This document shows positions 1-64,000 of a stretch of DNA of 64,000 nucleotides, in pieces. Both the position numbers and the translations under genes were made by a program. The stretch spans positions 13,201 to 77,200 of the forward strand of contig JAWLCE010000005.1 of assembly GCA_041687335.1 (NCBI GenBank), in the 5' to 3' direction. Every line of letters begins with the position of its first letter. Positions within the stretch are counted from its first letter, which is position 1. The notes beneath the pieces are model-generated. The model did not search any database and was not told where the DNA came from. It saw nothing but the letters and a program-made list of their open reading frames with translations. The DNA is from Sumerlaeia bacterium. Lineage in GTDB: Bacteria; Sumerlaeota; Sumerlaeia; MVZB01.

Positions 1-161
1 CCACAGTTTTGGCAATATCCTAACTCACGAAAGAGAGGAGTTCAAGGTATTCTTATCCGTTGAGGTCATGAATTCGTAAGTCCAGGCGCGCCAGCGGTTG
101 ATGGGGGCAATCGGCGGGCGCGGGAGGCCGAGGGGAGCGTTTTTTTGTAGAAATCGGCACT

Positions 162-1224
162 TCAGCGGGCACCGCCGCCGCCTTGCAGGCGCGGGTCGAT
201 GACGTCGCGCAGGGCGTCGCCGACCAGGTTGAAGGCCAGCACGGCGAGGAAGATCGCGATGCAGGGCGGGAAGATCAGGTGGGGGGCGGTGATCAGGTTG
301 TCGTAGCCCGAGCGCAACATGTTGCCCCAGCTGGGGTAGGGAGGCTGGACGCCGAAGCCGAGCCAGGAGAGGCCGGCCTCGACCAAAATCGCGGTGGCGA
401 TGCCGAAGGTGACGCTGATGAGGACGGGGGCCAGCGAGTTGGGCAGCAGGTGGCGGAAGATGATGCGGCCGTGGCCGGCGCCCAGGGCGCGGGCGGCCTG
501 GGTGTAGTCGAGCCCGCGCAGGCGGATGATCTCGCCGCGCGAGTAGCGGGCGATGCCGACCCAGCTGGTCAGGCCGATGACGATCATGACGTTTTCGATG
601 CGCGGGGGGAACCAGGCGAGGATCGCCAGGATGAGGAAAAAGGTCGGGAAGCAGGCGACGATCTCGATGAAGCGCGAGATGGCGATGTCGGTCCAGCCGC
701 CGGCGTAACCGGCGATGGCGCCGAAGAAGAGGCCGATGACGACGGCAATGCCCATCGAGATGAAGCCGACGCGCATCGAGACGCCGGTGCCATGGATCAT
801 GCGCGCCATCACGTCGCGGCCGACCTCGTCGGTGCCGAGCCAGTGACTGGCGGAGGGGGGCTGGAGGGGGGCGTCGCCAATCTCGAGCGGGCCGTGGGGG
901 ATCGGCGGCCAGATCGCCCAGTCGCCGCGGGCGGGGTCGAGCGCGCCCTTGACGCTGAAGCCAGGCCAGCTGAAGGGGGGGCTCTTGGGCACCAGGCGGT
1001 CGATGCCGGGGAACTGGTGGAAGGTATCGAGCAGGGCGGGGAAGTAGAAATTGCCCTCGTAGCGCACGACGATCGGGTCGCCGCTGGCGAGCAGGGGCGA
1101 CATGAAGGCGAGGACGAACATGATGGCGACGATGGTGAGGCCGGCCATGCCCAACCGATAGCCGCGATAGCGGCGCCAGGTCAGGCGCCAGAAGCCGGGG
1201 GATTTGATTTGCATGACGGGCGCG

Positions 1225-1232
<8 letters not shown>
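162..1232 (-). CDS. ABC transporter permease, DppC/OppC family (peptide/nickel importer, inner membrane component)
   Basis: 356-aa ORF with multiple TM segments and a C-terminal half typical of binding-protein-dependent permeases. Overlaps the upstream permease stop and sits in an SBP-permease-permease operon on the minus strand. ATG at 1232..1230. Confidence 0.85.
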
Positions 1233-2442
<1,210 letters not shown>

Positions 2443-2456
2443 CACGCCCCCAACGT

Positions 2457-4196
2457 TTAATGTAGCGACATCTCTGCCGGTACCCACCACTTGGAGTAAC
2501 CGGGGTAATGGCCGTGGATGCCGCGCGGAGAGAAATTGACTCCGCGGATCTTGTTGTTGAGGACGAACGTCGCCGCCTGGTTCCAGATGAACAGCGACGG
2601 CTGGTCCTCGTAGATCAGCTTCTGGATCTCACCGAAATACTCCGCCCGCTTCTGCTCGTCAAACTCGCGCACGACCAGCTCAAACAGCTCGTCCACGCGC
2701 GGGTTCGAGTAGCCACCGTAGTTGCGCCCCTCCTTGTGCATCTCGCTCTTCCAGATATTGTCGCTCGTGTCAGGATACACCCCCGTTCCCCAGCCGGCCA
2801 GATATGCTTGAAAGTCGCGCGCCTCCGTGCGGGAGAACAGCGCAGCCACCTCCATCGTCCGTAGCGACATCTCGATCCCCAGCCGGCGCAGGTCCTGCTG
2901 GAAAACCGCAGCCGCGTTCGCCCGCTCAGGCTGTCCCTGCGCGAACAGCAGCTCGAACGCAAAACGCACACGTTGCCCATCAATTACTTTGTAGCGCCAG
3001 CCGTCGGTCTCGTCGCGCAGCCAGCCGGCCTCATCGAGCAGCTGCGCAGCCCGTGCCGGGTCGTACTCGATCGGCTCGATCTCCTCATTGAACATCCAGG
3101 AGTCGGGGTGAAAGATCCCCAAGCACTGCGTGTTGAGCCCGTAGCCCACCGTGCGCAGCACGTGCGGCATGTTGAACGCATGCGCCAGCGCGTGGCGCAC
3201 CTTGAGATCCTGGAAGAACGGCACCGAGGGGTTCTTCTGATTCCAAGTTATATGGATGTAGGTCCACGAGGAGCTGAGAGCCTTGTTCCCGATTTGGGCA
3301 AATCTTGAGTCATTGGTCTCGAAGGCAAACTGCTGCGACGTAACCTCCAACTCGTCGAGCTGGCCCTGATTGAACAGTTGCAGCGACGTGTTGCGGTCGG
3401 GTTGGATCTTCAGCACGATCCGCTTCCAGTAAGGCTTTTCGCCAGGGTAGTCTTCCCAGCGCTCGTAGACCAGCCGGTCCTCTGGGATCCACTCCACCAG
3501 CTTGTAGGGGCCGTTGCCGATAACCTGCTGGCGTGCGTAGCGGGTATAGTACTCGCTCTGTCGCATGGTCGGGTCCTTGGCGCGCTCTTCGGGGTTGCCG
3601 AAAATATGCTTGGGCACCAATGGGGTGCCGGAGACTTCCCACTTGTTGATCGGCAGCGATTCCTTCATCACAATTCGTAGCGTGCGCGCGTCAATCGCCT
3701 CCATCGACTCGATTTGACGGGCGCGGTCACGGAAGGTCAACGCTGGTACCTGTTCATCGAGCACCGCCTGCCATGAAAAGACGAAGTCCTCGGCAGTCAG
3801 CGGGTGCCCGTCGTGCCACTTCAGACCCTCCTGTAGCACGAACGTCCACTCACGCTGGTCCTCGGACGCTTCATAAGACTCAACCATGTCGGGGTTGACC
3901 ATCCACTCAAAGTCCGCGTCGAAGCTTGTCAGCCCCTCAAAGAGCGGCCCCTGTCCATAGCTGTCATACGTCGTCGAGTAAAAAAGCGGGTTGAGCGTGT
4001 TGGGGCTGCCGGGGGAGTGGCGATAGAGGGTCTGGCCGGTGGCGACGGCGGCGGGGTCGTCGGGGAAGGGCTCAAGCATCTGGGGCGGGTTGACCAGCGG
4101 GTCCTCGGCGGGGTCGTAGGTGCGGTCGACCGGTTGGCAGGCAGCCAAGGCCAGGGCGGCCAGGCCGAGGGCGATCCAGGAGGTCAGTTTGTGCAC
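2457..4196 (-). CDS. ABC transporter substrate-binding protein, family 5 (peptide/nickel), lipoprotein
   Basis: 579 aa with an N-terminal lipoprotein signal (LAALALAAC) and SBP_bac_5-like length and composition. GTG start at 4196. Heads the three-gene importer operon; no ATPase genes within the window. Confidence 0.85.
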   Translation of the reverse strand: MHKLTSWIALGLAALALAACQPVDRTYDPAEDPLVNPPQMLEPFPDDPAAVATGQTLYRHSPGSPNTLNPLFYSTTYDSYGQGPLFEGLTSFDADFEWMVNPDMVESYEASEDQREWTFVLQEGLKWHDGHPLTAEDFVFSWQAVLDEQVPALTFRDRARQIESMEAIDARTLRIVMKESLPINKWEVSGTPLVPKHIFGNPEERAKDPTMRQSEYYTRYARQQVIGNGPYKLVEWIPEDRLVYERWEDYPGEKPYWKRIVLKIQPDRNTSLQLFNQGQLDELEVTSQQFAFETNDSRFAQIGNKALSSSWTYIHITWNQKNPSVPFFQDLKVRHALAHAFNMPHVLRTVGYGLNTQCLGIFHPDSWMFNEEIEPIEYDPARAAQLLDEAGWLRDETDGWRYKVIDGQRVRFAFELLFAQGQPERANAAAVFQQDLRRLGIEMSLRTMEVAALFSRTEARDFQAYLAGWGTGVYPDTSDNIWKSEMHKEGRNYGGYSNPRVDELFELVVREFDEQKRAEYFGEIQKLIYEDQPSLFIWNQAATFVLNNKIRGVNFSPRGIHGHYPGYSKWWVPAEMSLH

Positions 4197-4422
4197 GTGT
4201 GGCGTGTCCTTGATGTGATGCGAGCCGTGGGATGCGAGCGGGCCGGCCGTGGGGGCGGGGGGATGTGACCCCGCTCCGGCCGCCGCCGCATGCTGGATAG
4301 CATCTTAGCTTCAATCTATTGGAGATGCAAGTTCATGCGCATGAAAAGGAACGCGCGGGGGGCATCTTGAAATGCTGCCGGGAAGGGTAGGTCGGGTGGG
4401 ACAGCGGTGGGGATATCAGCAC

Positions 4423-4572
4423 ATGCCGCTCCTAACGGAGCTCTGACCCGGGGGGTGTTGGTTGCTACAAACATGCCGCTCCTCCGGAGCTATGTGCCCC
4501 GTCCGGGGCTGTTTCACGCGAGCCATCATTGGCCTTCGCTCGATGCGGCACGGCACGCTAAACACATACTCG
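4423..4572 (+). repeat. hairpin-rich intergenic repeat, family A, copy 1 (internal unit gccgctcc-NNN-ggagct)
   Basis: About 80% identical to 6790..6926 in direct orientation. A partial extra unit lies at 4606..4680. Contains multiple GC hairpins (gctccNNNggagc, gccccgtccggggc). Confidence 0.65.
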
Positions 4573-4889
4573 AAGGTGAAATGTGTTTAGCGGGAGGTGG
4601 TGTCACAGGCCGCTCCACCGGAGCTAACTGGCCTCCGGGGCTGTTTCGCGCCAGCCCGCGGCCCTCGCTCGATGCGGCTGCTTTCGATCGGAGTGTCGCC
4701 CCTGCCGGGGCTTGTGGGTTTCATTTGACCCCCACCCATGGCTCACGCCATGGGCTACCGAAGTATCGCCCCTGCCGGGGCTTATGTGGCCGGCAGGGAC
4801 GGCAAGGTATCGAGTGGTTCCTTGGCCTGGACAGGGACTTCCAAAGGATCAACGGTTCGGCAAAGGTCGCTAAACATATATGGCGCTAT

Positions 4890-4936
4890 GAACCGAAACT
4901 GGAGGCGATGTCGGGTCGAAGACCCGACCTACCACG
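4890..4936 (+). repeat. hairpin element, family C (gtcgggtcgaagacccgac core), copy 1
   Basis: gaaccgaaactggaggcgatgtcgggtcgaagacccgacctaccac. An inverted copy lies at 62070..62108 and a truncated copy at 6547..6579. Confidence 0.65.
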
Positions 4937-4958
4937 TTTAAGTCGTCCGAAAGCGGGG

Positions 4959-6422
4959 TCACCGCAGCCGCAGGAAGATATCGCCGGGGCTGGTGGTGCC
5001 GTTGGTGGGGTCGTAGGCGATGGCGGCGCGCTGGTCGGCGCGGTCGGGGCCGAGGCTGTAGATAACCGTGCCAGCGGGTTCGTCAAGCTCGCGCAGCGGG
5101 CCGTCGGCGAAGGGGTCCCGCGGCGGGGTGGGCGCGGCGCCCTCGACGGCGATGGTGCGATCGAGCGCGGCCAGACAGACCCGCAGCCGCGCCAGATTGG
5201 TGGCGGTGCGCACCATACATTCCATATGATTCGGAATACGATCAGAGTATTGTATAAGGGCATGATATTCAAACTCATGGATGATATTTTGATCCAACTG
5301 CTCGAATACCGTCTTATGATGCTCATCGAAGGCGTGCAGGATTTCGGGTGCCTGGACCTTCAGAAGAGCCGTGCGCGCCGCACTTTGATAGACCGCTCCG
5401 GCCATTGGTCCGGGTTCAAAAAGAGCCAGGTCAAGAGCTTCGAAAAGATCCATGCTTCGGTTACGCCGCATTGGCGGACCAATGCCTGATTTGAACAATT
5501 CCCAAGTCGGCGTTCTCAGGTAGCTGATCTGGAAGGAGCGTGCCTGTAGGTATTCGACCGTGGAGACGGCGCGGACATCCTGCAGCGTGATCTCGTAGGG
5601 CTCCAGTCCGGCGCGAAGGCGCCGCGCCAGCTCGGGCGGCGGCGGGGCCTCGGCCAGCCAGCTATTCAGTTCGGCATAACCCTGAGTCTGCATCGAAAGG
5701 GCCACCAGTACGCTGATCAGGTACGGCTCGCGGATCGAATCGGCCAAGGGCTGGATCGCGAGCAGGGCCTCGGCGGCGCCGGCCGGATCGCCCGCCTCGC
5801 GGCGGCGGCGGCTTTCGGCAGCCAGCACCTTACTGACATTATTCCAAAACAGGTAATTGGGTAACGGCCATGCCGACATTTCGGAGGCGCTGGAGCGACG
5901 CTGCTGCCAGAGGGCCATCAACTCGCCGGCCTGGATCTGTTTCACCCCACCCAGCTCCGCCAGCCGCTCCAGGTCGGAAACCAGTTCCTGGTTGGACACC
6001 AGCCAGTCGGCCATGCCGGGCAGGAGCGGATCGCCCCCCTTCCAGCCCTCAAGGACATCGTTTTCATTGCGTGGATAAAAGATGGAATCGTGCAGCTCAA
6101 GCCGCTCATGCCATTTGTTAAAAATGGCCAACGCCTCGGGCGCCGAGCGTATGGCCAACATCTCGTTCAGGCCCGGCTCTGGGGGGAGGTGGGCATAATC
6201 AGTCCGGGGCTGCGCCGGGGTCGAGGGGCTGTGCGGCGCCGAGGGGTGTGGGGATTCCATCAGCGCCAGCAGCTCGGCCGGCGGCTGGCGCTGGGAGTCC
6301 GGGATGGCATTGAGCCGGAAGATGACGCTCAGCACGAGCATGGCCGCCAGCGGCGGGAGGAAGACGATCCCCGCCAGGATCCACGGCCAGAGCCGTCGTT
6401 TTGGTTTGCTGGTTTCGGTCAT
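4959..6422 (-). CDS. hypothetical membrane-anchored protein
   Basis: In-frame ATG at 6422 (MTETSKPKRRLWPWILAGIVFLPPLAAM...) gives a single N-terminal TM helix and a 460-aa, mostly helical, soluble domain. Strong GC3 bias. Upstream ORF extension rejected because it runs into a repeat region. Confidence 0.6.
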   Translation of the reverse strand: MTETSKPKRRLWPWILAGIVFLPPLAAMLVLSVIFRLNAIPDSQRQPPAELLALMESPHPSAPHSPSTPAQPRTDYAHLPPEPGLNEMLAIRSAPEALAIFNKWHERLELHDSIFYPRNENDVLEGWKGGDPLLPGMADWLVSNQELVSDLERLAELGGVKQIQAGELMALWQQRRSSASEMSAWPLPNYLFWNNVSKVLAAESRRRREAGDPAGAAEALLAIQPLADSIREPYLISVLVALSMQTQGYAELNSWLAEAPPPPELARRLRAGLEPYEITLQDVRAVSTVEYLQARSFQISYLRTPTWELFKSGIGPPMRRNRSMDLFEALDLALFEPGPMAGAVYQSAARTALLKVQAPEILHAFDEHHKTVFEQLDQNIIHEFEYHALIQYSDRIPNHMECMVRTATNLARLRVCLAALDRTIAVEGAAPTPPRDPFADGPLRELDEPAGTVIYSLGPDRADQRAAIAYDPTNGTTSPGDIFLRLR

Positions 6423-6546
6423 GCTGAACGCCTTGCAAAAAATATTACCCACTTTAAACAAGACGCGCGGCGGGGGCGTTGGTTGCAAGGTAATTTGTGG
6501 GCATGAAAATGAAACAGGGGGACATGGGCGCCGTATAAGAGATTTT

Positions 6547-6579
6547 CGAACCGACACCGGAGGCGATGTTGGGTCTTCG
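6547..6579 (+). repeat. hairpin element, family C, truncated copy
   Basis: cgaaccgacaccggaggcgatgttgggtcttcg matches the 5' half of the 4890..4936 element. Confidence 0.5.
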
Positions 6580-6635
6580 TATGTGATTAGGGGGGCAAGT
6601 GGCGCTGGCAACCTTGCTGAACACGGTCCCCCCTA

Positions 6636-6750
6636 TGGTTGCCACTGTGTCGCCCTTTCAGGGCTCGGGGAATTGGGCCGGCAGACCCAGGGTTACGCTT
6701 CGCTAACCCTGGGCTTTTTGAACTGTGCCCACCCTTTCAGGGTGGAATGC
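6636..6750 (+). repeat. structured intergenic repeat, family B, copy 1
   Basis: tggttgccactgtgtcgccctttcagggctc...cagggttacgcttcgctaaccctg...caccctttcagggtggaatgc. About 88% identical to 19091..19206. Confidence 0.7.
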
Positions 6751-6789
6751 CGGTGCATGCCGAGTGGGCGGTGCTTCTGTCGTCACAGC

Positions 6790-6926
6790 CTCTCCTACGG
6801 AGCTCTGACCAAGGGGTGTTGCTTGCTACAAACAGGCCGCTCCTCCAAAGCTTTTTGGCCCGCTGGGGCTAAGTCGCGCCTGCCAACGGCCCAAGCTCGA
6901 TGCGTCACGCTGAACAGATACCGTCG
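6790..6926 (+). repeat. hairpin-rich intergenic repeat, family A, copy 2
   Basis: ctcctacggagctctgacc..ggggtgttgcttgctacaaacaggccgctcctccaaagct...ctcgatgcgtcacgctgaacagatac, co-linear with copy 1. Confidence 0.65.
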
Positions 6927-7082
6927 GTCACCACCGGCTAAGCTTTTGCCCGTTCGGGGGCAATGTTTTTGGTCCATTTTGGCGATCTTGGCCGCTTGGC
7001 GCTTTGGCGTGAACCATGGCAGCCATTCGCCGAAGACTCGACCGGCCACTTCGGGGGCGGCTGGGCTGGGGCATGAAAGCTT

Positions 7083-7111
7083 TTGAATAATCCCCCGCAA
7101 TCTGTTAAAAA
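7083..7111 (+). promoter_or_regulatory. putative sigma70-like promoter upstream of aspS (TTGAAT-17 nt-TAAAAA)
   Basis: ttgaat at 7083-7088, 17-nt spacer, taaaaa at 7106-7111, about 80 nt upstream of the aspS ATG. Sequence-pattern call only. Confidence 0.3.
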
Positions 7112-7192
7112 ATGGACTTCTTCCATCCGCCGGGGCTGCGGCCTGCGGACCGCCCCCACCCGGCGGAGGGCCGGATCGAAAGGGATTCCACC

Positions 7193-9043
7193 ATGACATC
7201 GGGCATCTCGACGCTCGCCACCACCGCGCGCAGCTGCCGCTGCGGCGAGGTCACCACCGGACAGGTCGGCCAGGAGGTTGTGCTCAAGGGTTGGGCGCAC
7301 CATCGGCGCGATCACGGCGGGGTGCTGTTTGTTGACCTGCAGGACCGATCGGGGCTGGTGCAGGTGGTGTTCGATCCGGACCAGTTCAGCGGGGAGCTTT
7401 TCGATCAGGCGAGCCGGATCAAGCTGGAGTCGGTGCTGGCGGTGCGGGGGCTGGTGCGGCCGCGGCCGGAGGGGACGATCAACCCGGCGCTGGCGACGGG
7501 GCAGATCGAGGTGATGGTGACGGAGTATGAGATTTTGTCGCCGGCGGCGACGCTGCCGTTCCCGATCGACGAGCAGTTCAACGCCAGCGAGGACCTGCGG
7601 CTGAAGTATCGCTACCTGGACCTGCGGCGGCCCGAGATGCAGCACAACCTGGCGCAGCGGGCGCTGGTGGCGCGCACGATGCGGCGGGTGCTCGACGAGA
7701 ACGGGTTTTTGGAAATCGAGACGCCGTGCCTGACGCGGTCGACGCCAGAGGGGGCGCGCGACTTCCTGGTGCCGAGCCGGCTGATGCAGGGGACATTTTA
7801 TGCGCTGCCGCAATCGCCCCAGCTCTTCAAGCAGCTCCTGATGGTGGCGGGGATGGACCGCTATTACCAGATCGTGCGCTGCTTCCGCGACGAGGACCTG
7901 CGCGCCAACCGCCAGCCGGAGTTCACCCAGCTCGACATCGAGATGAGCTTTCCGACGATGGACGAGCTGTTTGGCGTGATGGAGGCGATGATCGCGGAGA
8001 TCTGGCGCCAGGCGCTGGGGGTGGAGCTGAAGACGCCGTTTGACCGGCTGACGTTCGCCGATGCGATGGCCCGATACGGCAGCGACAAGCCCGACCGCCG
8101 CTTCGGGATGGAGATCGTGGACGTGACGGGCGCGGTGGCGGCCGGGGAGTGCGAGTTCAAGGTCTTCAACGACCTGCTGGCCGAGGGGGCGGCGGTCATC
8201 CGGGCGATTCGCGTGCCGGGGGGCGGGGAGCGCTACAGCAACACCCAGCTCAAGCCGGGGGGCGAGCTGCCGGCCTATGCGGCGCGCCACGGGGCGAAGG
8301 GTCTGGCGTGGTTCCGGGTCGTGGCGGGCGAGGGCGGGGCGGTGCTGGAGTCCTCGATCTCGAAGTTCTTCCTGCCGGGGTGCCAGCGGCGGATCATCGA
8401 GGCGACGGCGGGCGAGCCGGGCGACCTGATCCTGATCGTGGCGGACAAGGCGGCGGTGGCGGCCAACGCGCTCGGGCAGTTGCGGCTGAAGCTGGGGGCC
8501 GAACTGGGGCTGATCCCGGAGGGGGTCTACAATTTCTGCTGGGTGACGGACTTTCCGCTGCTGGAGTGGAGCGCCGAGGACAAGCGCTGGTTCAGCATGC
8601 ACCACCCCTTCACGATGCCGGCGCCGGAGGACTGGGAGAAGCTGGAGAGCGACCCGGGCGCGGTGCGGGCGCTGGCCTACGACCTGGCGCTCAACGGCGA
8701 GGAGATCGGCGGCGGCTCGATCCGTATCCACCGGCGCGACCTGCAGGAGCGGGTCTTCAGCGTGCTGGGAATCGGCGAGGAGGAGGCGCGCAACAAGTTC
8801 GGCTTCCTGATGGAGGCGTTCCAGTATGGCGCCCCGCCCCACGGCGGCATCGCCTTCGGGCTGGACCGGATGATGATGAGCATCCTGGGAACGCAATCGA
8901 TCCGCGACGTGATCCCGTTCCCCAAGACGCAGACGGGCTCGGACCTGATGGTGGCGGCCCCCAACGAGGTCGACGAGGCGCAGCTCAAGGAGCTGGGGAT
9001 CCGGTCGACGGTGGTTCGGCGCGAGGAGCCGACGCGGGGCTGA
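7193..9043 (+). CDS. aspS: aspartate--tRNA ligase (AspRS)
   Basis: N-terminal anticodon-binding OB fold (GQEVVLKGWAHHRRDHGGVLFVDLQDRSG) and class II aaRS motifs (FRDEDLRANRQPEFTQLD, GGGSIRIH, GLDR). ATG at 7193 within the longer ORF beginning at 7112. Confidence 0.95.
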   Translation: MTSGISTLATTARSCRCGEVTTGQVGQEVVLKGWAHHRRDHGGVLFVDLQDRSGLVQVVFDPDQFSGELFDQASRIKLESVLAVRGLVRPRPEGTINPALATGQIEVMVTEYEILSPAATLPFPIDEQFNASEDLRLKYRYLDLRRPEMQHNLAQRALVARTMRRVLDENGFLEIETPCLTRSTPEGARDFLVPSRLMQGTFYALPQSPQLFKQLLMVAGMDRYYQIVRCFRDEDLRANRQPEFTQLDIEMSFPTMDELFGVMEAMIAEIWRQALGVELKTPFDRLTFADAMARYGSDKPDRRFGMEIVDVTGAVAAGECEFKVFNDLLAEGAAVIRAIRVPGGGERYSNTQLKPGGELPAYAARHGAKGLAWFRVVAGEGGAVLESSISKFFLPGCQRRIIEATAGEPGDLILIVADKAAVAANALGQLRLKLGAELGLIPEGVYNFCWVTDFPLLEWSAEDKRWFSMHHPFTMPAPEDWEKLESDPGAVRALAYDLALNGEEIGGGSIRIHRRDLQERVFSVLGIGEEEARNKFGFLMEAFQYGAPPHGGIAFGLDRMMMSILGTQSIRDVIPFPKTQTGSDLMVAAPNEVDEAQLKELGIRSTVVRREEPTRG

Positions 9044-9066
9044 GGGGGCGGGGAGAGTCAGAGTAA

Positions 9067-9103
9067 AGCCGCCAGAACCGGAAGGTCCTGGCGGCTTTTG
9101 GTT
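9067..9103. terminator. bidirectional intrinsic terminator between convergent aspS and the M16 peptidase gene
   Basis: Hairpin agccgccag / ctggcggct followed by ttttggttt. An A-rich tract on the other side could serve the minus-strand gene ending at 9121. Confidence 0.6.
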
Positions 9104-9120
9104 TGGCGCGGGTGCAGGGA

Positions 9121-10689
9121 TTATGGTTGCAGCGAGGCCTGTTCGGCCGCCGGGGGGGCGATGCGGGCGATGGTCAGGTTGCGCTCGACCAGGTATTGGG
9201 CGGCGAACTGCTGGAGCTCGGCGGGGGTGACGCGCTCGAGCTGGCGCAGGCGTTCCTCGAGATAGAAGGGGTCGCCGCCGATCTGGGCGGCGGAGGCCAG
9301 TTGCAGGGCCATGCCCATGTTGGTCTCGAGGCCGCGGATGGCGTCGGCGCGCAGCATCTTGCGGGCGCGTTCGATTTCGGCCTCGGTGACCGGCTCGGCG
9401 GCGAGCTGGGCGACCTCGGCGAGGATGGCGGCCTCGAGCTGGTCGAGGGTGGTGTCGCCGGCCGGGGTGGCGTAGATCATGAACAGGTTATCCAAGGCCT
9501 CGCCGGGGCCGGAGAAGGCTGAGACGTCGGCGGCGAGGCGTTGCTGCTTGACCAGTTTTTCGAACCAGCGCGCGCTGCGTCCGCCGCTGACCACCTGCAT
9601 GAGCAGCTCGGCGCGCAGGTCGTCGGGGTGGGGGGCCGAGGGCTTGTGCCAGCCCATCAGCAGGGTCGGCTGGGCATCGAGGGCGAGCTGGGCGCGGCGC
9701 AGGCCGTTCTGAGGGGGCTCGCTCGGGATGCGCGGCAGGATGAGGTCGTCGGGGCGGGGCGGGATGCGACCGAAGGTGTCGCGCAGGAGCTGGGCGGTTT
9801 GATCGACGTCGATGTCACCGACGATGACGCCGACGGCGCGGTCGGGGGTGTAGTGGGTGCGGTAGAACTCGCGGGCCTCGGTGGCGGTCAGGCGGGCGAT
9901 GTCGTCTTCCCAGCCGATGACGGGGTAGGCGTAGGGGCTGGCCTGGAAGGCGACGGCGAGGGTCAGGTCCCAGAGCTGGCTGACGGGGCTGTTGTCGCGG
10001 CGCATGCGGCGCTCTTCCTGGACGACCGAGCGCTCGGAGTAGAACTCGCGCATGACGGGGTCGAGCAGGCGTTCGCTTTCCATGCGGGCCCAGAGCTCGA
10101 GGCGGTTGGCGGGCAGGCTGATGAAATAGGTGGTGGCATCGGCGGAGGTCATGGCGTTCATGCCGGTGCCGCCCTCGCGGTTGTAGATTTCGTCGAATTC
10201 ATTGCTGACGACATACTGGCCGGCCTCGGCCTGCAACTCGGCGAGGCGCTGGAGGGTGGCGGCCAGCTCGGCCTCGAGTTGCTCGCGGTCGTGGTCGGGG
10301 CGGTCGAGCCGGCGGCGCAGCTCGTTGAGGCGCAGGGCCTCGGCCTCGAGGCGATCCAGGACCTCACGCTCGGCGGCGTAATCGCGCGTGCCGATGCGGC
10401 TGGAGCCCTTGAAGGCCATGTGCTCGAACATATGGGCGATGCCGGTCTGGCCGGGTTTTTCGTCCTTGCCGCCGACGTCGTAGCGGATGACGCCGGAGAC
10501 GATCGGGGCCCGCCGGGTGGGATAGAGCAGGAAGGTCATGCCGTTATCCAGGCGCACGACCTCCAGCTCGGCGAGCAGCTCGTAGGGCTGGGCCTCGGCC
10601 GGGGGCTCGGGGGCGGGGGCGGCGGCGGCCGGGATCGCCAGCACCAGCGCCAGCAGCAGGGTCAGGATTGCGCGAGAGTTGGTTTTCAT
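9121..10689 (-). CDS. M16 family zinc peptidase (pitrilysin/insulinase-like), secreted
   Basis: HxxEH inverted zinc-binding motif (HMFEHMAFKG). Signal peptide after the ATG at 10689 (MKTNSRAILTLLLALVLAIPAAA). Both M16 N- and C-domains are present in 522 aa. Confidence 0.85.
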   Translation of the reverse strand: MKTNSRAILTLLLALVLAIPAAAAPAPEPPAEAQPYELLAELEVVRLDNGMTFLLYPTRRAPIVSGVIRYDVGGKDEKPGQTGIAHMFEHMAFKGSSRIGTRDYAAEREVLDRLEAEALRLNELRRRLDRPDHDREQLEAELAATLQRLAELQAEAGQYVVSNEFDEIYNREGGTGMNAMTSADATTYFISLPANRLELWARMESERLLDPVMREFYSERSVVQEERRMRRDNSPVSQLWDLTLAVAFQASPYAYPVIGWEDDIARLTATEAREFYRTHYTPDRAVGVIVGDIDVDQTAQLLRDTFGRIPPRPDDLILPRIPSEPPQNGLRRAQLALDAQPTLLMGWHKPSAPHPDDLRAELLMQVVSGGRSARWFEKLVKQQRLAADVSAFSGPGEALDNLFMIYATPAGDTTLDQLEAAILAEVAQLAAEPVTEAEIERARKMLRADAIRGLETNMGMALQLASAAQIGGDPFYLEERLRQLERVTPAELQQFAAQYLVERNLTIARIAPPAAEQASLQP

Positions 10690-10926
10690 GAATGCGGTCA
10701 GTCCTTTGGGGATCGGGACGCGGGGGGCAGGGGGAGGCCGCCCGCGCACAACCTCATGCCCATCATTTTAGCCCAATCGGAAGCAACCCACAAAGCGCCA
10801 ACGACATGGGGGGCGTCGGTTGGGCGGGTTTGCGGCTTTGCGGGGGGAAAAACGATCCGCTATGATGGCGCTTTGAGCGGGGAACGTAGATTCGATGATG
10901 GAGCGAGCACGGTGGACAAAACCGAG

Positions 10927-11613
10927 ATGAATGCAATTGCGGAGGGGTTGGCGCGGGTGCGGCGGCGCATGGCGGAGGCCGCCGGCCGGGCCGGCCGCGA
11001 TCCGGGGGAGATCGAGCTGGTGGCGATCAGCAAGACGCACCCGGCGGAATGCGTGCGGGCGGCGCTGGCGGCGGGGCAGGGGCTGTTCGGTGAGAACCGC
11101 ATCCAGGAGGCGCTGGTCAAGCTCGACGAGCTGGCCGGCGAGCCGGTGCGCTGGCACCTGGTGGGGCACCTGCAGCGCAACAAGGCCCGCCAGGCGGTCG
11201 GGCGCTTCGAGCTGATCCATTCGGTCGATTCGGTGGAACTGATCGAGGAACTGGAGAAGCGGGCGGGGGCGGCGGGGGTGGTGCAGGCGATTTTGCTGCA
11301 GATCAATGTCTCGGGCGAGGGGAGCAAGGCGGGGGCCAGGCCGGAGGAACTGGCGGGGCTGCTGGAGGCGCTGGGGCGGGCGCCGCACCTGAGCGGGCGC
11401 GGGCTGATGACGATCCCGCCCTGGGACCCCGACCCCGAGACGGCGCGGCCGCACTTCCGGCGCCTGCGCGAGCTGCTGGAGGGGATCGAAGAGAACTCGC
11501 CGCTGGCGGGGCGCGAGCTGTCGATGGGCATGAGCGAGGATATGGAAGTGGCGATCGAGGAAGGGGCGACGCTGGTGCGGGTGGGCAGCGCGATCTTCGG
11601 CGAGCGTGGGTGA
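10927..11613 (+). CDS. YggS family pyridoxal-phosphate homeostasis protein (PLPBP)
   Basis: 228 aa, alanine-racemase-N-like fold, conserved lysine context (ELVAISKTHP). Only the ATG at 10927 fits; the upstream part of the 690-aa ORF is antisense to the peptidase gene. Confidence 0.85.
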   Translation: MNAIAEGLARVRRRMAEAAGRAGRDPGEIELVAISKTHPAECVRAALAAGQGLFGENRIQEALVKLDELAGEPVRWHLVGHLQRNKARQAVGRFELIHSVDSVELIEELEKRAGAAGVVQAILLQINVSGEGSKAGARPEELAGLLEALGRAPHLSGRGLMTIPPWDPDPETARPHFRRLRELLEGIEENSPLAGRELSMGMSEDMEVAIEEGATLVRVGSAIFGERG

Positions 11614-11747
11614 GGACGGGGGATGGGACGGGGGGAATGGGACGCGGATTTACGGATTGGGCGGATTCGCACGGATGAACAGCCGGAATGGGACGCGGAT
11701 GAACGCGGATGGGGCGGATTCGCGCGGATTTTATTGCTCTGCGCTCG

Positions 11748-14495
11748 TCACCTCAGGCGATAGAGGTATAGCGGGTCGTAGTCTTCGCGCAGGACTTGGA
11801 ACTGGGCGATGGGTTCGGGGTGGTGGCCGAGTATTGCGAGCGCTTTGTCGTAGCGCGGGTCGGGGAGCTCGAAGGGCTGGCCGTCGTAGTGCAGGTCGAA
11901 ATCGATCGGGCCCAGCGTGAGCAGGTAGTCGGGCTGGTGATGGGCGAGGCGGTCGGCGAAGGAATCGGGGCCGTAACGCAGGTTGACCGGCCGCAGCGAG
12001 GGTTCATAGAGCGTGACCAGCGAGGCGCCGTGCGCCATCAGGACCGGCCGGGCGCCGTCCGCGGCGATGATCGCTGCGACTTGGCCCGCCATGTCGCGGA
12101 AAGTGTAGTTTGGGTCGGCCAGGCGCCGGCCGATTTGGTGCAATTGCTGGGCGCCGGTCGCCGCCAGCAGGCCGGCGGCCCCGATCAGCAGGACGAGGGC
12201 GATGCGGCGCGGCCAGCCGCCGGTGGCGAGGCGGAGGCTGGTCTCGTGCCAGAGGTGGCGCACCAGCAGCGCCCCGCCGATCGAGTAGGGGACCAGCAGC
12301 GGCATCCAGTAACGGTTCTTGAAATTGGGGTAGGTGGCGAACATGCCGACGTAGAGCACGAACCAGAGGGCGGCGAACCAGAAGAGCGGGTGGCGGCGCA
12401 GGCGTCCGCAAGCGAGCGCCAGCAGCGGCAGCCCGAAAAGGATCAGCCGATAGGCGGGTTTGTTGATGATGCGCGCCTGATGGGCCACCTTCTCGAAATT
12501 GTCCAGCACCTCGAGCGGGTGGAAGGTCATGTGCATGCCGACGTTGGTGCGGTGGAAATAGCTGTAGTCAACATGGTGCGGAATGGCGAGCGCGAGCAGG
12601 TGCGCCAGCACGATGATTGTGAAGAGGCCGAGCGCGACGGCAGGCGCCAGCCAGGGGCGCGGCCGGCGGCGGCCGGTCCAAAAGAGAATCGCAAGCCACA
12701 GCGGCAGGCTGAAGATGGCGGTGGACTTGGTGTAGAAAGCCAGCGCTTGGGCGAGCGTGGAGAGCAGCGTCAGCGGGCGGCGGCGCGGCCCTTCGGCGAG
12801 GCTGGCCAAGGCGCAGGCGGAGAGCGCGAAGAAGGCCATCGGCAGCTCGGCCAAGGCCAGTCGGCTGAAGGCGAAGGCGTAGTCGCTGGTCATGAGCAGG
12901 GCCACGCCCAGCAGCGCCGTCCAGTGGCCCTCCCAGCGCCAGAGGAGGCCATAGATGAGGCCGCAGAGGGCGAAAAAGAAGGCGCAGATGGTCAGGCGCG
13001 CGGCGACGATGCCGAGGCCGAAAATGTTGAAGCCGAGATAGTGGAACAGCTGGAGCACGGGCAGGTTGTAGATGAAATTGAGGTCGGTCTGGGCGTGCCA
13101 GCGGCCGGTCTGCATCGCGGTGATGGCGTTGTTGGCGTACCAGCCCTCGTCGGTGAAGAGCAGACCGCCCTTGATCATTTCGGGGGCGAGGAAGTCGGCC
13201 TCCAGGTGCAGGAGGCGCGCCAGGGCCGCCAGCATGACCAGCGCCAGCAGGGGGAAGAACCAGCGGCGGGCGCGCAGGGGGGGGCGCGGGGTGGCCGGAT
13301 CGGGTCCCTCGGGCGGGGGCGCGGGGGCGGCCAGGGCGCGGTCCAGGCGCTCGGCGACGTGACGCCACTGAAGCTGACCGGCAACGCGGCGGCGGTTGGC
13401 CTCGCCGAGGGCGTCGAGCCGGGCGGGATCGGCCAGTAGCGCGGCGACGGCGTCGGCGATGGCGGACTCGGATTCGGGCTCGACCAGCAGTCCGGTCTCG
13501 CCGTGGGTGATGGCGTCGGCCGTGCCGCCGGCGGCCCCGCCGACCGCGGCGAGTCCGTAGTGGCCGGCCTCGGCGTAGACGATGCCGAAGCCCTCGACCT
13601 TGGCGGCGGCAGCGTTATGCCGGCTGGGCATGACAAACAGGTCTGCGGCGCCGTAGAGCGCCGGGCGCAGCTGGTCGGGGAAGAAGCCGGTGAAGTGGAC
13701 ACGGTCGGCGACGCCGTGCTCGCGGGCGAGCGACTGGAGGCGGTCGAGGTCCTCGCCGCCGCCGGCGACACAGTAATGCAGGTCGGGGGCGCCGGCCAGA
13801 ATGCGCGGCAGGGCGCGGATCATGACGTCGATCCCCTTGTGCGGGGTCAGGCGGGCGACGGTGAGCAGCAGGGGGCCGTTGGCGGGCAGGCCGAGCCGGC
13901 GGCGGGCCTCGTCGCGGGGGAGGGGCGGGGCGAGGGCCTCGCCGTCGATGCCGCAGCCGAGGATGATCGGGCGCAGGCGGTCACCCAGCGTGCGGCGCAC
14001 CAGTTCGCCGGTGAAGCGGCTGTTGACGAAGACCTTCATGCCGGCGACGAGGGCGGCATAGTGGCGGCGCTCGTGCCAGCGGCGGCGTGAAATCTTCGAG
14101 ATGTCGTTGCCGTGGAAGAGGATGCCGGACGGGATGCGCAGCAGGCGCAGCGCGTGCAGCCAGGGCTCGGGCACGAGGGTGGTGGCCAGCGCGAAGCGGA
14201 TGTCGTGGCGGCGGGCCAGCTCGCGGGCCTGGCGCCAGAACTGAAGGTGGCGGGCGCGGCCCTTGAGGGCGCGCCAGTCGCGGCGGTGGATGGCGAAAGG
14301 CTGGGCGGGGTCAAAGTCTTCGTCGCCGGGCTGGGACTGGGCCAGGACGATGACCTGCCAGCCCAGGCGCGTCAGATGCAGGCAGAGCTGATGGGTCATC
14401 TCGGCCACGCCGCCGACCTTGGGCTTGTAATTGGGGGCGAGGACGAGGATCGCGCCGCGGGTGGAGGGGGTGGCGTGGGTGTCGGAAACAGGCAT
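11748..14495 (-). CDS. bifunctional glycosyltransferase: N-terminal GT4 (GT-B, retaining) domain fused to a C-terminal GT-C polytopic domain (ArnT/PMT-like)
   Basis: ATG at 14495 (MPVSDTHATPSTRGAILVLAPNYKPKVGG...). The N-terminal 430 aa carry the GT4 E-x7-E region (GFGIVYAEAGHYGLAAVGG...ITHGETGLLVEP). The C-terminal 480 aa have more than 10 TM helices with a DEGWYA motif in the first loop, typical of GT-C enzymes. The 1619-aa track ORF is rejected as composite. Confidence 0.75.
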   Translation of the reverse strand: MPVSDTHATPSTRGAILVLAPNYKPKVGGVAEMTHQLCLHLTRLGWQVIVLAQSQPGDEDFDPAQPFAIHRRDWRALKGRARHLQFWRQARELARRHDIRFALATTLVPEPWLHALRLLRIPSGILFHGNDISKISRRRWHERRHYAALVAGMKVFVNSRFTGELVRRTLGDRLRPIILGCGIDGEALAPPLPRDEARRRLGLPANGPLLLTVARLTPHKGIDVMIRALPRILAGAPDLHYCVAGGGEDLDRLQSLAREHGVADRVHFTGFFPDQLRPALYGAADLFVMPSRHNAAAAKVEGFGIVYAEAGHYGLAAVGGAAGGTADAITHGETGLLVEPESESAIADAVAALLADPARLDALGEANRRRVAGQLQWRHVAERLDRALAAPAPPPEGPDPATPRPPLRARRWFFPLLALVMLAALARLLHLEADFLAPEMIKGGLLFTDEGWYANNAITAMQTGRWHAQTDLNFIYNLPVLQLFHYLGFNIFGLGIVAARLTICAFFFALCGLIYGLLWRWEGHWTALLGVALLMTSDYAFAFSRLALAELPMAFFALSACALASLAEGPRRRPLTLLSTLAQALAFYTKSTAIFSLPLWLAILFWTGRRRPRPWLAPAVALGLFTIIVLAHLLALAIPHHVDYSYFHRTNVGMHMTFHPLEVLDNFEKVAHQARIINKPAYRLILFGLPLLALACGRLRRHPLFWFAALWFVLYVGMFATYPNFKNRYWMPLLVPYSIGGALLVRHLWHETSLRLATGGWPRRIALVLLIGAAGLLAATGAQQLHQIGRRLADPNYTFRDMAGQVAAIIAADGARPVLMAHGASLVTLYEPSLRPVNLRYGPDSFADRLAHHQPDYLLTLGPIDFDLHYDGQPFELPDPRYDKALAILGHHPEPIAQFQVLREDYDPLYLYRLR

Positions 14496-14891
14496 GTTCA
14501 ACCATGGCGCCCTATAGGGGAGACTTTTCCGCCTGCCATTGTGATGGCGCGGGGCGGGCGAGTCAAGAAACGGCCATTGGGAAGGACTTCGAGCCTTCAT
14601 TTTCTGTCGCCAAGACGCAGAGGAATGGCCGAATGATGCAAAGGGAGGATCATCTCCTTTCATGCAGCCCCCAGCGCACATGTCACCTGCGCACGGAAAA
14701 GCGGTCGTTTTCGATTTGGGTCTTTGTTTAGATCGAAAAATCAGAAGCATGGGGGATGGTGCGACTGCGGGAGGGATGGGCGGAGAAGGGAAAAATGCTA
14801 TCCAGATCGGCCGGGGTGCTGCCGATAAGGTAAACGAAAAGGGATCGGCGCGCGCCGGGGACCTGATCAATCCAGAACAGCGAAAGCCATC

Positions 14892-17800
14892 ATGGAAAAC
14901 AGTCCGCACGTCATAGGGATCGATCTCGGGACAACCAACTCGGTGGTCGCGGTGGTCGATTCGGGCGAACCCAACGTGATCAACAACCAGGAGGGGCGCA
15001 GCAAGACCCCCTCGGTGGTGGCCTTTGACGAACAAGGCGGGGTCACGGTCGGAGAGATCGCGCTGCGACAGGGGGCGACCCAGCCGCGGCGGACGATCTG
15101 TTCGGTCAAGCGCTTCATCGGCCGGATGCACGACGAGATTTTGGATGAGGGGGACCTGGTCTCGTTTGAGCTGACCGCCGACGAGGCCGGACGCTCGGCG
15201 ATCCGGGTGGACGAGAGGGTTTACCTGCCCGAGCAGATTTCGGCGCAGGTGCTGGCCAAGCTCAAGCAGGCGGCGGAGGATTACCTGGGCCAGCGCGTGG
15301 GGCGGGTGGTGCTGACCGTGCCGGCTTATTTCGACGACAACCAGCGGCAGGCGACGATGGAGGCGGCCAAGCTGGCCGGGCTGGAAGTGCTGCGCCTGCT
15401 CAACGAGCCGACGGCGGCGGCGATGGCCTATGGGTTGGGGCGGGGCGGACGCGAGACGGTGGCGGTCTATGACTTCGGCGGCGGCACGTTCGACTTCAGC
15501 GTGCTGGACATCGAGGACAAGACCTTTGAGGTCTTGTGTTCCAACGGCAACAGCCGGCTGGGCGGGGATGATCTCGACACGGCATTGACCGACTGGCTGG
15601 CGGACCGTTTCCAACAGGTCCACGGGATCGACCTGCGCGAGGATCCGATGACGTTGCGGCGGCTGCGGGATGCGGCCGAGCGGGCCAAGTGCGAGTTGTC
15701 GAGCGCGTTTGAGACGCTGGTCAGCCTGCCGTTCATCGCCTACGTGGACGGGGTGCCGATTCACCTTGAGGAGCGGATCGAGCGGGAGGTGTTCGAGGAG
15801 CTGGCCGAGCCGTATGTGCGTGAGACGATCGAATGCTGCGTGCGGGGGCTGCGCCAGGCGCGGGTGCGCAAGGAGGACATCACGCGCGTGATCCTGGTGG
15901 GCGGCTCGACGCGGATTCCGCTGGTGCAGGACAGCGTGGAGGACTTTTTCGGGCTGGCGCCGTTCAAGGGCATCAACCCCGACGAGATCGTGGCGCTGGG
16001 GGCGGCGATCCAGGGCGCGGTGATGAACGGTGAGCTGGAGGAGGTCGTGCTGCTGGACGTGACGCCCCACACGCTGGGGATCGAGCTGCGCGGCAACCGG
16101 CGCTCGATGCTGGTGGAGAAGAATGCGACGATCCCGATCAAGGTCCACAAGACGTTCAGCACAACCGAAGACCACCAGACCTTTGTCAACATCCACGTTT
16201 TGCAGGGCGACAGCGACAAGGCCAATGAGTGCCGGAGTCTGGGGCGGTTCACGCTTTCGGGGATCGAGGATGCGCCGGCGGGGGTGCCGCGCATCCGGGT
16301 AACCTTTTTCATCAATGCCGACGGCATCGTGGAGATTTCGGCGGCGGACTTGGCGAGCGGGGCCGAGCGCTCGCTGGTGATCAGCCATGCCTACCTGAAT
16401 TCGGACCAGCGCCAGAAGACTCAGGGTGAGGGGCGGCGCAAGCGGCGGCGGCGGCGGGCGATCATGGAATCGTCCGACGGCAGCGGTGAGCTGGCGCCGG
16501 TGCGCGCGCGGCGGGAGTCGACCGAGGCGCGCCGGCGTGATCCGGCCGCCACGGGATCGGCCGGCGGCGGGGCGACCGGCACGCATGTGAATTTCGCAAT
16601 GATCCACGGGGACACGGAACCGCAGCCGGTGCCGCGCCAGCCGGCGCGCAGCCGGGAGGCTGACGAACGGCAGGTGGTTGAAGCGGCGGTGGCCGGCCCG
16701 AGCGCGCCCGCAACCGAGGCCGCTGATTCAACCATCGGGCACGGGCCGCGGCGGGCGATGATACCGGCCGCGGCGGCGTTGACGCAGACGGTGACGGCGC
16801 CGCCGGCGGCCCGGGGGACGGTGCCCGCGGGTTCCCCGCCGGCAATGCCCACGCCACCGGCCACGCCCGTGACCATGCCGGTGGCTGCGTCCGCGGCGAC
16901 GCCGGTGGCCGCCGATGTGGCCCCGCGTGAGGAATTGCTTGCCGAGCTGCCGGCGGAGTTGCCGGCTGAGCTGGCGCCGATGGTGGAGATCCTGCTGGAG
17001 GGGCGGCGCGACGAGAACGCCTGCCGGCTGTATCGGGACGCACGGGCGCAGTTCGCCGAGTTCTGCCAGCAGCGCTTCGACCAGATATCACTCCAGCTTC
17101 TACTGGCGCGCCTGCACCTGTTTGCCGGCGAGGCCGAGAGCTCGCTGGAGGTGCTCGAGCAGTTGCGGATGCGGCCGGAGGCCCCGACCGAGCGGATGCT
17201 GGCGGCGTATGATGAATTCTGTGCCCAAGCCCCCGATAGCCTGGCCGGCCGCGGCGAGCGAGCCGAACTGGCCGAGCAGGCGGGGCAGATCGAGCGGGCG
17301 ATCGCGGACCTTGAGCTGCTGGTGGAGCCCGAGGACGCGGACCCGGCCCTGCTGGCGCGGCTGGCGGGACTCTACCGGCGCGCGCTGGGGGATCACTCCG
17401 ACGCGGCGATCCAGTTCAAGCTGGTGGGGCTGCATCTGCGCCTGCGCGACATCGACGCGGCGATCACGCAGCTCCAGCAACTGGTGACGCTGCCCGACCA
17501 CCGGCATCGGGCCAACAAGCTGCTGGGCCTGTGCTTCTGGCAGAAAGGGATGCGCCACCTGGCCTGGCAGAAGCTGCGCACGCTGCCCATCAATGACGAG
17601 ATGAAGGACATCCTCTACCGGTTGGCCGACGACATGGACCTGCACGACGAGCTGCTGCACGCCAAGTATGCGCTGGAGCGGATCTATGAGGTCGACATCC
17701 AGTATCGGGACGTGGGGGAGCGGCTGAAGAAGCTTTCGTACCGGCTCGAGCTGCAGCGCGATGGGCGCTACGGCAGCACCCCGGCGCCGCGAACGGGGCT

Positions 17801-18599
17801 GGGCACGACGCTGGAGTCGGGGGGCGAGCTGGGTGGGCGCTTCGAGATCATCGAGGAGATCAACCGCGGCTCGATGGGGATCGTCTACAAGGCGCGCGAC
17901 AAGATATTGGATGAGATCGTGGCGATCAAGGTGCTCAATGACTTCCTCTGCGCCGACCAGGAGGCGATCGAGCGGTTCAAGCAGGAGGCGCGCTCATCGC
18001 GGCGGCTGACCCACCAGAACATCGTGCGGATCCACGACCTGTTCGACCTGGACGGCAAAAAGTTCATCTCGATGGAGTTCATCGAGGGGGACAACTTGAA
18101 GACGCTGCTGGCGCGCAACGTGACCTTCAGCGACGACATCGCGCTGACCTACCTGTTCCAGATTTGCGAGGGGCTGGCCTATGCCCACCGGCTGCATGTG
18201 GTCCACCGCGACATCAAGCCGGCCAACATCATGATCACGGCGCGCAATCAGGTGAAGATCACCGACTTTGGCATTGCCAAGCTGCTGACCGAGCACCAGA
18301 CCAAGACCGGGACGCTGATCATGGGCACGCCGCTCTACATGGCGCCTGAGCAGATCGAGGGCGGGCGGATCGACCATCGCTGCGACATCTATGCCCTGGG
18401 GATCATGCTTTGGGAGATGGTGATGGGGCACCCGCCGTTCAATGAGGGCAACATCGAGTATCAGCACGTGCACAGCCCGGTGCCCGAAATCACCCGCACG
18501 GTCAGCGAAAAGCTGCGCAAGATCATTCTGCACTGCGTGAAGAAGAGGCCGGAGGAACGATTCCAGACGGCGGAAGAGATTTTGACACGGATTGTCTGA
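14892..18599 (+). CDS. Hsp70-like ATPase / TPR-like region / Hanks-type Ser/Thr protein kinase fusion protein
   Basis: Residues 1-505 carry the Hsp70 NBD signatures (IGIDLGTTNS, DFGGGTFD, LVGGSTRIP) and an SBD-beta segment, with no helical lid. A Pro/Ala-rich linker and a helical repeat region follow. The C-terminal 256 aa (about 17829-18599) carry kinase motifs VAIK, HRDIKPAN, DFG and APE. Confidence 0.85.
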   Translation: MENSPHVIGIDLGTTNSVVAVVDSGEPNVINNQEGRSKTPSVVAFDEQGGVTVGEIALRQGATQPRRTICSVKRFIGRMHDEILDEGDLVSFELTADEAGRSAIRVDERVYLPEQISAQVLAKLKQAAEDYLGQRVGRVVLTVPAYFDDNQRQATMEAAKLAGLEVLRLLNEPTAAAMAYGLGRGGRETVAVYDFGGGTFDFSVLDIEDKTFEVLCSNGNSRLGGDDLDTALTDWLADRFQQVHGIDLREDPMTLRRLRDAAERAKCELSSAFETLVSLPFIAYVDGVPIHLEERIEREVFEELAEPYVRETIECCVRGLRQARVRKEDITRVILVGGSTRIPLVQDSVEDFFGLAPFKGINPDEIVALGAAIQGAVMNGELEEVVLLDVTPHTLGIELRGNRRSMLVEKNATIPIKVHKTFSTTEDHQTFVNIHVLQGDSDKANECRSLGRFTLSGIEDAPAGVPRIRVTFFINADGIVEISAADLASGAERSLVISHAYLNSDQRQKTQGEGRRKRRRRRAIMESSDGSGELAPVRARRESTEARRRDPAATGSAGGGATGTHVNFAMIHGDTEPQPVPRQPARSREADERQVVEAAVAGPSAPATEAADSTIGHGPRRAMIPAAAALTQTVTAPPAARGTVPAGSPPAMPTPPATPVTMPVAASAATPVAADVAPREELLAELPAELPAELAPMVEILLEGRRDENACRLYRDARAQFAEFCQQRFDQISLQLLLARLHLFAGEAESSLEVLEQLRMRPEAPTERMLAAYDEFCAQAPDSLAGRGERAELAEQAGQIERAIADLELLVEPEDADPALLARLAGLYRRALGDHSDAAIQFKLVGLHLRLRDIDAAITQLQQLVTLPDHRHRANKLLGLCFWQKGMRHLAWQKLRTLPINDEMKDILYRLADDMDLHDELLHAKYALERIYEVDIQYRDVGERLKKLSYRLELQRDGRYGSTPAPRTGLGTTLESGGELGGRFEIIEEINRGSMGIVYKARDKILDEIVAIKVLNDFLCADQEAIERFKQEARSSRRLTHQNIVRIHDLFDLDGKKFISMEFIEGDNLKTLLARNVTFSDDIALTYLFQICEGLAYAHRLHVVHRDIKPANIMITARNQVKITDFGIAKLLTEHQTKTGTLIMGTPLYMAPEQIEGGRIDHRCDIYALGIMLWEMVMGHPPFNEGNIEYQHVHSPVPEITRTVSEKLRKIILHCVKKRPEERFQTAEEILTRIV

Positions 18600-18601
18600 C
18601 C

Positions 18602-18967
18602 ATGAGCCATAGCGATACCAAATACCAACTGCTGGCCGATTTCAACCCGCACCCGGACATCTGCGTGCGGCTGCTCGAGCGGCATGGGCCGTCGTTGACG
18701 GCGACCCTGGCGGGCCAGTTGCGGCTGGAAGGGTCGGCCCGCCTGCTCGAGTTCCTCGTGGAGCAGTTCGATCGCCACCATCCGCAGTGTCTGATTTTGG
18801 ACTGCGCCGAGTTGAGCTTCGTGGACAGCCAGGGATTATCGATGCTGTTGCAACTGCACAAGGCGTGCCGCAACGTGGGGATCGAGCTGAGCCTGCGCGA
18901 CCCCAACCCCTTCCTGCGCGACCTCTTGCGACTGACGCGGATTGACACCTACTTCCACATTTACTGA
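18602..18967 (+). CDS. STAS domain protein (anti-sigma factor antagonist-like, SpoIIAA/RsbV family)
   Basis: 121 aa with the conserved phospho-acceptor serine context ELSFVDSQGLSML. The ATG lies 3 nt after the kinase stop, so the two genes are likely co-transcribed. Confidence 0.8.
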   Translation: MSHSDTKYQLLADFNPHPDICVRLLERHGPSLTATLAGQLRLEGSARLLEFLVEQFDRHHPQCLILDCAELSFVDSQGLSMLLQLHKACRNVGIELSLRDPNPFLRDLLRLTRIDTYFHIY

Positions 18968-19090
18968 TCATCAATTCTTGCGCCGGCAGGGAACGCCAGC
19001 CCCAGTTCCTAGTTCCGCCTTCAGGCGGTAGGGGCATGCCAACTTCTTCAGTATGTGTTTAAGCGTAAAAAGGGCGACATGGTCTACCCC

Positions 19091-19206
19091 TGTGGCTGCC
19101 ACTGTGTCGCCCCCTCAGGGCTCTGATAATTTGGCCGGAATACCCTGGGTTACGCTTCGCTCACCCAGGGCTTTTGAACTGTGCCCACCCTTTCAGGGTG
19201 GAATGC
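19091..19206 (+). repeat. structured intergenic repeat, family B (three-hairpin element), copy 2
   Basis: About 88% identical to 6636..6750. Contains hairpins gcccYYtcagggc, cagggtta-N8-taaccctg and caccctttcagggtg. Confidence 0.7.
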
Positions 19207-19361
19207 GGTGACATACCCGCCACGCTAAAGACATACCACGCTTGGCCACCATATGTTGCCGCTGCCGCGGCTTTGGTTTCGAGTGGTGTTGCCCGAATAT
19301 TGATGCAAAGTGGCGGGGGGTCTGGCTATGCTGGGGTTGGATTTTCTGCAAGGAGAAATGG

Positions 19362-19979
19362 ATGAACCGGCCCATCGATACCCAGCGGTTGCGCCAGCTT
19401 GAAGAGCAGGCGCAGGAGTGCGAGCGCGAGGATGATTACGCCAGCGCGCTGGAAATCTATGAGGCGATCGACCGCGAGGGCTGGGCCCAGGTCAAGCACC
19501 TGCTGGCGATGGGGGAATGCTGCATGCGGATCCGCCAGCGCCAGAGTGCACGGCGGTATTGGACGCGGGCCTGGGAGCTTGACCCGGGCCAGAGTCGCGC
19601 CAGTGAGCTGCTGGACCGATTCTTTCCTGGCTGGGAGAAGGTCGCGGCCAGCACTCAGAGCCCGATTCCGCCAACGCCGGCCGTGAAGGCGGGCGGGCTG
19701 AGCGTGGAGATGATCCAGCCGACCAAACCCGCTCCCGCGCCGGCGCGGGCGGCCGCCCCGCCGGCGCCCGAGCAAGATTGGCTGGCAAATCAGCTGAGCG
19801 GCCAGAGTAAAATGATCCCCAACAATGGCGGGCCGGCCGGGCAGGACGTTGGTGAACCGCAGCCGGTGGAGGCGCGGGTGGAAAACCGCGTCAACTGGAG
19901 CTACATCATGGCGGATGCCAGCGAGGAAGCGGCCTCCTCGCGGCGCAAGACGCCTCCCCCCGCCCGGGCTGCCCAATGA
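19362..19979 (+). CDS. hypothetical protein with a TPR-like N-terminus and a disordered Pro/Ala-rich C-terminus
   Basis: ATG at 19362 preceded by aggagaa. The upstream part of the track ORF (Cys/Trp-rich) lies in the repeat region and is rejected. Confidence 0.5.
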   Translation: MNRPIDTQRLRQLEEQAQECEREDDYASALEIYEAIDREGWAQVKHLLAMGECCMRIRQRQSARRYWTRAWELDPGQSRASELLDRFFPGWEKVAASTQSPIPPTPAVKAGGLSVEMIQPTKPAPAPARAAAPPAPEQDWLANQLSGQSKMIPNNGGPAGQDVGEPQPVEARVENRVNWSYIMADASEEAASSRRKTPPPARAAQ

Positions 19980-20010
19980 TCCTGAAGATGAGCTTCAAAA
20001 GGAACGCATC

Positions 20011-22146
20011 ATGATGAATGGGTGGCGGCCCTTTGGGTTGTGTTTTGTATTGTGGCTGGGCGTGGCGGCTTGTGCCTTTGCCGAGGATGGTTATGATCTT
20101 TGGCTGCGCTACCGGCCGATCGAGGACCCCGAGCGGCTCGAGGCCGTCGGCGAGCTTTTTCAGGGTTTGCTGATCGAGGGGCGGTCGGCGACGCTGGCGG
20201 CGGCGGGCGAGGAACTGCGGTTGGGGCTGGGGGGGCTGCTTGGGCGTGAGCTGCCGCCGGCGGAGCGCGCGGCGGGCGAGGGGCTGCTGATTGCCGGCAC
20301 GCCGGCGGACTCGCCGCTGATTGCGCGGCTGGGGCTGGATCAGCGGTTGGCCGAGGTCGGGACCGAAGGGTTTTTGATCTTCTCGCTGACGGTCGAGGGG
20401 CGGCCGGCGACGGTCATCGCGGCCAACGAGCAGATCGGCGTCCTCTATGGTGCGTTTCACCTGCTGCGGCTGGTCCAGACCGGCGAGGAGCTGGCCGGGC
20501 TGAGGATCGCCACGGCGCCGCGCATCGGCATCCGGATGCTCAACCACTGGGACAACGTCACGCCGCGGCCGAGCGCGGGAACCGACCCGAGCGGGACGGT
20601 GACGCGGGGCTACGCGGGCGCCTCGATCTGGAACTGGGACGAGTTGCCGGGCCGGATCGACCCACGGATGATCGACTACGCGCGCGCCAATGCCTCATTG
20701 GGGATCAACGGGACGACTCTCAACAATGTCAATGCGGAGGCGCTCAGCCTGAGCGCGGAGTATCTGGCGAAGGCGGCGGCGCTGGCCAATGCCTTCCGGC
20801 CTTACGGCATCCGGGTTTATTTGAGCGCGCGTTTCACCGCGCCGATGGAGCTGGGAGGACTCAAGACGGCGGACCCGCTGGATGCGGGGGTTCAGGCCTG
20901 GTGGCGGGCCAAGGCCGACGAGATTTATAGTCTGATCCCGGACTTTGGCGGCTTTGTGATCAAGGCGAACTCGGAGGGGCAGCCGGGGCCGGAAGATTAT
21001 GGGCGCAGCCATGTGGATGGGGCGCAGTTATTGGCCGATGCGCTGGCGCCCCACGGCGGGGTGGCGATCTGGCGGGCGTTCGTCTATGACGGCGTGGCCC
21101 AGGGGGAGGGTCGCCCCGACCGGATCACGCAGTCGTATGATGCCTTCAAGCCGCACGACGGGCAGTTCCGCCCCAACGTGTTCGTGCAGGTCAAGAGCGG
21201 GCCGTTGGATTTCCAGCCGCGCGAGCCGGTTCATCCGCTGTTTGGGGCGATGCCGCGCACCCCGCTGATGATGGAGTTCCAGATTACGCAGGAGTACCTT
21301 GGCCAGTCCAACTTCCTGGCCTATCTGGGGACGATGTGGCAGGAGATTTTGAGTTTCGACACGCACGCGCGCGGGGCGGGCTCGACGGTGGGTTGCGTGA
21401 TCGACGGCAGCCTCGACGGCCAGAGCCGGACGGGCATTGCCGGGGTGGCCAATATCGGGCGCGACCGCAACTGGTGCGGGCATTTGTTTGGGCAGTCCAA
21501 CTGGTATGGCTTCGGGCGGCTGGCGTGGGACCACGAGCTGGACAGCCGGGTGATCGCCGAGGAGTGGACGCGCATGACCTTCGGCAATGACCCGGAGGTG
21601 GTGGCGACGGTGGTCGGGATGATGATGGATTCATGGGAGATCGTCGTGGACACCAAGACGCCGCTGGGGTTGCCGATCATGTGCGAGCGCGGGAACCATT
21701 ACGTGCCGGCGCCGCAGATCCGGCAGGATTATCACCGGGCAACCGCCGACGCGATCGGGTATGACCGCACCCGCGGCGGGAGCAAGGCGGTGGACCAGTA
21801 TCATCAGCCGCATGCCGACCGCTTCAACCATCTGGCGACATGCCCGGAGAAATATCTGCTCTGGTTTCACCACGTCTCCTGGGACCACCGGATGGCTTCG
21901 GGGCGGACGCTGTGGGAGGAATTGTGCGCGCGTTACGAGGCGGGCGCGGAGGGGGCGGTCGAACTGGCGCGGCGCTGGGAAGGCCTGCGCGGCCGGATCG
22001 ACGATGGGCGCCACACCGAGGTCGCGGCGAAGCTGGAGGTGCAGCAGCGCGACGCCGCGCTGTGGCGCGACACCTGCCTGGGGTATTTTCAAAAGGTCAG
22101 CGGCCGACCGCTGCCGGCGAGCCGGAACCGTTCAATTCCGCAGTAA
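20011..22146 (+). CDS. alpha-glucuronidase, GH67 family, secreted
   Basis: Signal peptide (MMNGWRPFGLCFVLWLGVAACAFA). GH67-like blocks IRMLNHWDN and GINGTTLNNVNA. About 711 aa, as expected for this family. Confidence 0.8.
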   Translation: MMNGWRPFGLCFVLWLGVAACAFAEDGYDLWLRYRPIEDPERLEAVGELFQGLLIEGRSATLAAAGEELRLGLGGLLGRELPPAERAAGEGLLIAGTPADSPLIARLGLDQRLAEVGTEGFLIFSLTVEGRPATVIAANEQIGVLYGAFHLLRLVQTGEELAGLRIATAPRIGIRMLNHWDNVTPRPSAGTDPSGTVTRGYAGASIWNWDELPGRIDPRMIDYARANASLGINGTTLNNVNAEALSLSAEYLAKAAALANAFRPYGIRVYLSARFTAPMELGGLKTADPLDAGVQAWWRAKADEIYSLIPDFGGFVIKANSEGQPGPEDYGRSHVDGAQLLADALAPHGGVAIWRAFVYDGVAQGEGRPDRITQSYDAFKPHDGQFRPNVFVQVKSGPLDFQPREPVHPLFGAMPRTPLMMEFQITQEYLGQSNFLAYLGTMWQEILSFDTHARGAGSTVGCVIDGSLDGQSRTGIAGVANIGRDRNWCGHLFGQSNWYGFGRLAWDHELDSRVIAEEWTRMTFGNDPEVVATVVGMMMDSWEIVVDTKTPLGLPIMCERGNHYVPAPQIRQDYHRATADAIGYDRTRGGSKAVDQYHQPHADRFNHLATCPEKYLLWFHHVSWDHRMASGRTLWEELCARYEAGAEGAVELARRWEGLRGRIDDGRHTEVAAKLEVQQRDAALWRDTCLGYFQKVSGRPLPASRNRSIPQ

Positions 22147-22157
22147 AGGAACCGTCG

Positions 22158-23219
22158 ATGAAACTGGGCCTTGGCCTATACCGCCACATGCTGACGGCGG
22201 AGAATTATCGATTCGCGCGCCAGTGTGGCTGCACTCAGATCGTCGCGCACCTGGTCAATTACTTTGACCGCGAGCCACGGCTGCCGGGCGTGGCGCCCAA
22301 CGGCTGGGGGCGGGCGGGCGATCCGGATCGGCTGTGGAGCGAACAGGAGCTGGTCGAACTGCGAGAGGGGATCGAAGCGGAGGGGCTCGAGCTGGCGGCG
22401 ATCGAGAATTTCGACCCGGCCCACTGGCACGACGTGCTGCTGGACGGACCGCGCAAGGCCGAGCAGATGGAGAACATCAAGGAGCTGATCCGGCGGGCGG
22501 GGGCGGCGGGCATCCCGGTGCTCGGGTATAATTTTTCGATCGCGGGGGTCTGGGGGCACGTGCAGGGGCCGTGGGCTCGCGGCGGGGCGGAATCGGTCGC
22601 GTTCCTGGGCGCGGAGGGTCCGGCCGAGGAGGCGATCCCGCAGGGCATGGTCTGGAACATGGTGCATGACGAGGCGGCGCTGGAGACGGGGGCGCCCCAG
22701 CCGCTGGTGAGCCACGAGCAGCTCTGGGAGCGGCTGGAGGGATTCCTGCGGGAGGCGGTGCCGGTGGCCGAACAGGCGGGGGTGCGGCTGGCGGCCCACC
22801 CGGACGACCCGCCGATGCCGACGCTGCGCGGGCAGGCACGGCTGGTTTATCAACCGGGGCTCTACCAGCGGCTGCTTGACATCCGCCCGAGCCGATCCAA
22901 CGCGCTGGAGTTCTGCCTGGGTTCGCTGGCCGAGATGACCGAGGGCGACATCTACGAGACGGTCGAGCAGTATGCGCGCCAGGATGCGATCGCCTACATC
23001 CATTTCCGCAACGTGCGGGGCAAGGTGCCGCACTACCACGAGGTGTTCGTGGACGAGGGGGACGTGGACATGCTGCGCGTGGTGCGGATCCTGCGCGAGT
23101 GCGGTTATGATGGGGTGCTGATCCCGGATCACACCCCGCAGATGACCTGCGGGGCGCCGTGGCACGCGGGGATGGCCTATGCGCTGGGATTCATGCAGGC
23201 GGCGCTGCGGGGGGCGTAA
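22158..23219 (+). CDS. uxuA: mannonate dehydratase
   Basis: VRLAAHPDDPPMP matches the E. coli UxuA block VRMAVHPDDPPRP. Its C-terminus matches the family block DVDMxxVVxxxxExxYxGxxxPDH. RBS aagga precedes the ATG at 22158. Confidence 0.9.
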   Translation: MKLGLGLYRHMLTAENYRFARQCGCTQIVAHLVNYFDREPRLPGVAPNGWGRAGDPDRLWSEQELVELREGIEAEGLELAAIENFDPAHWHDVLLDGPRKAEQMENIKELIRRAGAAGIPVLGYNFSIAGVWGHVQGPWARGGAESVAFLGAEGPAEEAIPQGMVWNMVHDEAALETGAPQPLVSHEQLWERLEGFLREAVPVAEQAGVRLAAHPDDPPMPTLRGQARLVYQPGLYQRLLDIRPSRSNALEFCLGSLAEMTEGDIYETVEQYARQDAIAYIHFRNVRGKVPHYHEVFVDEGDVDMLRVVRILRECGYDGVLIPDHTPQMTCGAPWHAGMAYALGFMQAALRGA

Positions 23220-23259
23220 GGGCAGGTCATAGGATCAAGAGCGAAGGGGATGCAAGAGG

Positions 23260-24054
23260 GTGGATCAGGCAACGTATCAGCAGGTGGGGGAGAAGAGTCA
23301 GTCGCCGTTCCGGCTTGATGGGCAACTGGCTTTGGTGACCGGCGGGGGGACGGGGATCGGGCTGGCGATCGCGCGCGAGATGCTGGCGGCGGGGGCGCGG
23401 GTGGTGCTGACGGGGCGGCGCGAGCAGGTGCTTTGCGAAGCCTGCGACGGGCTGGGCGAGGGGGCGGTGTGGCGGACGCATGACGTGACCGATTACGCGG
23501 GGGCGGGGCCGCTGGTGGCGGAGCTGGAGCGCTCGCTGGGCCCGATCGACATCCTGGTCAACAACGCCGGCATGCACATGAAGAAGGACCCGCTGGCGAC
23601 GGGCGAGGAGGAGTTCGCGCGCGTGGTGGAGACGAACATCATGGGTTCGTTCGCGATGACGCGCCACTGCGCGCGCTCGATGGTGGAGCGCGGCCGCGGC
23701 TCGGTGATCTTCATCACCTCGATGGCGGCGATGTTCGGGCTGCCGCTGGTGCCGGCCTACAGCGCGGCCAAAAGCGGGATGACGGGGCTGATGCAGTCGC
23801 TGGTGATGGACCTGTCGCCGCGCGGGGTGCGGCTCAATGCGATCGCGCCGGGGTTCATCGTGACCGAGATGATGCGTTCGGCGGTCGAGAGTGACCCGGG
23901 GCGCAAGGCGCGCATCCTGGCGCGCACGCCGCAGGGGCGATTTGGCGATCCGGTGGAGGTGGCGCATGCGGCGGTCTTCCTGTCCTCGCCGGCGGCCAGC
24001 TTCATCACGGGTGTGGTGCTGCCGGTTGATGGTGGCATGAACATGGCGTTCTAA
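23260..24054 (+). CDS. SDR family oxidoreductase (KduD/gluconate-5-dehydrogenase-like)
   Basis: Rossmann motif TGGGTGIGLA, NNAG, and the catalytic YxxxK (YSAAK). GTG start at 23260. Confidence 0.8.
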   Translation: MDQATYQQVGEKSQSPFRLDGQLALVTGGGTGIGLAIAREMLAAGARVVLTGRREQVLCEACDGLGEGAVWRTHDVTDYAGAGPLVAELERSLGPIDILVNNAGMHMKKDPLATGEEEFARVVETNIMGSFAMTRHCARSMVERGRGSVIFITSMAAMFGLPLVPAYSAAKSGMTGLMQSLVMDLSPRGVRLNAIAPGFIVTEMMRSAVESDPGRKARILARTPQGRFGDPVEVAHAAVFLSSPAASFITGVVLPVDGGMNMAF

Positions 24055-24074
24055 AGGAGTCACGAGAGAGCAGG

Positions 24075-25073
24075 ATGATGAGCATGACCCGCGGAAGGTT
24101 CCTGGTGGGGCTGCTGGTGGCCGTGGCGGGCGTGGGCTGCGGCGGGCCGGGCTTGTCGCGTCCGGTGACGATCCGTTATGCCACCTCGATCGAGGAGGTT
24201 CACCCGACGGTGACGGCGATGAAGCGCTTCGCGGAGCGGCTGGAGGAGTTGTCGGGTGGTGAGCTGCGGGTGGAAGTGCGGACGCGATTTGGGGCCAATG
24301 GCCACGAGCTGCTCGAGGCGTGCCGGCAGGGACAGATCGACATGGGGGTGGTCACGGCGAGCACGCTGGCGCAGCAGGTGCCGCTGGCCAACATCTTCAC
24401 GATGCCGTTCCTGTTTCGCGACGAGGCGCACCTGGCGGCGGCGATGGCGGACGAGCCGGGGCGGCGGCTGCGCGAGGAGGCGCGGCGCGTGGCGGGGCTG
24501 AGAATTACCGGCTTTTACACCGCAGGCATGCGAAGCATTACCACGCAGGGCGGCCCGATCCGGCGGCCCGAGGACCTGCGTGGGCTCAAGATCCGCGTCA
24601 TGGAGTCGGAGATGATGGTGGAGACGCTGACGGCGATGGGCGCCAGCGGTATCCCGATGAATTATGGCGAAATTTATGGGGCGCTCCAGCGGGGGGAACT
24701 GGACGGCTGGGAGAACAACGCCAACACGATCCTTAACGCGCGGACCATTGAGACCGGCTGCAACCACCTGGCTTGGACGCGCCACCTTGCGATGCCGGAC
24801 CTGGCTTTTGCCTCGCTGGGGTTTTATGAGCGGCTGACGCGGACGCAGCGGGCCTGGCTGGAGCAGGCGATGGCCGAGACGACCGCCGAACAGGGGGAGC
24901 AGTGGCGGCGCAACGAGGCGGAGGCGGTGGCGCAGTTGGAGGCGGCGGGGATGCGCTGCAACGAGGTCGAGCGCGAGGCGTTCGCCGGCCGGATGCAGGC
25001 GCTTTATGAGCGCGCATTCTTGCGTCAGGGTCGCGAGTTTGAGGAATTGTTTCTCCTGATCCGGGAGATGTAA
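24075..25073 (+). CDS. TRAP transporter substrate-binding protein (DctP family), lipoprotein
   Basis: Lipobox (LVAVAGVGCGG) and a DctP-like fold, 332 aa. No DctQ/DctM genes nearby. Confidence 0.8.
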   Translation: MMSMTRGRFLVGLLVAVAGVGCGGPGLSRPVTIRYATSIEEVHPTVTAMKRFAERLEELSGGELRVEVRTRFGANGHELLEACRQGQIDMGVVTASTLAQQVPLANIFTMPFLFRDEAHLAAAMADEPGRRLREEARRVAGLRITGFYTAGMRSITTQGGPIRRPEDLRGLKIRVMESEMMVETLTAMGASGIPMNYGEIYGALQRGELDGWENNANTILNARTIETGCNHLAWTRHLAMPDLAFASLGFYERLTRTQRAWLEQAMAETTAEQGEQWRRNEAEAVAQLEAAGMRCNEVEREAFAGRMQALYERAFLRQGREFEELFLLIREM

Positions 25074-25100
25074 GCCCCGCGCCCCCGAAAGAGGAAGCTG

Positions 25101-25796
25101 ATGGAGCGACCGTGGAAGGATGACACCGAGCTGTTCGGGCTGATCAAGCGCGAGCTGTTTACGGCGGTCGTCGGCGACGTGATGGACCGGCTGGGGCTGA
25201 CCCACCAGTTCCTGCCGCCGGGGATCGGCCCGCTGCGCGAGGACATGGTGGTGGCGGGGCGGGCGATGCCGGTGCTCGAGGCGGATGTCTTCAGCGAGCG
25301 GATCGAGGGCGGGGCGGGGCCGCTGGCCCACAAGCCGTTCGGGCTGATGCTGGAGGCGCTCGACGACCTGAAGCCGGGCGAGGTTTATGTGGCGGCGGGG
25401 GCCTCGCCGCGCTATGCGCTCTGGGGCGAGCTGATGAGCACGCGCGCGCTCAAGCTGGGGTGCGCGGGGGCGGTGGTGGACGGCTACTCGCGCGATACCC
25501 CCGGGGTGCTGCGGCTGAATTTTCCGACCTTCTCGATCGGCCGCTATGCGCAGGACCAGGGGCCGCGCGGCAAGGTGATCGACTTCCGCACGGCGGTGGA
25601 GATCGGCGGCATCCGCATCGAGCCGGGGAACATCATCTTTGGCGATCTGGACGGGGTGCTGGTCATCCCGCGGGCGGCCGAGGAGGAAGTGATCCGGCTG
25701 GCGCTGGAGAAGGCGCGGGGCGAGAAGCTGGTCGCGCGGGCGATCGCCGACGGCATGGGAGCGGTCGAGGCGTTCGAGAAGTTCGGGATTATGTAA
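25101..25796 (+). CDS. RraA-like protein (RraA / 4-hydroxy-4-methyl-2-oxoglutarate aldolase family)
   Basis: 231 aa, RraA-like fold signature (GDVMDRLGL...GELMSTRALKLGCAGAVVDGYSRD). RBS gaggaag precedes the ATG. Confidence 0.8.
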   Translation: MERPWKDDTELFGLIKRELFTAVVGDVMDRLGLTHQFLPPGIGPLREDMVVAGRAMPVLEADVFSERIEGGAGPLAHKPFGLMLEALDDLKPGEVYVAAGASPRYALWGELMSTRALKLGCAGAVVDGYSRDTPGVLRLNFPTFSIGRYAQDQGPRGKVIDFRTAVEIGGIRIEPGNIIFGDLDGVLVIPRAAEEEVIRLALEKARGEKLVARAIADGMGAVEAFEKFGIM

Positions 25797-25842
25797 GTCG
25801 GGTGCGCAGCGGAAGCCGCGGAAACGGATGAAAATGCAAAAA

Positions 25843-25867
25843 GTCGGGCCCGGAGGCCCGACTTTTT
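25843..25867. terminator. bidirectional intrinsic terminator (serves the RraA-like gene and tRNA-Pro)
   Basis: Perfect hairpin gtcgggcc cgga ggcccgac flanked by aaaaa on one side and ttttt on the other. Confidence 0.7.
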
Positions 25868-25886
25868 GGTTAAGGCGTAAGTGAAA

Positions 25887-25963
25887 TGGTCGGGGCGACT
25901 GGACTTGAACCAGCGACCTCTCGCACCCCAAGCGAGCGCGCTACCAGGCTGCGCCACGCCCCG
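25887..25963 (-). tRNA. tRNA-Pro (anticodon GGG)
   Basis: Reverse complement folds as a 77-nt cloverleaf: acceptor CGGGGCG/CGCCCCG, D-arm GCGC-AGCCTGGTA-GCGC, anticodon arm CTCGC-TTGGGGT-GCGAG (GGG, G37), T-arm GCTGG-TTCAAGT-CCAGT, discriminator A, encoded CCA. Confidence 0.9.
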
Positions 25964-26106
25964 ACAGGGGACCGAACTTAAGAATTTACCAGATGGGGCG
26001 CCCAATGCAAGCGCTTTTACATTTTCAGGAAAAATTCCGTGTTTTGGCGGGGCGGGCGGTGAAATCGGATTGACCGACCCGCCGCCGGGGCTGACAATGG
26101 CGCGTC

Positions 26107-27030
26107 ATGATGCTCTCGGTCCTCATCAACACTTACGAACGCCCGCGCCAGCTCTCGCGTTGCCTGGAGGCGCTCGCGCGTCAGAAGCAGGCCGATCCGT
26201 TCGAGGTGGTGGTGGTCGATGACGGCGGGCGGATCGACCTGTCGGCGCTGCGGCGCGTCTGGGGCGAGCAGCTGGATTTGCAGTGGCACCGGATCGGGCA
26301 TGGCGGGCGCTCGGCGGCGCGCAATCATGGGATCGCGGCGGCGCGCGGCGAGCGGCTGCTGCTGCTGGGGGACGACGTGATCGTGCGGCCGGGCTGCCTG
26401 GCGCGCCACCGTGCGATCGAGGACCCGCTGGTGGCGCTGGTGGGGCCCTATCCATGGGAGTCGCTGGCGGGATCGGCGCCCTTCCGGCGCTGGGCCGAGC
26501 CCAATCCGCAGGACGACATCGCCGACCCGGCCCATGCGGGCTGGCTGCATTTCGCGACTGGGAACCTGTCGGCGAGCCGGGCGACGCTGGAGCGGCTGGG
26601 CGGGTTTGACGAGCGGTTTACCTGCTACGGCTGGGAGGATCTCGACCTGGGGCTGCGGTTGGAACGGATTGGTGGGCGCGTGGTCTTTGACCCGGCCGCG
26701 CGCGCCGTGCATGAGCACCCGCCGATGACGCGGGCCCAGCTCTGGCGGCGCGAGCGCGAGATGGGCCGCAGCGCCTGGCTGTTTGCCGACAAATGGGCGG
26801 CCGAGGCTCCGGCGGCGGTCGCGGCGATGAAGTTCTGGAACGACCCGGCGGCGTTGGCGCCCCCGCCGGCCTGGCGCACGGCTCTGGGCGAGCGACTGAT
26901 CGGGCTGGCGGAACGGTTCGCGCCGGGGAGCGAGATCAACCGGCGGCTCTATGAGCGGATGATCTGGTCGCAGCGGCTGGCGGGGGTGGCCGAGCAGTGG
27001 CGCGAGAGCCAGGGCGGCGGGGCGGGATGA
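26107..27030 (+). CDS. glycosyltransferase family 2
   Basis: N-terminal GT-A fold with [11 protein letters not shown], a DxD-like VVVVDDGG, and a later ED motif. 307 aa. Confidence 0.8.
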
Positions 27031-28016
27031 GCGAGTCGCGCTGCAGCGTCGGCCTGCTGAGCTGGAACGCGGGCGAGGATGGCCGGGCCTGCGTGCGTTC
27101 GCTGCTGGCCCAGGACGAGCCGATCGAGATTCTTTGGACCGACAATGGCTCGACCGACGGCACGGTGGGGCGGCTGCGGGCGGAGTTCCCGGAGCTTCCG
27201 GCGCCGGTTGTCAACGAGCGGAATCTGGGATTCTGCGCCGGCCACAACGCGATGCTGGCGCGCTGCCCGACGCGCTATTACCTGGCGCTCAACCAGGATG
27301 TCGTGCTGGCGCCCGATTACGTGCGGCGGGTGTGCGACTGTCTCGATGAGGAGCCCGGGCTGGCGCTGGCATCGGGGTTGATCCTGCGCGGCCGGGGCGA
27401 GCCCGGCGAGTCGATCATCTATTCGGCGGGGCTGGTGTGGCCGCGGGCGCGGTTCCCGTTCGAGCTGGGGATGGGCCGCGAGGCGACCCCGGCCGAGCGC
27501 GGCCGGCGGCGCGTGCCGGGGGTCACCGGGGCGGCGATGATCCTGCGGGTGGAGGCCTGCCGGGCCGTCGCGCTGGCGCCGGGTGAGATCCTGCCGGAAG
27601 ATTTTTTTGCCTATCATGAGGAGCTGGACCTGGCGCTGCGGCTGGCGCGGGCGGAGCAGGGGTGCGGGGTCGAGGGCGCGGCGGTGGCGTGGCACGTCGG
27701 GCAGGGCTCGGGCGGGATTCGGCAGCGGCCGATCCGGGCGAGGTACTTCGCCAACCACTGGCTGCTGGCGCTGCGCCACGAGGGCTGGGGCAAGCTGGCG
27801 CGCGAGCTGCCCTGGCTGATAAGGGGGGAGCTGCGCCACTGGCTGCCGCGCTACCTGCACAGTCCGCTGGCGGCGGTGGCGGGCGCGGCTGACGCGCTTC
27901 GGCGGGCGCCCGCGGCGCGACGGGCCTATCGGGAGCTGGAGCGGCGCCACGGCCCGAGCCGGGACCGGATCGCCCGTTTTCAGCGCTGGTCGGCGGAGCT
28001 GCTGCGGGGCAGGTGA
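27027..28016 (+). CDS. glycosyltransferase family 2 (second, translationally coupled)
   Basis: ATGA overlap with the upstream GT2 stop. N-terminus VGLLSWNAGED...LWTDNGSTDGT is GT2-like. 329 aa. Confidence 0.75.
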   Translation: MSESRCSVGLLSWNAGEDGRACVRSLLAQDEPIEILWTDNGSTDGTVGRLRAEFPELPAPVVNERNLGFCAGHNAMLARCPTRYYLALNQDVVLAPDYVRRVCDCLDEEPGLALASGLILRGRGEPGESIIYSAGLVWPRARFPFELGMGREATPAERGRRRVPGVTGAAMILRVEACRAVALAPGEILPEDFFAYHEELDLALRLARAEQGCGVEGAAVAWHVGQGSGGIRQRPIRARYFANHWLLALRHEGWGKLARELPWLIRGELRHWLPRYLHSPLAAVAGAADALRRAPAARRAYRELERRHGPSRDRIARFQRWSAELLRGR

Positions 28017-28029
28017 GGCCGCGCAAAAA

Positions 28030-28058
28030 CTGAGCATGCCCCGGTGGGACATGCTCAG
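28030..28058. terminator. hairpin terminator between convergent GT2 and DUF1080 genes
   Basis: Inverted repeat ctgagcatgcccc ggtg gggacatgctcag located exactly between the two convergent stops. Confidence 0.5.
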
Positions 28059-28091
28059 CTCACGCTTGGGATGGTTCTCAACCGCGGGCGG

Positions 28092-28718
28092 TCAGTCGCC
28101 CAGCGGGGTGATGGCGATGTTACGGAACTGGATCGGGGCGCCCTCGCTTTGCAGGCCGATGTGGCCGCTGCGGACGGATGCGCCGCTGACGCGGTTCTGC
28201 TCGACACCGTTGACGAAGATGATGATGGTGTCGCCGGCGCAGATGATCTCGGCGCGGTTCCACTCGCCGACGGGGGACTCGCTGCTCTCCTGGACCTTGG
28301 GCAGGCGGCGGGTGGCGGGATCGGGCTGCTCGCGGACGGTCGCGCCATCCATCAGGATCACGTCACCGGCGTTGCCGGCGCGCAGCTGCGATTCGATGCA
28401 GCGGGGCCAGATTTTGTCATCAGGCAGCATGTGGAGCAGGATGCCGGAGTTGCCGGGCTCGCCGAGCCAGCGCCACTCAACCACCAGCCGATAGTTCTCG
28501 AAGGCGTTGGCGGTGCGGATGTAGCCGTTGGGCCGGCCGGAGGCCTGGATGAAGCCGTCCTGCACGGTGAAGGTCTGCTCGGCAACCGGCGCATCGGACT
28601 CGGCCAGATGGATTTTCCAGCCATCGAAGTTGCGGCCATTGAAGGCCTGCGCCTGCTGTTGACGGGCGCAACCGGCCAGCAGCAGCGCCAGAAACGAAAA
28701 AAGAAGAATCCCACGCAT
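28092..28718 (-). CDS. DUF1080 (3-keto-disaccharide hydrolase-like) family lipoprotein
   Basis: ATG giving MRGILLFSFLALLLAGCA (lipobox). Typical DUF1080 blocks FDGWK, VEWRW, GNSGI, GHIGLQSEGAPIQFRNI. The track ORF begins with TTG further upstream. Confidence 0.7.
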   Translation of the reverse strand: MRGILLFSFLALLLAGCARQQQAQAFNGRNFDGWKIHLAESDAPVAEQTFTVQDGFIQASGRPNGYIRTANAFENYRLVVEWRWLGEPGNSGILLHMLPDDKIWPRCIESQLRAGNAGDVILMDGATVREQPDPATRRLPKVQESSESPVGEWNRAEIICAGDTIIIFVNGVEQNRVSGASVRSGHIGLQSEGAPIQFRNIAITPLGD

Positions 28719-28853
28719 CAGGGCACCTCCCACCAAATTTGAGCGACGTCCCATTTGAACCGCGATCGCGGCGGGATACAAATTATTTTTTCGCGAAACG
28801 CGGGCGGCTTCGACCCTTCATGTTTTTGGTTGCCACGACTGGGCGGGGCGCCG

Positions 28854-30449
28854 TCAGATGCTTGGGGCGACGATCTTCTTTTCCTTCTTGGCGGGCTTGC
28901 GGCCGCGCTCGCTGGCCAGGGCGACGATGTTCATGGCGTGGCTGGTGGCCTCGATGGCGGCGACGAGCTGATCGCTGTTGACGCCGCGGGTCTTGATGCC
29001 GCCCTCCCAGAGGATGGTCGTCTCCACCAGCGCGTCGGTCTTGCCGCCGGGGGGGATGCGGACGGTGTAGTCGATCAGGCGTGGCAGGGCGAAGCCGAGG
29101 GTGCCCTCGAGGGTGCGCAGGGCCTTGACGAAGGCATCGTAGCCGCCGTCGCCGGTGGCGGTGGCCTGGAATTCCTTGTCGCGGTAGCGGGCGAGGATCG
29201 AGGCGGCCGGGCGCAGGCCCTTGTTGCTGACGACCATGAAGTCCTTGATCTCGAAGACCCGCTCCTCGGGGGCCTCGAGCACGTCGGAGATGATGAAGGG
29301 CAGGTCCTCGGCGGTGATCGTCTTCTTCATGTCGGCCAAGCCGACGATCTTGTCGAGCAGCAGCTTCTTCTGGTCGGCCGTCAATTCGATGCCGAGCTTG
29401 GCGAGGTTGAAGTCGAGGCTGGCCTTGCCCATCAGCTTGCCCATGGCATAGGTGCGCTTGCGGCCGAAGCGGTCGGGGGTGAGGCGGCTGACGTAGAGGC
29501 TGCCCTTCTTGTCGCCGTCGGCGTGGATGCCGGCGGTCTGGGTGAAGACGTCCTCGCCGGTGATCGGCTTGTTCCAGGCGATGCGCTTGCCGGTGAAGAC
29601 CTCGGTGAGGCGGCCGACCTCGGCCAGGCGCTTCTCGACGATGGAGCTGCGCATGCCGTAGAAGTCGCGGGCGGCGACGACGACCTCATCGAGGGGGGAG
29701 TTGCCGGCGCGCTCGCCCAGGCCGTTGATCGTGACGTGCAGCGCGCGCACGCCGGCGCGCAGGGCGGCCATGCAGTTGGCGGTGGCGAGGCCGTAGTCGT
29801 TGTGGCCGTGGAAGTCGAACCACTGGCCGGGATAGCGCGCGACGAGGGAGGCGATGAAATCGTAGACCTGCAGGGGCTGGAGCAGGCCGAGGGTATCGGG
29901 CAGCATGATGCGGCGGAAGGGGAGCTGGCGCAGGCCGTCGATCATGGCGTGGACGTGGTCGGGGGAGTCGAGCATGCCGCCGGACCAGTCCTCGAGGTAG
30001 ACGTTGAACTCGACGCCGCGCGAGGCGCCGTAGCGGACGGTGCGCTCGATGTCGGCGAGATGCTCGGCGCATTTCTTGCCGAGCTGCTTTTCGCAGTGCT
30101 TGCGCGAGCCCTTGGTGAGCAGGTTGATGACGCGGCCGCCGGCGGCCTCGACCCAGTCCACCGAGGCCTTGTGGTCGACGAAGCCCAGGACCTCGATGCG
30201 CTCGAGCATTCCGGCGCGGCGGGCCCAGTCGCAGATCGAGCGCAGGGTGGCGTGCTCGCCGTCGCTGACGCGGGCGGAGGCGACCTCGATGCGGTCGACC
30301 TTGAGGGTCTCGAGCAGGGCACGGGCGATGGCGAGCTTCTCCTCGGCCAGAATCGAGACGCCCTCGGTCTGTTCGCCGTCGCGCAGGGTGGTGTCCATCA
30401 CCTCGAACTGACGATGGGGGGTCATCTCGCTGGCGGGTCGCTGTTTCAT
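28854..30449 (-). CDS. 2-isopropylmalate synthase / (R)-citramalate synthase family (LeuA/CimA)
   Basis: DRE-TIM metallolyase N-terminus (VMDTTLRDGEQ, HGHNDYGLATAN) plus the C-terminal LeuA allosteric dimerisation domain. ATG at 30449 (MKQRPASEMTPHRQFEV...). Confidence 0.85.
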   Translation of the reverse strand: MKQRPASEMTPHRQFEVMDTTLRDGEQTEGVSILAEEKLAIARALLETLKVDRIEVASARVSDGEHATLRSICDWARRAGMLERIEVLGFVDHKASVDWVEAAGGRVINLLTKGSRKHCEKQLGKKCAEHLADIERTVRYGASRGVEFNVYLEDWSGGMLDSPDHVHAMIDGLRQLPFRRIMLPDTLGLLQPLQVYDFIASLVARYPGQWFDFHGHNDYGLATANCMAALRAGVRALHVTINGLGERAGNSPLDEVVVAARDFYGMRSSIVEKRLAEVGRLTEVFTGKRIAWNKPITGEDVFTQTAGIHADGDKKGSLYVSRLTPDRFGRKRTYAMGKLMGKASLDFNLAKLGIELTADQKKLLLDKIVGLADMKKTITAEDLPFIISDVLEAPEERVFEIKDFMVVSNKGLRPAASILARYRDKEFQATATGDGGYDAFVKALRTLEGTLGFALPRLIDYTVRIPPGGKTDALVETTILWEGGIKTRGVNSDQLVAAIEATSHAMNIVALASERGRKPAKKEKKIVAPSI

Positions 30450-30653
30450 GGGTGCCGTCGCTTGCCTTGAAAAATGGCCGTTTTTCCGCCCCGGCGGGGT
30501 TGTTCGCAGGCGCCGCCGCGGTGGGAACGGGTTCGCCACATTCTAAACCCCTGGGGGAGGGGCCTCAATGCAATTCTGGCGCAAGCGCCGCCCGCGTTTT
30601 TGTCGCAAAGACGCGAAGCATGATCCAGAGGACGCAAAGGGGGAGGAGAGTAT

Positions 30654-31832
30654 TCAGACCTTCAAGTTGGGCTTTTCGAATTTCACATCGGCGGCGGCGA
30701 GCTGTTGCTCGACGGCGACCAGCACGCGCTCGGTGGCGACCTGGTCCTGGCAGTGGGGGGACTTATCGCAGGCGCGGCGGTAGCAGGGGGCGCAGTCGAT
30801 CGTGGTGACGACCTTGGCGCCGCGGCCATACATCTCAATCTCGGGGGCGCTGGTGGGGCCGAAGATGGCGACGGCGCGCCGGCCGGTGGCGAGCGCCAGG
30901 TGCATGGCGAGGGTATCGCCCGAGACGACCACCGCGCAGCGCTCGATGAGCGCGGCGAAGGCGCCCAGGTCGAGGTCGCCGCCGGCGGTCAGCACCGTGG
31001 CGCCGGCCTTGCGGGCGGCGGCGGCGATCCGCTCCATGAGGGCGGTCTCGTCGGGGCCGCCAAGGAGGACCGGCCGCAGGTGGGGATGCTGGTGAGCCAG
31101 CTGGAGGATCAGGTCGACGTAGCCCTGCTCGCGCCAGGCCTTGTTGGCGAAGACCGCCCCCGCGCCGGCGTTGAGCCCGAGCAGGACTTGGCCGGGGCGG
31201 GCACCGATTTGCTCGAGCCGCTGGGCGGCGCTGGCGCGATCGGCGGGGGTAGGCTCGATGCGGTAAGGCTGGCCGCGCCACTCCAGCCCGAGCGCCTCGT
31301 GGATCAGCTGGGGATAGCTCTTGCGGTTGCGGTGGAACTTCTCATCGTCGTCGAGGCCGAGCCGGAAGTAGTCGTGGGCCTGCTCGTTGAGCGGGTAGAC
31401 GGTGCCGTAGCGCGAGACGCCGATGCCGAGCCGCTGCCCGGCGCGCGGCAGGAGGGCGGCGGCGGCGGGGCCGGGCTCCTTGTCCAGGCTCAGCACGAGG
31501 TCGAAATGCTCGACGGCGAGATGGGCAAGGGCCTCGGCGCCAAAAGTCAGGACGCGGTCGACGCCGGGCATGCGCTCGACCAGCGGGCGGGCGGCGGGCG
31601 AGGTCAGCCAGGTGACGTGGGGCGGGTCGTCGGACTGCGTCAGGGTGGGGAGCAGACAGGCGGTGCGGACGACGTCGCCGAGGGCGGCGAGCTTGACGAT
31701 CAGCACGCGCCGGCCCATCGGGGCGTAGTGGGGGCAGCCTTCGCAGAGGCGCGCGAAACTGCAGGGACGGTCGCCGCGGAAGTGGCGGCAATCGAGATGA
31801 AGAAACAGTCCCTGTGCCGGTGGAAGGTTCAT
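30654..31832 (-). CDS. glycosyltransferase family 9 (heptosyltransferase-like), with a possible Cys-rich N-terminal extension
   Basis: GT9 core begins RRVLIVKLAALGDVV. The ATG at 31832 adds 38 aa containing C15, C24, C30 and C33. An alternative ATG at 31718 would remove the extension. Confidence 0.75.
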   Translation of the reverse strand: MNLPPAQGLFLHLDCRHFRGDRPCSFARLCEGCPHYAPMGRRVLIVKLAALGDVVRTACLLPTLTQSDDPPHVTWLTSPAARPLVERMPGVDRVLTFGAEALAHLAVEHFDLVLSLDKEPGPAAAALLPRAGQRLGIGVSRYGTVYPLNEQAHDYFRLGLDDDEKFHRNRKSYPQLIHEALGLEWRGQPYRIEPTPADRASAAQRLEQIGARPGQVLLGLNAGAGAVFANKAWREQGYVDLILQLAHQHPHLRPVLLGGPDETALMERIAAAARKAGATVLTAGGDLDLGAFAALIERCAVVVSGDTLAMHLALATGRRAVAIFGPTSAPEIEMYGRGAKVVTTIDCAPCYRRACDKSPHCQDQVATERVLVAVEQQLAAADVKFEKPNLKV

Positions 31833-31930
31833 TTGCTAGAATCTAAAGTGATGGATGGTGCCGCCCAAGTAAAGCTGAATCAGCGGCTTGGGTCTCAATG
31901 AGATTCTTGATCGCTTTGGGATGAGTTGCA

Positions 31931-32656
31931 ATGGGAAAGATCAAGCGCCGCAGTTACCGCCTGGCGCGCCGCGGTCGCATTCTGTTCGTGAGCGGGCTGT
32001 TGGCGATGCTGCCGATGGTGGTGACGTTCTATCTGGTTTGGTGGATCGGGGCGGGGGTGGACATGGCGCTGCGGCGGGTCTTGCCCGAGACCGTGGAGCA
32101 TATCCCGGGGCTGGGTATCCTGACGGCGCTGGTGCTGATTCTGCTGGCGGGACTGTGGGTCAACCTGTGGCTGGGCCAGCGCCTGCTCGACCTGGCCGAT
32201 TATCTGCTCAACCGGATTCCAGTGGTGCGGGCGGTCTATGGCTCGACGCGGGACCTGCTGGACCTGGTGACGCATTCGCGCCAGCAGGAGTTCAACCAGG
32301 TGGTGACGCTCGACATCGGTGGCATGCGGATGTTCGGGTTCGTCACGCGCGAGGACCTGGAGGGGCTGCCCGAGGGGGTGGCCGAGCCGGGGATGGTGGC
32401 CATCTACCTGCCGATGGCCTATCAGATCGGGGGCTATACGATTCTGGTGCAGCGCGACCGGCTGCATGCGGTGGATATGTCGCTGCAGTCGGCCCTGCGT
32501 TTCATCCTGACGGCGGGGGTATCCAAGGAGACGATGGAAAACGGCACGGCCAGCGACCGGATGGCCGAGCAGACGCGCGTGCTGACCGAGCGTCAGAAGG
32601 ACAAGCTGCGCCAGGACGGGGGAACGAAGCCACCCGAGATCGGGGATGGCATATGA
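31931..32656 (+). CDS. DUF502 family membrane protein
   Basis: Two N-terminal TM helices and a conserved soluble domain (YGSTRDLLDLV...MVAIYLPMAYQIGGYT). Confidence 0.7.
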   Translation: MGKIKRRSYRLARRGRILFVSGLLAMLPMVVTFYLVWWIGAGVDMALRRVLPETVEHIPGLGILTALVLILLAGLWVNLWLGQRLLDLADYLLNRIPVVRAVYGSTRDLLDLVTHSRQQEFNQVVTLDIGGMRMFGFVTREDLEGLPEGVAEPGMVAIYLPMAYQIGGYTILVQRDRLHAVDMSLQSALRFILTAGVSKETMENGTASDRMAEQTRVLTERQKDKLRQDGGTKPPEIGDGI

Positions 32657-32691
32657 GTGAAAGGGTGCAAGGACGGAAGAGCTGACATAAA

Positions 32692-33132
32692 ATGAGGCGA
32701 GCTCAAACAGCACCCGAAGTGATGGAGCGAGTGATGGCCAGTGACATGATTCATGAGTTTCTCAAGGCGCGGCCGGTGGCGGTGGTGGGGGCCTCCAACA
32801 ACCGCTCAAAGTATGGCAACATCATCCTGCGCGATCTGCGTGGGCGCGGTTGGCGCGATGTCTACGCGGTCCATCCGGCGCAGGCGGTCATCGAGGGTGA
32901 GCCGGGGTATCCGTCGCTGGCGGAGTGCCCGCGCCGGCCGGAACTGGCGGTTCTGGTGGTGCCGTCGGCGGTGGGGGTGCGGGTGGTGGAGCAGGCGGCG
33001 GAACTGGGCGTGGGACGCATCTGGCTGCAGCCGGGGGCGGACTCACCGGAGGTGATCGAACGGGCGCGCCAACTGGGGCTGCGGACGGTGCAGGCCTGCA
33101 TCATGGTGCAGGCCGAGCGGATGGGGGCCTGA
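32692..33132 (+). CDS. CoA-binding domain protein (YccU/YneT family)
   Basis: PVAVVGASNNRSKYGN glycine-rich CoA-binding motif. The start could instead be the ATG at 32737 (MASDMIHEF). Confidence 0.7.
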   Translation: MRRAQTAPEVMERVMASDMIHEFLKARPVAVVGASNNRSKYGNIILRDLRGRGWRDVYAVHPAQAVIEGEPGYPSLAECPRRPELAVLVVPSAVGVRVVEQAAELGVGRIWLQPGADSPEVIERARQLGLRTVQACIMVQAERMGA

Positions 33133-33189
33133 CCGGGGCAAGGCGCCCTTGCCGGTGCTTGTGATCGGGACGCGAATCGACTATAAGGT

Positions 33190-33702
33190 ATGGAACGACC
33201 GCCCGCCGACGCGGCGGTTTACAAGTTGTTCCTGGATAAAAAAATGTTTGAGTTTCTGCGCCGCAAGCCTGCCGCTCCCGCCGAACCGGCTCCCCGTCCG
33301 CCCGATGCGCGCCCGCTGATCGCGTTGATCGAGGACGAGGAAGATATCCTCCAACTGCTGACCATGGCCATGGAGCAGGCCGGCTGGGAGGTGGCCGTGG
33401 CCAGGGACGGCATACTGGGGTTGGAACTGGTGCGCCGGCGCCGGCCCGACCTGGTGGTGCTCGACATCAAGATGCCGCGGATGAATGGATATCAGGTGCT
33501 GACGCGGCTGCATCTGGACTCGACGCTGGTCCGAATCCCGGTGATCGTGATGACGAGCCAGGCGGCCGGGGAAAAGCTCAGCGACGAGGAATGGGCGCGC
33601 CGGCTGCGGGTCAATCGCTTTATTTCGAAGCCGTTTTCGCCCGAACAAATGGTTGAGCTGGTCCGCGAGGAGCTGGGGCGGCCCACCTCACCTCAACCGT
33701 AA
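33190..33702 (+). CDS. single-domain response regulator (CheY-like receiver)
   Basis: Receiver motifs LIALIEDEEDI, the phospho-acceptor VVLDIKMP and the conserved lysine ISKPF. Possible later start at 33244. No cognate kinase adjacent. Confidence 0.8.
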   Translation: MERPPADAAVYKLFLDKKMFEFLRRKPAAPAEPAPRPPDARPLIALIEDEEDILQLLTMAMEQAGWEVAVARDGILGLELVRRRRPDLVVLDIKMPRMNGYQVLTRLHLDSTLVRIPVIVMTSQAAGEKLSDEEWARRLRVNRFISKPFSPEQMVELVREELGRPTSPQP

Positions 33703-33755
33703 TCGGCCGGCACTCGGGTGTGGCAACGGGTTGCGCCCAAACCGCCCCGCAAGGG

Positions 33756-34457
33756 TCAATCCCTCAAAAACCGATACTTCAGGATCACCCACAGCGAGGC
33801 GAAACCGTCGGCCCAGTAGATCTTCTTGCCCTCGGCCTTGCCGCGCGGCTCATAGTAGATCGGAATTTCGACGATCCGGTTGCCGCGCTTGATCAGCTTG
33901 ACCGCGAGCTCGACGGTAAAGGCGAAATGGTTGTTCTCCAGCGGCATGTCGCGCACCGCCGCCAGCCGAAAGACCTGATAGCAGGTCTCGACGTCGGTCA
34001 GCTTGGTTCTGAAAAAAAAGTTCACCGCAATGTTGATGACGCGGTTGCCCCAGTATTGCAGGAACGTCATCTTCGGCCGCCCCGAGAGGAACCGCGAGCC
34101 GAAGACGACCTCGCAGCGTTCCGCCTCCAGCGGCTCGATCAGCGCCGGATAGTCGGCCGGGTCCAGCTCCAGATCGGCGTCCTGAAAGATGACGATCTCG
34201 CCGCGCGCCACCGCCAAGCCTTCCTTGATGGCGCGGCCGCGCCCGCGCGGGGCCGGCTCATAGATGACGCGCGTGCGCTCGCGGCGCGCCTCCTCGGCCA
34301 GCAGCTCGCGTGTGCCGTCGGTGCTGCCGCCGTCGACGACGATGATTTCCATGTCGATCGGCACCGCGCGCACACGCTCCAGAATCTCGCGAATGGTGCG
34401 CGCCTCATTGTAGACCGGCACGATGACCGAGAGCTTGACCGGCGCCCCTTGGGTCAT
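33756..34457 (-). CDS. glycosyltransferase family 2 (polyprenol-phosphate mannosyl/glucosyltransferase-like, DPM1-type)
   Basis: LSVIVPVYNEA...VVDGGSTDGT...FQDADLE: DPM1/GtrB-like soluble GT2. Start overlaps the RidA stop by 1 nt. Confidence 0.8.
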   Translation of the reverse strand: MTQGAPVKLSVIVPVYNEARTIREILERVRAVPIDMEIIVVDGGSTDGTRELLAEEARRERTRVIYEPAPRGRGRAIKEGLAVARGEIVIFQDADLELDPADYPALIEPLEAERCEVVFGSRFLSGRPKMTFLQYWGNRVINIAVNFFFRTKLTDVETCYQVFRLAAVRDMPLENNHFAFTVELAVKLIKRGNRIVEIPIYYEPRGKAEGKKIYWADGFASLWVILKYRFLRD

Positions 34458-34879
34458 CAGAACCGGCTGGCTCCAAACTGATTGTCCTCGCTCTTGCAGG
34501 TCGCGACCACGTCGATGCCGACACGTGCGCCCAGCGGCAGGCCGGCCACCTGAACCGCCGTGCGCGCCGGCGGCTCGAAGTTGAAATGCTCGGCGTAGAC
34601 TTTGTTCACCGCCGCCATGTCGCCCGGATCGACATAGTAGACCCCGACCCGCACGACGCGCGCAATCGCCGAGCCCACCGCCTCAAGGATCGCCTCGACG
34701 TTCTTGAGCGTGCGCTCGGCCTGGGCCGCCGTGTCGCCGCCGACCAGTTGGCCGGTCTGGGGGTCGAGCGCAATCTGCATCGAAAGGAAAACCTGGTTGC
34801 CGCTCTTGATCGCCTGACTGTAGGGCCCGACCGGCCGGGGCGCGGTCGAGGTCTCGACGATGGTCCTGTGCTCGTTCAT
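34457..34879 (-). CDS. RidA family protein (YjgF/enamine-imine deaminase-like)
   Basis: ATG at 34879 (MNEHRTIVETSTAPRPVGPYSQAI...). RidA signature PARTAVQVAGLPLGARVGIDVVA. Overlaps the neighbouring genes at both ends. Confidence 0.85.
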   Translation of the reverse strand: MNEHRTIVETSTAPRPVGPYSQAIKSGNQVFLSMQIALDPQTGQLVGGDTAAQAERTLKNVEAILEAVGSAIARVVRVGVYYVDPGDMAAVNKVYAEHFNFEPPARTAVQVAGLPLGARVGIDVVATCKSEDNQFGASRF

Positions 34880-35643
34880 CGGCTGGCCTCCGTGAGCGTT
34901 TTCGATTGGATATCTTCTTGATCTTCCGAGCGCGTTCCCCGCAGGGGTGCCAGCGCCGCCACGAGGCATCCGGCCCCCGCCGCCACAAGCGGCACCGATG
35001 CGTCCAGCGGCAAGCCAACCAGCCACGCCGGAACCAGCGCCAAGGGCGCCGCCACGGCCGCCGCCATCGCCGTCAGGAGCGACTCGGGTAAACCGGGTGT
35101 GGGCAGGCGACGGAGCGCCAGGCTGCCGGCCAGACCCACCAGCAGCAGGAAGATGCCCAGCCCGCCCGTGAAGGCCTGATAAAGCCGCTTGTGCTCCGCC
35201 AGCGGGCGAGCGTCATGGAACGCCAGCCAGCCGCCCTGGTCTTCGACTTGATAAATCAATGGCTGGAGCGGCGTCAGGGGATTGCGTGGGCGCAACTCGA
35301 GCATCCACGGCATCCAGCCCGACTCCGGCGGCAGCACCTGCTCGAGCAGTCGCCCCGGCATGCGCTGACTGATCAAATCGGCCTGTTCCGCGGGCGCCAG
35401 CCATGTGGCGATCATGCTCTCGCCGGACAGCGTAGCCGCCGCCTCGCGCCGCTCCGGCTCGCTCAGGTTGCGCTCGGGCACCAGCAGCACGACATTGTGG
35501 CGCCCCAGGTGGGCATGCCAACTGCTCATCGCCAGCCAACCGGCGCCCGCCGCGAGCCCCATCACCAGCGCCACCAGCAGCGTGACCCAGGGGCGCGGCC
35601 GCCCAAGCGATGAAACCCATGATGATGACGGCCCATGATCCAT
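34876..35643 (-). CDS. hypothetical polytopic membrane protein
   Basis: N-terminal TM, a periplasmic middle and several C-terminal TM helices. Stop overlaps the RidA start (ATGA). No recognisable family. Confidence 0.5.
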   Translation of the reverse strand: MDHGPSSSWVSSLGRPRPWVTLLVALVMGLAAGAGWLAMSSWHAHLGRHNVVLLVPERNLSEPERREAAATLSGESMIATWLAPAEQADLISQRMPGRLLEQVLPPESGWMPWMLELRPRNPLTPLQPLIYQVEDQGGWLAFHDARPLAEHKRLYQAFTGGLGIFLLLVGLAGSLALRRLPTPGLPESLLTAMAAAVAAPLALVPAWLVGLPLDASVPLVAAGAGCLVAALAPLRGTRSEDQEDIQSKTLTEASR

Positions 35644-35921
35644 GCGCGCCCAAGGCCCCTCCCGGCCATGTTATAGAGTGCATCGCCGCGCCCGGCGACG
35701 CCACATCGAAATCAGTTGGAAGAATATTTTGGGTTGCGTCGCGGTTGATCGGATTCAAAACCCGCCCCAGCACGTCACTCAAAAGGGCGGGATTGGATCC
35801 TCTCTGAACACCTATCTTTCGTTTTCTTGTTATCCTGCGAAGTTTCTGCCGCCCCTTCATGGCTCTGATGAACTGGGCGCTGGACCGGGGGTTCCCTGCG
35901 GTCACCCCCGGCTACTCGCGG

Positions 35922-35946
35922 TCGCCCCTTCGGGGCTGGGTTTTTG
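35922..35946 (+). terminator. orphan plus-strand intrinsic-terminator-like hairpin in the glgC downstream region
   Basis: gcccc ttc ggggc followed by tgggttttt. No annotated plus-strand gene lies upstream of it. Confidence 0.35.
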
Positions 35947-36084
35947 ACGGAATGGGTAGGGAAACAACCCGAGGCTTTCAGTCCCCAACTCCGATCCTCA
36001 TCCAAGTTGATTACTTTGCGCTTTCTCTGCGTCCTCTGCGCCTTGGCGGTTCAATCTTCTGATCTGCTCGCCGCTGCGGGCGAA

Positions 36085-37395
36085 TCACCCCCCCAGAGGC
36101 TGCCCCGCATGCAAGGCCATCTCGCCAAAGCAGGTCGTGCCGGCTTCAATCTTGCGTCCGTAGCGACTGACGTCGACGTAGGGGTAGACCAGACTGTTGC
36201 GGCCGACGCGGATGCCATCATCGATCTCGGCGCCCTTGCCGATGACAACCGTGCCGCGGCTCATCAGGTCGGGGCGGATGTCGTTGGGCTTCTCGCCCAG
36301 CTCGGGGTCGCCGATGACCGCCCCGCGGCCGATCCGGCAGTGCTTGTCGATGATCACGTCCTCGAGCACCGCTCCGCTCTCGACGGTCACGTCGTGCAGC
36401 AGGATCGAGCGGTGGACGCGCGCCCCGCGTCCGATCCTCACGCCGGGGGAGAGAATCGACTCCGTCACCTCCCCCTCGACAACCACCCCGCGGCTCAGCA
36501 GCGAGCGCCGGGCCGAGCCCTCGGCGATGCGCGCCGGGTGCTGCTTGGCCAGCGGGATCTGGTCCATGTTGGTGCGCAGCCCCCAGCCCGCGATGTCGAG
36601 CGGCGAGGCCGGGTCCAGCGCTTCCATTGATGTATCCATGTAGGCCGGGATCGTGCCGACGTCGCGCCAGTAGCCATCGAAGTCATAGTTATAGACCGGC
36701 TCGCCCCGGTCGATCAGCCGGGGGATGATGTCGCCGCCGAAGTCATGGCGCGAGTCAGGGTCGGCTTGGTCCTCCTGCAGGGCCTCGATCAGTCCCGGCA
36801 GGTCGAAGATATAGATGCCCAGCGAGGCCTTGTTGCTCAGCGGGTTCTTCTTGGGCTTCTCCTGAAAGCGCACGATGCGACCCGAGCCGTCGCAGACCAT
36901 CAACCCAAAGCGGCTGGTGTCCTCCCAGGGCACTTCCTGGGTGGCCAGCGTCAGGCGCGCCTTTTGCGCCCGGTGCATCTCGAGCATCGGGCGATAGTCC
37001 ATTTTGTAAATGTGGTCGCCCGAGAGGATCAGGACCTCGGTGCATTCGGGGAAGCGCTTGATGAACTCGATGTTGCGGTAGACCGCATCGGCGGTGTTGC
37101 TGTAGAACGCCGAGTCCTTCTCGCCGGTGTGCGGCGAGAGGACCTTGAGCTTGCGCCCCATCCGCGACAGCCCCCACCACTCGCCCATCCCCAGGTGATC
37201 GGCCAGCGAATAGGGCCGGTATTGGGTCACCACCCCGACCCAGCGCGCCCCCGAGTGCATGGCGTTTGAAAGGGTGAAATCGATGATGCGGTAGATGCCG
37301 CCGAAGGGCACGGCCGGCTTGGCGCGCCGGTTGGCCAGCACCGACAGGCGCGTCCCTTCGCCGCCGGCCATGATGATGGTCAGAACCTTGTTCAC
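36085..37395 (-). CDS. glgC: glucose-1-phosphate adenylyltransferase
   Basis: N-terminus LTIIMAGGEGTRLSVLANRRAKPAVPFGG, a nucleotidyltransferase domain and a C-terminal left-handed beta-helix. GTG start at 37395. Confidence 0.9.
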   Translation of the reverse strand: MNKVLTIIMAGGEGTRLSVLANRRAKPAVPFGGIYRIIDFTLSNAMHSGARWVGVVTQYRPYSLADHLGMGEWWGLSRMGRKLKVLSPHTGEKDSAFYSNTADAVYRNIEFIKRFPECTEVLILSGDHIYKMDYRPMLEMHRAQKARLTLATQEVPWEDTSRFGLMVCDGSGRIVRFQEKPKKNPLSNKASLGIYIFDLPGLIEALQEDQADPDSRHDFGGDIIPRLIDRGEPVYNYDFDGYWRDVGTIPAYMDTSMEALDPASPLDIAGWGLRTNMDQIPLAKQHPARIAEGSARRSLLSRGVVVEGEVTESILSPGVRIGRGARVHRSILLHDVTVESGAVLEDVIIDKHCRIGRGAVIGDPELGEKPNDIRPDLMSRGTVVIGKGAEIDDGIRVGRNSLVYPYVDVSRYGRKIEAGTTCFGEMALHAGQPLGG

Positions 37396-37776
37396 AAAAA
37401 AAAATCCTTCTCGTTGGTCCTGCCGGCCCGCCCCCGCGCGCGGGTCATTCAGCTTATGCAGCGACTATAACATCCTTAAATTGTCAAATGCCATGATAAG
37501 GCATGGATCAAATTCCAGATCCCCAATCTTCAGGAATCCGACACAGCCCGTGAAGAGCGCAGCCAAACGGCGCAACCAAGGCGAGTGAATACGACCGGAG
37601 CGCGCGAGGAGGCGTGAAGGGGCCGCGGCGCCGCAGCCGGTTCCAATTGATCAGGTTATTCTCGACTTTGGCCTCGGCCGCGCGCTAAATGTTTGCTTGT
37701 CAGCTTCCGATGATAGATGCGGGGTGAAGCAGGTGGCGACGTTCCGCTCCTTCACGCCGGAAGCCGGGGGACCCCA

Positions 37777-38841
37777 ATGTCTGAGCTGCGACAGAACATG
37801 GCGACCAAGGAATGGGTCATCATTGCGCCCGAGCGGGCGATGCGTCCCGACCAGTTCCGCCCGCCCGACACCAAGACTCAGACCCACCAGTTGCCGGCCC
37901 TGGTCAGCGATTGTCCCTTCTGCCCGGGCAACGAGCACGAGACGCTGGAGGAAGTCCTGCGCATGCCGGAGGAGGGCCCGTGGAAGCTGCGCGTCATCCC
38001 CAACAAGCATTCGGCACTTTCGCGCACCGGCGAGCGCCGCTATCACCTCGATGGCGTCCAGCGCTCGCTGACGGGGGTTGGCCACCACGAGGTGTTGATC
38101 GAGACCCCGCGCCACAACAGCACCCCCGGCCTGCAATCGCCCACGACGATCCGGCGCACGCTGGATGCCTTTCAACAGCGCGGGCGCGAGCTCTCGCAGG
38201 ACTCCCGCGTCGAACAGATCTTCTACTTCAAGAACCACGGCGTCAGCGCCGGCAGCTCGATCGTCCATTCCCACAGCCAGTTGCTGGCGTTGCCGATGGT
38301 GCCTCGCTCGACGCGGGTGCGCGTGGAGGAGATGCGCCACAGCTACGACGACCTTGGGCTCTGTCCGATCTGCCTCATGCTCGAGAACGAGCTGGCCGAC
38401 GGCCGGCGCATCATCGGGCAGAATGCAAACTTCGTCGCCTTTGTTCCCTACGCGGCCCTCTCGCCGTTTCACATGTGGCTGGTGCCGCGCCGCCACGGGC
38501 CTACTTTCCTCGACCAGATGCACCATGAACTGGACGCGCTCGCGCACCTGATGCGCGAGATCTTGGGGCGCCTCTATCATGGCCTTGGCGACCCCGCCTT
38601 CAACTACATCATCCGCAGCGCACCCCAGCGCGATTCCAGCAGCGCCTATCTGCACTGGTATGTGTCGGTCGTGCCGCGGGTCACGCGCACCGCGGGCTTT
38701 GAGCTGGGCAGCGGGATGTCGATCAATCCGACGCTACCCGAGGATAATGCCGCCTTCCTGCGCAATCAGGATCCCGGCGACGTGATCGATGACGAGACCG
38801 AGGCGACCCGCCCCGCGCCGGTCGTCCAGAATTTCCCTTGA
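37777..38841 (+). CDS. GalT-like HIT-superfamily nucleotidyltransferase (galactose-1-phosphate uridylyltransferase / ADP-glucose phosphorylase-like)
   Basis: Cys/His zinc site (CPFCPGNE) and the HIT-like catalytic histidines IVHSHSQ. ATG at 37777 (MSELRQNMATKEWVIIAPERA). Divergent from glgC. Confidence 0.8.
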   Translation: MSELRQNMATKEWVIIAPERAMRPDQFRPPDTKTQTHQLPALVSDCPFCPGNEHETLEEVLRMPEEGPWKLRVIPNKHSALSRTGERRYHLDGVQRSLTGVGHHEVLIETPRHNSTPGLQSPTTIRRTLDAFQQRGRELSQDSRVEQIFYFKNHGVSAGSSIVHSHSQLLALPMVPRSTRVRVEEMRHSYDDLGLCPICLMLENELADGRRIIGQNANFVAFVPYAALSPFHMWLVPRRHGPTFLDQMHHELDALAHLMREILGRLYHGLGDPAFNYIIRSAPQRDSSSAYLHWYVSVVPRVTRTAGFELGSGMSINPTLPEDNAAFLRNQDPGDVIDDETEATRPAPVVQNFP

Positions 38842-38858
38842 GGCGCGGGCGGAGGAAC

Positions 38859-40313
38859 ATGATGAAACTCACAGGCCCGTTCTCAGCACCGAAACGACCG
38901 GGGGCCGGCAGGTCCGGCCTTGGACTCATTGCCGCCTGGCTGGTGCTCCTGTTCGTTCAGGGCGCCACCGGAGCCCAACCCCAATGGCCCAACCTCGCTC
39001 CCGCCACCGAAAGGGCACTGGCCGGGGGGGAGGCGGCCGACGTCATCATTCGGCTGGCCCCCGACGCCGCCCTGCCGGCCGGAGCCGCGCTGGCCGAAGC
39101 CCAGGACCATCTGCTGGCCTCCCTTGCCGAGGCCCCCGGCTGGACGTTGCGTCACCGCTATGCCTCGATCCCCTACGTTACTGGCCAAATCACCCCCCAG
39201 GCACTGGCTGCGCTGGCGGGCCACCCCGCCGTTGAATGGGTCGGCCCCGACCTGCGCGTTAAGGGCGCGCTGGTCGAAAGCACCGCCGCCATTCGCGCCG
39301 ACAGCGCCCGGACGCGTTTTCAGCTTTCGGGCACCGGCGTTGCCGTCGGCCTGATCGACACCGGCATCGACCTCAATCATCCCGACCTGGCGGGGGCGCT
39401 GCTGGCCGGACGCCGCTTCATCAAGGACGATCCCACCGCCGCCACCGTCATTCAGGATGACCATGGCCACGGCACGCACCTGGCCGGCATCCTGACCTCC
39501 GACGCCCTTGGGCCCGCACCCCTCGGGATCGCCCCCGGCTGCCGGCTGGTGGTGGTCAAGGCCCTCGATGCCAATAACCAAGGCTGGGCAAGCGACATCA
39601 TCGCCGCCATTGATTGGATCGTCAGCAACCGCGCCCTCTTCCCGACGCTCAAGTTCATCAACCTGAGCATCGTCTTCGACACCAACCGCACCACGCTCTG
39701 CCCCTGCGACTCGCTGGCCCTGCTCGACGCCAACCCCGACCGGCGCAGCTCCTACGGGGCCTTCATCGAGGCGGTGGGGCGGGCGCGTGATGCCGGCATC
39801 CTGATTGTCGCCCCGAGCGGCAACGGCGGCGGTCAGGGCCTCAATCCACCCTCCTGCTTCGAGAACGTCGTTGCGGTGGGGGCTGCCTTCGACGGCGCCT
39901 ACACGCGCGCCCCAACCACCGGCACCTACTATACCCAGAGCCAAAGCGCCTACTTTGCCGATGTCCACGATGAGTTTACCCAGATCCGACGGCTGACGGG
40001 CTTCAGCAACTATGGCGACTGCCTGGCCCTGCTGGCGCCCGGCTACAGCATCCGCTCGACGATGCTGGGCGGCACCACCCGCAACAGCTTCGGCACCTCG
40101 ATGGCGGCCGCGCACGTGACGGCGGCGCTGGCGCTGCTGCAGGAACGGGCCCCGGCTTTGACCGCCGGCCAGTTGGTCGGGGTGCTGCGCCAGAGCGGCC
40201 GCCCCGTGCCCTCGCCGGCCAATCCGGCCATCAGCTATATGCTGATCGATGTCGATGCCGCCGTCATCCTGGCGCGCCGCACCAGCGCCCAAAGCTGGAC
40301 GATGTTCAAATAA
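38859..40313 (+). CDS. S8 family subtilisin-like serine peptidase, secreted
   Basis: Catalytic triad contexts DTGID (Asp), HGTHLAG (His) and GTSMAAAHV (Ser). Signal peptide present. ATG at 38859, 4-nt overlap with the upstream gene. Confidence 0.85.
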   Translation: MMKLTGPFSAPKRPGAGRSGLGLIAAWLVLLFVQGATGAQPQWPNLAPATERALAGGEAADVIIRLAPDAALPAGAALAEAQDHLLASLAEAPGWTLRHRYASIPYVTGQITPQALAALAGHPAVEWVGPDLRVKGALVESTAAIRADSARTRFQLSGTGVAVGLIDTGIDLNHPDLAGALLAGRRFIKDDPTAATVIQDDHGHGTHLAGILTSDALGPAPLGIAPGCRLVVVKALDANNQGWASDIIAAIDWIVSNRALFPTLKFINLSIVFDTNRTTLCPCDSLALLDANPDRRSSYGAFIEAVGRARDAGILIVAPSGNGGGQGLNPPSCFENVVAVGAAFDGAYTRAPTTGTYYTQSQSAYFADVHDEFTQIRRLTGFSNYGDCLALLAPGYSIRSTMLGGTTRNSFGTSMAAAHVTAALALLQERAPALTAGQLVGVLRQSGRPVPSPANPAISYMLIDVDAAVILARRTSAQSWTMFK

Positions 40314-40477
40314 CATTGCCGTCATTGCACTTGGCGATCCCGCTCCGTCATCTTCTCGGCTGTGCCTCTGCCTGCTGGCATTGTTTAGGTCCTGCCCGCC
40401 GGGTCGGTCTATACTGAACGCTGGCCAAACAAATGGCCTCTCGCGGCTGTCCAATACCAAGGGAAGAGGCCTTTCCA

Positions 40478-40978
40478 ATGAAGCTCTATCTGTTGCGCCA
40501 CGCCGAGGCGGTCGACATCGATGAGGCTGGCGGCGACGATGCGGCTCGCAAGCTGACCGACGCCGGCGAGCAGTCGGCCCGGCGCGCCGCCCGCGGCATG
40601 AAGCGACTGTCGATCCTGCCGGACAAGATTCTGACCAGTCCACTCGTTCGGGCGGCCCGCACCGCCGAATTGACGGCGCGCGAGCTGGGAATCACCAAGC
40701 GCGTGCGCGAGAACGAGCGCCTGGCCTCGGGCGTCCCGGTCGAGGCCATGGCCGAGCTGATCGGCTCACGCAGCGAGGAATCACTCATGCTGGTTGGCCA
40801 CAACCCGGATTTTGAGCTGCTGCTGGCGTGGTTGATATCCCCGGCGGGCGGCGCTCGCGTCAATCTCAAGAAGGGGGCGCTGGCGCTGGTTCAGGTCGAG
40901 CTGCCCCTGCAGCCCGGGGCCGGCATGCTGCGCTGGCTGATGACGCCCGGCCAACTGGCCCAGCTGGACCGAATTTGA
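40478..40978 (+). CDS. sixA: phosphohistidine phosphatase SixA-like (histidine phosphatase superfamily branch 1)
   Basis: RHAEA catalytic Arg-His motif right after the ATG (MKLYLLRHAEAV), plus a later histidine (LVGHNPD). RBS gggaagagg. Confidence 0.75.
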   Translation: MKLYLLRHAEAVDIDEAGGDDAARKLTDAGEQSARRAARGMKRLSILPDKILTSPLVRAARTAELTARELGITKRVRENERLASGVPVEAMAELIGSRSEESLMLVGHNPDFELLLAWLISPAGGARVNLKKGALALVQVELPLQPGAGMLRWLMTPGQLAQLDRI

Positions 40979-41064
40979 ATTGCAAAAAATGGCCGCCAAA
41001 GTTTGAATAGCGGGCGACAATTTGTCTGGGGGCAAGCGTCTTGGAATTCAGCGATTTCGTGACC

Positions 41065-41679
41065 ATGCTGATCGTGCTGGTGATTTTCTTCGCACCGGCG
41101 ATCAAGCAGATACTTGATAAGCTCAACGAAAGCAAGGGCTCGGCCCCCGAGGTCAGCGAGGCTGACCGTCGGATCCAGGAGGACCTGCGCCGGCGCCTGG
41201 GCGGCGATCAGCCCGAGGCGCCGACTCGCCCGCCCGTGCGCCCCGTGGTGATCCAGCGCCAGGGCGAGCGGCCGGTCGTGGTGACGCCACAGCCGGTTGC
41301 GCCCCCCGAGCCGCCGCGCCGGCCCGTCCCGCGTCAGGCGGCTGCCCCGCCGCCCCCGCAGCGGCGTCAGGCCCCGCTGCCTCCCCAGCCGCGTGAGGCG
41401 CGCCCGGAACCTGATCGCAGCTGGCAAACGCCCCCGCAACCGGCCGCGGCCCAGCTCGCCCACCCGCCATCCGTGCCCACCGTGCCGCGCGAACAATTGC
41501 CCGAGGTGGCCCGCGACGTGATGGTCACCCAGCGGGTGGAACCGGTCCGGACCCGGCGCAAGCGCAACCGCCGGCTGGAGCTGAACCCCACCACACTGGC
41601 GCGGGTGGCGCTGGTCAATGAAATCTGGCAGCCGCCGCTGGCGCTGCGCAAGGATCTGCCCTGGGAACAGAAACTTTGA
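41065..41679 (+). CDS. hypothetical proline-rich membrane-anchored protein
   Basis: N-terminal TM (MLIVLVIFFAPAI), then a 100-aa Pro/Arg/Gln-rich tract and a short basic C-terminal segment. Could instead start at the TTG at 41041. Confidence 0.5.
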   Translation: MLIVLVIFFAPAIKQILDKLNESKGSAPEVSEADRRIQEDLRRRLGGDQPEAPTRPPVRPVVIQRQGERPVVVTPQPVAPPEPPRRPVPRQAAAPPPPQRRQAPLPPQPREARPEPDRSWQTPPQPAAAQLAHPPSVPTVPREQLPEVARDVMVTQRVEPVRTRRKRNRRLELNPTTLARVALVNEIWQPPLALRKDLPWEQKL

Positions 41680-41692
41680 ATCGACATCAAAG

Positions 41693-43462
41693 ATGATGAT
41701 CAATCAGGCTGACCCGCCCTCAAGCCCGCTGGCCGAACAACCGGCCCGGTTGGTCGTGCTGTTGCGCCCGCTCGAGCCGGCGGAGGGGCTGGAGCCGGTC
41801 TATCGGATCGATCGCTTTCCCGCCACGATCGGCCGCCACGAGCTCAACAGCATTGAAATCGCCAATGAGGCGATTTCGCGCTACCACGCCCGGCTGGAGC
41901 GCGTCGGCAGCCAATTCCGCCTGCTCGACCTGCGTTCCTCCAATGGGACCTGGCTCAACGACCGCCGCATCCAGGTGGCGATGATCGACGACAGCGACAT
42001 CGTCTCCTTCGGCAGCGTCAAGTTCATCGTCGCGTTCGAGACCAGCGATGGCCTGCCCATCAGCGGCGGCTCGCCGGGAGGGGTTGAGCGCGACGGCACA
42101 TCCGAGATTCACCTCATCCAGCAGGCCGACCATGCCGAGACAATTCACTCCCAGCCCGCCGACCAGCGCCCGCGCCTGCTGGAACTGGAGGAGGCTCTCC
42201 CCGACGAGCCGGCGCTGGCCGAATCGCGCCGCCGCCTGATCGGGCTGAGCCGTCTGCAGGGGATCCTGCACGCGGCCGCCGGCGATGAGGCGCGCATGAT
42301 GAAGGCCGTGCTCGAGCTGCTTTTTGATGTGCTGCCCGTCAGCCGCGGGGCGATCCTGACGCGCGATATCCTGGACGCTCAGTTGTTTCGGCCGGTCGCG
42401 GTCCGCTCCCGCGCGCGCGGGGGGGGCGACAGCCGGATTGGTATCAGCCGCGGCGTCCTGCAGCGCTGCCTGCGGGAGAAGGTCGCCCTGCTCACACGCG
42501 ACGCCGGTGGCGACCTGCACCTGCGCCCCGACGCCGAGGTCCCCAGCCCATTGCGTTCGGTCATCTGCGCCCCGCTCATCAGCGGCGCCCATGTGCTGGG
42601 CTTCTGCCACCTCGAGACGCTCCAGCCCGAGCGCGCCTTCACGAATGATGACTTGACCTATCTGGTCGGCATCTGCGGCCAGACCTCGGTCCACCTCCAC
42701 AATCTGCGGATGACCCGCGAGAAGATCCAGTCCGAGCGGATGGCGGCCATCGGCCAGACGATCACCGGCATGGCCCACAACATCAAGAACATCCTGCTGC
42801 TGAGCCAGGGCGGCATCGAGATGATGGAAAAATCGATCAACCGCCGCAACTACGAGACCCTCGAGGAAACCTGGGGGCTGGTCCGGCGCGGGCTGGACCG
42901 GATCAACAGCCTGGTCCAGGACATGCTTGAGTATTCGCGCCCGCGCCACGTCGAGCGCGAGCAGATGAACGTCAACAACCTGTTGGCCGAACTGGCGCTG
43001 ACCTTTGCCGATGAGCTGCGCCGCCGCGGCGTCCACATCGAGCTCGACCCCGATCCCGAAGTTCCGGAATTGCCCCTCGACCGGCGCGGTTTGGAGAAGG
43101 CGCTCGTCAACCTGATCGTGAACGCGATCGAGGCCGCCGAGTCACAGGATGGCTGGATCGCCCTCTCCACCCGTATGCTCGAGGACGGCAACCTGGTCAT
43201 TCATGTGCGCGACGGTGGACCGGGCATCCCACGCGAGCTGCTCTCGCGGGTTTTCATCCCCTTCTTCACCACCAAGGGCTCCAAGGGTTCGGGGTTGGGC
43301 CTGCCGATTACTCGAAAAATCATCGAGGACATGGGCGGACGCATCGAGGTCCACTCCGAGGAAGGCCGCGAGACCTGTTTCACGATCACGCTCAATGTCG
43401 GCCCCGATGTCGCCCGCCTCGGTTCCTCCACCGCCGGGCAGCTCGACGAGGAACAGCCATGA
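41693..43462 (+). CDS. FHA domain / GAF domain / histidine kinase (HisKA + HATPase_c) sensor
   Basis: FHA block (RIDRFPATIGRHELNSIEI...SSNGTWLN), a central GAF-like region, an H-box (ITGMAHNIKN), and the N, G1 and G2 boxes (VNLIVNAIEA, DGGPGIP, GSGLGL). ATG at 41693. Confidence 0.85.
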   Translation: MMINQADPPSSPLAEQPARLVVLLRPLEPAEGLEPVYRIDRFPATIGRHELNSIEIANEAISRYHARLERVGSQFRLLDLRSSNGTWLNDRRIQVAMIDDSDIVSFGSVKFIVAFETSDGLPISGGSPGGVERDGTSEIHLIQQADHAETIHSQPADQRPRLLELEEALPDEPALAESRRRLIGLSRLQGILHAAAGDEARMMKAVLELLFDVLPVSRGAILTRDILDAQLFRPVAVRSRARGGGDSRIGISRGVLQRCLREKVALLTRDAGGDLHLRPDAEVPSPLRSVICAPLISGAHVLGFCHLETLQPERAFTNDDLTYLVGICGQTSVHLHNLRMTREKIQSERMAAIGQTITGMAHNIKNILLLSQGGIEMMEKSINRRNYETLEETWGLVRRGLDRINSLVQDMLEYSRPRHVEREQMNVNNLLAELALTFADELRRRGVHIELDPDPEVPELPLDRRGLEKALVNLIVNAIEAAESQDGWIALSTRMLEDGNLVIHVRDGGPGIPRELLSRVFIPFFTTKGSKGSGLGLPITRKIIEDMGGRIEVHSEEGRETCFTITLNVGPDVARLGSSTAGQLDEEQP

Positions 43463-45036
43463 TCCGACCCCTCCTGGTCCTGACCCTGCTGGCGATCATG
43501 ATCGCGCCCGTGCGGGGCGCCGAGTCCCCGCCTTCCCTGGACGCGGCTGCGCCGACCACCCCCACCCTGGCCGCCGAGGGCCCGGGGATTCACCTCTTTC
43601 CGCTGCTCTACCGCGGGGTGGACTGGGAGCCCGGTGTCGTCGAATGGTCGATCTTCGGGCCGCTGCTGGGCGCGCGCCGCGACCTGGCCACGACCGACAC
43701 ATTCTACGCCGCGCGCCCGCTGATGTCGGCCGGCACCAACGCCGATGGGCGGTTCCTCGACCTGCTGTTTCCGCTGGGCGGTCGCCGTCTGCGCCAGGAG
43801 CGCGCCGACGAGCTCGAGCGGCGCTGGGCGATGCCGATTTATTTCCACAGCCGCACCGAAAATCCTGTCTCCATGCGCGAGCGCAGCGTGTTCTTCCCGT
43901 TGGTCTATCGCGGCAGCCGGCGCACCGGCGATCAGACCGCCGGCTATTTCATCTTTCTGCCGTTCTATTGGAATGTGGAGGAGGGTGCGAGCTACTATTT
44001 CCCGCTGTTCCACCCCAACCCCGGGCGCTCACTGGTTTTCTGGCCGCTCTATGGCCATTTCCGCCGCGCCTTCGGCGCCGATGAAATCCGCTTCTGGGCC
44101 TGGCCCGGCTACGTTGAGACCATCGATGCCCCCAATCGCACCCGGACGATCCTCTGGCCGTTCTTCAGCCGCACCAGCGGCCAGACCCTGAACGGCTGGC
44201 GTGTGTGGCCGCTGGCGGCCCGTTACGAGCGAGCCGGCGGCGGTCGGCGCGACTGGTACCTGTGGCCGTTGGGCTGGCACGTGCGGCGCCCCGCCCAGGG
44301 CAACCGCTCCGAGCTGGCGCTCGACGCCTTCCTGCCGTTCTACCTCAAGATGAGCCAGGGTGAAATGAATGCGCGCTACTACGCCGTCTGGGGGGAATCC
44401 ATCCGCCCCACCCAGCGCACCAGCGCCTGGCTCTGGCCGCTCTACACACACACCGTCAGCCTGAGCCCTGAGTTCACCCGCCACCGGGTGCTGCTGTTTT
44501 TGGTCGATGTGCTGCGCGGTGAGGGGCCGCGCCGCACAATCGTCTTTCCCTTCTACGGCCGGCGCGAGGACGAGCGCCAACTGCGCCGCTTCGTGCTCTT
44601 CCCGTTCTATTCGGACCGCCGCCAGCAACTCGCCGACGGTGGCGTCTACACCAGCCGCTACCTGTTGCCATTCGTCGTCTCACAGCGCTGGGTGGATGCC
44701 GACGACCGTCCGCTGCGCAGCCGCTTCACGCTGGCGCCCTTCTACCGCGACATTCGCAATGCCGACGGCTCCAGCTACCTGAGCTGGCCGCACCTGCTGC
44801 CCTACACCGAGCAGGCGGGCATGGATCGCAACTGGGCGCCGCTGTGGACGATCTACTCGCGCCGCAACGACGGCGCCGGCACGGTCGAGCGTCGCGTGCT
44901 GGGCAAGCTCTGGCGCTCGCGCACCGTCGAGGGCGTCGGCACCGAACGCGAGTTCAACTTTTTGCTCGGCCGCTGGCGCCGCCACCTGGACGGCGGCGCC
45001 AGCTTCTCGCTTTTGGGATTCGAGCTTGCCGGTTGA
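43459..45036 (+). CDS. secreted repeat protein with about 24 tandem 20-aa aromatic-Pro repeats (WPLY/FPFY/LPFY cores)
   Basis: ATGA overlap with the kinase stop. Signal peptide (MIRPLLVLTLLAIMIAPVRGA). Recurring motif hydrophobic-W/F-P-L/F-Y-basic roughly every 20 residues, with strong GC3 bias throughout. Confidence 0.65.
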   Translation: MIRPLLVLTLLAIMIAPVRGAESPPSLDAAAPTTPTLAAEGPGIHLFPLLYRGVDWEPGVVEWSIFGPLLGARRDLATTDTFYAARPLMSAGTNADGRFLDLLFPLGGRRLRQERADELERRWAMPIYFHSRTENPVSMRERSVFFPLVYRGSRRTGDQTAGYFIFLPFYWNVEEGASYYFPLFHPNPGRSLVFWPLYGHFRRAFGADEIRFWAWPGYVETIDAPNRTRTILWPFFSRTSGQTLNGWRVWPLAARYERAGGGRRDWYLWPLGWHVRRPAQGNRSELALDAFLPFYLKMSQGEMNARYYAVWGESIRPTQRTSAWLWPLYTHTVSLSPEFTRHRVLLFLVDVLRGEGPRRTIVFPFYGRREDERQLRRFVLFPFYSDRRQQLADGGVYTSRYLLPFVVSQRWVDADDRPLRSRFTLAPFYRDIRNADGSSYLSWPHLLPYTEQAGMDRNWAPLWTIYSRRNDGAGTVERRVLGKLWRSRTVEGVGTEREFNFLLGRWRRHLDGGASFSLLGFELAG

Positions 45037-45048
45037 ACCGCCCCAGCC

Positions 45049-46983
45049 TCACGGCTCCAGCGGGGGGATCGGCCAGCTCCAGATGTTGGTGAGGGTGGAG
45101 AAGTAGAGCCGGCCATTGAGCTCCGCCAGCCCGGTGGTGGCGCGAGTCGGCAGGCTGACCAGCTTTTTGAACTCCCGGCTGCCCGGCGTGATGCGCCCGA
45201 TCGCATCGCGGAACAGGCAATAAATCATCCCGTCGGAGCCGACCAGCATCGCGCGCGGGGCCTGGTTGCCCGCCACCTCGCCGACGCCCTCCAGTTCCCG
45301 CTGATGGACCACTTCGCGGCGCGCCGGGTCGAAGACGAAATAGAGCGCCTTGCCCGAGCGGTTGGTCAGGCCATGGACCAGCCCGTCCGAGGCCACGACC
45401 AGGTCGCGCACGGCCGGCACGGAGGGACTGAACGGCGCATGCCAGACCACCTCGCGCCGGTCAGGGTCGAATAGATAAAGCTCAGCTTCCTTGGCCACGG
45501 CCTGGCCGCCGGTGCCGGCCACGATCGTCGTCCCGCCCACCACCAGCCCGTCGGGCAGTTGCGCCAGCGCCACCGTGCTGTGGTGGCGGATCAACTGCTC
45601 GTGGGTCAGCAGGTGGTGCTCCTCGCTCTCGAGGTCATAGATCAGCATGCCGCCGCCGGTCAGCCCGTAATCGGGTGTTCCGACCATGATGACCCGGCGC
45701 CCATCGGCCAGCGCCAGCAGGGCATGGGGCCGATTGATCGCCGAGCTGCGCTTGTTCAGCCGGCGCGGGTTCTGTTGATCGCCCGTGCCGCCGATCGGCT
45801 TGGCCGTATCATAGTCGTAGAGGTATCCGCCGGAATATTGCGCGGCGATGATGTGGCCGCGCTGGAGCGCCAGCGCGTTGAGGTGCCCGCCCATGTGCTG
45901 GCCCGGCTGATGGCTCAACGTGCCGGTGACGGTGTCGAGTGAAATCACCCGCAGCGGCAGGCCGGTGGAACCATAAATGGTCCGGCCGTCGGGTCCGGCA
46001 ATGATCGACTTCACATAGGCCCCATCGCTGTGGTAATCGAATTCCACGCGACGGGGTTTTCCGGTGTCGGGTTCCTCGAGCATCAGGAACTTTTCGGTGA
46101 TGTTAAACTGGGTGATCCGCGGGCCTTTGGCCAGCGCCACCCGCTGGATTCCCTGCGCGCCTTCAAGCATCGGGACTCGAGCCACCGGCGGCTTCTCGAT
46201 TTCGCGCCGCTCGCCCCGATACAGCTCGAGCCATGGGCTGTCCGAGGTCGGCCGCGCGTAGACGCGTCCGTTGCTGCCGCGGAAAACCTCGGGCCATGCC
46301 TGACGGCGCTCCGACTCGTCAAGCAACAGTGTGAACTGGCCCGTGTCCGGGTTGCGCGCCACCAGCTGGCTGGCCGTCGCCCCGATCCCAGCATAGACCC
46401 AGCCGGCGTCATCGCAGGCAAGCCCCCGTGGATATTGCGGCCAGCTCTCCTTGTTCATCGCGCCGTGATCGATCAGCTCGCGCGTATCAGGGTTGAATGA
46501 ATACAGGTGCGCTTTTGGATAGACCCCCGCCCAGATGATGCCGTTGTCATCCTCGGTCATGCGCATCGCGAGGTTGTCGCTGACGTGCTGCCAGAAGGTG
46601 AAGCGCCGCTCGGCGGGATCAAACTCCAAAAATGTGCGGCCGAAGAGCGTGTAGAGCCGGTTGCGACTCGAGAAGATGGCCGCGAACGGGGCATCCCCAC
46701 GCGGCGGACCCGGCAGGTCCATCTGCTCGAGCGCCCCCGTCAGCGGATCGATCAGCAGCAGATACTTGGTGGAAAAGGTCTCGGCCGGATAAGTCATCAG
46801 CAGCGGCCGGCCGTCCTTGTCATAGGAGGCAAAGGTGAAGCGATTGTTGAAGATCGGCGCCGCCGGCCCGTGATCGATCAACCCTTGGGTGTCGGCCTCC
46901 CTGGCATTGGACGCCGGCGCGGCGCCGACCCCCCCCGCCAGCATGACCCAGAACATGGCCGCCCACAGGATGCGTCCGCTCAT
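45049..46983 (-). CDS. secreted hypothetical protein, probable beta-propeller
   Basis: ATG at 46983 with a signal peptide (MSGRILWAAMFWVMLAGGVGAAPA). Beta-propeller-like composition with repeated DG.xY / GG.LY segments. 644 aa. Confidence 0.6.
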   Translation of the reverse strand: MSGRILWAAMFWVMLAGGVGAAPASNAREADTQGLIDHGPAAPIFNNRFTFASYDKDGRPLLMTYPAETFSTKYLLLIDPLTGALEQMDLPGPPRGDAPFAAIFSSRNRLYTLFGRTFLEFDPAERRFTFWQHVSDNLAMRMTEDDNGIIWAGVYPKAHLYSFNPDTRELIDHGAMNKESWPQYPRGLACDDAGWVYAGIGATASQLVARNPDTGQFTLLLDESERRQAWPEVFRGSNGRVYARPTSDSPWLELYRGERREIEKPPVARVPMLEGAQGIQRVALAKGPRITQFNITEKFLMLEEPDTGKPRRVEFDYHSDGAYVKSIIAGPDGRTIYGSTGLPLRVISLDTVTGTLSHQPGQHMGGHLNALALQRGHIIAAQYSGGYLYDYDTAKPIGGTGDQQNPRRLNKRSSAINRPHALLALADGRRVIMVGTPDYGLTGGGMLIYDLESEEHHLLTHEQLIRHHSTVALAQLPDGLVVGGTTIVAGTGGQAVAKEAELYLFDPDRREVVWHAPFSPSVPAVRDLVVASDGLVHGLTNRSGKALYFVFDPARREVVHQRELEGVGEVAGNQAPRAMLVGSDGMIYCLFRDAIGRITPGSREFKKLVSLPTRATTGLAELNGRLYFSTLTNIWSWPIPPLEP

Positions 46984-47051
46984 GATGAAAATCCTCCGCT
47001 GGAATTGATCTTGATCCAATAGAAAATCGATGAAAATTTCTCGCCGTCCGA

Positions 47052-47804
47052 TCAGCTTCCCGGCTTGCAGACCGAACAGGGCTCCAGGCCGCGCGCATGG
47101 GCCACCTCGAGCGCCAAGGGATTGCGGCTGCGGCTCAGCGAGCGGCAGTCGGCCCGGTGATAGCGCGTTCCCGAATCAGTCACGTAAACCGTCGGCCCGC
47201 CCTTGCCCGCCGCCACCGGAACCATAGCCCGCTGCGCGTCCGGCTGCTCCGCCCCGGCCCCCGCCGCCCGCTCGGCCGTGCCTGTTTCCGCCGTCGCCTG
47301 GCTGGCGAGATTGGGGTTCCACAAGCCCTTGCGCGCCTCGCTGGCGCGTTGCTCATAAATCTTGAACAGCTCCATCAGCGCGAATTTCTCGCGCGTGTAG
47401 ACGCGGGCATAGCCCTGGCGCACCAGCTCCAGGTTGACCGGCAGCCCGTCGGGCACCCGATACAGCATCGCCAGCAGCCGGTCGTAACGGTCGCGCGGTC
47501 GCTCGGGGTCAACCTCGACCCAGACCTCCTCGCCGGCCAGCAGGTTATAGGTGAACCACGCCGCCTCGCGGCCATAGAACGTCCGCGCCGGGTCGCCGCT
47601 CAGTTCCGGGGTATCCACCCCGCGCAGCCGGCAGCGCACCTCCTGCCCGTCCATTCGTAGCGCCACGGTGTCGCCGTCGACCGTGCGGATGATTTCAGCG
47701 CGCGGCAATGCCGTAAAATCAGGCCGCGGCGGCTCGGGCAGGCGCTGGGCCGTTGCCGCCACCGGCAGCAGCAGGCAGACCATCAACATCAGGCGCTGAA
47801 GCAT
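47052..47804 (-). CDS. thermonuclease (SNase-like) family protein with a C-terminal Cys/His cluster
   Basis: Signal peptide. SNase blocks VDGDTV and RLRGVDTPE. C-terminal YHRADCRSL...CSVCKP cluster. Confidence 0.7.
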   Translation of the reverse strand: MLQRLMLMVCLLLPVAATAQRLPEPPRPDFTALPRAEIIRTVDGDTVALRMDGQEVRCRLRGVDTPELSGDPARTFYGREAAWFTYNLLAGEEVWVEVDPERPRDRYDRLLAMLYRVPDGLPVNLELVRQGYARVYTREKFALMELFKIYEQRASEARKGLWNPNLASQATAETGTAERAAGAGAEQPDAQRAMVPVAAGKGGPTVYVTDSGTRYHRADCRSLSRSRNPLALEVAHARGLEPCSVCKPGS

Positions 47805-47903
47805 GCTGGACTCCTGTCAAGATCGCTCCCCGCCATGTTCACGAAAAACGCATCCATCGGCCATGAAAAAGGGAAGGCCGCATGCATCATAAAAGTCCGG
47901 CTA

Positions 47904-48707
47904 TTATCTTTGCGCTTCCTCTGCGTCCTCCGCTTCGTCGCGCAGGACCTCCCAATCCACCCGGCTCAGGTTGCCGCGCAGGACCGTCATCAGCTGCTCC
48001 CAGACCCACCACAACACCCGGTTGTCGATCTGGGGGTTGAAGTCCAGGTTAAGTAGTTCGTTGCGCAGCGGCACGCGGATGATGAGTCGTTCGCGCGTCA
48101 GCTCGCCCTCGACGTTGACCTCATTGAACGGGATCATGAGCTCATTGGGCCAGCGCTGGTCGAGCACGCTATCGACGTAATCGCCCGCCAGAGCGCCGGC
48201 ATGCTGGTTGGCCAGCAGGTCCTTGATCAGGCCTCGGCTGAGGAAGACCGTGCCCGGCGCGCCGTGCGCCGCAATTGCGATGCGGCTCCACTCGCCCTCG
48301 CCGAATTCCAGCCGCACCCGCCCCGAAACCTGCGCCCGCACCTCGCGCGCCCGCGGCAACTGAAAAAACGCCATCGCCTCGCTCAGCTCGACCCGCCCCA
48401 GCGTGATGCTGGTGGCCAGCGACGCGGAGCGCCCGGCGAGCACGCGCCCCTCCCCCGCCACGCGCACGCGCCCATCCCACAGGTTCAGGTCCAGCCAGTC
48501 CAGTTGCCACCGGCTCTCCTCGACCAGGATCGTGGCCGCCGACCGATCAAATAAAATCTGGTGGCGGATGCTCAGCGCCAGCGGTCGGCTGGTGGCGGGG
48601 TCAAGCCAGGGCAGCAGCGGCTGTTCCTCGGCGGCCGCGGCCACGCGCGGCCAGCCCAGTGCCATCAGAAGAATCAACAGGAGTAAGATGGATGACCGTG
48701 GGCCGGG
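47904..48707 (-). CDS. hypothetical secreted protein (start uncertain)
   Basis: The track ORF extends to 48953, but that part overlaps a better small ORF in another frame. A TTG at 48707 gives a signal-peptide-like N-terminus (SSILLLLILLMALGWPRVAAAAEE). Ends with an acidic tail. Confidence 0.4.
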   Translation of the reverse strand, partial: PGPRSSILLLLILLMALGWPRVAAAAEEQPLLPWLDPATSRPLALSIRHQILFDRSAATILVEESRWQLDWLDLNLWDGRVRVAGEGRVLAGRSASLATSITLGRVELSEAMAFFQLPRAREVRAQVSGRVRLEFGEGEWSRIAIAAHGAPGTVFLSRGLIKDLLANQHAGALAGDYVDSVLDQRWPNELMIPFNEVNVEGELTRERLIIRVPLRNELLNLDFNPQIDNRVLWWVWEQLMTVLRGNLSRVDWEVLRDEAEDAEEAQR

Positions 48708-48778
48708 CGGAACCAATCGTCCTGATGATTCCGCCCAGCCCCCGGCCGTGAGCCTGCGAGGCGGGGATAATGAAGACC

Positions 48779-48997
48779 TCAGCGCCGGGTGAAGCCGGGC
48801 CCCTGCCGGACCAGCTGCTGGGCATTGCGGGCCTTGCTTTGCCAGTCGAGCCGATAAAGCGCACACGGGAAAGATTTCATGTAATGCGGTTTGTCGGCGT
48901 GTTTGCAGTAGACCTTCTCCGGACGCGAGGCCAACGTGTGGTAGAACATGCAATCAGTGCGGGTGCACTGGACTTCAATCACTCTGCCTTCTTGCAC
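48779..48997 (-). CDS. small Cys4 protein (putative zinc-ribbon), hypothetical
   Basis: 72 aa. GTG start preceded by aaggatgtgcc (SD aagga). Strong GC3 bias. Cys at positions 11, 16, 33 and 47 (VQCTRTDC...YCKHADKPHYMKSFPCALY). Confidence 0.45.
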   Translation of the reverse strand: MQEGRVIEVQCTRTDCMFYHTLASRPEKVYCKHADKPHYMKSFPCALYRLDWQSKARNAQQLVRQGPGFTRR

Positions 48998-49129
48998 GGC
49001 ACATCCTTTCGGCCGATATCGGGAGGTACATCTGATCGGCGCGCCAATGGTCTCCGGCCTCCCCGCCGGAACCCATTACTCACAATTTATGCCACCCCCA
49101 AAGCCCTTGTCACCTATTTCCTGCGCCTT

Positions 49130-52100
49130 TTACCGCCGCCCATTCACGCCGCGGTTGCCGTTATGGGCTTGATTTCCATTTTTGCCATTTCGGCCGTTGA
49201 TCTGGTGGTTGATGCGGCCGGGCAGCTCCAGCGCCGTGTCGAGCGGTGTGATCGGGACGAGGGTGGGGTCGGAGAGCGTCCCGCCGACGCGCACGCTGAT
49301 CACCTGACCCACCAGCCGATTGAAGATGTCCAGCGCACCGCCGATCAGCGGCACGTCGCGCGCGAACTGAAGGAACAGCGCCCGCAGTTGGAGGTCCAGG
49401 TTGCCGTCGAGCGTCACAGCCCCCGACACCCGCATATCGACCACCGGGTTCTGCATGTGGATTCCTTCGCTGGTGATGCTGCGCTCGACAAGCTGGAACG
49501 GCCCCTGGATGCGCGAGAAGACAATGTCCTCAAAGATCGGCAGTCGCAGCAGCCCCCCCAGTGCGTTGAAAATCCGGTTGGCGACGAAGCGGCTCTCATC
49601 GATCCTCGCGGTGCCCTCACCCCACATCAGCAGCGGATGCTCATCGCCGCCCAGCGCTATGGTCACGTCCACCCGCCCGCTCAGATTGCCCGAGAACATG
49701 CCGCCCGGCCGCGCCTGCCCCGTCATCGATTCGATGACCGGCCGTATCTCGACATTGAGCACCTCGCTGTTGATGTGCAGGCGCCGGTTGAAGAAGGTGC
49801 CGTTCAGGTCCACCGTCCCCCCATCGACCCGCACCTGCGAAAGATACCAGCGCAGCATCCCCGGCTGGCGGCGTTTGTAAGCATCGAACTGCAGCATCGC
49901 GTCCACGTTACTGAAGACGACGTTGCGGTATTCCCCCGTGTCGGTGCGGAACATCCCGCGCACGCTGAGGCTCGGCGTCAGCGCGGGGTTGAATTTCAGG
50001 TCGTCGGGCCACTCAGCCGGCGGCGGGTCTCCCGGCCCGCGCCAGCGGTCGATCCACTCATCAATCGAGAAGTGATCGCCGCTGACGTCGAAGGCGATCG
50101 TCGGGGGCTGGCCGTCGGGCCGGTCCCAGAGGATGTCAAAGGTCGAGCGGACGTTGACGGAGCCGGTCCCGGGCGCCACACCGATCGGCTGGGGCGTCCA
50201 AAGCCGCCCCTTCTCGTAGAGTGCCAGCCCCGTCAGCCCGCGCAGCGGCGTCGGCATGCGCAGCAGGGTCAGCTCGGCATTGTCCAGCCGCAGCCGGCCG
50301 CTGTAATCATCGACCCACTCCGCCTTCAGTTGCTCGCCGGGGGCTTCCTGTTCCAGCACCGCCGTCAGGTAGTCGATCATGCCCGGCCAGGTCTGGGGCG
50401 GGATAAACCCCTCGCGCGGGCGCAGCTGATGGCGGTGGTCGATTGACGCCAGGCCGCCGACGCGGAAGCGCTCCAAGCCATGGGGCACCCGGCGCTGCAT
50501 TTCGCGCAACGCCCCTGCCAGCTGGATGGCGACCTCGCCCCCGCCCGGGCGTAGCGTGCCGCTGGTCATGAAGTCAAGTTCCCCGAAGCGGCCGCTGGTC
50601 GGCGCCAGCCTCAGGCTTTCCTGATCGAAAAGCAGTTCGACGCGGGGCGAGGTGAGCGGCCCGCCCACGCGCTGGACGCTGAAGCTGGTCTCCAGGTCGT
50701 TGATCACGACGCGGATCTCCTGGTCACCCGCGCGCCACTGCTCGGGCCGGCCGCGCAGGCGCGTCTCGATCAGCGCCTGGCCACGAGCATATTCAACCTG
50801 CTCGGGCAGCTCAAACAGCTCCCGCTCGCGCGCCTGCTCCAGCGCATTGGCCAGTGAGGTCTCCAGTTGCAGGTTCAGGTCCAGCAGCGGTTCTTGCCAG
50901 GGCAGGCGCCGGCCTTCGATCCCGCCATCGACCAGGAACTCGCCCTCCAGCGTCCGGCCGCGAACCTGGTCGAGCATGAGCGTGCGCCCGGACCAGATGG
51001 CCGTGCCCGACAGCTCACTCACCGGCGCGGGCAGCCGCTGATGGTCCACATTCCCATTCTCGACACGCAGCGTCAGCTCCAAGTCATCGGGTGGTGAGCC
51101 TTCGTCGGTCGCCCGCTCCATGGATTCGATGCTGATGCGGCCCTCGAGCCGGAGCCGTTCGGCACCCAGCTGGATCGGCCCCTGGACCTGCTCGGCCTGC
51201 TCCAGCTCGAGGCGGGTGGCAAAATCGCGCACGTCCAGCTTGAGCTGCAACGGCTCCTGGCGCCAACGGTCCAGCCGCATCTGTTCGGTGCCGAGCGTCA
51301 GCACCGCATCGCCCTCGATCGGTGGCAGGTCCAGCTCGAGCTCGCCCTCGGGATCGAGCCGCTGCGCGATGCGCCGGGCGTGCTCGACCAGCACCGGCAC
51401 CGGCCCCGCCGCCCGCGCCGTCGCCGTCAGCGTCTGGCTGGTCCACAGCTCCGGCCCACCGAGCACATGCGCCTCCAGGGTGAGGCTCGTTCCACCCAGC
51501 CGCGCGCTTGGCACGTGGAGCCGCGCCTCACGGCTGGTGAACTCCAGCTCTCCCCTCAGGTCCGTCAACGGTTCGGGCAGGGCCGGGTGCTCGACCTCCG
51601 CCCGCCGGAGCCGCAGCCGCCCCTCCGCCCGGACGCGCTCCATCGCCTGCTCCATGACGAGCGGGTCGCTCAGCCGCAGTGTGCCGCTGCCGACAATGTC
51701 GCCGGTCAACTGAAGTCCCTCCAGGGCCTGCTCGGTAGTCTGCCCACTGGGGGTCTCGAGTTCGCCCAAATCGCCCGCCGTGTGCCAGTCCAGCTCGACC
51801 TGGCCGACATGCCCCGCCAGCAGATCACCGGTGGCAGTCCCCTCCAAGCGGACGGGCAATCCGGCGATGACCCCATTCAGGTCCTCCAGGGTCAGCGTGT
51901 CGGTCGTCAGGCTCACGCGGGCCGAGATATCACGAATCGGCCCGGCCAGCTCGGGAATCTTCCAGGCCACGCCTTCCATCGTATAGGTCGCCTGCAACGA
52001 CGTGGGATGGGTGGTCAACTGGTCGCCGGCGACACTGCCGGTCAGGGTGGCGACGCCCTCGCCGGGACGGGCGGCGACGCCGTGGGGCAGCAGCCAGTCG

Positions 52101-53212
52101 CCCATTGCCGCCAGCCCTTCATCGCGCAGCTCGAAACGCTCGAGCGATGCCGAATATGGAAACGGCGCCTCGATTTCCATCTGCCCATGCATGAGCATGT
52201 CGGCATTGGGGCTGCTCATCGTCAGTCGTTCGATCTTGGCCAGGCGGGCCTCCTGGTCGAGCGTGGCCACCCATCGCAGGTCAATCCGGTCGACCTCATG
52301 AAGGGTCGCGTCCTGATCGTCGTAGATGCGAGTGTTGTCCAGCAGCAGCCGGCCCTCGGTGTGCCAGTTCAGCCCGTCGCGCCGGAGGCGTCCCTCCAGC
52401 CGCGCCGGCCGGGCCTGAATCTCCGCCGGCAGCAACCCCGGCATCAGCCGGCCCGTGTCGAGGGCGCCGATGCGCATCGTCCACTGGCCGCGCTGCTGCC
52501 CCTGCTCGAGGTCCAGCTCCGCCTGGAGCTGAAAATCGCGCCGGCCGTCGCCCCGCCAGTCGCCGGTGGCCTCGACCCGCCGCGGGCGGGGCTGACCCTC
52601 AAAATCCACCTCGATAGCCATATCATGGATACTGGCGACCGTGTGCGTGGTGCCGGTGTCGTCGGGCTCCAGCCAGCGCAGCCGCACCGGCGAGATGCGC
52701 AGCATCTCGAGCGCCACGCTGCGCTCCCCCCGCTCCTCGTCCTGGTTTGCCTGAATGATTTCGATGATCCGCGGCCAAGGCTCCATCAGCTCGGGCCGCC
52801 CCTCGCGCAGCGTCACGTCAATATGGAACGGGCCGACCAGCTCGATCGCCTGCATGACGTAGGGCCGGCCGCCGAAGATCAGCCGCGGCAACGAGCTGTC
52901 CACCCGCACCGCCTCGGCCTCGAGCAGCCGCTCCCCCGTCTCCGGGTCGGTGAGCACCGGGCGCTCCACATCGAGCCGCGCCCGCCCCAGCCGCAGCGTC
53001 GCCTGGTCGAATTCCAGCCCCAGCCCAGTTGCCTCTCCAAAACGCTCGCTCAGCAGCGCATCCAGCCGCTCGTGGCGGATCGGAATGAACAGGAGCACGA
53101 CCAGCGCCACGACCAACAAACCCAGCAGGCCAGCCGCAATCAGCAGCCAGCGCCGGCGGCGCGGGGGGGTCTCCTCCCGTTCCTGTTCGTCCTTTTCCGC
53201 CTCGATGCCCAT
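49130..53212 (-). CDS. AsmA/TamB-like giant envelope protein (N-terminal membrane anchor, DUF3971-like)
   Basis: 1360 aa. N-terminal TM (WLLIAAGLLGLLVVALVVLLFIPI), followed by a long beta-rich repetitive body typical of AsmA-like lipid-transfer proteins. Confidence 0.7.
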   Translation of the reverse strand: MGIEAEKDEQEREETPPRRRRWLLIAAGLLGLLVVALVVLLFIPIRHERLDALLSERFGEATGLGLEFDQATLRLGRARLDVERPVLTDPETGERLLEAEAVRVDSSLPRLIFGGRPYVMQAIELVGPFHIDVTLREGRPELMEPWPRIIEIIQANQDEERGERSVALEMLRISPVRLRWLEPDDTGTTHTVASIHDMAIEVDFEGQPRPRRVEATGDWRGDGRRDFQLQAELDLEQGQQRGQWTMRIGALDTGRLMPGLLPAEIQARPARLEGRLRRDGLNWHTEGRLLLDNTRIYDDQDATLHEVDRIDLRWVATLDQEARLAKIERLTMSSPNADMLMHGQMEIEAPFPYSASLERFELRDEGLAAMGDWLLPHGVAARPGEGVATLTGSVAGDQLTTHPTSLQATYTMEGVAWKIPELAGPIRDISARVSLTTDTLTLEDLNGVIAGLPVRLEGTATGDLLAGHVGQVELDWHTAGDLGELETPSGQTTEQALEGLQLTGDIVGSGTLRLSDPLVMEQAMERVRAEGRLRLRRAEVEHPALPEPLTDLRGELEFTSREARLHVPSARLGGTSLTLEAHVLGGPELWTSQTLTATARAAGPVPVLVEHARRIAQRLDPEGELELDLPPIEGDAVLTLGTEQMRLDRWRQEPLQLKLDVRDFATRLELEQAEQVQGPIQLGAERLRLEGRISIESMERATDEGSPPDDLELTLRVENGNVDHQRLPAPVSELSGTAIWSGRTLMLDQVRGRTLEGEFLVDGGIEGRRLPWQEPLLDLNLQLETSLANALEQARERELFELPEQVEYARGQALIETRLRGRPEQWRAGDQEIRVVINDLETSFSVQRVGGPLTSPRVELLFDQESLRLAPTSGRFGELDFMTSGTLRPGGGEVAIQLAGALREMQRRVPHGLERFRVGGLASIDHRHQLRPREGFIPPQTWPGMIDYLTAVLEQEAPGEQLKAEWVDDYSGRLRLDNAELTLLRMPTPLRGLTGLALYEKGRLWTPQPIGVAPGTGSVNVRSTFDILWDRPDGQPPTIAFDVSGDHFSIDEWIDRWRGPGDPPPAEWPDDLKFNPALTPSLSVRGMFRTDTGEYRNVVFSNVDAMLQFDAYKRRQPGMLRWYLSQVRVDGGTVDLNGTFFNRRLHINSEVLNVEIRPVIESMTGQARPGGMFSGNLSGRVDVTIALGGDEHPLLMWGEGTARIDESRFVANRIFNALGGLLRLPIFEDIVFSRIQGPFQLVERSITSEGIHMQNPVVDMRVSGAVTLDGNLDLQLRALFLQFARDVPLIGGALDIFNRLVGQVISVRVGGTLSDPTLVPITPLDTALELPGRINHQINGRNGKNGNQAHNGNRGVNGRR

Positions 53213-53224
53213 CGTGTCTCCCCG

Positions 53225-53956
53225 TTATTTCTCGTCAGGCTCGCCCAAATGTTCTCGCGCGCGGGCAAAGACATCATCCAGCATCGCCTCGGTCAGCTTG
53301 CCGGTGAACGTGTTCTGCTGGCTGGGGTGGTAGGAGCCCAGCAGCCAGCGACGCTCGTCCAGGCGCGCCTCGGCGCCATGGCCGAAGGCCGGACGCGGCC
53401 GGCGCGGCAGGCCAAAAACCTCGGCCGCGGCCGAAAAGGCCGCCTCATGACCGATCCGGCCCAGCCCGACGATCACCCGCGCGCGCTCCAGCAGCCGCAT
53501 CTCCGCCAGCAGCCAGGGGCGGCAGGTCGAGAATTCCTCGCGGCTCGGCTTGTTGGCGGGCGGCGCGCAGCGCACCGAGGCCGAGATGAAACAATCAACC
53601 AGCCGCAGTCCGTCGTCGCGATGGGTCGATTGGGGCTGGTTGGCGAAGCCCGCCTTGTGCAACGCCCGAAAAAGCCAGTCTCCGCTGCGGTCGCCGGTGA
53701 AGATCCGGCCGGTGCGATTGCCGCCGTGCGCCGCCGGCGCCAGCCCGACGATCAGCAGTCGGGCCGCGGGGTCGCCGAAGCCGGGCAGCGGGCGAGCCCA
53801 ATAGTCCTGGCCGGCGTATCGGCGCGGCCGCTCGCGAGCCGCCTGCTCGCGCCATCTCACCAGCCGCGGACAAAGCCGGCAGTCGGCGATCTGCTCATGC
53901 AGCTCCGCCAGCAGCACCGCCGGGTCGGGACGGCCGGGTGTGTCGGGTGTTGGCAT
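53225..53956 (-). CDS. uracil-DNA glycosylase, family 4/5 (UdgB-like, Fe-S type)
   Basis: Cys-rich N-terminus (CRLCPRL), [19 protein letters not shown] motif, C-terminal [11 protein letters not shown]. 243 aa. Confidence 0.85.
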
Positions 53957-54077
53957 CGAGCTCGCTCCACAACGTGCGCCTCACGCCCCTTGAGGGATGG
54001 TAACATAAACAAACGCAACCAACCGATTCAAAACAGGTCGAAGACTCCACCACCACAATCCTTCAAGAATATCCGCT

Positions 54078-54240
54078 GTTCACGAAACACACGAAATGAG
54101 GAGCACGAATAGACACGAAAATGGAACGGCAGTCTGGAGTGGAGCATGCCAGTCGAAGCGGTACGATTGTCACCCTCAAGGCATCGAGTGCTGCCGGGGG
54201 CTGGGTACATTTTCGTGTTCTCTTTCGTGCCTTTCGTGAA
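54078..54240. promoter_or_regulatory. inverted arrays of CACGAAA heptamers in a lower-GC divergent promoter region (UDG to GH57)
   Basis: Left arm ttcacgaaacacacgaaatgaggagcacgaatagacacgaaaatg (four CACGAAA). Right arm cattttcgtgttctctttcgtgcctttcgtgaa (three TTTCGTG). The arms are roughly 80 bp apart and in inverted orientation. Confidence 0.5.
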
Positions 54241-54461
54241 CATCTTATTCGATCTGAAGATTCAAGGGCCATCAACCAGCCATTCGGGCCATTCGGGCCC
54301 CGCGGCTGGATTGACTTTTGTGCCGGGCGGGTGGAAAATGAGCGTCGGGTGTAGGTGGGGCGCGGCAATCCGGCCGCGCGGGCTCGATCGACGGGCTTGC
54401 GCGCTCGGCCTCTGATACCCCCGCTCGGCCCCCGAGTCCAGTGCCCCAGCGCGAGGCCCCC

Positions 54462-56684
54462 ATGAGCCGTCAGCCCCTCAACGTGATGATCCTGTGGCAC
54501 ATGCACCAGCCATACTACAAGGACATCCAGCGCGACGAGTATATGATGCCCTGGGTGCGGCTGCATGCAACCAAGGACTACCTCGACATGGCCCTGCTGG
54601 CTTCGCGCCACGAGGGCCTGCGCCTGACCTTCAACATGGTCCCCTCCCTGCTCGAGCAGATCGAGGAGTACGCCGCCGGCTCCGCCCGCGATGCCTATTT
54701 GCGGCTGGCCGAAAAACCCGCCGACCAGTTGTCGCTCGACGAGCGCGTCGAGTTGCTTCACACCTTTTTCAATGCCCAGGAAGAGCGGATGATCCGCGTC
54801 AGCCGCCGCTATGGGGAACTGCTCAACCGCCGGGGAGCCGGCCGGGAGCCCGAGGAGCTGCGCCGGATGGCGCGCCTGTTCAGCGTTGCCGAGTTGAGAG
54901 ACCTGCAGACCTGGTTCTTCCTCGCCTGGATCGATCCCCTGCTGCGCGACGAGGATCCCTTCCTGGCCGCGCTGGTCGCCAAGGATCGCGGCTTCAGCGA
55001 GGAGGACAAGCTGGCCGTTCTCGAGGCCGGCCGCAAGCTGACCGCCCGCATCATCCCCACCCTGGCCGACCTCTGGGGCAAGGGCAAGATCGAGCTGGCC
55101 ACCACCCCGTATTACCACCCGATCCTGCCGCTGCTGATCGACACGAACATCGCCCGCCGCGCGCGGCCCGAGGTGATCCTGCCCTCGCGCCGCTTCGTCG
55201 CCCCCGAGGATGCACGGCTCCAGATCGAGCTGGGGCTGGACTACTGCGAGCAGAAGTTCGGTCGCCGCCCGCGCGGCATGTGGCCCTCCGAGGGCTCGGT
55301 CTGCCCCGAACTGGTGCCGATGATGGCCGGGGCCGGCGTCAATTGGATCGCCACCGACGAGGATGTGCTCGCGAGCTCGCTCGGGATTGAGCGATTCGCC
55401 CGCGACCGCGACGGCAAGATTTTTGACCCCGATGCCCTCTACCGGCCCTATGTCGTCGAACAGGACGGCGGCCAGGCCGCCATCTTTTTCCGCGACCACC
55501 AGATCAGCGACCTGATCGGCTTCCGTTACGCCAACGTTCCCTCCGAGACCGCCGCTTCGGACCTGCTGCGCCGGCTCGAGCGCATCCACGAGTCACTCGG
55601 CGACTCCAGCGAGCCGCACGTAGTCAGCATCATCCTGGACGGCGAGAACTGCTGGGAACATTTTGAACGTGACGGCCTGCCCTTCCTCAACTCCTTCTAT
55701 GAGGGCCTGGTCACGCGCCCCACCCTGCGCACGGTCACACCCTCCCAGTACCTTGAGGAATTCCCCGCCCAGCGCCGGCTGGACCGGCTGCACAGCGGCT
55801 CCTGGATCAACCGCGACTTTCACGTCTGGATCGGCCACCCCGAGGACAACGCCGCCTGGGACCTGCTGGCGCAGGCGCGCGCCGACCTGGAACCCGCCAT
55901 CCTCGCCGCCCGCCAGGACCCCGCCGCCAGCGAGGCCGCCGAGCGTGCCCACAAGAGCCTGCTCATCGCCGAGGGCAGCGACTGGAACTGGTGGTATGGC
56001 GACGACCACAGCTCTGCCTTCGACGCCCAGTTCGACGCGCTTTATCGCCAACACCTGATCAACGCCTACACCGCCCTCGGCCAGCACCCCCCCGGCCGGC
56101 TGCACATCCCGATCAGCCGCGGCGGCGACACCGGCCTGCAAACCCGACCGCGCGGCTATATCGAGCCGCGGCTGGATGGCCGCATATCCGATTATTTCGA
56201 ATGGTATGCCGCCGGCCGCTACAGCCCCGCCGGCGACAGCATGCATCAGGTCGCCTACGAGATCGAGGCGCTCCACTTCGGCTTCAGCCGCGAGGCGTGC
56301 TACCTGCGCGTCGACCTGGGCGAACCCACTCGGCGCACCCTCGCCGTCCATCTGGTTCATCTGGTTTTCTATCTCTTCAGCGGCCACAACTACCGGATTG
56401 TCTGTCCGCTCAACGGCAGCGACGATCGCCCCTCGGCCCGTGTCTTCAAGGAGGTCGAGCAGGAGGGCTGGGTCCAGGACGGGTCGCTCTCCGAACTGGG
56501 CGTGGGCAGGATCATCGAAGGTCGTTTCCCCTTCAGCCGTTTCGGGATTGAGCCCAACCAGATGCTGCGCATCCAGGTTGCGCTCGAGCAGGAAGGCCTG
56601 GAGCGCGAGCGCTGCCCCAGCCGCTCGCCATTGTCGATCGCCGTTCCCGGCGAGGACTTCGAGGAGATGATGTGGACCGTCTGA
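54462..56684 (+). CDS. glycoside hydrolase family 57 (alpha-amylase / 4-alpha-glucanotransferase / branching-enzyme-like)
   Basis: GH57 signature at the N-terminus (ILWHMHQPYY) and the catalytic-region blocks EGSVCPE and ILDGENCWEH. ATG at 54462. Confidence 0.85.
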   Translation: MSRQPLNVMILWHMHQPYYKDIQRDEYMMPWVRLHATKDYLDMALLASRHEGLRLTFNMVPSLLEQIEEYAAGSARDAYLRLAEKPADQLSLDERVELLHTFFNAQEERMIRVSRRYGELLNRRGAGREPEELRRMARLFSVAELRDLQTWFFLAWIDPLLRDEDPFLAALVAKDRGFSEEDKLAVLEAGRKLTARIIPTLADLWGKGKIELATTPYYHPILPLLIDTNIARRARPEVILPSRRFVAPEDARLQIELGLDYCEQKFGRRPRGMWPSEGSVCPELVPMMAGAGVNWIATDEDVLASSLGIERFARDRDGKIFDPDALYRPYVVEQDGGQAAIFFRDHQISDLIGFRYANVPSETAASDLLRRLERIHESLGDSSEPHVVSIILDGENCWEHFERDGLPFLNSFYEGLVTRPTLRTVTPSQYLEEFPAQRRLDRLHSGSWINRDFHVWIGHPEDNAAWDLLAQARADLEPAILAARQDPAASEAAERAHKSLLIAEGSDWNWWYGDDHSSAFDAQFDALYRQHLINAYTALGQHPPGRLHIPISRGGDTGLQTRPRGYIEPRLDGRISDYFEWYAAGRYSPAGDSMHQVAYEIEALHFGFSREACYLRVDLGEPTRRTLAVHLVHLVFYLFSGHNYRIVCPLNGSDDRPSARVFKEVEQEGWVQDGSLSELGVGRIIEGRFPFSRFGIEPNQMLRIQVALEQEGLERERCPSRSPLSIAVPGEDFEEMMWTV

Positions 56685-58873
56685 CTTTGCCCGAAGCCTC
56701 CGGCGCCCCCACGGTTGACGAAATCCTGGCTCGGATGGACCCGCCGCCGGCGACCGACGCGCGTGCCCTCATCCGCCGAGCCTACGATAGCGCCCTGGCC
56801 TCGCATGATAATCAGGCGCGCAAATCGGGGGAGCCCTATTTCGTCCACCCCGCCCGCGTCGCCTGGCTGCTGGCCGGCCAGGTCAACGACCCAGCCACCG
56901 TCGCCGCCGGCTTGCTCCACGACACCATCGAGGACTGCGGTGAGACCTATGAGTCGCTGCGGACGCGCTTCGGCGAGGAGGTCGCCCAGCTCGTCGACGG
57001 CGTCACCAAGATCAGCTCGCTCAACTTCGCCACCGACCAGGAACACCAGGTCATCAACCTGCGCAAGATGATCCTGGCGATGGCACGCGACGTCCGCGTC
57101 GTGCTGATCAAGCTCTGTGACCGGCTCCACAACATGCAGACCCTGGAGCACCTGCCGCTGCCCCGGCGCCGCGCCATCGCCCAGACCACCCTCGACATCT
57201 ACGCCCCGCTGGCCAACCGCCTGGGCATGACGCTGATGCGCGCCCAGCTTGAAGACCTGGCGATGCGCCACCTGCATCCCTCGGCCTTCAGCAGCCTGAA
57301 GAAAAAAATGGAGGTCCGCAGCGAGCGCGACCAGCGCATTGTCGACCAGACCCGCGCCCTGCTCAGCGCCCAGCTCAAGGCCCACAACATCCCCGCCGAC
57401 ATCCAGGGCCGCCGCAAGCACCTCTACAGCCTCTATCGCAAGATGCAGCGCCAAGGCCTGACATTCGATGAAGTCCACGACATCATCGCCATCCGGGTCA
57501 TCACCGATACCATCGCCGAATGCTATGAGATCCTCGGCATGATCCACTCGCTTTGGAAGCCGATCTCGGGCCGCTTCAAGGATTACATCGCCACGCCCAA
57601 GGAAAACGGCTACCAATCGATTCACACCTCGATCATTGCCGCCGAGAATGAAGTCGTCGAAGTGCAGATTCGCACCCGCGAAATGCATCGCGGCGCCGAG
57701 GAGGGCATTGCCGCCCACTGGAAATACAAGGAGCTCGAGTCCAGCGCCGCCCGCGCCGGCCAGGACGAGGAACGCCTGCTCTGGCTGCGCCAGCTCGTCG
57801 ACTGGCTCCAGGAGGTCCGCGACCCCTCCGAGTTCATGAGCGATCTCAAGCGCGACGTGTTCGAGGCCTCCGTCTTCGTTTACACCCCGCGCGGCGACAT
57901 CCTCGAGATGCCGCGCGGCGCCACCGCGCTCGACCTGGCCTACCGCATCCACTCCGAGCTCGGCCACCACTGCGCCGGCGCCCGCATCAACAACCGCATG
58001 GCCTCCATCCGCAGCGTTTTGGAGACCGGTGACATCGTCGAAATCGTCTCCAGCAAGTCATCCCACCCCACCCCCGACTGGCTCCAGTTCGCGCAGACCG
58101 GACGCGCCCGCAACAAAATCCGCCACTGGCTCAAGGAATCCCAGCGCGAGCTGTTCCTTGAGCGCGGCCGCCAGATGCTGATGGACAACGTGCGCAACCG
58201 CTTCGGCACCCAGGTGGCCGAGGATCAGGTCAGTGACATCCTCAAGCCCGCCCTGCGCGGCTTCAATGTCCCCTCCTACGAGGACATGCTGGTTGAGCTC
58301 GGCTGCGGTACGATCAAGGCCGGCAGCCTGGTCAGCAAGCTCGAGCAGGTCCTGCGCCCCCCCGAGCCCAAGCGCATCCCGCGGGCTGACCGCCGCCGCA
58401 AGGTCGGCGCCGTCGTGCTGGTCGACGGCCTGGAAGGCGCCGTCACCCGGATGGCGCGCTGCTGTTCACCCCTGCCGGGCGACGACATCCTGGGCTTCAT
58501 CACGCTCGGGCGCGGCATCTCGGTCCACCGCGCCGACTGCGCCGCCCTCGGGCGCATCCGCGAGCGCGCCGCCGACTTCCAGCAGCGCCTGGTCCCGGTC
58601 GAGTGGAGCGACTCCAGCCATCAGATGCAGAAGGTGGCCCTGCGCATCGTCTGTCAGGACCGCAAGGGCCTCCTCAGCGATGTCTCCACCGCGCTGGCCC
58701 AGCTCGCGGTCCACATCCTCAGCGTCCACACCAGCACCAACATCCGCGAGGGGCGCGCGATCCTCAAGTTCGTCCTGCTGCTCAAGGATAGCGATGAGCT
58801 CAACGCGGTCCTCAACCGCCTGCAGACCATCCCGGCCGTCCTCTCGCTCAGCCGCACCGTCCACGAACGCTGA
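56672..58873 (+). CDS. rel: bifunctional (p)ppGpp synthetase/hydrolase, RelA/SpoT family
   Basis: HD hydrolase domain (HDTIEDC), a synthetase domain, and TGS (VFVYTPRGDILEMPRGATALDLAY) and ACT domains. GTG at 56672 overlaps the GH57 stop by 13 nt. An alternative start is the ATG at 56735. Confidence 0.9.
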   Translation: MDRLTLPEASGAPTVDEILARMDPPPATDARALIRRAYDSALASHDNQARKSGEPYFVHPARVAWLLAGQVNDPATVAAGLLHDTIEDCGETYESLRTRFGEEVAQLVDGVTKISSLNFATDQEHQVINLRKMILAMARDVRVVLIKLCDRLHNMQTLEHLPLPRRRAIAQTTLDIYAPLANRLGMTLMRAQLEDLAMRHLHPSAFSSLKKKMEVRSERDQRIVDQTRALLSAQLKAHNIPADIQGRRKHLYSLYRKMQRQGLTFDEVHDIIAIRVITDTIAECYEILGMIHSLWKPISGRFKDYIATPKENGYQSIHTSIIAAENEVVEVQIRTREMHRGAEEGIAAHWKYKELESSAARAGQDEERLLWLRQLVDWLQEVRDPSEFMSDLKRDVFEASVFVYTPRGDILEMPRGATALDLAYRIHSELGHHCAGARINNRMASIRSVLETGDIVEIVSSKSSHPTPDWLQFAQTGRARNKIRHWLKESQRELFLERGRQMLMDNVRNRFGTQVAEDQVSDILKPALRGFNVPSYEDMLVELGCGTIKAGSLVSKLEQVLRPPEPKRIPRADRRRKVGAVVLVDGLEGAVTRMARCCSPLPGDDILGFITLGRGISVHRADCAALGRIRERAADFQQRLVPVEWSDSSHQMQKVALRIVCQDRKGLLSDVSTALAQLAVHILSVHTSTNIREGRAILKFVLLLKDSDELNAVLNRLQTIPAVLSLSRTVHER

Positions 58874-59039
58874 AGCCTTAAGAGCTGTTGCCGAAAGAAA
58901 GTGCCGAATGGCGGTCGAGCGAGAGCAAGGATCAGGGTTTCCGCAAGCGCAGGCATAGCAGCGCTATTCCGAGCATTGCGGGAGCCTTCAGCCGCCGCTC
59001 GCAGCCGGCAGCAAACGGCAATGACTATTGGCAACTGCT

Positions 59040-59651
59040 CTAAATCAGCAGCACGAGCAACTGGACCAGCCCGATCAGCCCCCCCAGCGCCGCCCCGGCC
59101 CATTCGATCGCTCGCAGCTCGCGCCGCGCGATCCCATGCACGATGCCCTCGAGCAGCTCCAGATCGAAGGCCCGCACCTTGGCTTCCACGATCGCCTGAA
59201 AGTCGAGCTCCGCCCGCATGCGCTCGAGCGTCTGCGCCGACAGGCGCGCGATCAGCCGGCTGGCCTCGCGCACGGCCAGCCGCTCGATGCGCTGGCGCAG
59301 TCGCCCCCGCAGCAGCGTCCCCAGCAGCGGGTGGATGCGGCCGGCGCGCCGGTCGAGCAGGTGCGCGATCCGCTCCGAAAGCGCCCGCTCGATCCCCCGC
59401 CGCAGCTCCGGGCGCGCCAGCACCCGCTCCAGGTCCTCGTGGTTGATCAGGTGCTCCTGCACGGTCATGCCGATCTGGCGGGCCAGCTCCCCCTGCCGCC
59501 GCGGCACCAGCCCCTGCCAGCTCCAGCGCCCCACGACCAGCGGCCGGCGCGGCCGGAATATCATCCGGATCGCCAAGGCATTGGTCGCCCAGCCGATCCC
59601 CGCCCCCACCAGCGGGATCATCGCAAGTCGCAGCCAGCCAATCTCTTCCAT
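59040..59651 (-). CDS. DUF445 family membrane protein
   Basis: ATG at 59651 (MEEIGWLRLAMIPLVGAGIGWATNALAIRMIFRP), matching the DUF445 N-terminus. C-terminal TM helix. Confidence 0.65.
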   Translation of the reverse strand: MEEIGWLRLAMIPLVGAGIGWATNALAIRMIFRPRRPLVVGRWSWQGLVPRRQGELARQIGMTVQEHLINHEDLERVLARPELRRGIERALSERIAHLLDRRAGRIHPLLGTLLRGRLRQRIERLAVREASRLIARLSAQTLERMRAELDFQAIVEAKVRAFDLELLEGIVHGIARRELRAIEWAGAALGGLIGLVQLLVLLI

Positions 59652-59817
59652 CGTTCTCCTCGTTCCCGGCGGCGCCCATTCAGCCATCGTGGGCTGCGGG
59701 CTTCTTGTCATTGTTTCAGACCCTCCCCCGGCGAGCCAGCAAAACAGCCGGCCAATCGAACCGTCCCTGCTTAACAAATTTACTAGTGATCGTTTCACCA
59801 CTTATTTGCTAAGATCC

Positions 59818-60702
59818 GTGGGCCTTCGTTGGAATTTCGACTTTCACAAACCCGAGGTTTACAATCCATTGCACTCGGCAATCGCCACAGCATGCCCGAT
59901 CTGCGATACGACGGCTGGCCTCACTCCCATTGAAGGCATTGCCCCCCAACCCTGGGTTCTCAAGCAATGTTCCTCCTGCGACCTGTTGTTTTTGGCCAAT
60001 CCGCCCAGCTTTGAGCAACTGGCGACCGATTTCCTTTGGGATCAGAACCACCGGCGCGAGAAAGTCCGTCGGCAGGCCGATCGAACCCACGCCGGCAGCG
60101 CCTTCAGGTTTGTCCTGCATTCGCTCGCTCTTACGAGCAACTGGCTCCTGGGCTGGGACAGGTTCGACAGCCTGCGTCGGCGTTACATCAATGCCGGCCC
60201 GGTTCTGGACCTTGGTTGTGGCCGAGGCAAAAGGCTTTTAAAATCAATGCCGCCCGGGATACCCCTGATTGGCATCGAGATGATCCCATCAAAAGCCGAG
60301 CACGCCCATATCCGTTTTGCCGAGCGCGGCGGTCGGGTCATCCTCGGCTCGGTCCTCGAGGGGTTGACGCAGTTGGAGGATTCAAGCTGCATGGGGGCCG
60401 TCGCCAAGAGTTACTTGGAGCACGAGCCCCAGCCCCGGGTGATGCTGGCCGAGCTCTGGCGCGTGCTCGCGGATGGCGCCCATGTCATCATCAAGGTGCC
60501 TAACCACGCCAGCTTGCTCCGGCGGATGCGCGGCGCCCAGTGGTCCGGCTACCGTTTTCCGGACCACGTTCTGTATTTCACCCCGCTCTCATTGCGTCGC
60601 CTGCTGGAGTCCAGTGGCTTCACGATCCAAAGGTTTGGCTGGGTCGACCGGCTTCCGCTGACAAACGGGATGTGGGTTGTGGCGCGGAAGTCCAAACGTT
60701 AA
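59818..60702 (+). CDS. class I SAM-dependent methyltransferase with an N-terminal C4 zinc ribbon
   Basis: CPICDT...CSSCDL followed by methyltransferase motif I (VLDLGCGRGK) and a post-I acidic residue. The start is uncertain: GTG at 59818 or TTG at 59869, with no in-frame ATG before the zinc ribbon. Confidence 0.65.
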   Translation: MGLRWNFDFHKPEVYNPLHSAIATACPICDTTAGLTPIEGIAPQPWVLKQCSSCDLLFLANPPSFEQLATDFLWDQNHRREKVRRQADRTHAGSAFRFVLHSLALTSNWLLGWDRFDSLRRRYINAGPVLDLGCGRGKRLLKSMPPGIPLIGIEMIPSKAEHAHIRFAERGGRVILGSVLEGLTQLEDSSCMGAVAKSYLEHEPQPRVMLAELWRVLADGAHVIIKVPNHASLLRRMRGAQWSGYRFPDHVLYFTPLSLRRLLESSGFTIQRFGWVDRLPLTNGMWVVARKSKR

Positions 60703-60856
60703 CGATTCATGTTGTGCTCCCCCCTGAACCACGCGAGCTATCTGGGCCAGCGCCATGGCTTTATACCTATTTGAGGGTTGTCCGGGCGTCGGTTTTCCGT
60801 TAGGCTGGCCCAAGCATCTGTGCGCGAGGCTCCCAGCCCCGCGGAACGGCATCAGG

Positions 60857-62056
60857 ATGACGAGCGACTACACGCTGATTGAAGAAGATCACCAATTAGG
60901 CCCGCTGCTCGAAGCCGTGGCCGAGCAATCCTCGGTTGCGATTGACACCGAGGCCGATAGCCTGCACCACTACCGCGAAAAGCTTTGCCTGTTGCAGCTC
61001 TCCGCCGGCGACCGCCAGTGGATCGTCGACCCGCTCTCGCCGCGCCTGGATGCCCGGCCGCTGCTTGAGCTGCTGGCGGCGCGCGAATTGCTGCTCCACG
61101 GCGCCGACTATGACCTGCGGCTGATGTATCGCGCCTATGAGTTCCGCCCCGCGCGGGTCTTCGATACCATGTTTGCCGCCCAATTGCTCGGTTGGCCTCA
61201 GATTGGACTGGCCGCCTCCGTGGAGCGCGTGATTGGCATCGAGATGTCGAAGCATGGCCAGCGGGCCGACTGGTCGGTGCGGCCGTTGAGCGACAAGCTG
61301 CTGTGCTATGCCGCCGATGACACCCGCTACCTTTCCCAGCTTGCCGAGCGCCAGCGCCATGACCTGGATGAGCTGGGCCGCCTGGGCTGGCACCAGGAGG
61401 CTTGCGAACGAGTCATTGGCCAGGCCGCCTGCGAGGCCACCGTCGAGCGCCGCACCGACTGGCGCATCAAGGGCGGCCGGCAGCTGCGGGGTCGTTCGGC
61501 GGCGATGTTGCGCGAGCTCTGGCAGTGGCGCGAGGATACGGCGAGCCGCCTGGACCGCCCCCCGTTCAAGGTCATGAACAGTGAGTACCTGCTTGAGTGG
61601 GCCAATTGGGTGGCGCTCAATCCAGGCCGGCCCGCCGCCGAGGGTCCACCCCTGCCCAAGGGGCTGCGCGGCTCAAGGCTGGAGAGCTTCGAGCGCGCGA
61701 TCGAGCGCGCGCTGGCCATGCCTGCTGCCCAGTGGCCAGGTCAGCCTGTGGCCATCCATGACCGCTCGGGCAGCAGGCGCGTCCCCGAGGAGCTGCTGCG
61801 GCGGGCGCTGACCGTGCGCGATGAGCTGGCGCGCGAGTTGGGGCTGGACCCCGGCGTCGTCGCCCCGCGCGATGCCGTCCGTGATTTGCTCTGCCAGCAC
61901 CTCGAGGGCCGCACGGGGTCCCGGATCCCATCTTCTCTCATGCGCTGGCAGCACGCCCTGCTGGTGCCCGTGCTGGCGCCGGTGCTCGAGGGCGCGACCA
62001 GCGCGGCCGCTTCCGAGGCCGCTCCCCCCTGTGCCCCGCCATTGGGTTCTGAATAA
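60857..62056 (+). CDS. rnd: ribonuclease D
   Basis: DEDDy 3'-5' exonuclease motifs (VAIDTEADSL, HGADYDLRLM, YAADDTRYL) and an HRDC domain. ATG at 60857. Confidence 0.85.
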   Translation: MTSDYTLIEEDHQLGPLLEAVAEQSSVAIDTEADSLHHYREKLCLLQLSAGDRQWIVDPLSPRLDARPLLELLAARELLLHGADYDLRLMYRAYEFRPARVFDTMFAAQLLGWPQIGLAASVERVIGIEMSKHGQRADWSVRPLSDKLLCYAADDTRYLSQLAERQRHDLDELGRLGWHQEACERVIGQAACEATVERRTDWRIKGGRQLRGRSAAMLRELWQWREDTASRLDRPPFKVMNSEYLLEWANWVALNPGRPAAEGPPLPKGLRGSRLESFERAIERALAMPAAQWPGQPVAIHDRSGSRRVPEELLRRALTVRDELARELGLDPGVVAPRDAVRDLLCQHLEGRTGSRIPSSLMRWQHALLVPVLAPVLEGATSAAASEAAPPCAPPLGSE

Positions 62057-62069
62057 AGGTCGCATCCTG

Positions 62070-62108
62070 ATGGTAGGTCGGGTCTCCGACCCGACATGGC
62101 TTCCAGTG
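62070..62108 (-). repeat. hairpin element, family C, inverted copy
   Basis: Reverse complement reads ctggaagccatgtcgggtcggagacccgacctaccatc, which aligns with 4899..4936. Confidence 0.6.
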
Positions 62109-62206
62109 TCGGCTTGAAGAGCCGATCTGCCCTCCCCTGGCTTACAAAAAACATCTTGGCAGGCGCGGCCCCGGCGGAGGCACAATGGGCCTGGAGCCTT
62201 GCGAAG

Positions 62207-63088
62207 ATGAGCGCCACCCCACTGGCCGACACGCGAACGGCGGCCCAAGCCGGCCGATTTTATGACGCCGATCCCGCCGATCTGCGCCGGGCGGTCGAGC
62301 TTGCCCTCGCCGGCGAGGCCGCCGATCCCGCAGAGCCACCCCCGCTGGCGCTGCTTGCGCCCCATGCCGGCTATGTTTACTCGGGCGCGGTCGCGGGCGC
62401 GGCTTATCGCGCCGTCGCCGGCCGGCGCATCGAACGGGTGCTGCTGCTTGGGCCCAGCCATCGTGTCGAGCTGCGCGGGGCGGCCCTTTCGCCCCACCGC
62501 GCCTGGCAGACTCCGCTGGGTGAGATCCCCCTCGACGAGGCCGCGGCAGCCGAACTGCTCGATGCCGGTGCCGCCGCCATCGACCCGGCAGCCCACGCAG
62601 CCGAACATTCGCTCGAAGTGCAGTTGCCCTTCCTGCAAGTGGCGCTGGCGGGACCGTTTCAGATCCTGCCCCTGCTGGTGGGCGCCCCCCCCGGCGACAG
62701 CTTCGAGCTCCTCGCCCGGGCACTGGCCCCGCCGCTGGAGCGCTGGCGGCGCGAGGATCGCCCGGCGCTGATCGTGGCCAGCTCCGACGCCTACCACGGC
62801 GAGGACGGCAACGGCTGCGACGAGAACAATGCCCGGTTGGCTGCGCTGATTGATTCCTTTGATCCCCCCGCCCTGGAGGCTGCCTTTCGCGGGCGCGAGC
62901 TGATGGCCTGTGGCTGGCAGGCGCTCCTGACGGCCCTGGCGCTGGCGCGGATCATGGGCGCCGGTCGCGCCCGCACCCTCGCCGCCGCCGACTCGCGCGC
63001 CGCCAGTGGCCGGCGCGAGGGTTATGTGGTCGGATATCTGGCCGCGCGGCTGGATTTGGCCGCCGCGCACCCCGGCAAATGTTTATGA
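62207..63088 (+). CDS. MEMO1 family protein (AmmeMemoRadiSam system protein B-like)
   Basis: ATG at 62207 (MSATPLADTRTAAQAGRFYDADPADL). Conserved blocks APHAGYVYSG, LLGPSH, HSLEVQLPFLQ, and a C-terminal D..YHGE with a downstream cysteine. Confidence 0.8.
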   Translation: MSATPLADTRTAAQAGRFYDADPADLRRAVELALAGEAADPAEPPPLALLAPHAGYVYSGAVAGAAYRAVAGRRIERVLLLGPSHRVELRGAALSPHRAWQTPLGEIPLDEAAAAELLDAGAAAIDPAAHAAEHSLEVQLPFLQVALAGPFQILPLLVGAPPGDSFELLARALAPPLERWRREDRPALIVASSDAYHGEDGNGCDENNARLAALIDSFDPPALEAAFRGRELMACGWQALLTALALARIMGAGRARTLAAADSRAASGRREGYVVGYLAARLDLAAAHPGKCL

Positions 63089-63321
63089 ATCAATTGGCGG
63101 CTGCTTCATTGTTTGAAAAAACTTGCATTTTTGCCGCCCGACGCTGAGGATATAAATAAGCATTGGGAGGTTGGTTCCATCAGACAGATCGGTGGGACCG
63201 TGTTCAATCTCCGGTCGGGGGAATGGACGTATCCGCGGCAGGTCAACGGCCGAGGCATGGTCCGCAGGCACTCATGACAGTTGAAAAATTACCAAGTTAA
63301 TCTCCAAAGGAGGCCGATCTG

Positions 63322-64000
63322 ATGAAGAGGTTTAAACTGATTGCGACCGTTGCATTGTTATGCGTGTCGATGACTGGTTGCACGGTCGTGCAACAGTGGG
63401 CGACGGGCGGCGCGGTGCTGGGTGCGGCCGTTGGCGGCTGCCTGGCCAACCGCCACGGTTCGCTGAGCACTGCGCAGGGCGCGCTGGTTGGCGCCGCCAC
63501 CGGCGCGGCCGTCGGCGCCCTCGTGGGCGACATGATGAATCAGCGCGACATCAATGCGCTGCAGACGGAACTGGATGAACTGAAGGCTGAGAATGACCAA
63601 CTGCGTCAGCAGCTGGCTCAGGCCCAGGCCGAGATCGATCGCCTGCGTGGCGAGGGCGAAGCCCTGCGCCGTCGCATCGGCGAGCTCGAACGTGGCGTGC
63701 CGGCCGGACAGACGGGTCGCGTCGTCGAGATGGAAATGTCGCTGCTGGCGGACGTGCTGTTCGCGCCGGGCAGCGCGCGCCTGACCCCCGAGGGCCAGCG
63801 CATCCTCAACGAGACGGCCCAGCGCATCCAGCAGGCGCACCCGCAGAGCTACGTCACCGTCCAGGGCCACACCGACAGCCAGCCGATCCGCGCGAGCGGG
63901 TGGAAGGACAACTGGGAGCTCGGTGCCGAGCGCGCCACGACGGTCCTGCGTCATCTGATCGAGCGCGGGGTGGCCCCCGAACGCGCCAGCGCCGAAACCT
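63322..64000 (+). CDS. OmpA-family lipoprotein with glycine-zipper and coiled-coil regions (partial; continues beyond the window)
   Basis: RBS aaaggagg. Lipobox (LLCVSMTGCT), glycine-zipper, a coiled coil (ELDELKAENDQLRQQLAQAQAEIDRL) and the start of an OmpA C-like domain (FAPGSARLTPEGQ...VQGHTDS). Confidence 0.8.
   Translation, partial: MKRFKLIATVALLCVSMTGCTVVQQWATGGAVLGAAVGGCLANRHGSLSTAQGALVGAATGAAVGALVGDMMNQRDINALQTELDELKAENDQLRQQLAQAQAEIDRLRGEGEALRRRIGELERGVPAGQTGRVVEMEMSLLADVLFAPGSARLTPEGQRILNETAQRIQQAHPQSYVTVQGHTDSQPIRASGWKDNWELGAERATTVLRHLIERGVAPERASAET

Follow-up and report, generated by a model that had tools for sequence, protein, structure and literature searches.

The two gene-free spacers of roughly 760 bp on either side of a membrane-protein gene in the 64-kb stretch of DNA from a Sumerlaeota (BRC1) MAG analysed here (64,000 nt; hereafter, the window) are probably BIME-like mosaics of non-autonomous, hairpin-forming elements of the REP superfamily. 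As part of the same explanation, the enclosed gene is likely a resident, lineage-specific and paralogue-rich gene for a membrane-anchored protein, and its bracketing by direct repeats is likely a by-product of REP build-up in two long spacers. The original prediction had called the repeats REP/MITE-like. This was borne out and can be sharpened to GTAG-type REPs plus small stem-loops: the modules are found again at unrelated loci of the window, and also in relatives and in many other phyla, and one of them flanks Y1 transposase genes.

Sensitive blastn searches of both spacers against the window reproduced, far above chance, each of the three repeat families (A, B and C) from which that prediction had started (Table 1). 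The two copies of family A are direct repeats 2364 nt apart (76% identity over 149 nt, E = 1e-19), and an extra unit, A1b, matches 4471–4549 (81% identical, E = 1.5e-11). Family B pairs 6630–6761 with 19087–19217 (86% over 132 nt), while family C recurs in inverted orientation (4882–4934 versus 62123–62071; 83% over 53 nt, E = 4e-10) and in a truncated copy (6548–6575 versus 4890–4917; 28 nt). An additional repeat pair, 4689–4716 and 4759–4786 (89% identical), lies within a three-hairpin unit described below. Family A units read CTAC, 7 nt, YCG-stem-loop-stem-CT (for example at 4465–4491), and their core was found in 32 metagenome contigs, partly as tandem arrays. A leftward extension of the family A similarity into the family B tail was tried and found no support, and a generic regular expression for small hairpins (CG-stem-loop-stem-CT) was too permissive to serve as evidence (34 observed versus about 17 in shuffles) and is used descriptively only. 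As to family C, the GTAG REP of copy 1 begins 27 nt past the stop codon of the enclosed gene and copy 3 starts 15 nt after that of an RNase D-like gene; both full copies keep a fixed orientation relative to the gene upstream.

Table 1 Repeat modules, terminal motifs and the enclosed gene in the window
Feature	Position	Strand	Description
487-aa lineage-specific protein	4959..6422	−	N-terminal membrane helix, alpha-solenoid, small C-terminal beta domain
Family A copy 1	4404..4552	+	Tandem small hairpins plus GCTCGATGCG tail; blastn versus 6768–6909
Family A extra unit A1b	4605..4678	+	Inside block E2
Family A copy 2	6768..6909	+	blastn and alignment
a-b-c unit	4686..4789	+	R1 44.6 bits, E = 2e-9; family B architecture, unnoticed in the original prediction
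a-b-c unit, family B copy 1	6640..6752	+	R1 106.5 bits; blastn E = 4e-36 versus 19087–19217
a-b-c unit, family B copy 2	19097..19208	+	Within block E4; blastn and R1
Diverged a-b-c unit	35839..35945	+	R1 63.9 bits; alignment
Family C copy 1	4882..4934	−	GTAG REP GTAGGTCGGGTCTTCGACCCGAC at 4932–4910, then degenerate partner arm
Family C copy 2, truncated	6547..6579	−	89% identical to 4890–4917
Family C copy 3, REPIN-like dimer	62071..62131	+	GTAG-GTCGGGTC..GACCCGAC, then inverted partner GTCGGCT..AGCCGAT-CTGC
Motif T, right end of block E1	4556..4569	+	Clustered 14-mer matches (CGCTAAACACATAC)
Motif T inverted, left end of block E2 (4579–4881)	4579..4592	−	Clustered 14-mer matches
Motif T, right end of block E2	4868..4881	+	Clustered 14-mer matches
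Motif T inverted, left end of block E3 (6579–6921)	6579..6592	−	Clustered 14-mer matches
Motif T, right end of block E3	6908..6921	+	Clustered 14-mer matches
Block E4	19051..19236	+	T inverted 19051–19064, a-b-c unit 19097–19208, T 19223–19236

A further module is a three-hairpin unit of about 105 nt, in which two small stem-loops (a and c) stand on either side of a REP with a GTAG head (b). A covariance model of this a-b-c unit (R1) found exactly four copies in the window, scoring 45–107 bits, all of them solo and on the plus strand; in all, the 64 kb contain four a-b-c units and three family C copies. In the unit at 4686–4789, hairpin b together with the following CTAC reads as a GTAG-REP on the minus strand. 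Hairpin b of family B copy 1 (CCCAGGGTTA-CGCTTCGC-TAACCCTGGG, then CTTTTT) was terminator-like in a terminator scan, and a compensatory A-T/T-A swap was observed for this copy. In the diverged unit hairpin b covaries (CCGGGGGT/ACCCCCGG), and the linker, CTACTCGCGG, is identical to that of transposase-flanking units. We considered this unit as a relic REPtron beside an NTP-transferase gene, its transposase lost, and rejected the idea, as the gene order is unlike that at the relatives' loci L126 and L127.

Hairpin b and family C fold as 7–10-bp stems, every copy is intergenic, and GTAG stands at the foot of the hairpin at 4932–4929, 62073–62076, 4758–4755 and 35915–35912. In 12 of the 14 units aligned, hairpin b is followed by CTAC, which reads GTAG on the opposite strand; the exception is the family B copies, which carry AAAG. 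Across the a-b-c alignment, 94% of the cells are paired and 11 of the 22 pairs change on both sides, a result reached in none of 500 shuffles; a cross-phylum set of units gave the same result for structure conservation.

The spacers and the 19-kb site also hold seven matches, allowing up to three mismatches, to a 14-nt motif T (1.3 expected). These form three convergent pairs that delimit blocks of 303 bp (E2), 343 bp (E3) and 186 bp (E4, located 130 nt after a STAS gene), and family C copy 2 is cut inside its hairpin exactly at the start of E3. Folded as single-stranded DNA, E4 pairs its T arms around three hairpins (z = −3.6), and the rightmost ~20 nt are common to blocks with different interiors. 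Such non-coding, TIR-bounded blocks within the 100–400-bp range could be classical MITEs, namely deletion derivatives of a DDE-type IS with the 14-bp TIR GTATGTGTTTAGCG that enclose REP hairpins by chance. We regard this as very unlikely, however: sequence inspection revealed no consistent target-site duplications at the ends or in the flanks of E2, E3 and E4, the window holds no IS with matching ends, and the interiors consist wholly of REP-superfamily modules that occur without the 14-mer in other genomes. Longer palindromes that contain REP dimers are, moreover, a published precedent (PMC3733652). Some 1 Mb of sequence from other loci contained no motif T; it is lineage-specific, and a terminal inverted motif of this kind lies outside known RAYT biology.

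The hairpin modules, by comparison, are widespread. A scan of genome contigs placed the hairpin-b core (GGGTTACGCTTCGCTNACCC) at a minimum of 120 loci spread over many phyla; among the matches listed, CTAC follows the core in 86 of 139, and these are classic REP/REPIN doublets. Inverted doublets and tandem arrays of the modules occur in other genomes, and inverted REP pairs (REPINs) were seen at family C copy 3 (62073–62131) as well as at loci L161, L021 and L035. The three-hairpin unit is also found in Lentisphaerota, Verrucomicrobiota, Bacteroidota and Armatimonadota.

Part of this unit resembles an Rfam family. Positions 4735–4782 of the window align with the full-length consensus (1–46) of Acido-Lenti-1 (RF01687) at 32.4 bits (E = 7e-5), below the gathering cut-off of 37. 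That cut-off is passed by copies in relatives (L123:20242–20288, 44.9 bits; L121:2956–3001, 46.2 bits), the first of which (20241–20295) is 89% identical to window positions 4734–4789. Compared with the seed alignment, 4735–4782 has the two-hairpin architecture of the family, with the conserved CUA(C) linker and the CG...CU frame: a stem with a CUCACG-type loop, CUA, about 8 nt, then CG-stem-loop-stem-CU.

Related and acidobacterial loci also link the unit to a transposase gene, a connection tested in Sumerlaeota and Acidobacteriota. At locus L125 of a Sumerlaeota relative, R1 finds two units of 55 bits each, at 14948–15058(−) and 15525–15635(+), which abut a gene (15073–15522) for a 149-aa PF01797 (Y1_Tnp) protein. 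Both the HUH motif (DHVHLLL) and the catalytic Tyr region are present in this protein, which matches IS200/ISDra2 TnpA structures and NF033573 (56 bits). Three homologues share the arrangement (L126, L127 and L128, the last from an acidobacterium whose flanking units are near-threshold Acido-Lenti-1 matches), so that in four of four loci examined a unit lies upstream on the minus and downstream on the plus strand of a 149–150-aa Y1 HUH gene. This is the REPtron/TIRtron arrangement. Within the 64-kb window, tblastn found no Y1 transposase gene.

Could the units instead be structured RNA (the Acido-Lenti-1 sRNA) or terminators, insulators or 3′ stabilisers, their multiplicity reflecting functional need rather than mobility? 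The strong base-pair covariation is compatible with this, as are the sRNA typing of RF01687 by Rfam, the T-run after hairpin b of family B, whose second copy follows a gene end by 130 nt, and the position of family C 15–27 nt after stop codons in fixed orientation. However, the a-b-c units are oriented inconsistently with respect to neighbouring genes (one in a divergent promoter region, one co-directional, two antisense), and neither strand is favoured by the mispairs, as G-T and A-C occur in balanced numbers (7 versus 4 and 9 versus 8). Together with the inverted pairs that hug Y1 genes and the arrays and doublets elsewhere, this makes an RNA-based explanation improbable. The structured regulatory or insulator RNA suggested earlier is therefore disfavoured as the primary nature of the repeats, while secondary use as terminators or 3′-end stabilisers is plausible, and the host may employ some copies in this way.

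The Acido-Lenti-1 motif itself was described as an RNA by Weinberg in 2010 (PMC2864571). Like the units studied here, it is multi-copy and clustered in its seed genomes; whereas Rfam types it as an sRNA, its counterpart here forms the 3′ two-thirds of a unit that flanks Y1 genes and shows no strand preference relative to transcription. Acido-Lenti-1 looks like a transposase-associated REP rather than an sRNA. No function is known for the family, which is found as clustered arrays of multiple copies (PMC2864571 and supplement).

We propose that the core module of the spacers is the three-hairpin unit, with its b-c half corresponding to Acido-Lenti-1; families A (head, linker and small hairpin) and C (a plain GTAG REP or REPIN) are shorter derivatives. 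A small Y1 HUH transposase of the RAYT/TIRYT type may use all of them as single-stranded-DNA substrates; its gene would lie elsewhere in the genome, present once and itself flanked by inverted unit copies. Such a cognate enzyme would mobilise the window copies, seeding and spreading units into intergenic DNA that tolerates them, for the most part shortly after gene ends, where landed units would decay, duplicate locally and accumulate into clusters. No mobility event in the form of a presence/absence polymorphism was observed.

GTAG REPs and REPINs associated with RAYT/TIRYT proteins are said to have been described by Nunvar in 2010 and by Bertels and Rainey in 2011, and are treated by Di Nocera in 2013 (PMC3733652). 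The elements studied here share much with such systems: short stem-loops in extragenic DNA whose GTAG-like head is left unpaired and whose stems covary, located after genes and in clusters or dimers; a repeat that, in the four loci examined, flanks a small Y1 HUH gene in inverted orientation, as in REPtrons and TIRtrons; and, in family C copy 3, a head-out dimer as in REPINs. They differ in that the unit is a three-hairpin composite, in that the a-b-c copies of the window are solo and on one strand, unlike classic inverted doublets, in the AAAG head of family B, and in the extra inverted motif that closes the blocks. The GTAG-tagged REP superfamily comprises REPtrons, TIRtrons and composite TIRs of a REP plus a stem-loop, and Pseudomonas is known to have REPs combined with stem-loops unrelated to them (PMC3733652); the phylum Sumerlaeota is absent from published surveys. 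In E. coli BIMEs, as in these spacers, REP hairpins and further short conserved motifs are interleaved into intergenic mosaics, which are set between co-directional or convergent genes and may act as terminators or mRNA stabilisers. REPs alternate in orientation in BIMEs, however, whereas nearly all modules are direct here, and the modules of the two are unrelated in sequence. IS200/IS605 elements and their PATE/MITE derivatives have in common with these loci a Y1 HUH transposase (PF01797, NF033573), single-stranded-DNA hairpin recognition and the absence of target-site duplication; their ends, however, are asymmetric and on the same strand, whereas here near-identical inverted composites abut the gene, as in RAYT/TIRYT loci.

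The enclosed gene is real, as the original prediction held, and lies between non-coding stretches of 762 and 761 bp (taking 7184 as the aspS start): twelve homologues were found at 25–56% identity, and an AF2 model reached a mean pLDDT of 78. A 360-aa plus-strand ORF at 4407–5489 was rightly deemed spurious but does not lie entirely in repeats; about half of it does, and 4959–5489 is antisense to the real gene. Searches of Pfam, NCBIfam, PDB sequences and PDB folds returned no match for the 487-aa protein, the fold search giving generic alpha-solenoid resemblances only. Its C-terminal beta domain carries an invariant motif (YS.GPD..DQ....DPTNG..S.GD), which may resemble pseudopilin GspG, a likeness confirmed by no tool.

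The original prediction had further suggested that this gene is a mobilised or recombination-prone cassette, a reading in which the direct repeats, spaced 2.36 kb apart in family A and 1.66 kb apart in family C, would mark a present or past REP-mediated insertion, duplication or deletion of the segment with the gene. Several features are in keeping with it. The repeats surround the gene at two nested levels; its GC3 is 0.73 versus 0.81–0.94 in its neighbours, with a core of 52% GC; its family is narrow and paralogue-rich, with one paralogue elsewhere on the source contig and three in tandem at L161, separated by REP-bearing spacers. At L161, a GTAG REP of the family C copy 1 type also follows the homologous gene, and the last ~35 nt of that gene are tandemly duplicated together with a family C REPIN. 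Moreover, family C copy 2, normally a post-gene element, sits upstream of the gene, cut at the E3 edge, and synteny at aspS is fluid. Direct evidence, however, is lacking: no block end has a consistent target-site duplication; ORFs tested across the 64 kb include no integrase, transposase, recombinase or reverse transcriptase; the bracketing copies are old (76% identity for family A, 89% over 28 nt for family C); the two spacers are different mosaics, not duplicates; and the relatives compared offer no empty site. We thus consider a cassette origin unlikely. As these relatives (73–79% AspRS identity) do not share the gene order around aspS, their comparison neither supports nor refutes it. The nearest relative has a repeat-free spacer of 240 bp at aspS next to a different neighbour gene and is uninformative. 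Integron and group II intron readings were rejected as well: integrase and reverse transcriptase are lacking in the scanned ORFs, no intron RNA family in the window reaches Rfam gathering thresholds, and the flanks on both sides are multi-module mosaics.

The spacers are thus most likely ordinary bacterial selfish or structural DNA and not the sign of a mobile gene cassette. We put forward as a tentative, if plausible, joint proposal that a distinct clade of 149–150-aa Y1 transposases (TIRYT/RAYT-like) across several phyla has a-b-c units as its cognate DNA substrate, with RF01687, the b-c part, mis-typed and in fact a REP-class mobile or domesticated DNA element; that the 190–340-bp composites between 14-nt terminal inverted motifs represent an undescribed REPIN-like architecture; and that the enclosed paralogous gene family owes its duplication and turnover to REP-bearing spacers. 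No new kind of system is revealed, and little is said on the role of the enclosed gene. What the analysis does explain is why two spacers are unusually long and free of genes and why spurious ORFs occur in them, a warning to annotators about ORFs that are repeat artefacts. It also adds Sumerlaeota, a phylum that has been little studied, to the range of REP/RAYT-type systems and offers a testable re-reading of Acido-Lenti-1, in which this orphan Rfam “sRNA” would serve as recognition repeat for a clade of Y1 transposases found in Sumerlaeota and Acidobacteriota.

We inspected the region 4000-7400 and compared both intergenic spacers with the whole window by sensitive blastn. All three repeat families of the original prediction (A, B, and C) were recovered close to where they had been placed, well beyond chance, and can be taken as real. 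Judged by AspRS homologues (78% identity to named MAGs), the window belongs to Candidatus Sumerlaeota/Sumerlaeia.

Repeat matches, blocks delimited by a 14-nt motif (E1-E4), and genes adjoining the spacers. A1b, extra family A unit; the a-b-c unit is a three-hairpin repeat.
Feature	Position	Matching copy or content	Identity, length	E (blastn)
Family A	4404-4552	6768-6909	76%, 149 nt	1e-19
Family A, inner extra unit (A1b)	4605-4678	4471-4549	81%	1.5e-11
Family B	6630-6761	19087-19217	86%, 132 nt	4e-36
Family C	4882-4934	62123-62071, inverted	83%, 53 nt	4e-10
Family C, truncated copy	6548-6575	4890-4917	89%, 28 nt	5.6e-4
E1	4569, right end only			
E2	4579-4881	A1b and a-b-c unit		
E3	6579-6921	family B copy 1 and family A copy 2		
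E4	19051-19236	family B copy 2 alone		
Oligopeptide ABC transporter	2457-4196 and upstream			
aspS	7184-9043			

Family C represents a simple GTAG REP (GTAGGTCGGGTC..GACCCGAC) that is found in two exact copies where zero would be expected; its third copy has an inverted partner REP at 12 nt and thus represents a REPIN-like dimer. Family B is built of a small hairpin a (..TCG-stem-loop-stem-CT), a longer hairpin b (CCCWGGGTTA-CGCTTCGC-TAACCCWGGG), and a small hairpin c, and a compensatory A-T/T-A swap in hairpin b distinguishes its two copies. The same architecture is present at 4686-4789 and recurs at 35839-35945 in a diverged version whose stem b covaries throughout. A covariance model of this a-b-c unit, R1, detected exactly four units in the window, every time on the + strand.

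An Rfam scan at relaxed threshold returned an end-to-end match to the Acido-Lenti-1 motif (RF01687) at 4735-4782 (32.4 bits, E=7e-5; gathering score 37), arguing that hairpins b and c are the Acido-Lenti-1 motif and that hairpin a is an additional 5′ hairpin. Copies scoring above threshold occur in two relatives (L121 and L123), and window positions 4734-4789 share 89% identity with the copy in L123. Family A, which consists of tandem units (CTAC, 7 nt, YCG-small hairpin-CT), corresponds to the 3′ half of Acido-Lenti-1 minus hairpin b. On the opposite strand, hairpin b plus CTAC reads as GTAG plus a hairpin—the hallmark of GTAG-tagged REPs (PMC3733652). In family B, hairpin b (6686-6722; 19143-19178) bears AAAAG in place of the GTAG head, that is, CTTTT(T) on the + strand. 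As a side observation, the closest relative, L121, carries a long near-perfect palindrome immediately 3′ of the aspS stop codon (6289-6365), which yields spurious microRNA-family matches on both strands.

Among 11 cross-phylum units, 79% of the cells were paired, 11 of 22 pairs changed on both sides, and covariation reached 0.27 compared with 0.10 in shuffled alignments (0/500 shuffles reached the observed value); the outer stem of hairpin b contained all four Watson-Crick pair types. For 14 units aligned by R1—an alignment biased towards structure because it was fitted to this model—94% of the cells were paired (30-59% only in slid controls), 11/22 pairs again changed on both sides, and covariation was 0.289 versus 0.119, with none of 500 shuffles reaching the observed value. 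G-T and A-C mispairs were even (7:4 and 9:8), and hence neither strand is favoured in the a-b-c units. Nor is their orientation consistent with respect to flanking transcription: family B copy 1 lies in a divergent promoter region, copy 2 is co-directional with its neighbours, and two units (4686 and 35839) run antisense. Such inconsistency speaks against a strand-specific RNA as their primary role, and the proposal that the repeats act primarily as structured regulatory RNAs is disfavoured. Single copies may nonetheless have been co-opted by the host. Hairpin b of family B together with its T-run scores as an intrinsic terminator in a terminator scan, and the two full copies of family C lie 15-27 nt 3′ of stop codons with the GTAG head on the gene side; both features are consistent with such use.

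The repeat modules also occur in other genomes and metagenomes, contrary to a scenario in which the families exist only here. At least 120 loci in the species-representative genomes scanned contained the core of hairpin b, GGGTTACGCTTCGCTNACCC, which has 19 specified bases; the matches listed include Bradyrhizobium, Alcanivorax, Marinobacter, Geobacter, Nitrospira, and cyanobacteria as well as Bacteroidota, Verrucomicrobiota, Victivallales, Armatimonadota, and Chloracidobacterium. CTAC follows a 3-bp stem extension in 86 of 139 matches listed, many of which form classic inverted REP doublets. A subset of the listed matches (in Verrucomicrobia, Bacteroides, Muribaculaceae, Armatimonadota, Chloracidobacterium, and Victivallales) displays the a-b-c architecture, at times as inverted doublets. 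The family A core TTGCTACAAACANGCCGCTCC was found on 32 contigs in a metagenome scan, in several of them as tandem arrays with a period of 49 or 87 nt.

Two further observations concern REP-type hairpins at large. Head-to-tail arrays with a fixed period (L007:1593-1722, L142, L149) were seen in a gammaproteobacterial MAG (55 nt) and in metagenome contigs (49 and 87 nt). Likewise, the bacterial REP core GGGTTACGCTTCGCTAACCC appeared on two archaeal-binned contigs (L067 and L116, Candidatus Woesearchaeota MAG), which could reflect chance, mis-binning, or transfer.

A connection to Y1 transposases emerged from a Sumerlaeota relative chosen via its AspRS (L125; 73% identity). Here, two R1 units of equal score (14948-15058, − strand; 15525-15635, + strand) lie 3-15 nt from a PF01797 Y1_Tnp gene (15073-15522) whose 149-aa product contains an HUH motif and catalytic tyrosine region and matches IS200-family models and ISDra2/IS608-type TnpA structures. 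Many of its homologues carry the JGI label RayT or REP-associated tyrosine transposase, although that wording is the name of a COG and does not amount to proof. Three additional homologues were retrieved, two with 74-75% identity (L126 and L127) and one with 46% (L128, a Pyrinomonadaceae acidobacterium). Each of these Y1 genes is flanked by R1 units, upstream on the − and downstream on the + strand; those of L128 are near-threshold Acido-Lenti-1 matches, too. Inverted, near-identical flanks abutting a Y1 gene, as at these four loci, are the arrangement described for REPtrons and TIRtrons (PMC3733652), whereas IS200/IS605 elements have asymmetric ends on the same strand. The REPtron/TIRtron paper also names Acid345_1552 as a TIRYT, and Lentisphaera araneosa and Koribacter versatilis are Rfam seed genomes of RF01687. 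No Y1 gene was found within the 64-kb window, and the window ORFs scanned included no transposase, integrase, or reverse transcriptase.

Within the window, the modules are packaged further. Across these spacers and the site at 19 kb, a 14-mer, CGCTAAACACATAC, occurs seven times with up to three mismatches (1.3 expected), and its copies form convergent pairs delimiting three blocks. When E4 was folded as single-stranded DNA, the arms paired and enclosed the three hairpins (z=-3.6). No consistent target-site duplications were found at the blocks, and the 14-mer was not found in ~1 Mb of other loci. Within 6547-6592, family C copy 2 is broken inside its hairpin loop, precisely at base 1 of the terminal motif of E3. 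This points to an insertion or replacement event at a REP; the missing half was not found past the other end of E3.

The gene between the spacers (4959-6422, − strand) is real, judging from its homologues (12, with 25-56% identity) and from the AlphaFold model of its 487-aa product (mean pLDDT 78), in which a membrane helix at the N terminus is combined with an alpha-solenoid and, at the C terminus, a small beta domain. Searches of Pfam, NCBIfam, and PDB gave no match for this product. The 360-aa + strand ORF (4407-5489), thought to lie entirely in repeats, does so for half of its length, its 3′ half being antisense to this gene. Direct support for mobilisation of the gene as a cassette was not obtained; synteny was absent in the relatives compared at aspS. 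That the segment is recombination-prone has a low probability, yet several features point this way. None of the confidently coding neighbours has a GC3 (0.81-0.94) as low as that of the gene (0.73), and positions 5200-5550, mid-gene, have ~52% G+C in a ~65% G+C genome. Its family is narrow and paralogue-rich: L161 (bacterium LLG95, GCA_021372575.1) encodes three tandem paralogues of 418, 448, and 451 aa (1894-6356). In the first paralogue spacer (3158-3402), a-b-c-like units headed by CAAAG/CTTTG form an inverted doublet, and the third paralogue is followed (6350-6540) by a tandem duplication of the last ~35 nt of the gene plus a REPIN. The family C REP of the window makes up the second arm of this REPIN, and this REP pattern was confined to the window and L161 in ~1 Mb of fetched loci. 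Finally, the family C copy truncated at the E3 edge lies upstream of the gene, whereas elements of its type are usually 3′ of genes.

Elsewhere in the window, 14892-18967 holds a 1235-aa ORF combining an Hsp70/DnaK-type ATPase (PF00012, residues 7-509) with a C-terminal Ser/Thr protein kinase (PF00069, residues 984-1231)—an unusual chaperone-kinase fusion—immediately followed by a STAS-domain protein gene (18602-18967). Family B copy 2 is located directly 3′ of these genes.

The evidence best supports viewing the spacers as a BIME-like build-up of REP-superfamily modules, whose spread would rely on a Y1 transposase of the RAYT/TIRYT type with its gene at another place in the genome. The repeats belong to a known kind, namely GTAG-type REPs, REPINs, and REPtrons in a BIME-like arrangement. 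As new leads, Acido-Lenti-1, an Rfam "sRNA", emerges as a REP-plus-stem-loop module beside a Y1 transposase clade, a link made in none of the papers listed by a full-text search on the motif name; the three-hairpin packaging and the lineage-specific 14-nt closing inverted motif appear undescribed; and Sumerlaeota would be a new host phylum. While no surprise in kind, these findings are of use for annotation and for REP/RAYT research.

What the first reader, a model, noticed from the sequence alone, without database searches (positions are those of the whole stretch)
14892..18967. Hsp70-like ATPase fused to a Hanks Ser/Thr kinase, co-transcribed with a phosphorylatable STAS protein
**Seen in sequence**
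- A single 1235-aa ORF begins with a complete Hsp70 nucleotide-binding domain (IGIDLGTTNS, DFGGGTFD, LVGGSTRIP) and a beta-sandwich substrate-binding segment, but has no helical lid.
- It continues through about 190 aa of Pro/Ala/Thr-rich linker and about 280 aa of helical TPR-like sequence.
- It ends in a canonical Hanks kinase (VAIK, HRDIKPAN, DFG, APE).
- Three nucleotides after its stop begins a 121-aa STAS protein whose phospho-acceptor loop (ELSFVDSQGLSML) matches the SpoIIAA/RsbV consensus DLSFMDSSG.

**Established knowledge**
- STAS anti-sigma antagonists are normally phosphorylated by GHKL-type anti-sigma kinases.
- Hanks-kinase phosphorylation of an anti-anti-sigma has been reported in M. 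tuberculosis (PknD and Rv0516c), so the pairing is biochemically plausible.

**Inference**
- This looks like a chaperone-gated partner-switching module, in which the Hsp70 ATPase/substrate state would control kinase activity toward the STAS protein.
- No sigma or GHKL anti-sigma gene is in the window, so the output partner is unknown.
Basis: partly seen in the sequence, partly recalled or inferred. Interest (0 to 1): 0.85.

Follow-up and report, generated by a model that had tools for sequence, protein, structure and literature searches.

The report
Lidless Hsp70 fused to Ser/Thr kinase
One gene in this Sumerlaeota genome joins a DnaK-type chaperone (lacking its lid) to a PknB-like protein kinase and is followed by a small STAS switch protein; the fusion is real and found across the phylum but has never been studied, so it is a candidate bacterial sensor that turns protein-folding state into phosphorylation.

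Summary
ORF 14892-18599 (+) encodes 1235 aa in five parts:
- a DnaK-type Hsp70 (NBD, linker, SBDbeta; Pfam E 1e-181; about 55% identical to E. coli DnaK) with no lid;
- a disordered linker of about 175 aa;
- a TPR-like solenoid of 15 helices;
- a short hinge;
- a PknB-like Hanks kinase with every catalytic residue invariant.

A 121-aa STAS gene starts 2 nt after the stop. Its Ser76 aligns with SpoIIAA's phospho-acceptor Ser.

The fusion is not a misassembly. More than 120 protein clusters and 37 genome loci carry it, and all named ones are Candidatus Sumerlaeota, annotated only as "DnaK".

The STAS gene is an accessory of one sub-clade. Every STAS ortholog found with upstream DNA (11 loci) sits directly after a fusion gene, while about 33 other fusion loci lack it.

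No GHKL anti-sigma kinase, PP2C phosphatase or sigma factor is in the window or in orthologous loci. "Partner-switching module" is therefore unproven, and "chaperone-gated" is inference.

A kinase+HSP70 combination was catalogued in 2005 in Pirellula, in reversed order and uncharacterised.

Verdict: a real, conserved, unstudied variant of a sensor kinase. Interest is moderately high.

The parts
14892..18599 (+). Fusion gene, 1235 aa: lidless Hsp70, disordered linker, TPR-like solenoid, Hanks Ser/Thr kinase
   Evidence: ORF listing and translation. Pfam HSP70 plus Pkinase. More than 120 full-length homolog clusters share the architecture.
14910..16418 (+). DnaK-type Hsp70 module, aa 7-509: NBD, interdomain linker VVLLD (aa 385-389) and SBDbeta; no alpha-helical lid
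   Evidence: Pfam HSP70 matches profile positions 1-509 of 599 (E 1e-181). Aligns to E. coli DnaK residues 4-519. Equivalents of DnaK D8, K70, P143, R151, R167, E171, D194, T199 and D201 are invariant or nearly so in 120 homologs. The linker and the pocket residues equivalent to I401, F426, Q433, V436 and I438 are conserved.
16434..16457 (+). Conserved poly-Arg tract (aa 515-522, RRKRRRRR), placed where DnaK lid helices A and B would begin
   Evidence: The family consensus here is RRxRRRR. AF2 models one short helix at medium confidence and then disorder.
16434..16958 (+). Disordered Pro/Ala/Thr-rich linker, aa 515-689, hypervariable in length and sequence
   Evidence: The conservation map is gappy and unconserved here. 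Linker length ranges from 130 to 270 aa among homologs. AF2 pLDDT is 31-41 across the equivalent stretch of ortholog P0002.
16593..16619 (+). Short conserved linear motif inside the linker (aa 568-576, FAMIHGDTE; family pattern F-[AREKS]-[EVM]-[VIL]-x-[DGE]-[DTE])
   Evidence: It is visible in most of the 45 linkers printed and appears as 'FAxxxD' in the consensus. Its function is unknown. AF2 confidence does not rise over it.
16959..17762 (+). TPR-like alpha-solenoid, aa 690-957: 15 helices in antiparallel pairs; the most conserved part is aa 830-935 (LGLCFWQKG, DILYRLA)
   Evidence: AF2 pLDDT is 94-98. Conservation is shown. A profile of this region also finds Sumerlaeota paralogs of about 1600 aa built as beta-propeller, TPR array and kinase.
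17841..18584 (+). PknB-like Hanks Ser/Thr kinase domain, aa 984-1231: K1013, E1032, D1107, N1112, D1125 and activation-loop T1137
18602..18967 (+). Single-domain STAS protein, 121 aa. Candidate phospho-acceptor Ser76 (codon 18827-18829) lies in the invariant motif F[VI]DSQGL. The N-terminal tail is rich in Ser/Thr.
   Evidence: Pfam STAS E 1.5e-15. Aligns to SpoIIAA. Ortholog alignment A2. The orthologous subfamily has 24 clusters, always 3' of a fusion gene wherever upstream DNA is available.

Best explanation
**What it is.** A cytoplasmic PknB-like Ser/Thr kinase whose input domain is a lidless DnaK-type Hsp70.

**Shown.**
- The Hsp70 module keeps the ATPase site, the allosteric relay (equivalents of DnaK P143, R151, R167 and the VLLLD linker) and the hydrophobic peptide pocket.
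- It has lost the lid.
- The kinase keeps every catalytic residue and a conserved activation-loop Thr.
- The architecture is conserved throughout Candidatus Sumerlaeota.
- In one sub-clade a STAS gene is always directly downstream.

**Inferred mechanism.**
1. The Hsp70 module binds exposed hydrophobic segments, either of misfolded proteins or of a dedicated client, with the fast kinetics expected of a lidless Hsp70.
2. Client occupancy, or the clustering of several molecules on one client or aggregate, promotes trans-autophosphorylation of the activation loop, as in PknB-type kinases.
3. The TPR solenoid next to the kinase serves as a docking scaffold.
4. In this lineage the active kinase phosphorylates the co-translated STAS protein, either on Ser76 or on its Ser/Thr-rich N-terminal tail.
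5. Phosphorylation changes which partner STAS binds. That partner is encoded elsewhere and is not identified.

**Possible second output.** An FHA-GAF histidine kinase (window 41618-43462) has orthologs close to the fusion gene in two other lineages.
For: **Architecture and residues:**

**The fusion is real and conserved.**
- More than 120 clusters at 43-66% identity.
- 37 genome loci, all Sumerlaeota.
- 26 representatives at 50% identity with E below 1e-30.

**The STAS link.**
- A 2-nt spacer here.
- STAS lies immediately 3' of the fusion in the window, L004/8, L005, L006/7, L009, L047, L049, L050, L055/56, L057 and L058.
- The genes on both flanks differ between these loci.
- The STAS subfamily is sharply bounded: 24 clusters at 95 bits or more, then a drop to 80 bits and lower.
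- The DSQG Ser is invariant.
- In an NJ tree, STAS-positive loci span the base of a 32-member clade, which implies an old pairing.

**A modular input-TPR-kinase design.** Paralogs carry the same juxta-kinase TPR and kinase behind a beta-propeller and TPR array.

**The FHA histidine kinase.** Orthologs lie within about 4 kb of the fusion in L057 and in L013/L014/L023.
Against: - There are no biochemical data.
- AF2 gives no defined contact between the domains (pTM 0.53-0.55) and no confidence rise over the conserved linker motif.
- About 33 fusion loci lack STAS, so STAS cannot be the general output.
- Hanks kinases are not known to target the consensus STAS Ser. PknD uses Thr2 of Rv0516c.
- No phosphatase, anti-sigma factor or sigma factor is nearby.
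- No J-domain or GrpE gene is in the window.
- The arch residues of the SBD differ from DnaK (M404 becomes K/R/E; A429 becomes T), so client specificity may be narrow.
- STAS scores 51.3 bits on TIGR00377, just under the 53.45 cut-off.
Confidence: 0.45

Rival explanations
1. Client-directed kinase. The Hsp70 module is a recruiting device rather than a regulator. It holds unfolded or nascent proteins, or one dedicated client, so that the tethered kinase can phosphorylate them. STAS is one such partner or a modulator.
For: The peptide pocket and the allosteric linker are conserved. A long flexible tether lies between the SBD and the kinase. AF2 predicts no autoinhibitory contact.
Against: It does not explain why a specific small STAS protein is always paired with the fusion in one clade. 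It does not explain the rigid, conserved TPR next to the kinase. There is no precedent.
Confidence: 0.2
2. The STAS protein is not a substrate of this kinase. It is an ordinary anti-sigma-factor antagonist, or another small regulator, served by a GHKL kinase encoded elsewhere. It sits next to the fusion only through gene order inherited within one lineage.
For: Most fusion loci have no STAS. The canonical STAS kinases are GHKL proteins. The consensus Ser with a DSxG motif is what a GHKL kinase would use. The wider genome cannot be inspected.
Against: Adjacency holds in 11 loci down to 35% STAS identity while both flanks change. The spacer is 2 nt. No ortholog of this STAS subfamily was found away from a fusion gene.
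Confidence: 0.2
3. Kinase-regulated specialised chaperone. The main activity is Hsp70 chaperoning of a dedicated client, and the kinase tunes it by autophosphorylating the Hsp70 module or the linker.
For: The Hsp70 part is very strongly conserved, about 55% identical to E. coli DnaK. The DnaK autophosphorylation site T199 is invariant.
Against: Losing the lid weakens client holding. The kinase and the TPR are as conserved as the Hsp70 module. Paralogs replace Hsp70 with other N-terminal modules yet keep the TPR-kinase cassette, which argues that the kinase is the output.
Confidence: 0.1
4. Assembly or frameshift artefact that joins separate dnaK and kinase genes.
For: None, beyond the unusual architecture.
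Against: The same continuous ORF occurs in more than 120 clusters from NCBI, JGI, ENA and Logan assemblies and in 37 species-level genomes. Third-position GC across the whole ORF is uniformly coding-like at 0.88.
Confidence: 0.01

Closest known systems
DnaK (bacterial Hsp70; E. coli DnaK, PDB 2KHO and 4B9Q)
   Same: NBD, hydrophobic interdomain linker and SBDbeta align end to end (E 4e-152, about 55% identity). The catalytic, relay and pocket residues are conserved.
   Different: There is no alpha-helical lid and no C-terminal tail. A poly-Arg tract, a disordered linker, a TPR solenoid and a kinase follow instead. The arch residues are changed.
PknB-type Hanks Ser/Thr kinases (M. tuberculosis PknB, S. 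aureus PknB/Stk1)
   Different: There is no transmembrane segment and no extracellular PASTA sensor. The sensor is N-terminal, cytoplasmic and an Hsp70.
'Kinase + HSP70' architecture catalogued in Pirellula sp. (Krupa & Srinivasan 2005, PMC1262709)
   Same: It has the same two-domain combination in a bacterial Ser/Thr kinase.
   Different: The order is reversed (kinase N-terminal, HSP70 C-terminal) and the phylum is Planctomycetota. No TPR or STAS is described. The paper only lists the architecture and gives no function.
SpoIIAA/RsbV partner-switching modules
   Same: A single-domain STAS protein carries the phospho-acceptor Ser in a DSxG loop.
   Different: There is no GHKL anti-sigma kinase, no PP2C phosphatase and no sigma factor in the window or in orthologous loci. 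The neighbouring kinase is of Hanks type.
M. tuberculosis PknD and Rv0516c (PMC1847690)
   Same: A Hanks kinase phosphorylates a STAS anti-anti-sigma homolog.
   Different: PknD targets Thr2 in an N-terminal extension, and Rv0516c has Gly at the consensus site. The PknD sensor is different from the one here.
Eukaryotic Hsp70-gated stress kinases (BiP with PERK/IRE1; Hsp70 with HRI). This comparison rests on established knowledge and was not tested here.
   Same: The concept is shared: Hsp70 client load controls a Ser/Thr kinase that is activated by oligomerisation and trans-autophosphorylation.
   Different: In eukaryotes Hsp70 and the kinase are separate proteins that interact non-covalently. 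Here they form one polypeptide. The similarity is an analogy, not homology of the system.
Sumerlaeota beta-propeller/TPR-array kinases of about 1600 aa (P0151, P0155, P0154)
   Same: They share the same juxta-kinase TPR (LGLCxWQK region) and the same kinase cassette.
   Different: The N-terminal input is an FG-GAP/PQQ beta-propeller plus a long TPR array instead of Hsp70.

Membership tests
Hsp70/DnaK | Actin-like NBD with the catalytic residues (DnaK D8, K70, E171, D194, T199, D201) | tested here: met
   All are present in the window protein and invariant or nearly so in 120 homologs.
Hsp70/DnaK | Hydrophobic interdomain linker and SBDbeta with a peptide pocket | tested here: met
   The linker is VVLLD at aa 385-389. 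Equivalents of I401, F426, Q433, V436 and I438 are conserved. The arch residues differ.
Hsp70/DnaK | Alpha-helical lid and C-terminal tail | tested here: not met
   The Pfam HSP70 match stops at profile position 509 of 599. The DnaK alignment ends at residue 519. AF2 shows one short helix followed by disorder.
Hsp70/DnaK | Score above the curated NCBIfam DnaK equivalog cut-offs | tested here: inconclusive
   PRK00290 scores 668.8 against a cut-off of 648 and passes. TIGR02350 scores 649 against 822.55 and fails.
Hsp70/DnaK | ATP-driven, J-protein-stimulated client binding | not testable with these tools
   This needs biochemistry. No DnaJ or GrpE gene is in the window.
Hanks-type (PknB-like) Ser/Thr kinase | Pkinase domain scoring above the Pfam cut-off and a kinase fold | tested here: met
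Hanks-type (PknB-like) Ser/Thr kinase | Catalytic residues: VAIK Lys, alphaC Glu, HRD Asp, Asn, DFG Asp, APE | tested here: met
   K1013, E1032, D1107, N1112, D1125 and E1153 are invariant in 70-90 sequences.
Hanks-type (PknB-like) Ser/Thr kinase | Phosphotransfer activity | not testable with these tools
   This needs an in vitro kinase assay.
STAS anti-sigma-factor antagonist (SpoIIAA/RsbV) | STAS domain | tested here: met
   PF01740 gives 57.3 bits against a cut-off of 22.6, and PF13466 gives 56.3 against 29.2.
STAS anti-sigma-factor antagonist (SpoIIAA/RsbV) | Phospho-acceptor Ser at the SpoIIAA Ser58 position | tested here: met
   Ser76 aligns with it and is invariant in 9 orthologs.
STAS anti-sigma-factor antagonist (SpoIIAA/RsbV) | Score above the TIGR00377 cut-off | tested here: not met
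   The score is 51.3 bits against a cut-off of 53.45, a narrow miss.
Partner-switching module | Cognate GHKL (RsbW/SpoIIAB-type) kinase and anti-sigma factor encoded alongside | tested here: not met
   No HATPase_c_2 protein is in the window or in the gene tables of the orthologous loci. The rest of the genome was not available.
Partner-switching module | PP2C (RsbU/SpoIIE-type) phosphatase and a target sigma factor | tested here: not met
   Neither is in the window or in orthologous loci (same calls). The rest of the genome was not available.
Partner-switching module | Phosphorylation-dependent exchange of binding partners | not testable with these tools
   This needs binding assays.

The most novel reading that the evidence does not exclude
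A bacterial, single-polypeptide counterpart of the eukaryotic Hsp70-gated stress kinases (BiP-PERK/IRE1, Hsp70-HRI). A lidless DnaK module would read unfolded-protein load in the cytoplasm and convert it directly into Ser/Thr phosphorylation. Depending on lineage, that signal would feed a dedicated STAS switch protein and an FHA-containing histidine kinase. This would be a phylum-wide proteostasis signalling pathway of a type not described in bacteria.
Probability: 0.25. Interest if true: 0.85.

Novelty: new variant of a known kind. Interest (0 to 1): 0.6.

Why it matters
Bacteria are known to sense protein misfolding mainly by chaperone titration of transcription factors, as with DnaK and sigma-32. 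A kinase that carries its own Hsp70 as a sensor would be a different, post-translational route. It would resemble in concept the eukaryotic unfolded-protein and integrated stress responses.

The family is conserved across an entire, largely uncultivated phylum. Databases label it simply as "molecular chaperone DnaK", so its kinase function is invisible in current annotations.

The strict pairing with a STAS protein in one clade supplies a ready-made candidate substrate. That makes the idea directly testable with recombinant proteins.

Tried and rejected
1. **Docking of the linker motif.** I ran AF2 on a full-length ortholog (P0002, 1186 aa, 90-sequence alignment) to see whether the conserved linker motif docks into the SBD or the TPR groove. 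The linker pLDDT is uniformly 31-41 and pTM is 0.53, so there is no support.
3. **STAS regulating the neighbouring glycosyltransferase.** I tested the idea that STAS controls the divergently transcribed glycosyltransferase, by analogy with Anabaena All4160 (bioRxiv 10.64898/2026.04.08.717354). The upstream GT4/PMT_2-like gene of the window is not orthologous to the upstream genes of other STAS-positive loci, so I dropped the idea.
4. **A link to cell-shape genes.** In L001-3 the fusion follows mreBCD-rodA. This is not general, and neighbour clustering found no universal neighbour.
5. **A hidden STAS in STAS-negative loci.** An iterated HMM found only two unrelated STAS genes, about 4-5 kb away on the opposite strand, in L044 and L048.
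6. **Source contig.** An exact look-up of the window protein returned "not on record", so the rest of the source contig could not be examined.
7. **RNA elements.** Rfam and tRNA scans of the 850-nt gap after STAS found nothing there.
8. **Literature.** I searched for a characterised Hsp70-kinase fusion. Only the 2005 domain catalogue mentions the combination.

Full report
**Observation**

The window is GC-rich, about 66%. ORF 14892-18599 (+) encodes 1235 aa and ORF 18602-18967 (+) encodes 121 aa. Third-position GC is 0.88 for the first ORF and 0.85 for the second, typical of real genes in this window.

Pfam places HSP70 on aa 7-509, matching profile positions 1-509 of 599 (E 1.1e-181). It places Pkinase on aa 984-1231 (E 2.5e-57) and gives a weak TPR_9 hit. 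The second protein is a STAS domain (PF01740, E 1.5e-15). The fusion's TGA stop and the STAS ATG are separated by 2 nt.

**The Hsp70 part is DnaK-type, not a generic ASKHA domain**

- phmmer against PDB aligns aa 7-514 to E. coli DnaK residues 4-519 at E 4e-152, about 55% identity.
- The NCBIfam DnaK model PRK00290 is passed even though the C-terminus is missing (668.8 bits against 648). TIGR02350 is not passed.
- Across 120 homologs, the equivalents of DnaK D8, K70, P143, R151, R167, N170, E171, T173, D194, T199 and D201 are invariant or nearly so.
- After correcting the register, the interdomain linker (VVLLD) is conserved, as are the pocket residues equivalent to I401, F426, Q433, V436 and I438.
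- The arch residues differ from DnaK: M404 becomes K/R/E and A429 becomes T.
- The alignment stops where lid helix A starts. A conserved poly-Arg tract (aa 515-522) follows, and then disorder.

**The middle of the protein**

Residues 515-689 are hypervariable in sequence and length, 130-270 aa in homologs. They contain one short conserved motif, FAMIHGDTE here and mostly FAE[VI]xxD elsewhere.

AF2 of window aa 690-1235, run with a 70-sequence alignment, gives mean pLDDT 90.7. It shows 15 helices in antiparallel pairs (aa 690-957), a 15-aa low-confidence hinge, and then the kinase.

**The kinase**

**Is the fusion real, and where does it occur?**

- The word-indexed search of 5.8 billion proteins returned more than 120 full-length clusters (1150-1335 aa, 43-66% identity) with HSP70, TPR and Pkinase. 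Every named one comes from Candidatus Sumerlaeota/Sumerlaeia (formerly BRC1), and most are annotated "molecular chaperone DnaK".
- A scan of 185,579 species genomes, using a pattern from the conserved solenoid (LGLC[FHY]WQK), gave 37 loci. All named records among them are Sumerlaeota MAGs, and three are labelled only "bacterium".
- A full HMM scan of 1.84 billion representatives with the solenoid profile found 26 representatives with E below 1e-30.
- Below those lies a second family of about 1600 aa, in which the same juxta-kinase TPR and kinase follow an FG-GAP/PQQ beta-propeller and a long TPR array. One of these proteins is named as Sumerlaeia.
- One distant protein, P0157, has an Hsp70 that retains most of the lid, followed by a kinase.

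Misassembly is therefore excluded. The design looks modular: a variable N-terminal input module, then the TPR, then the kinase.

**The STAS gene**

Ser76 aligns with the SpoIIAA phospho-acceptor Ser, and F[VI]DSQGL is invariant in nine orthologs. The TIGR00377 score narrowly misses its cut-off, 51.3 bits against 53.45.

*Synteny.* A STAS gene lies immediately 3' of the fusion gene in these loci:
- the window;
- L004/L008, L005, L006/L007 and L009;
- L047;
- L049 and L050, which were found by searching metagenomes with the STAS motif alone;
- L055/L056;
- L057, where STAS is only 35% identical;
- L058.

Two of these loci are incomplete upstream. In L056 and L058 the upstream gene is cut by the contig end and was not identified as a fusion. 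In L055 the cut 1002-aa gene is taken to be a fusion from its shared context with L005.

A profile search shows a sharply bounded orthologous subfamily: 24 clusters at 95 bits or more, then a drop to 80 bits and lower. For nine clusters, the longest-contig size matches that of a fusion cluster.

The genes flanking the pair differ between loci, and the window's upstream GT4/PMT_2-like gene is not orthologous to the upstream genes elsewhere. The conserved unit is therefore the pair itself.

*Absence elsewhere.* About 33 other fusion loci have no STAS within 10 kb, even with an iterated HMM. In an NJ tree the STAS-positive proteins span the base of a 32-member clade, and STAS-negative lineages are nested within it. 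The pairing is therefore old within that clade and was later lost or relocated. It is not part of the phylum-wide core.

**Partner-switching components**

Pfam scans of all plausible ORFs in the 64-kb window found no RsbW/SpoIIAB-type HATPase_c_2, no PP2C/SpoIIE phosphatase and no sigma factor. The gene tables of the orthologous loci show none either.

PknD phosphorylates Rv0516c on Thr2 of an N-terminal extension, and Rv0516c has Gly at the consensus position (PMC1847690). The Sumerlaeota STAS orthologs all start with a short tail rich in Ser/Thr. There are therefore two candidate sites.

**Mechanism**

*Shown.*
- An intact DnaK-type ATPase, linker and pocket, without a lid.
- A flexible tether.
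- A rigid TPR.
- An apparently active PknB-like kinase.
- A strictly adjacent STAS protein in one clade.

*Inferred.* The Hsp70 module is the input. Client binding or client-induced clustering drives trans-autophosphorylation, as in PknB-type kinases. STAS is the lineage-specific substrate or partner.

AF2 does not support a fixed autoinhibitory contact or docking of the linker motif. The gating step rests only on the architecture.

*Rivals.*
- Hsp70 acts as a client-recruiting arm for the kinase.
- The kinase tunes a specialised chaperone.
- STAS is a bystander served by a GHKL kinase encoded elsewhere.

**Literature**

A 2005 survey lists "Kinase + HSP70" in Pirellula, with the kinase N-terminal, and gives no functional data (PMC1262709). 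A 2021 review of bacterial Hsp70 machines contains no mention of kinase fusions (PMC8215388). Other searches found nothing on this family.

**Verdict**

This is a real, conserved, uncharacterised variant of a Hanks sensor kinase. Its sensor is an Hsp70, and it has a clade-specific STAS partner. Calling it a "partner-switching module" is premature.

Noticed in passing
window 40433-40978 (+), 41618-43462 (+), 43459-45036 (+): A three-gene block: a His_Phos_1 protein of SixA-like size, an FHA-GAF-HisKA-HATPase_c histidine kinase, and an unknown 525-aa protein. It is orthologous (49%, 51% and 31% identity) to a block lying 3.1 kb downstream of the fusion-STAS pair in L057. FHA-GAF histidine kinase orthologs (32% identity, full length) also lie about 4 kb upstream of the fusion gene in the STAS-negative loci L013, L014 and L023. 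An FHA domain reads phospho-Thr, so this kinase may be a second output of the Hsp70 kinase.
   Followed up: partly
window 16434-16457 and 16593-16619: The otherwise hypervariable linker of the fusion protein contains two conserved islands. One is a poly-Arg tract that replaces the start of the Hsp70 lid. The other is a short motif, F-x-[EVM]-[VIL]-x-[DGE]-[DTE]. Their roles are unknown, and AF2 gives no confidence rise over them.
   Followed up: partly
L047 8891-10093, L057 6402-7715, L050 604-1305: In three of the more basal STAS-positive loci, an unknown 400-437 aa protein with no Pfam hit lies immediately 3' of the STAS gene (40% identity between L047 and L057). The window has no homolog.
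   Followed up: partly
L006 10606-12761, L058 1954-4233: A 4HB_MCP-GAF-HisKA-HATPase_c histidine kinase (50% identity between the two loci) follows the STAS gene in L006/L007 and in L058. This is another recurrent association between a histidine kinase and the pair.
   Followed up: no
P0151, P0155, P0150, P0198, P0213 (proteins, not in the window): Sumerlaeota also encode proteins of about 1350-1660 aa with an FG-GAP/PQQ beta-propeller, a long TPR array, and then the same juxta-kinase TPR and kinase cassette as the Hsp70 fusion. This suggests a family of kinases with exchangeable input modules.
   Followed up: partly
window 11748-~14500 (-): The divergently transcribed upstream gene fuses a GT4 glycosyltransferase to a PMT_2/ArnT-like membrane domain (about 950 aa). 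It lies inside a spurious 1619-aa ORF that runs antisense through the start of the Hsp70 gene.
   Followed up: partly
window 18968-19824: A gap of about 850 nt with lower GC lies between the STAS gene and the GH67 alpha-glucuronidase gene. It has no convincing ORF. One 245-aa TTG ORF there shows only sub-threshold TPR hits. There is no Rfam match.
   Followed up: partly
window 19825-25796: A glucuronate/uronate utilisation cluster: GH67 alpha-glucuronidase, UxuA-like mannonate dehydratase, a short-chain dehydrogenase, a TRAP DctP solute-binding protein and an RraA-like aldolase. It appears unrelated to the finding.
   Followed up: no
window 49130-53212 (-), 56672-58873 (+), 33190-33702 (+): Three other genes: a large (1360 aa) protein with a sub-threshold YhdP match, a full-length RelA/SpoT (p)ppGpp synthetase/hydrolase, and a stand-alone response-regulator receiver protein.
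   Followed up: no

Follow-up and report, generated by a model that had tools for sequence, protein, structure and literature searches.

A four-nucleotide gene overlap joins an FHA–GAF histidine kinase to a predicted exported β-repeat protein in Sumerlaeota

In a 64 000-nucleotide stretch of DNA from a Sumerlaeia bacterium (contig JAWLCE010000005.1; the window), the gene of an orphan FHA–GAF histidine kinase runs directly into that of a predicted exported all-β repeat protein, and this pair recurs in other Sumerlaeota. There is, in our estimate, about an even chance that the locus is a Sumerlaeota-specific operon joining a soluble histidine kinase, predicted to be catalytically competent, to an exported envelope protein. 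The components of the locus are genuine and conserved; we infer that the kinase and the repeat protein work jointly. Metagenomes are the sole source of the host organism.

Locus organization

Positions 41065–45036 hold three co-directional genes, encoding a membrane-anchored proline-rich protein, the histidine kinase and a signal-peptide repeat protein (Table 1). The spacings of 13 and −4 nt given in a preliminary description were read again directly from the sequence: the first junction consists of TGA, 13 nt and ATGATG, and the second is CAGCCATGATCC. GC3 lies at 0.83–0.87 in all three ORFs, a third-position bias typical of real genes, and identical proteins of 589, 525 and 204 residues (the last from ATG 41065) are on record from an NCBI contig of 149,832 bp. 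Consensus scans gave no promoter-like site on the plus strand of 40300–45300, and weak terminator-like hairpins inside genes; the hairpins count against the single-operon explanation. An Rfam search of 38000–47500 returned no element; like the lack of promoter-like sites, this favours that explanation.

Table 1. Features of the window, with positions counted from its first letter
Feature	Coordinates	Strand	Evidence
Hsp70–(helical region)–Ser/Thr kinase fusion (Hsp70-STK)	14892..18599	+	Pfam HSP70 and Pkinase
Receiver-only response regulator	33190..33702	+	Pfam Response_reg, E 3.5e-23
SixA-like phosphohistidine phosphatase (His_Phos_1)	40478..40978 (ORF opens 40433)	+	Pfam, E 2e-10
Membrane-anchored Pro-rich protein, 204 aa	41065..41679	+	Hydropathy, composition
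FHA–GAF–HisKA–HATPase_c histidine kinase, 589 aa, soluble, orphan	41693..43462	+	Pfam; no TM segment
FHA domain, residues 45–107	41825..42013	+	Pfam, E 1.2e-14, 55 bits (cutoff 20.7)
GAF domain, residues 198–335	42284..42697	+	Pfam GAF_2 32.8 bits, GAF 31.2 bits, both above cutoff
Kinase core (HisKA and HATPase_c)	42752..43399	+	Pfam
HisKA, residues 354–417	within 42752..43399	+	Pfam, 27.5 bits (cutoff 26.9)
Phospho-acceptor His362	42776..42778	+	HisKA domain; invariant in 59 aligned kinases
HATPase_c, residues 463–569	within 42752..43399	+	Pfam, E 5.9e-26
Kinase/repeat-protein stop–start overlap	43459..43462	+	ATGA, 4 nt, read from sequence
Exported all-β hairpin-repeat protein, 525 aa	43459..45036	+	AF2 model, motif statistics, signal peptide
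Signal peptide of repeat protein, residues 1–20	43459..43518	+	Hydrophobic N-terminus ending VRG/AE

The histidine kinase

A profile search had been named in the preliminary description as the test of its N-terminal FHA assignment; the domain was recovered by Pfam well clear of the cutoff, the GAF and HisKA domains described with it also gave matches above their cutoffs, and HATPase_c was matched with E 5.9e-26. As the kinase has no hydrophobic segment, it is soluble. At least 58 full-length orthologs have the full architecture, and those with a named source are all from Sumerlaeota, a statement that covers the named entries only. An alignment of 59 kinases shows no variation at H362, N473, N477, D507, G511, G532, G534 and G536 of the H, N, G1 and G2 motifs. 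Equally invariant are G47, R48, S62, R63, H65, G85 and N89 of the FHA domain, the motifs Gly47-Arg48, Ser62-Arg63-x-His65 and Gly85 forming the invariant core; Asn84 is kept in at least 90% of the sequences. The phosphothreonine pocket is predicted to be intact, and because the core residues are invariant, input from a Ser/Thr kinase is a reasonable expectation. Among curated models the closest resemblance is to the AtoS, ZraS and NtrB-type cores, each scoring well short of its cutoff.

The architecture of the kinase is thus observed, and we infer from it the following mechanism. The FHA domain would dock on a partner that a Hanks-type kinase has phosphorylated on threonine; the GAF domain would bind a small ligand and the two together would set the autophosphorylation of His362. 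The phosphate would then pass to a regulator whose gene lies outside the locus. Related kinases with a receiver-only gene immediately 3′ make a protein of that type the likeliest acceptor. The repeat protein would be translated from the kinase message, its start overlapping the kinase stop, and exported by Sec, its production being tied to the kinase pathway and probably controlled with it.

That the kinase serves mainly as a phosphothreonine-dependent scaffold or phosphatase, and not as a phosphodonor to a receiver, seems very improbable: none of the H, N, G1 and G2 motifs varies among the 59 aligned kinases, and receiver-only genes accompany the related kinases, even though a SixA-like phosphohistidine phosphatase adjoins in two loci and no receiver adjoins the kinase in any Sumerlaeota locus examined. 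The last observation extends to these loci what had been noted of the window kinase, that no response regulator lies next to it.

EspA of Myxococcus xanthus is an FHA-containing orphan hybrid histidine kinase which acts with the Ser/Thr kinases PktA5 and PktB8 and with the co-encoded EspB; like the window kinase it is encoded together with an envelope or membrane protein that has no signalling role, in its case by co-transcription, and it is linked to Hanks-type kinases (PMC4320627). Both are FHA-bearing histidine kinases with no adjacent cognate regulator, and their kinase cores are similar (window kinase against NF052573, E 1.1e-38). The score against that EspA family model is 132.9 bits with a cutoff of 1400, so the window kinase is not a family member. 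The FHA domain of EspA is N-terminal as well; EspA differs in having PAS domains in place of GAF and a receiver domain of its own. EspB is an inner-membrane protein, whereas the window partner is an exported β-repeat protein.

The repeat protein and its family

The secreted repeat protein that had been reported to overlap the kinase stop codon begins with a hydrophobic signal sequence, and its export by Sec is predicted. It contains 18 copies of the motif [aromatic/aliphatic]-x-P-[LFW]-x, located in turns, compared with 1.5 ± 1.2 copies (maximum 7) in 2000 shuffled sequences. The AlphaFold2 (AF2) model is all-β (pLDDT 91.1, pTM 0.79) and consists of about 52 short strands with a mean length of 5.7 residues. 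Pfam and NCBIfam gave nothing for this protein or for any of 46 relatives. The family comprises 3,350 cluster representatives, across which signal peptides are found together with a few lipoboxes.

Relatives are encoded directly 5′ of mlaE-mlaF-mlaD in 67 of 80 genome loci, and an MMPL transporter gene lies directly 5′ of the family member in about 50 Verrucomicrobiota loci. Outside Sumerlaeota the family is almost always within MCE/Mla clusters, often with MMPL in addition. From this context, the most likely site of action of the repeat protein is the periplasm or the outer membrane, and its most likely role lipid trafficking or the maintenance of the envelope. Since a scan of the window revealed no mlaEFD and no MMPL gene, a lipid-transport role here is an extrapolation from transporter-linked relatives that are 21–27% identical over the full length. 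The clusters of Verrucomicrobiota (MMPL, repeat protein, mlaE-mlaF-mlaD) and of Desulfuromonadales and Dadabacteria (TPR, repeat protein, mlaEFD) encode members of the same family, with conserved prolines and a signal peptide in common with the window protein; there the gene lies amid lipid-transporter genes and no kinase, whereas the window has the kinase and neither mla nor MMPL. The tie of the family to these transporters had been overlooked in the preliminary description.

A possible functional analogy is offered by the known outer-membrane partners MlaA/VacJ and PqiC of MCE systems and by the barrel at the C-terminus of long MlaD, each an envelope-side partner encoded with an MCE transporter. 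The Pfam search, which included the families of MlaA and PqiC, gave no match. Strands averaging 5.7 residues are too short for a membrane barrel like that of long MlaD, and no conserved C-terminal β-signal was found in the family. The fold is likewise set apart from these partners, a structural comparison of the model with the PDB giving no analog (best TM-score 0.19). The MlaD proteins of the PVC group have no barrel, and it has been suggested that partner proteins await identification (PMC10665443).

Conservation of the pair

At eight distinct loci with otherwise differing neighbours, the repeat-protein gene comes next after the kinase gene, with a gap of −8 to +10 nt (the pair is listed for the window, L001, L003, L010, L012, L089, L091, L093 and L099); the −4 overlap of the window is also present in L091 and L093. 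Because the pair is kept tight while its surroundings differ, co-expression has evidently been selected. A repeat-protein gene 3′ of the kinase occurs in Sumerlaeota only, and among 80 more distant kinase relatives just one has the repeat protein. It is also absent within 10 kb of the orthologous kinases L095 (57% identical), L096 (52%) and L097 (30%), so the kinase can do without it. The link is one-way: in Sumerlaeota the repeat protein follows the kinase, but the kinase occurs without the repeat protein. That the repeat protein is an output of the kinase, as had been proposed, is not supported. Direct contact between the cytoplasmic kinase and the exported protein is impossible.

The two genes might also share an operon and no function: in a forerunner of some of the Sumerlaeota, a repeat-protein gene that had lost its transporter neighbours would have come to lie 3′ of a kinase gene with strong expression and stayed there. 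We regard this as doubtful. It would account for the several orthologs without a repeat protein, and it is consistent with the large excess of kinase orthologs over close repeat-protein relatives in the database and with the loss of mla genes reported in one Sumerlaeota subgroup (PMC8092238). The pair has, however, survived divergence to 26–30% identity in the repeat protein and 37–39% in the kinase, and its junctions are still tight or overlapping while all other neighbours differ, which argues for selection on co-expression.

Candidate signalling partners

Four metagenome contigs (L101, L107, L164 and L162) encode more distant kinases of the same FHA–GAF–histidine kinase architecture (31–37% identity), each with a receiver-only regulator gene immediately 3′. 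The gaps (9 nt in L101, −4 nt in L107 and 48 nt in L164) are tight like that of the window pair, but the 3′ gene encodes a receiver of 135–138 residues where the Sumerlaeota slot holds the 525-residue exported protein; in L101 and L107 a Ser/Thr kinase gene lies further downstream. These arrangements make a receiver-only partner plausible for the window kinase.

The preliminary description had proposed a specific circuit, in which the Hsp70-STK at 14892 phosphorylates a protein that the FHA domain then recognizes, the histidine kinase passes phosphate to the receiver at 33190 and the circuit regulates the repeat protein as its output. Both proteins are present as described, the receiver being the sole Response_reg match among roughly 45 window ORFs scanned, and each is an unproven candidate for its role, as source of phosphothreonine or as phospho-acceptor. 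The circuit as a whole we consider unlikely. The receiver scores 67–72 bits against the receivers of the four related kinases and 41 bits against CheY, but the corresponding identity of 29–33% is ordinary, and the receiver does not recur in the vicinity of the kinase at other loci. In L003 and L010 a kinase gene directly 3′ of the repeat-protein gene encodes a protein 39% identical (E 2e-97) to the C-terminal 490 residues of Hsp70-STK, the non-catalytic region included, which is suggestive; a Ser/Thr kinase is nevertheless nearby in just seven of 90 loci, a rate that may be near chance, going by a rough figure for how densely kinase genes occur in genomes of this kind. Hsp70-STK and the receiver lie 8–23 kb away, most loci have no counterpart of either close to the kinase and Hsp70-STK is adjoined by a STAS-domain gene of its own. 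A receiver-only protein is, moreover, unable by itself to activate transcription of an output gene. Of the proposed Ser/Thr-to-His route, the general form is plausible and the particular partners are not established.

Upstream genes

The Pro-rich protein, described earlier as a TM protein, has a single N-terminal hydrophobic helix, followed by a middle part rich in Pro, Arg and Gln and a C-terminus with the conserved motif L..E...PPLALR; with the alternative TTG start at 41041 it comprises 212 residues, 39 of them Pro. It gave no significant Pfam or NCBIfam match, and a search of 5.8 billion proteins returned only itself. In L096 and L091 the protein encoded 5′ of the kinase has the same layout and the PPLALR motif.

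Accessory proteins such as CpxP and NlpE of CpxA and YycHI of WalK resemble what would be expected if the repeat protein were an input, reporting the state of the envelope (e.g. lipid load) to the soluble kinase via a co-encoded membrane protein, namely the Pro-rich protein in the window and a PEGA-like lipoprotein elsewhere. The order of membrane-protein or lipoprotein gene, kinase and repeat protein does recur in these two forms, and several Thr-Pro sites in the Pro-rich tail are potential phosphorylation sites that the FHA domain could recognize. The Pro-rich protein, however, has just about six residues beyond the membrane. The PEGA-like lipoprotein has no TM helix, so that no transmembrane relay is evident in those loci, and the gene 5′ of the kinase is non-homologous between clades and missing in L089. 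We hold an input role to be improbable.

A SixA-like gene adjoining on the 5′ side had been overlooked in the preliminary description. Its start is likely to be ATG 40478 (MKLYLLRHAEA), 5′ of which GGGAAGAGG is located. The product matches the E. coli SixA model TIGR00249 over its whole length, with the alignment starting at residue 16 and an RH(A/G) motif near the N-terminus, but at 70.1 bits it falls just below the curated cutoff of 74.5. The substrates of SixA are HPt domains and NPr, and no HPt domain is present in the window kinase. Both upstream products, the SixA-like phosphatase and the Pro-rich protein, are probably accessory parts of the kinase/repeat-protein unit in this lineage, and the cassette may begin with the SixA-like gene; in L095 a 51% identical SixA-like homolog is encoded directly 5′ of the orthologous kinase.

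Gene organization

The cassette consists of four co-directional genes (40433–45036), all of which display the third-position GC bias typical of real genes; the GC content of the window is 67%. The 204-, 589- and 525-residue products were called identically on one NCBI contig (149 832 bp). The junction spacings given in the preliminary description were reproduced: the TGA of the Pro-rich gene is followed after 13 nt by ATGATG, and the kinase stop codon and the repeat-protein start codon share the tetranucleotide ATGA. A convergent gene (656-residue product) ends 12 nt past the repeat-protein stop. A promoter and terminator scan found no sigma-70-like site on the + strand within the cassette and returned only weak intragenic hairpins, which were judged to be uninformative at 67% GC. 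An Rfam scan of 38000–47500 yielded zero matches.

Features of the cassette and other window features referred to in the text
Feature	Position	Strand	Remark
SixA-like phosphohistidine phosphatase	40433/40478..40978	+	likely start 40478
Pro-rich membrane protein	41041/41065..41679	+	
FHA-GAF kinase	41693..43462	+	589 aa
Repeat protein	43459..45036	+	525 aa
ORF containing NAD-GH match and glycosyltransferase	11748..16607	-	
Hsp70-STK	14892..18599		
NAD-GH match (PF10712)	about 14900..16600	-	E 3.5e-93
STAS-domain protein	18602..18967	+	121 aa
Receiver-only protein	33190..33702		
Protein of convergent gene	45049..47019	-	656 aa
Putative AsmA-like protein	49130..53212	-	1,360 aa

Kinase architecture and conservation

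Pfam searches placed an FHA domain at kinase residues 45–107 (PF00498, 55 bits versus a cutoff of 20.7), a GAF domain at residues 198–335 (GAF_2, 32.8 bits versus 28.6; GAF, 31.2 versus 22.4), HisKA at residues 354–417 (27.5 bits, barely over the threshold of 26.9) and HATPase_c at residues 463–569 (91.5 bits). The N-terminal domain had been described as FHA from the sequence, and this assignment survived the profile search as well as inspection of the pocket residues. By sequence, the protein has the features of both FHA and GAF domains, with phospho-threonine binding predicted, and those of a putative class I two-component histidine kinase (an H-box histidine together with N, G1, F and G2 boxes). 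It is devoid of hydrophobic segments and is therefore predicted to be cytoplasmic.

A search of 5.8 billion proteins identified at least 58 that share the full architecture at 30–58% identity; the taxon-named members among them belong to Candidatus Sumerlaeota/Sumerlaeia, and the window is assigned to this phylum on the same basis. Residue conservation was read from an alignment of 59 full-architecture kinases. In the FHA pocket, G47, R48, S62, R63, H65 and G85 do not vary and at least 90% of the sequences keep N84; the catalytic residues H362, N473, N477, D507, G511, G532, G534 and G536 are invariant. Selection therefore appears to act on both predicted activities, phospho-threonine reading and histidine-kinase chemistry. 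An enzyme in a non-kinase role is a rival explanation, to be weighed against these intact residues.

The equivalog scores for AtoS, ZraS and NtrB (186.9 versus 646, 137.4 versus 479 and 94.8 versus 240, respectively) were all far under the curated cutoffs, and membership of these families was rejected; the alignments span the kinase core only, which suggests an NtrB-like core without equivalog membership.

To our knowledge, EspA of Myxococcus is the only FHA-bearing histidine-kinase system studied so far. The core of the window kinase resembles that of EspA, but the architectures differ (FHA-PAS-PAS-kinase-receiver in EspA, a serine/histidine kinase; FHA-GAF-HisKA-HATPase_c here), Pfam detected neither a PAS nor a receiver domain in the window kinase, and membership of the EspA family (NF052573) was rejected at 132.9 bits versus a cutoff of 1400, with the core alone aligning. 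EspA is an FHA-bearing orphan histidine kinase linked to Ser/Thr kinases (PMC4320627), and the window kinase adds another to this type. Such proteins form a rare physical junction of bacterial Ser/Thr and His-Asp signalling, for which a compact FHA-GAF kinase conserved throughout an uncultured phylum offers a simpler model.

Fold and family of the repeat protein

No Pfam or NCBIfam match was obtained for the repeat protein or for any of 46 relatives. With sequences clustered at 50% identity, a profile search retrieved 3,350 cluster representatives at E <= 1e-3, of which 1,371 pass E <= 1e-30. In the alignment of 46 full-length homologs 12 columns are invariant, ten of them proline. The window protein bears a predicted signal peptide, and family members carry signal peptides or lipoboxes. 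The aromatic-Pro motif occurs in 18 copies (1.5 +/- 1.2 in shuffled sequences), and 17 of the 18 motif prolines fall in turns of 3–4 residues between predicted strands. On homology, turn prolines and export signal, the protein is assigned to an unnamed family of predicted beta-hairpin repeat proteins associated with MCE/Mla genes.

An AlphaFold2 model generated with the family alignment (pLDDT 91.1, pTM 0.79) is an all-beta repeat fold of 52 strands (mean length 5.7 residues, maximum 8) and nearly helix-free. PDB sequences searched with the family profile gave 0 matches, and the best Foldseek TM-score of the model against the PDB was 0.19. Local likeness was seen to beta-meander sheets, namely the teneurin YD shell, MORN repeats, the CPAP G-box, OspA and propellers. 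Identity as a YD/Rhs-repeat shell, MORN protein or beta-propeller was rejected, with no Pfam match and no global superposition (TM-score <= 0.19).

Membrane-spanning barrel strands have about ten or more residues, and those modelled for the repeat protein are too short. The C-termini of the family are variable, with F, W or Y last in 13 of 46 sequences, many hydrophilic tails and a few lipoproteins. An integral outer-membrane beta-barrel was rejected on strand length and on the absence of a conserved C-terminal beta-signal. We read the repeat protein as soluble or lipid-anchored and periplasmic or outer-membrane-associated.

Association of the family with MCE/Mla and MMPL genes

Related loci were retrieved with the ten closest sequences, and the gene context of the family was sampled in 80 loci, one genome per species. 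In 67 of these the next gene 3' of the repeat-protein gene, in the same orientation, is mlaE; mlaF and an mlaD with a helical needle region usually come after it. About 50 Verrucomicrobiota loci have an MMPL-family RND transporter gene (∼929 aa) directly upstream, giving the five-gene order MMPL, repeat protein, mlaE, mlaF, mlaD; carriers of this cluster are L019, L022, L024, L027 and ∼46 other Verrucomicrobiota loci (e.g. L032:3086-5875). In Desulfuromonadales a TPR protein replaces MMPL. Ten loci have neither mlaE nor the kinase, and five of these end at contig edges; the MMPL gene is kept in four of the five uncut mlaE-less loci (L032, L039, L046 and L061) and also in two that are cut by contig ends (L068 and L079). 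The family sits in Mla/MCE and MMPL clusters of Verrucomicrobiota, Desulfuromonadales, Dadabacteria and relatives, all of them lineages with a barrel-less MlaD. This strong tie to transporter genes is the chief new result, and the wider value of the study lies in the family and this tie.

PVC-group MlaD proteins are without an outer-membrane barrel, and a survey has suggested unidentified partner proteins, the outer-membrane end of the pathway being not known in barrel-less MlaD lineages (PMC10665443). Gene association puts the repeat-protein family forward as a candidate missing partner; if it is that partner, the pairs reported here would allow a direct test of the idea.

One Verrucomicrobia locus has, 80 nt past mlaD, a gene for a 212-residue protein that combines an FHA domain with a Cys-rich tail (L086:10554-11192), followed by a 475-residue ORF (putative transposase). 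It was the sole case among the loci examined, and an FHA protein as a standing member of Mla clusters was rejected.

Pairing of kinase and repeat protein in Sumerlaeota

The order kinase then repeat protein was found in Sumerlaeota only, in the window and in loci L001, L003 (= L011), L010, L012, L089, L091, L093 and L099. The two genes overlap by 4 nt in the window, L091 and L093 and by about 8 nt in L012, and are separated by 7–10 nt in L001, L003, L010 and L089. Relative to the window, identity falls to 26–30% for the repeat protein and to 37–39% for the kinase, and the remaining neighbours vary. As the pairing stays tight despite this divergence and the differing neighbours, co-expression of the two genes looks selected, which speaks against the rival explanation that their adjacency is mere hitch-hiking.

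Every repeat-protein gene of the Sumerlaeota clade for which upstream sequence is available carries the kinase there. The repeat protein is absent within 10 kb of the kinase orthologs L095 (57% identical), L096 (52%) and L097 (30%), and when metagenome contigs were scanned with the kinase, one of 80 relatives, the closest, had it. The link is one-directional. Because kinase orthologs occur without the repeat protein, the kinase has a function of its own. An input or accessory role for the repeat protein is a further rival explanation. No mla or MMPL genes were found near the pair in the window or in the other paired Sumerlaeota loci, and the window repeat-protein gene does not lie upstream of mlaE-mlaF-mlaD. 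Loss of mla has been reported in one Sumerlaeota subgroup (PMC8092238).

What is new here is the conserved pairing of a kinase with a member of an uncharacterised envelope family where relatives carry a receiver. A specialist would find this noteworthy, short of startling.

Candidate signalling partners

No receiver gene adjoins the window kinase. A receiver-only regulator of 135–138 residues directly follows the more distant FHA-GAF kinases of L101, L107, L164 and L162, with kinase–receiver gaps of 9, -4 and 48 nt in the first three, and the four proteins are 47–75% identical to one another. This receiver-only slot is the best available hint, by analogy, to the type of partner that the window kinase may use. 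The four receivers (L101:5115-5528, L107:5650-6060, L164:2978-3385 and L162:5277-5999) form a distinct subfamily in which ∼28 residues separate the LTG and KP motifs, a longer segment than that of CheY.

A rival to the interpretation proposed below is the specific wiring of the preliminary description, in which the Hsp70-STK acts upstream of the FHA kinase and the receiver-only protein encoded in the window downstream of it. That receiver is indeed the sole one found within the window. A role for it as the partner agrees in type with the receiver-only genes that follow distant kinases, but it is only 29–33% identical to those receivers and is not kept near the kinase elsewhere. A receiver-only protein in L089 was rejected as its ortholog (merely 23% identical), as was, for the part of missing regulator, the L009 sigma-54 activator located 3 kb downstream (no receiver domain).

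As regards the upstream half of that wiring, the last 490 residues of Hsp70-STK are 39% identical (E 2e-97) to a 1,622-residue TPR-STK, in an alignment that takes in a non-catalytic helical region. The TPR-STK gene directly follows the repeat-protein gene in L003 and L010, and a Ser/Thr kinase lies ∼2 kb beyond the receiver gene in L101 and L107. The relative beside the pair favours a link to Hsp70-STK, but a Ser/Thr kinase is nearby in only seven of 90 loci, against about four of 90 expected by chance at an assumed density of ∼30 such genes in a genome of 4 Mb, and the link is suggestive only.

A STAS-domain protein gene starts 3 nt past the Hsp70-STK stop, and its product may be the kinase's own partner or substrate. 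Opposite the Hsp70 domain, in the N-terminal part of a minus-strand ORF, is an NAD-GH match, which we take to be the known antisense-of-Hsp70 artefact and no gene; the genuine minus-strand gene (GT4/PMT_2 glycosyltransferase) lies 3' of the match, at the end of the ORF with the lower coordinates.

Proposed role of the pair

We propose that the kinase would integrate a phospho-threonine signal with a GAF ligand and would signal to an unlinked regulator, probably receiver-only, that the repeat protein would act in envelope lipid handling, and that its supply would be tied to the kinase pathway. As a whole, we hold this interpretation to be about as probable as it is doubtful. A further-reaching and, in our judgement, unlikely version is that the repeat protein is the missing partner, in the periplasm or at the outer membrane, of MCE/Mla transporters without a barrel and of the MMPL transporters encoded next to them, its gene having moved in Sumerlaeota into the response-regulator slot of a phospho-threonine-gated kinase. 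If true, the supply of an envelope component that serves lipid trafficking would be set directly by joint Ser/Thr and His-Asp signalling.

Upstream and flanking genes

The SixA-like protein scored 70.1 bits against TIGR00249 (cutoff 74.5) over the full model length and clearly belongs to the His_Phos_1 superfamily; in L095 a 51% identical homolog is the immediate upstream neighbour of the orthologous kinase gene. No HPt domain is present in the window kinase. The Pro-rich membrane protein matched no profile and, used as the query of a homolog search, retrieved solely itself; relatives were recognised by position and C-terminal motif. Counterparts in the same position (L096:9266-9901 and L091:1-165) have the same layout and share the motif L..E...PPLALR, which is preceded by a basic stretch in all three proteins. 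Five other loci carry, upstream, a gene for a PEGA-like lipoprotein unrelated to the Pro-rich protein (126–134 aa, 65–70% identical among loci; L001:5845-6225, L003:5852-6232, L010, L012 and L093:5884-6288); its bearers are the other Sumerlaeota clade, in which it takes the position of the Pro-rich protein. A conserved third module member was rejected, the upstream gene being PEGA-like in five loci, Pro-rich in three and neither in L089. The SixA-like, Pro-rich and PEGA-like genes look like lineage-specific accessories.

The 656-residue protein of the convergent gene begins with a hydrophobic signal and matched neither Pfam nor NCBIfam, and its gene was not found beside the cassette in other loci. 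Some 4 kb from the repeat-protein gene is encoded a 1,360-residue protein with weak sub-threshold matches to YhdP, DUF748 and T2SS-N, possibly an AsmA-like protein for lipid transport across the envelope.
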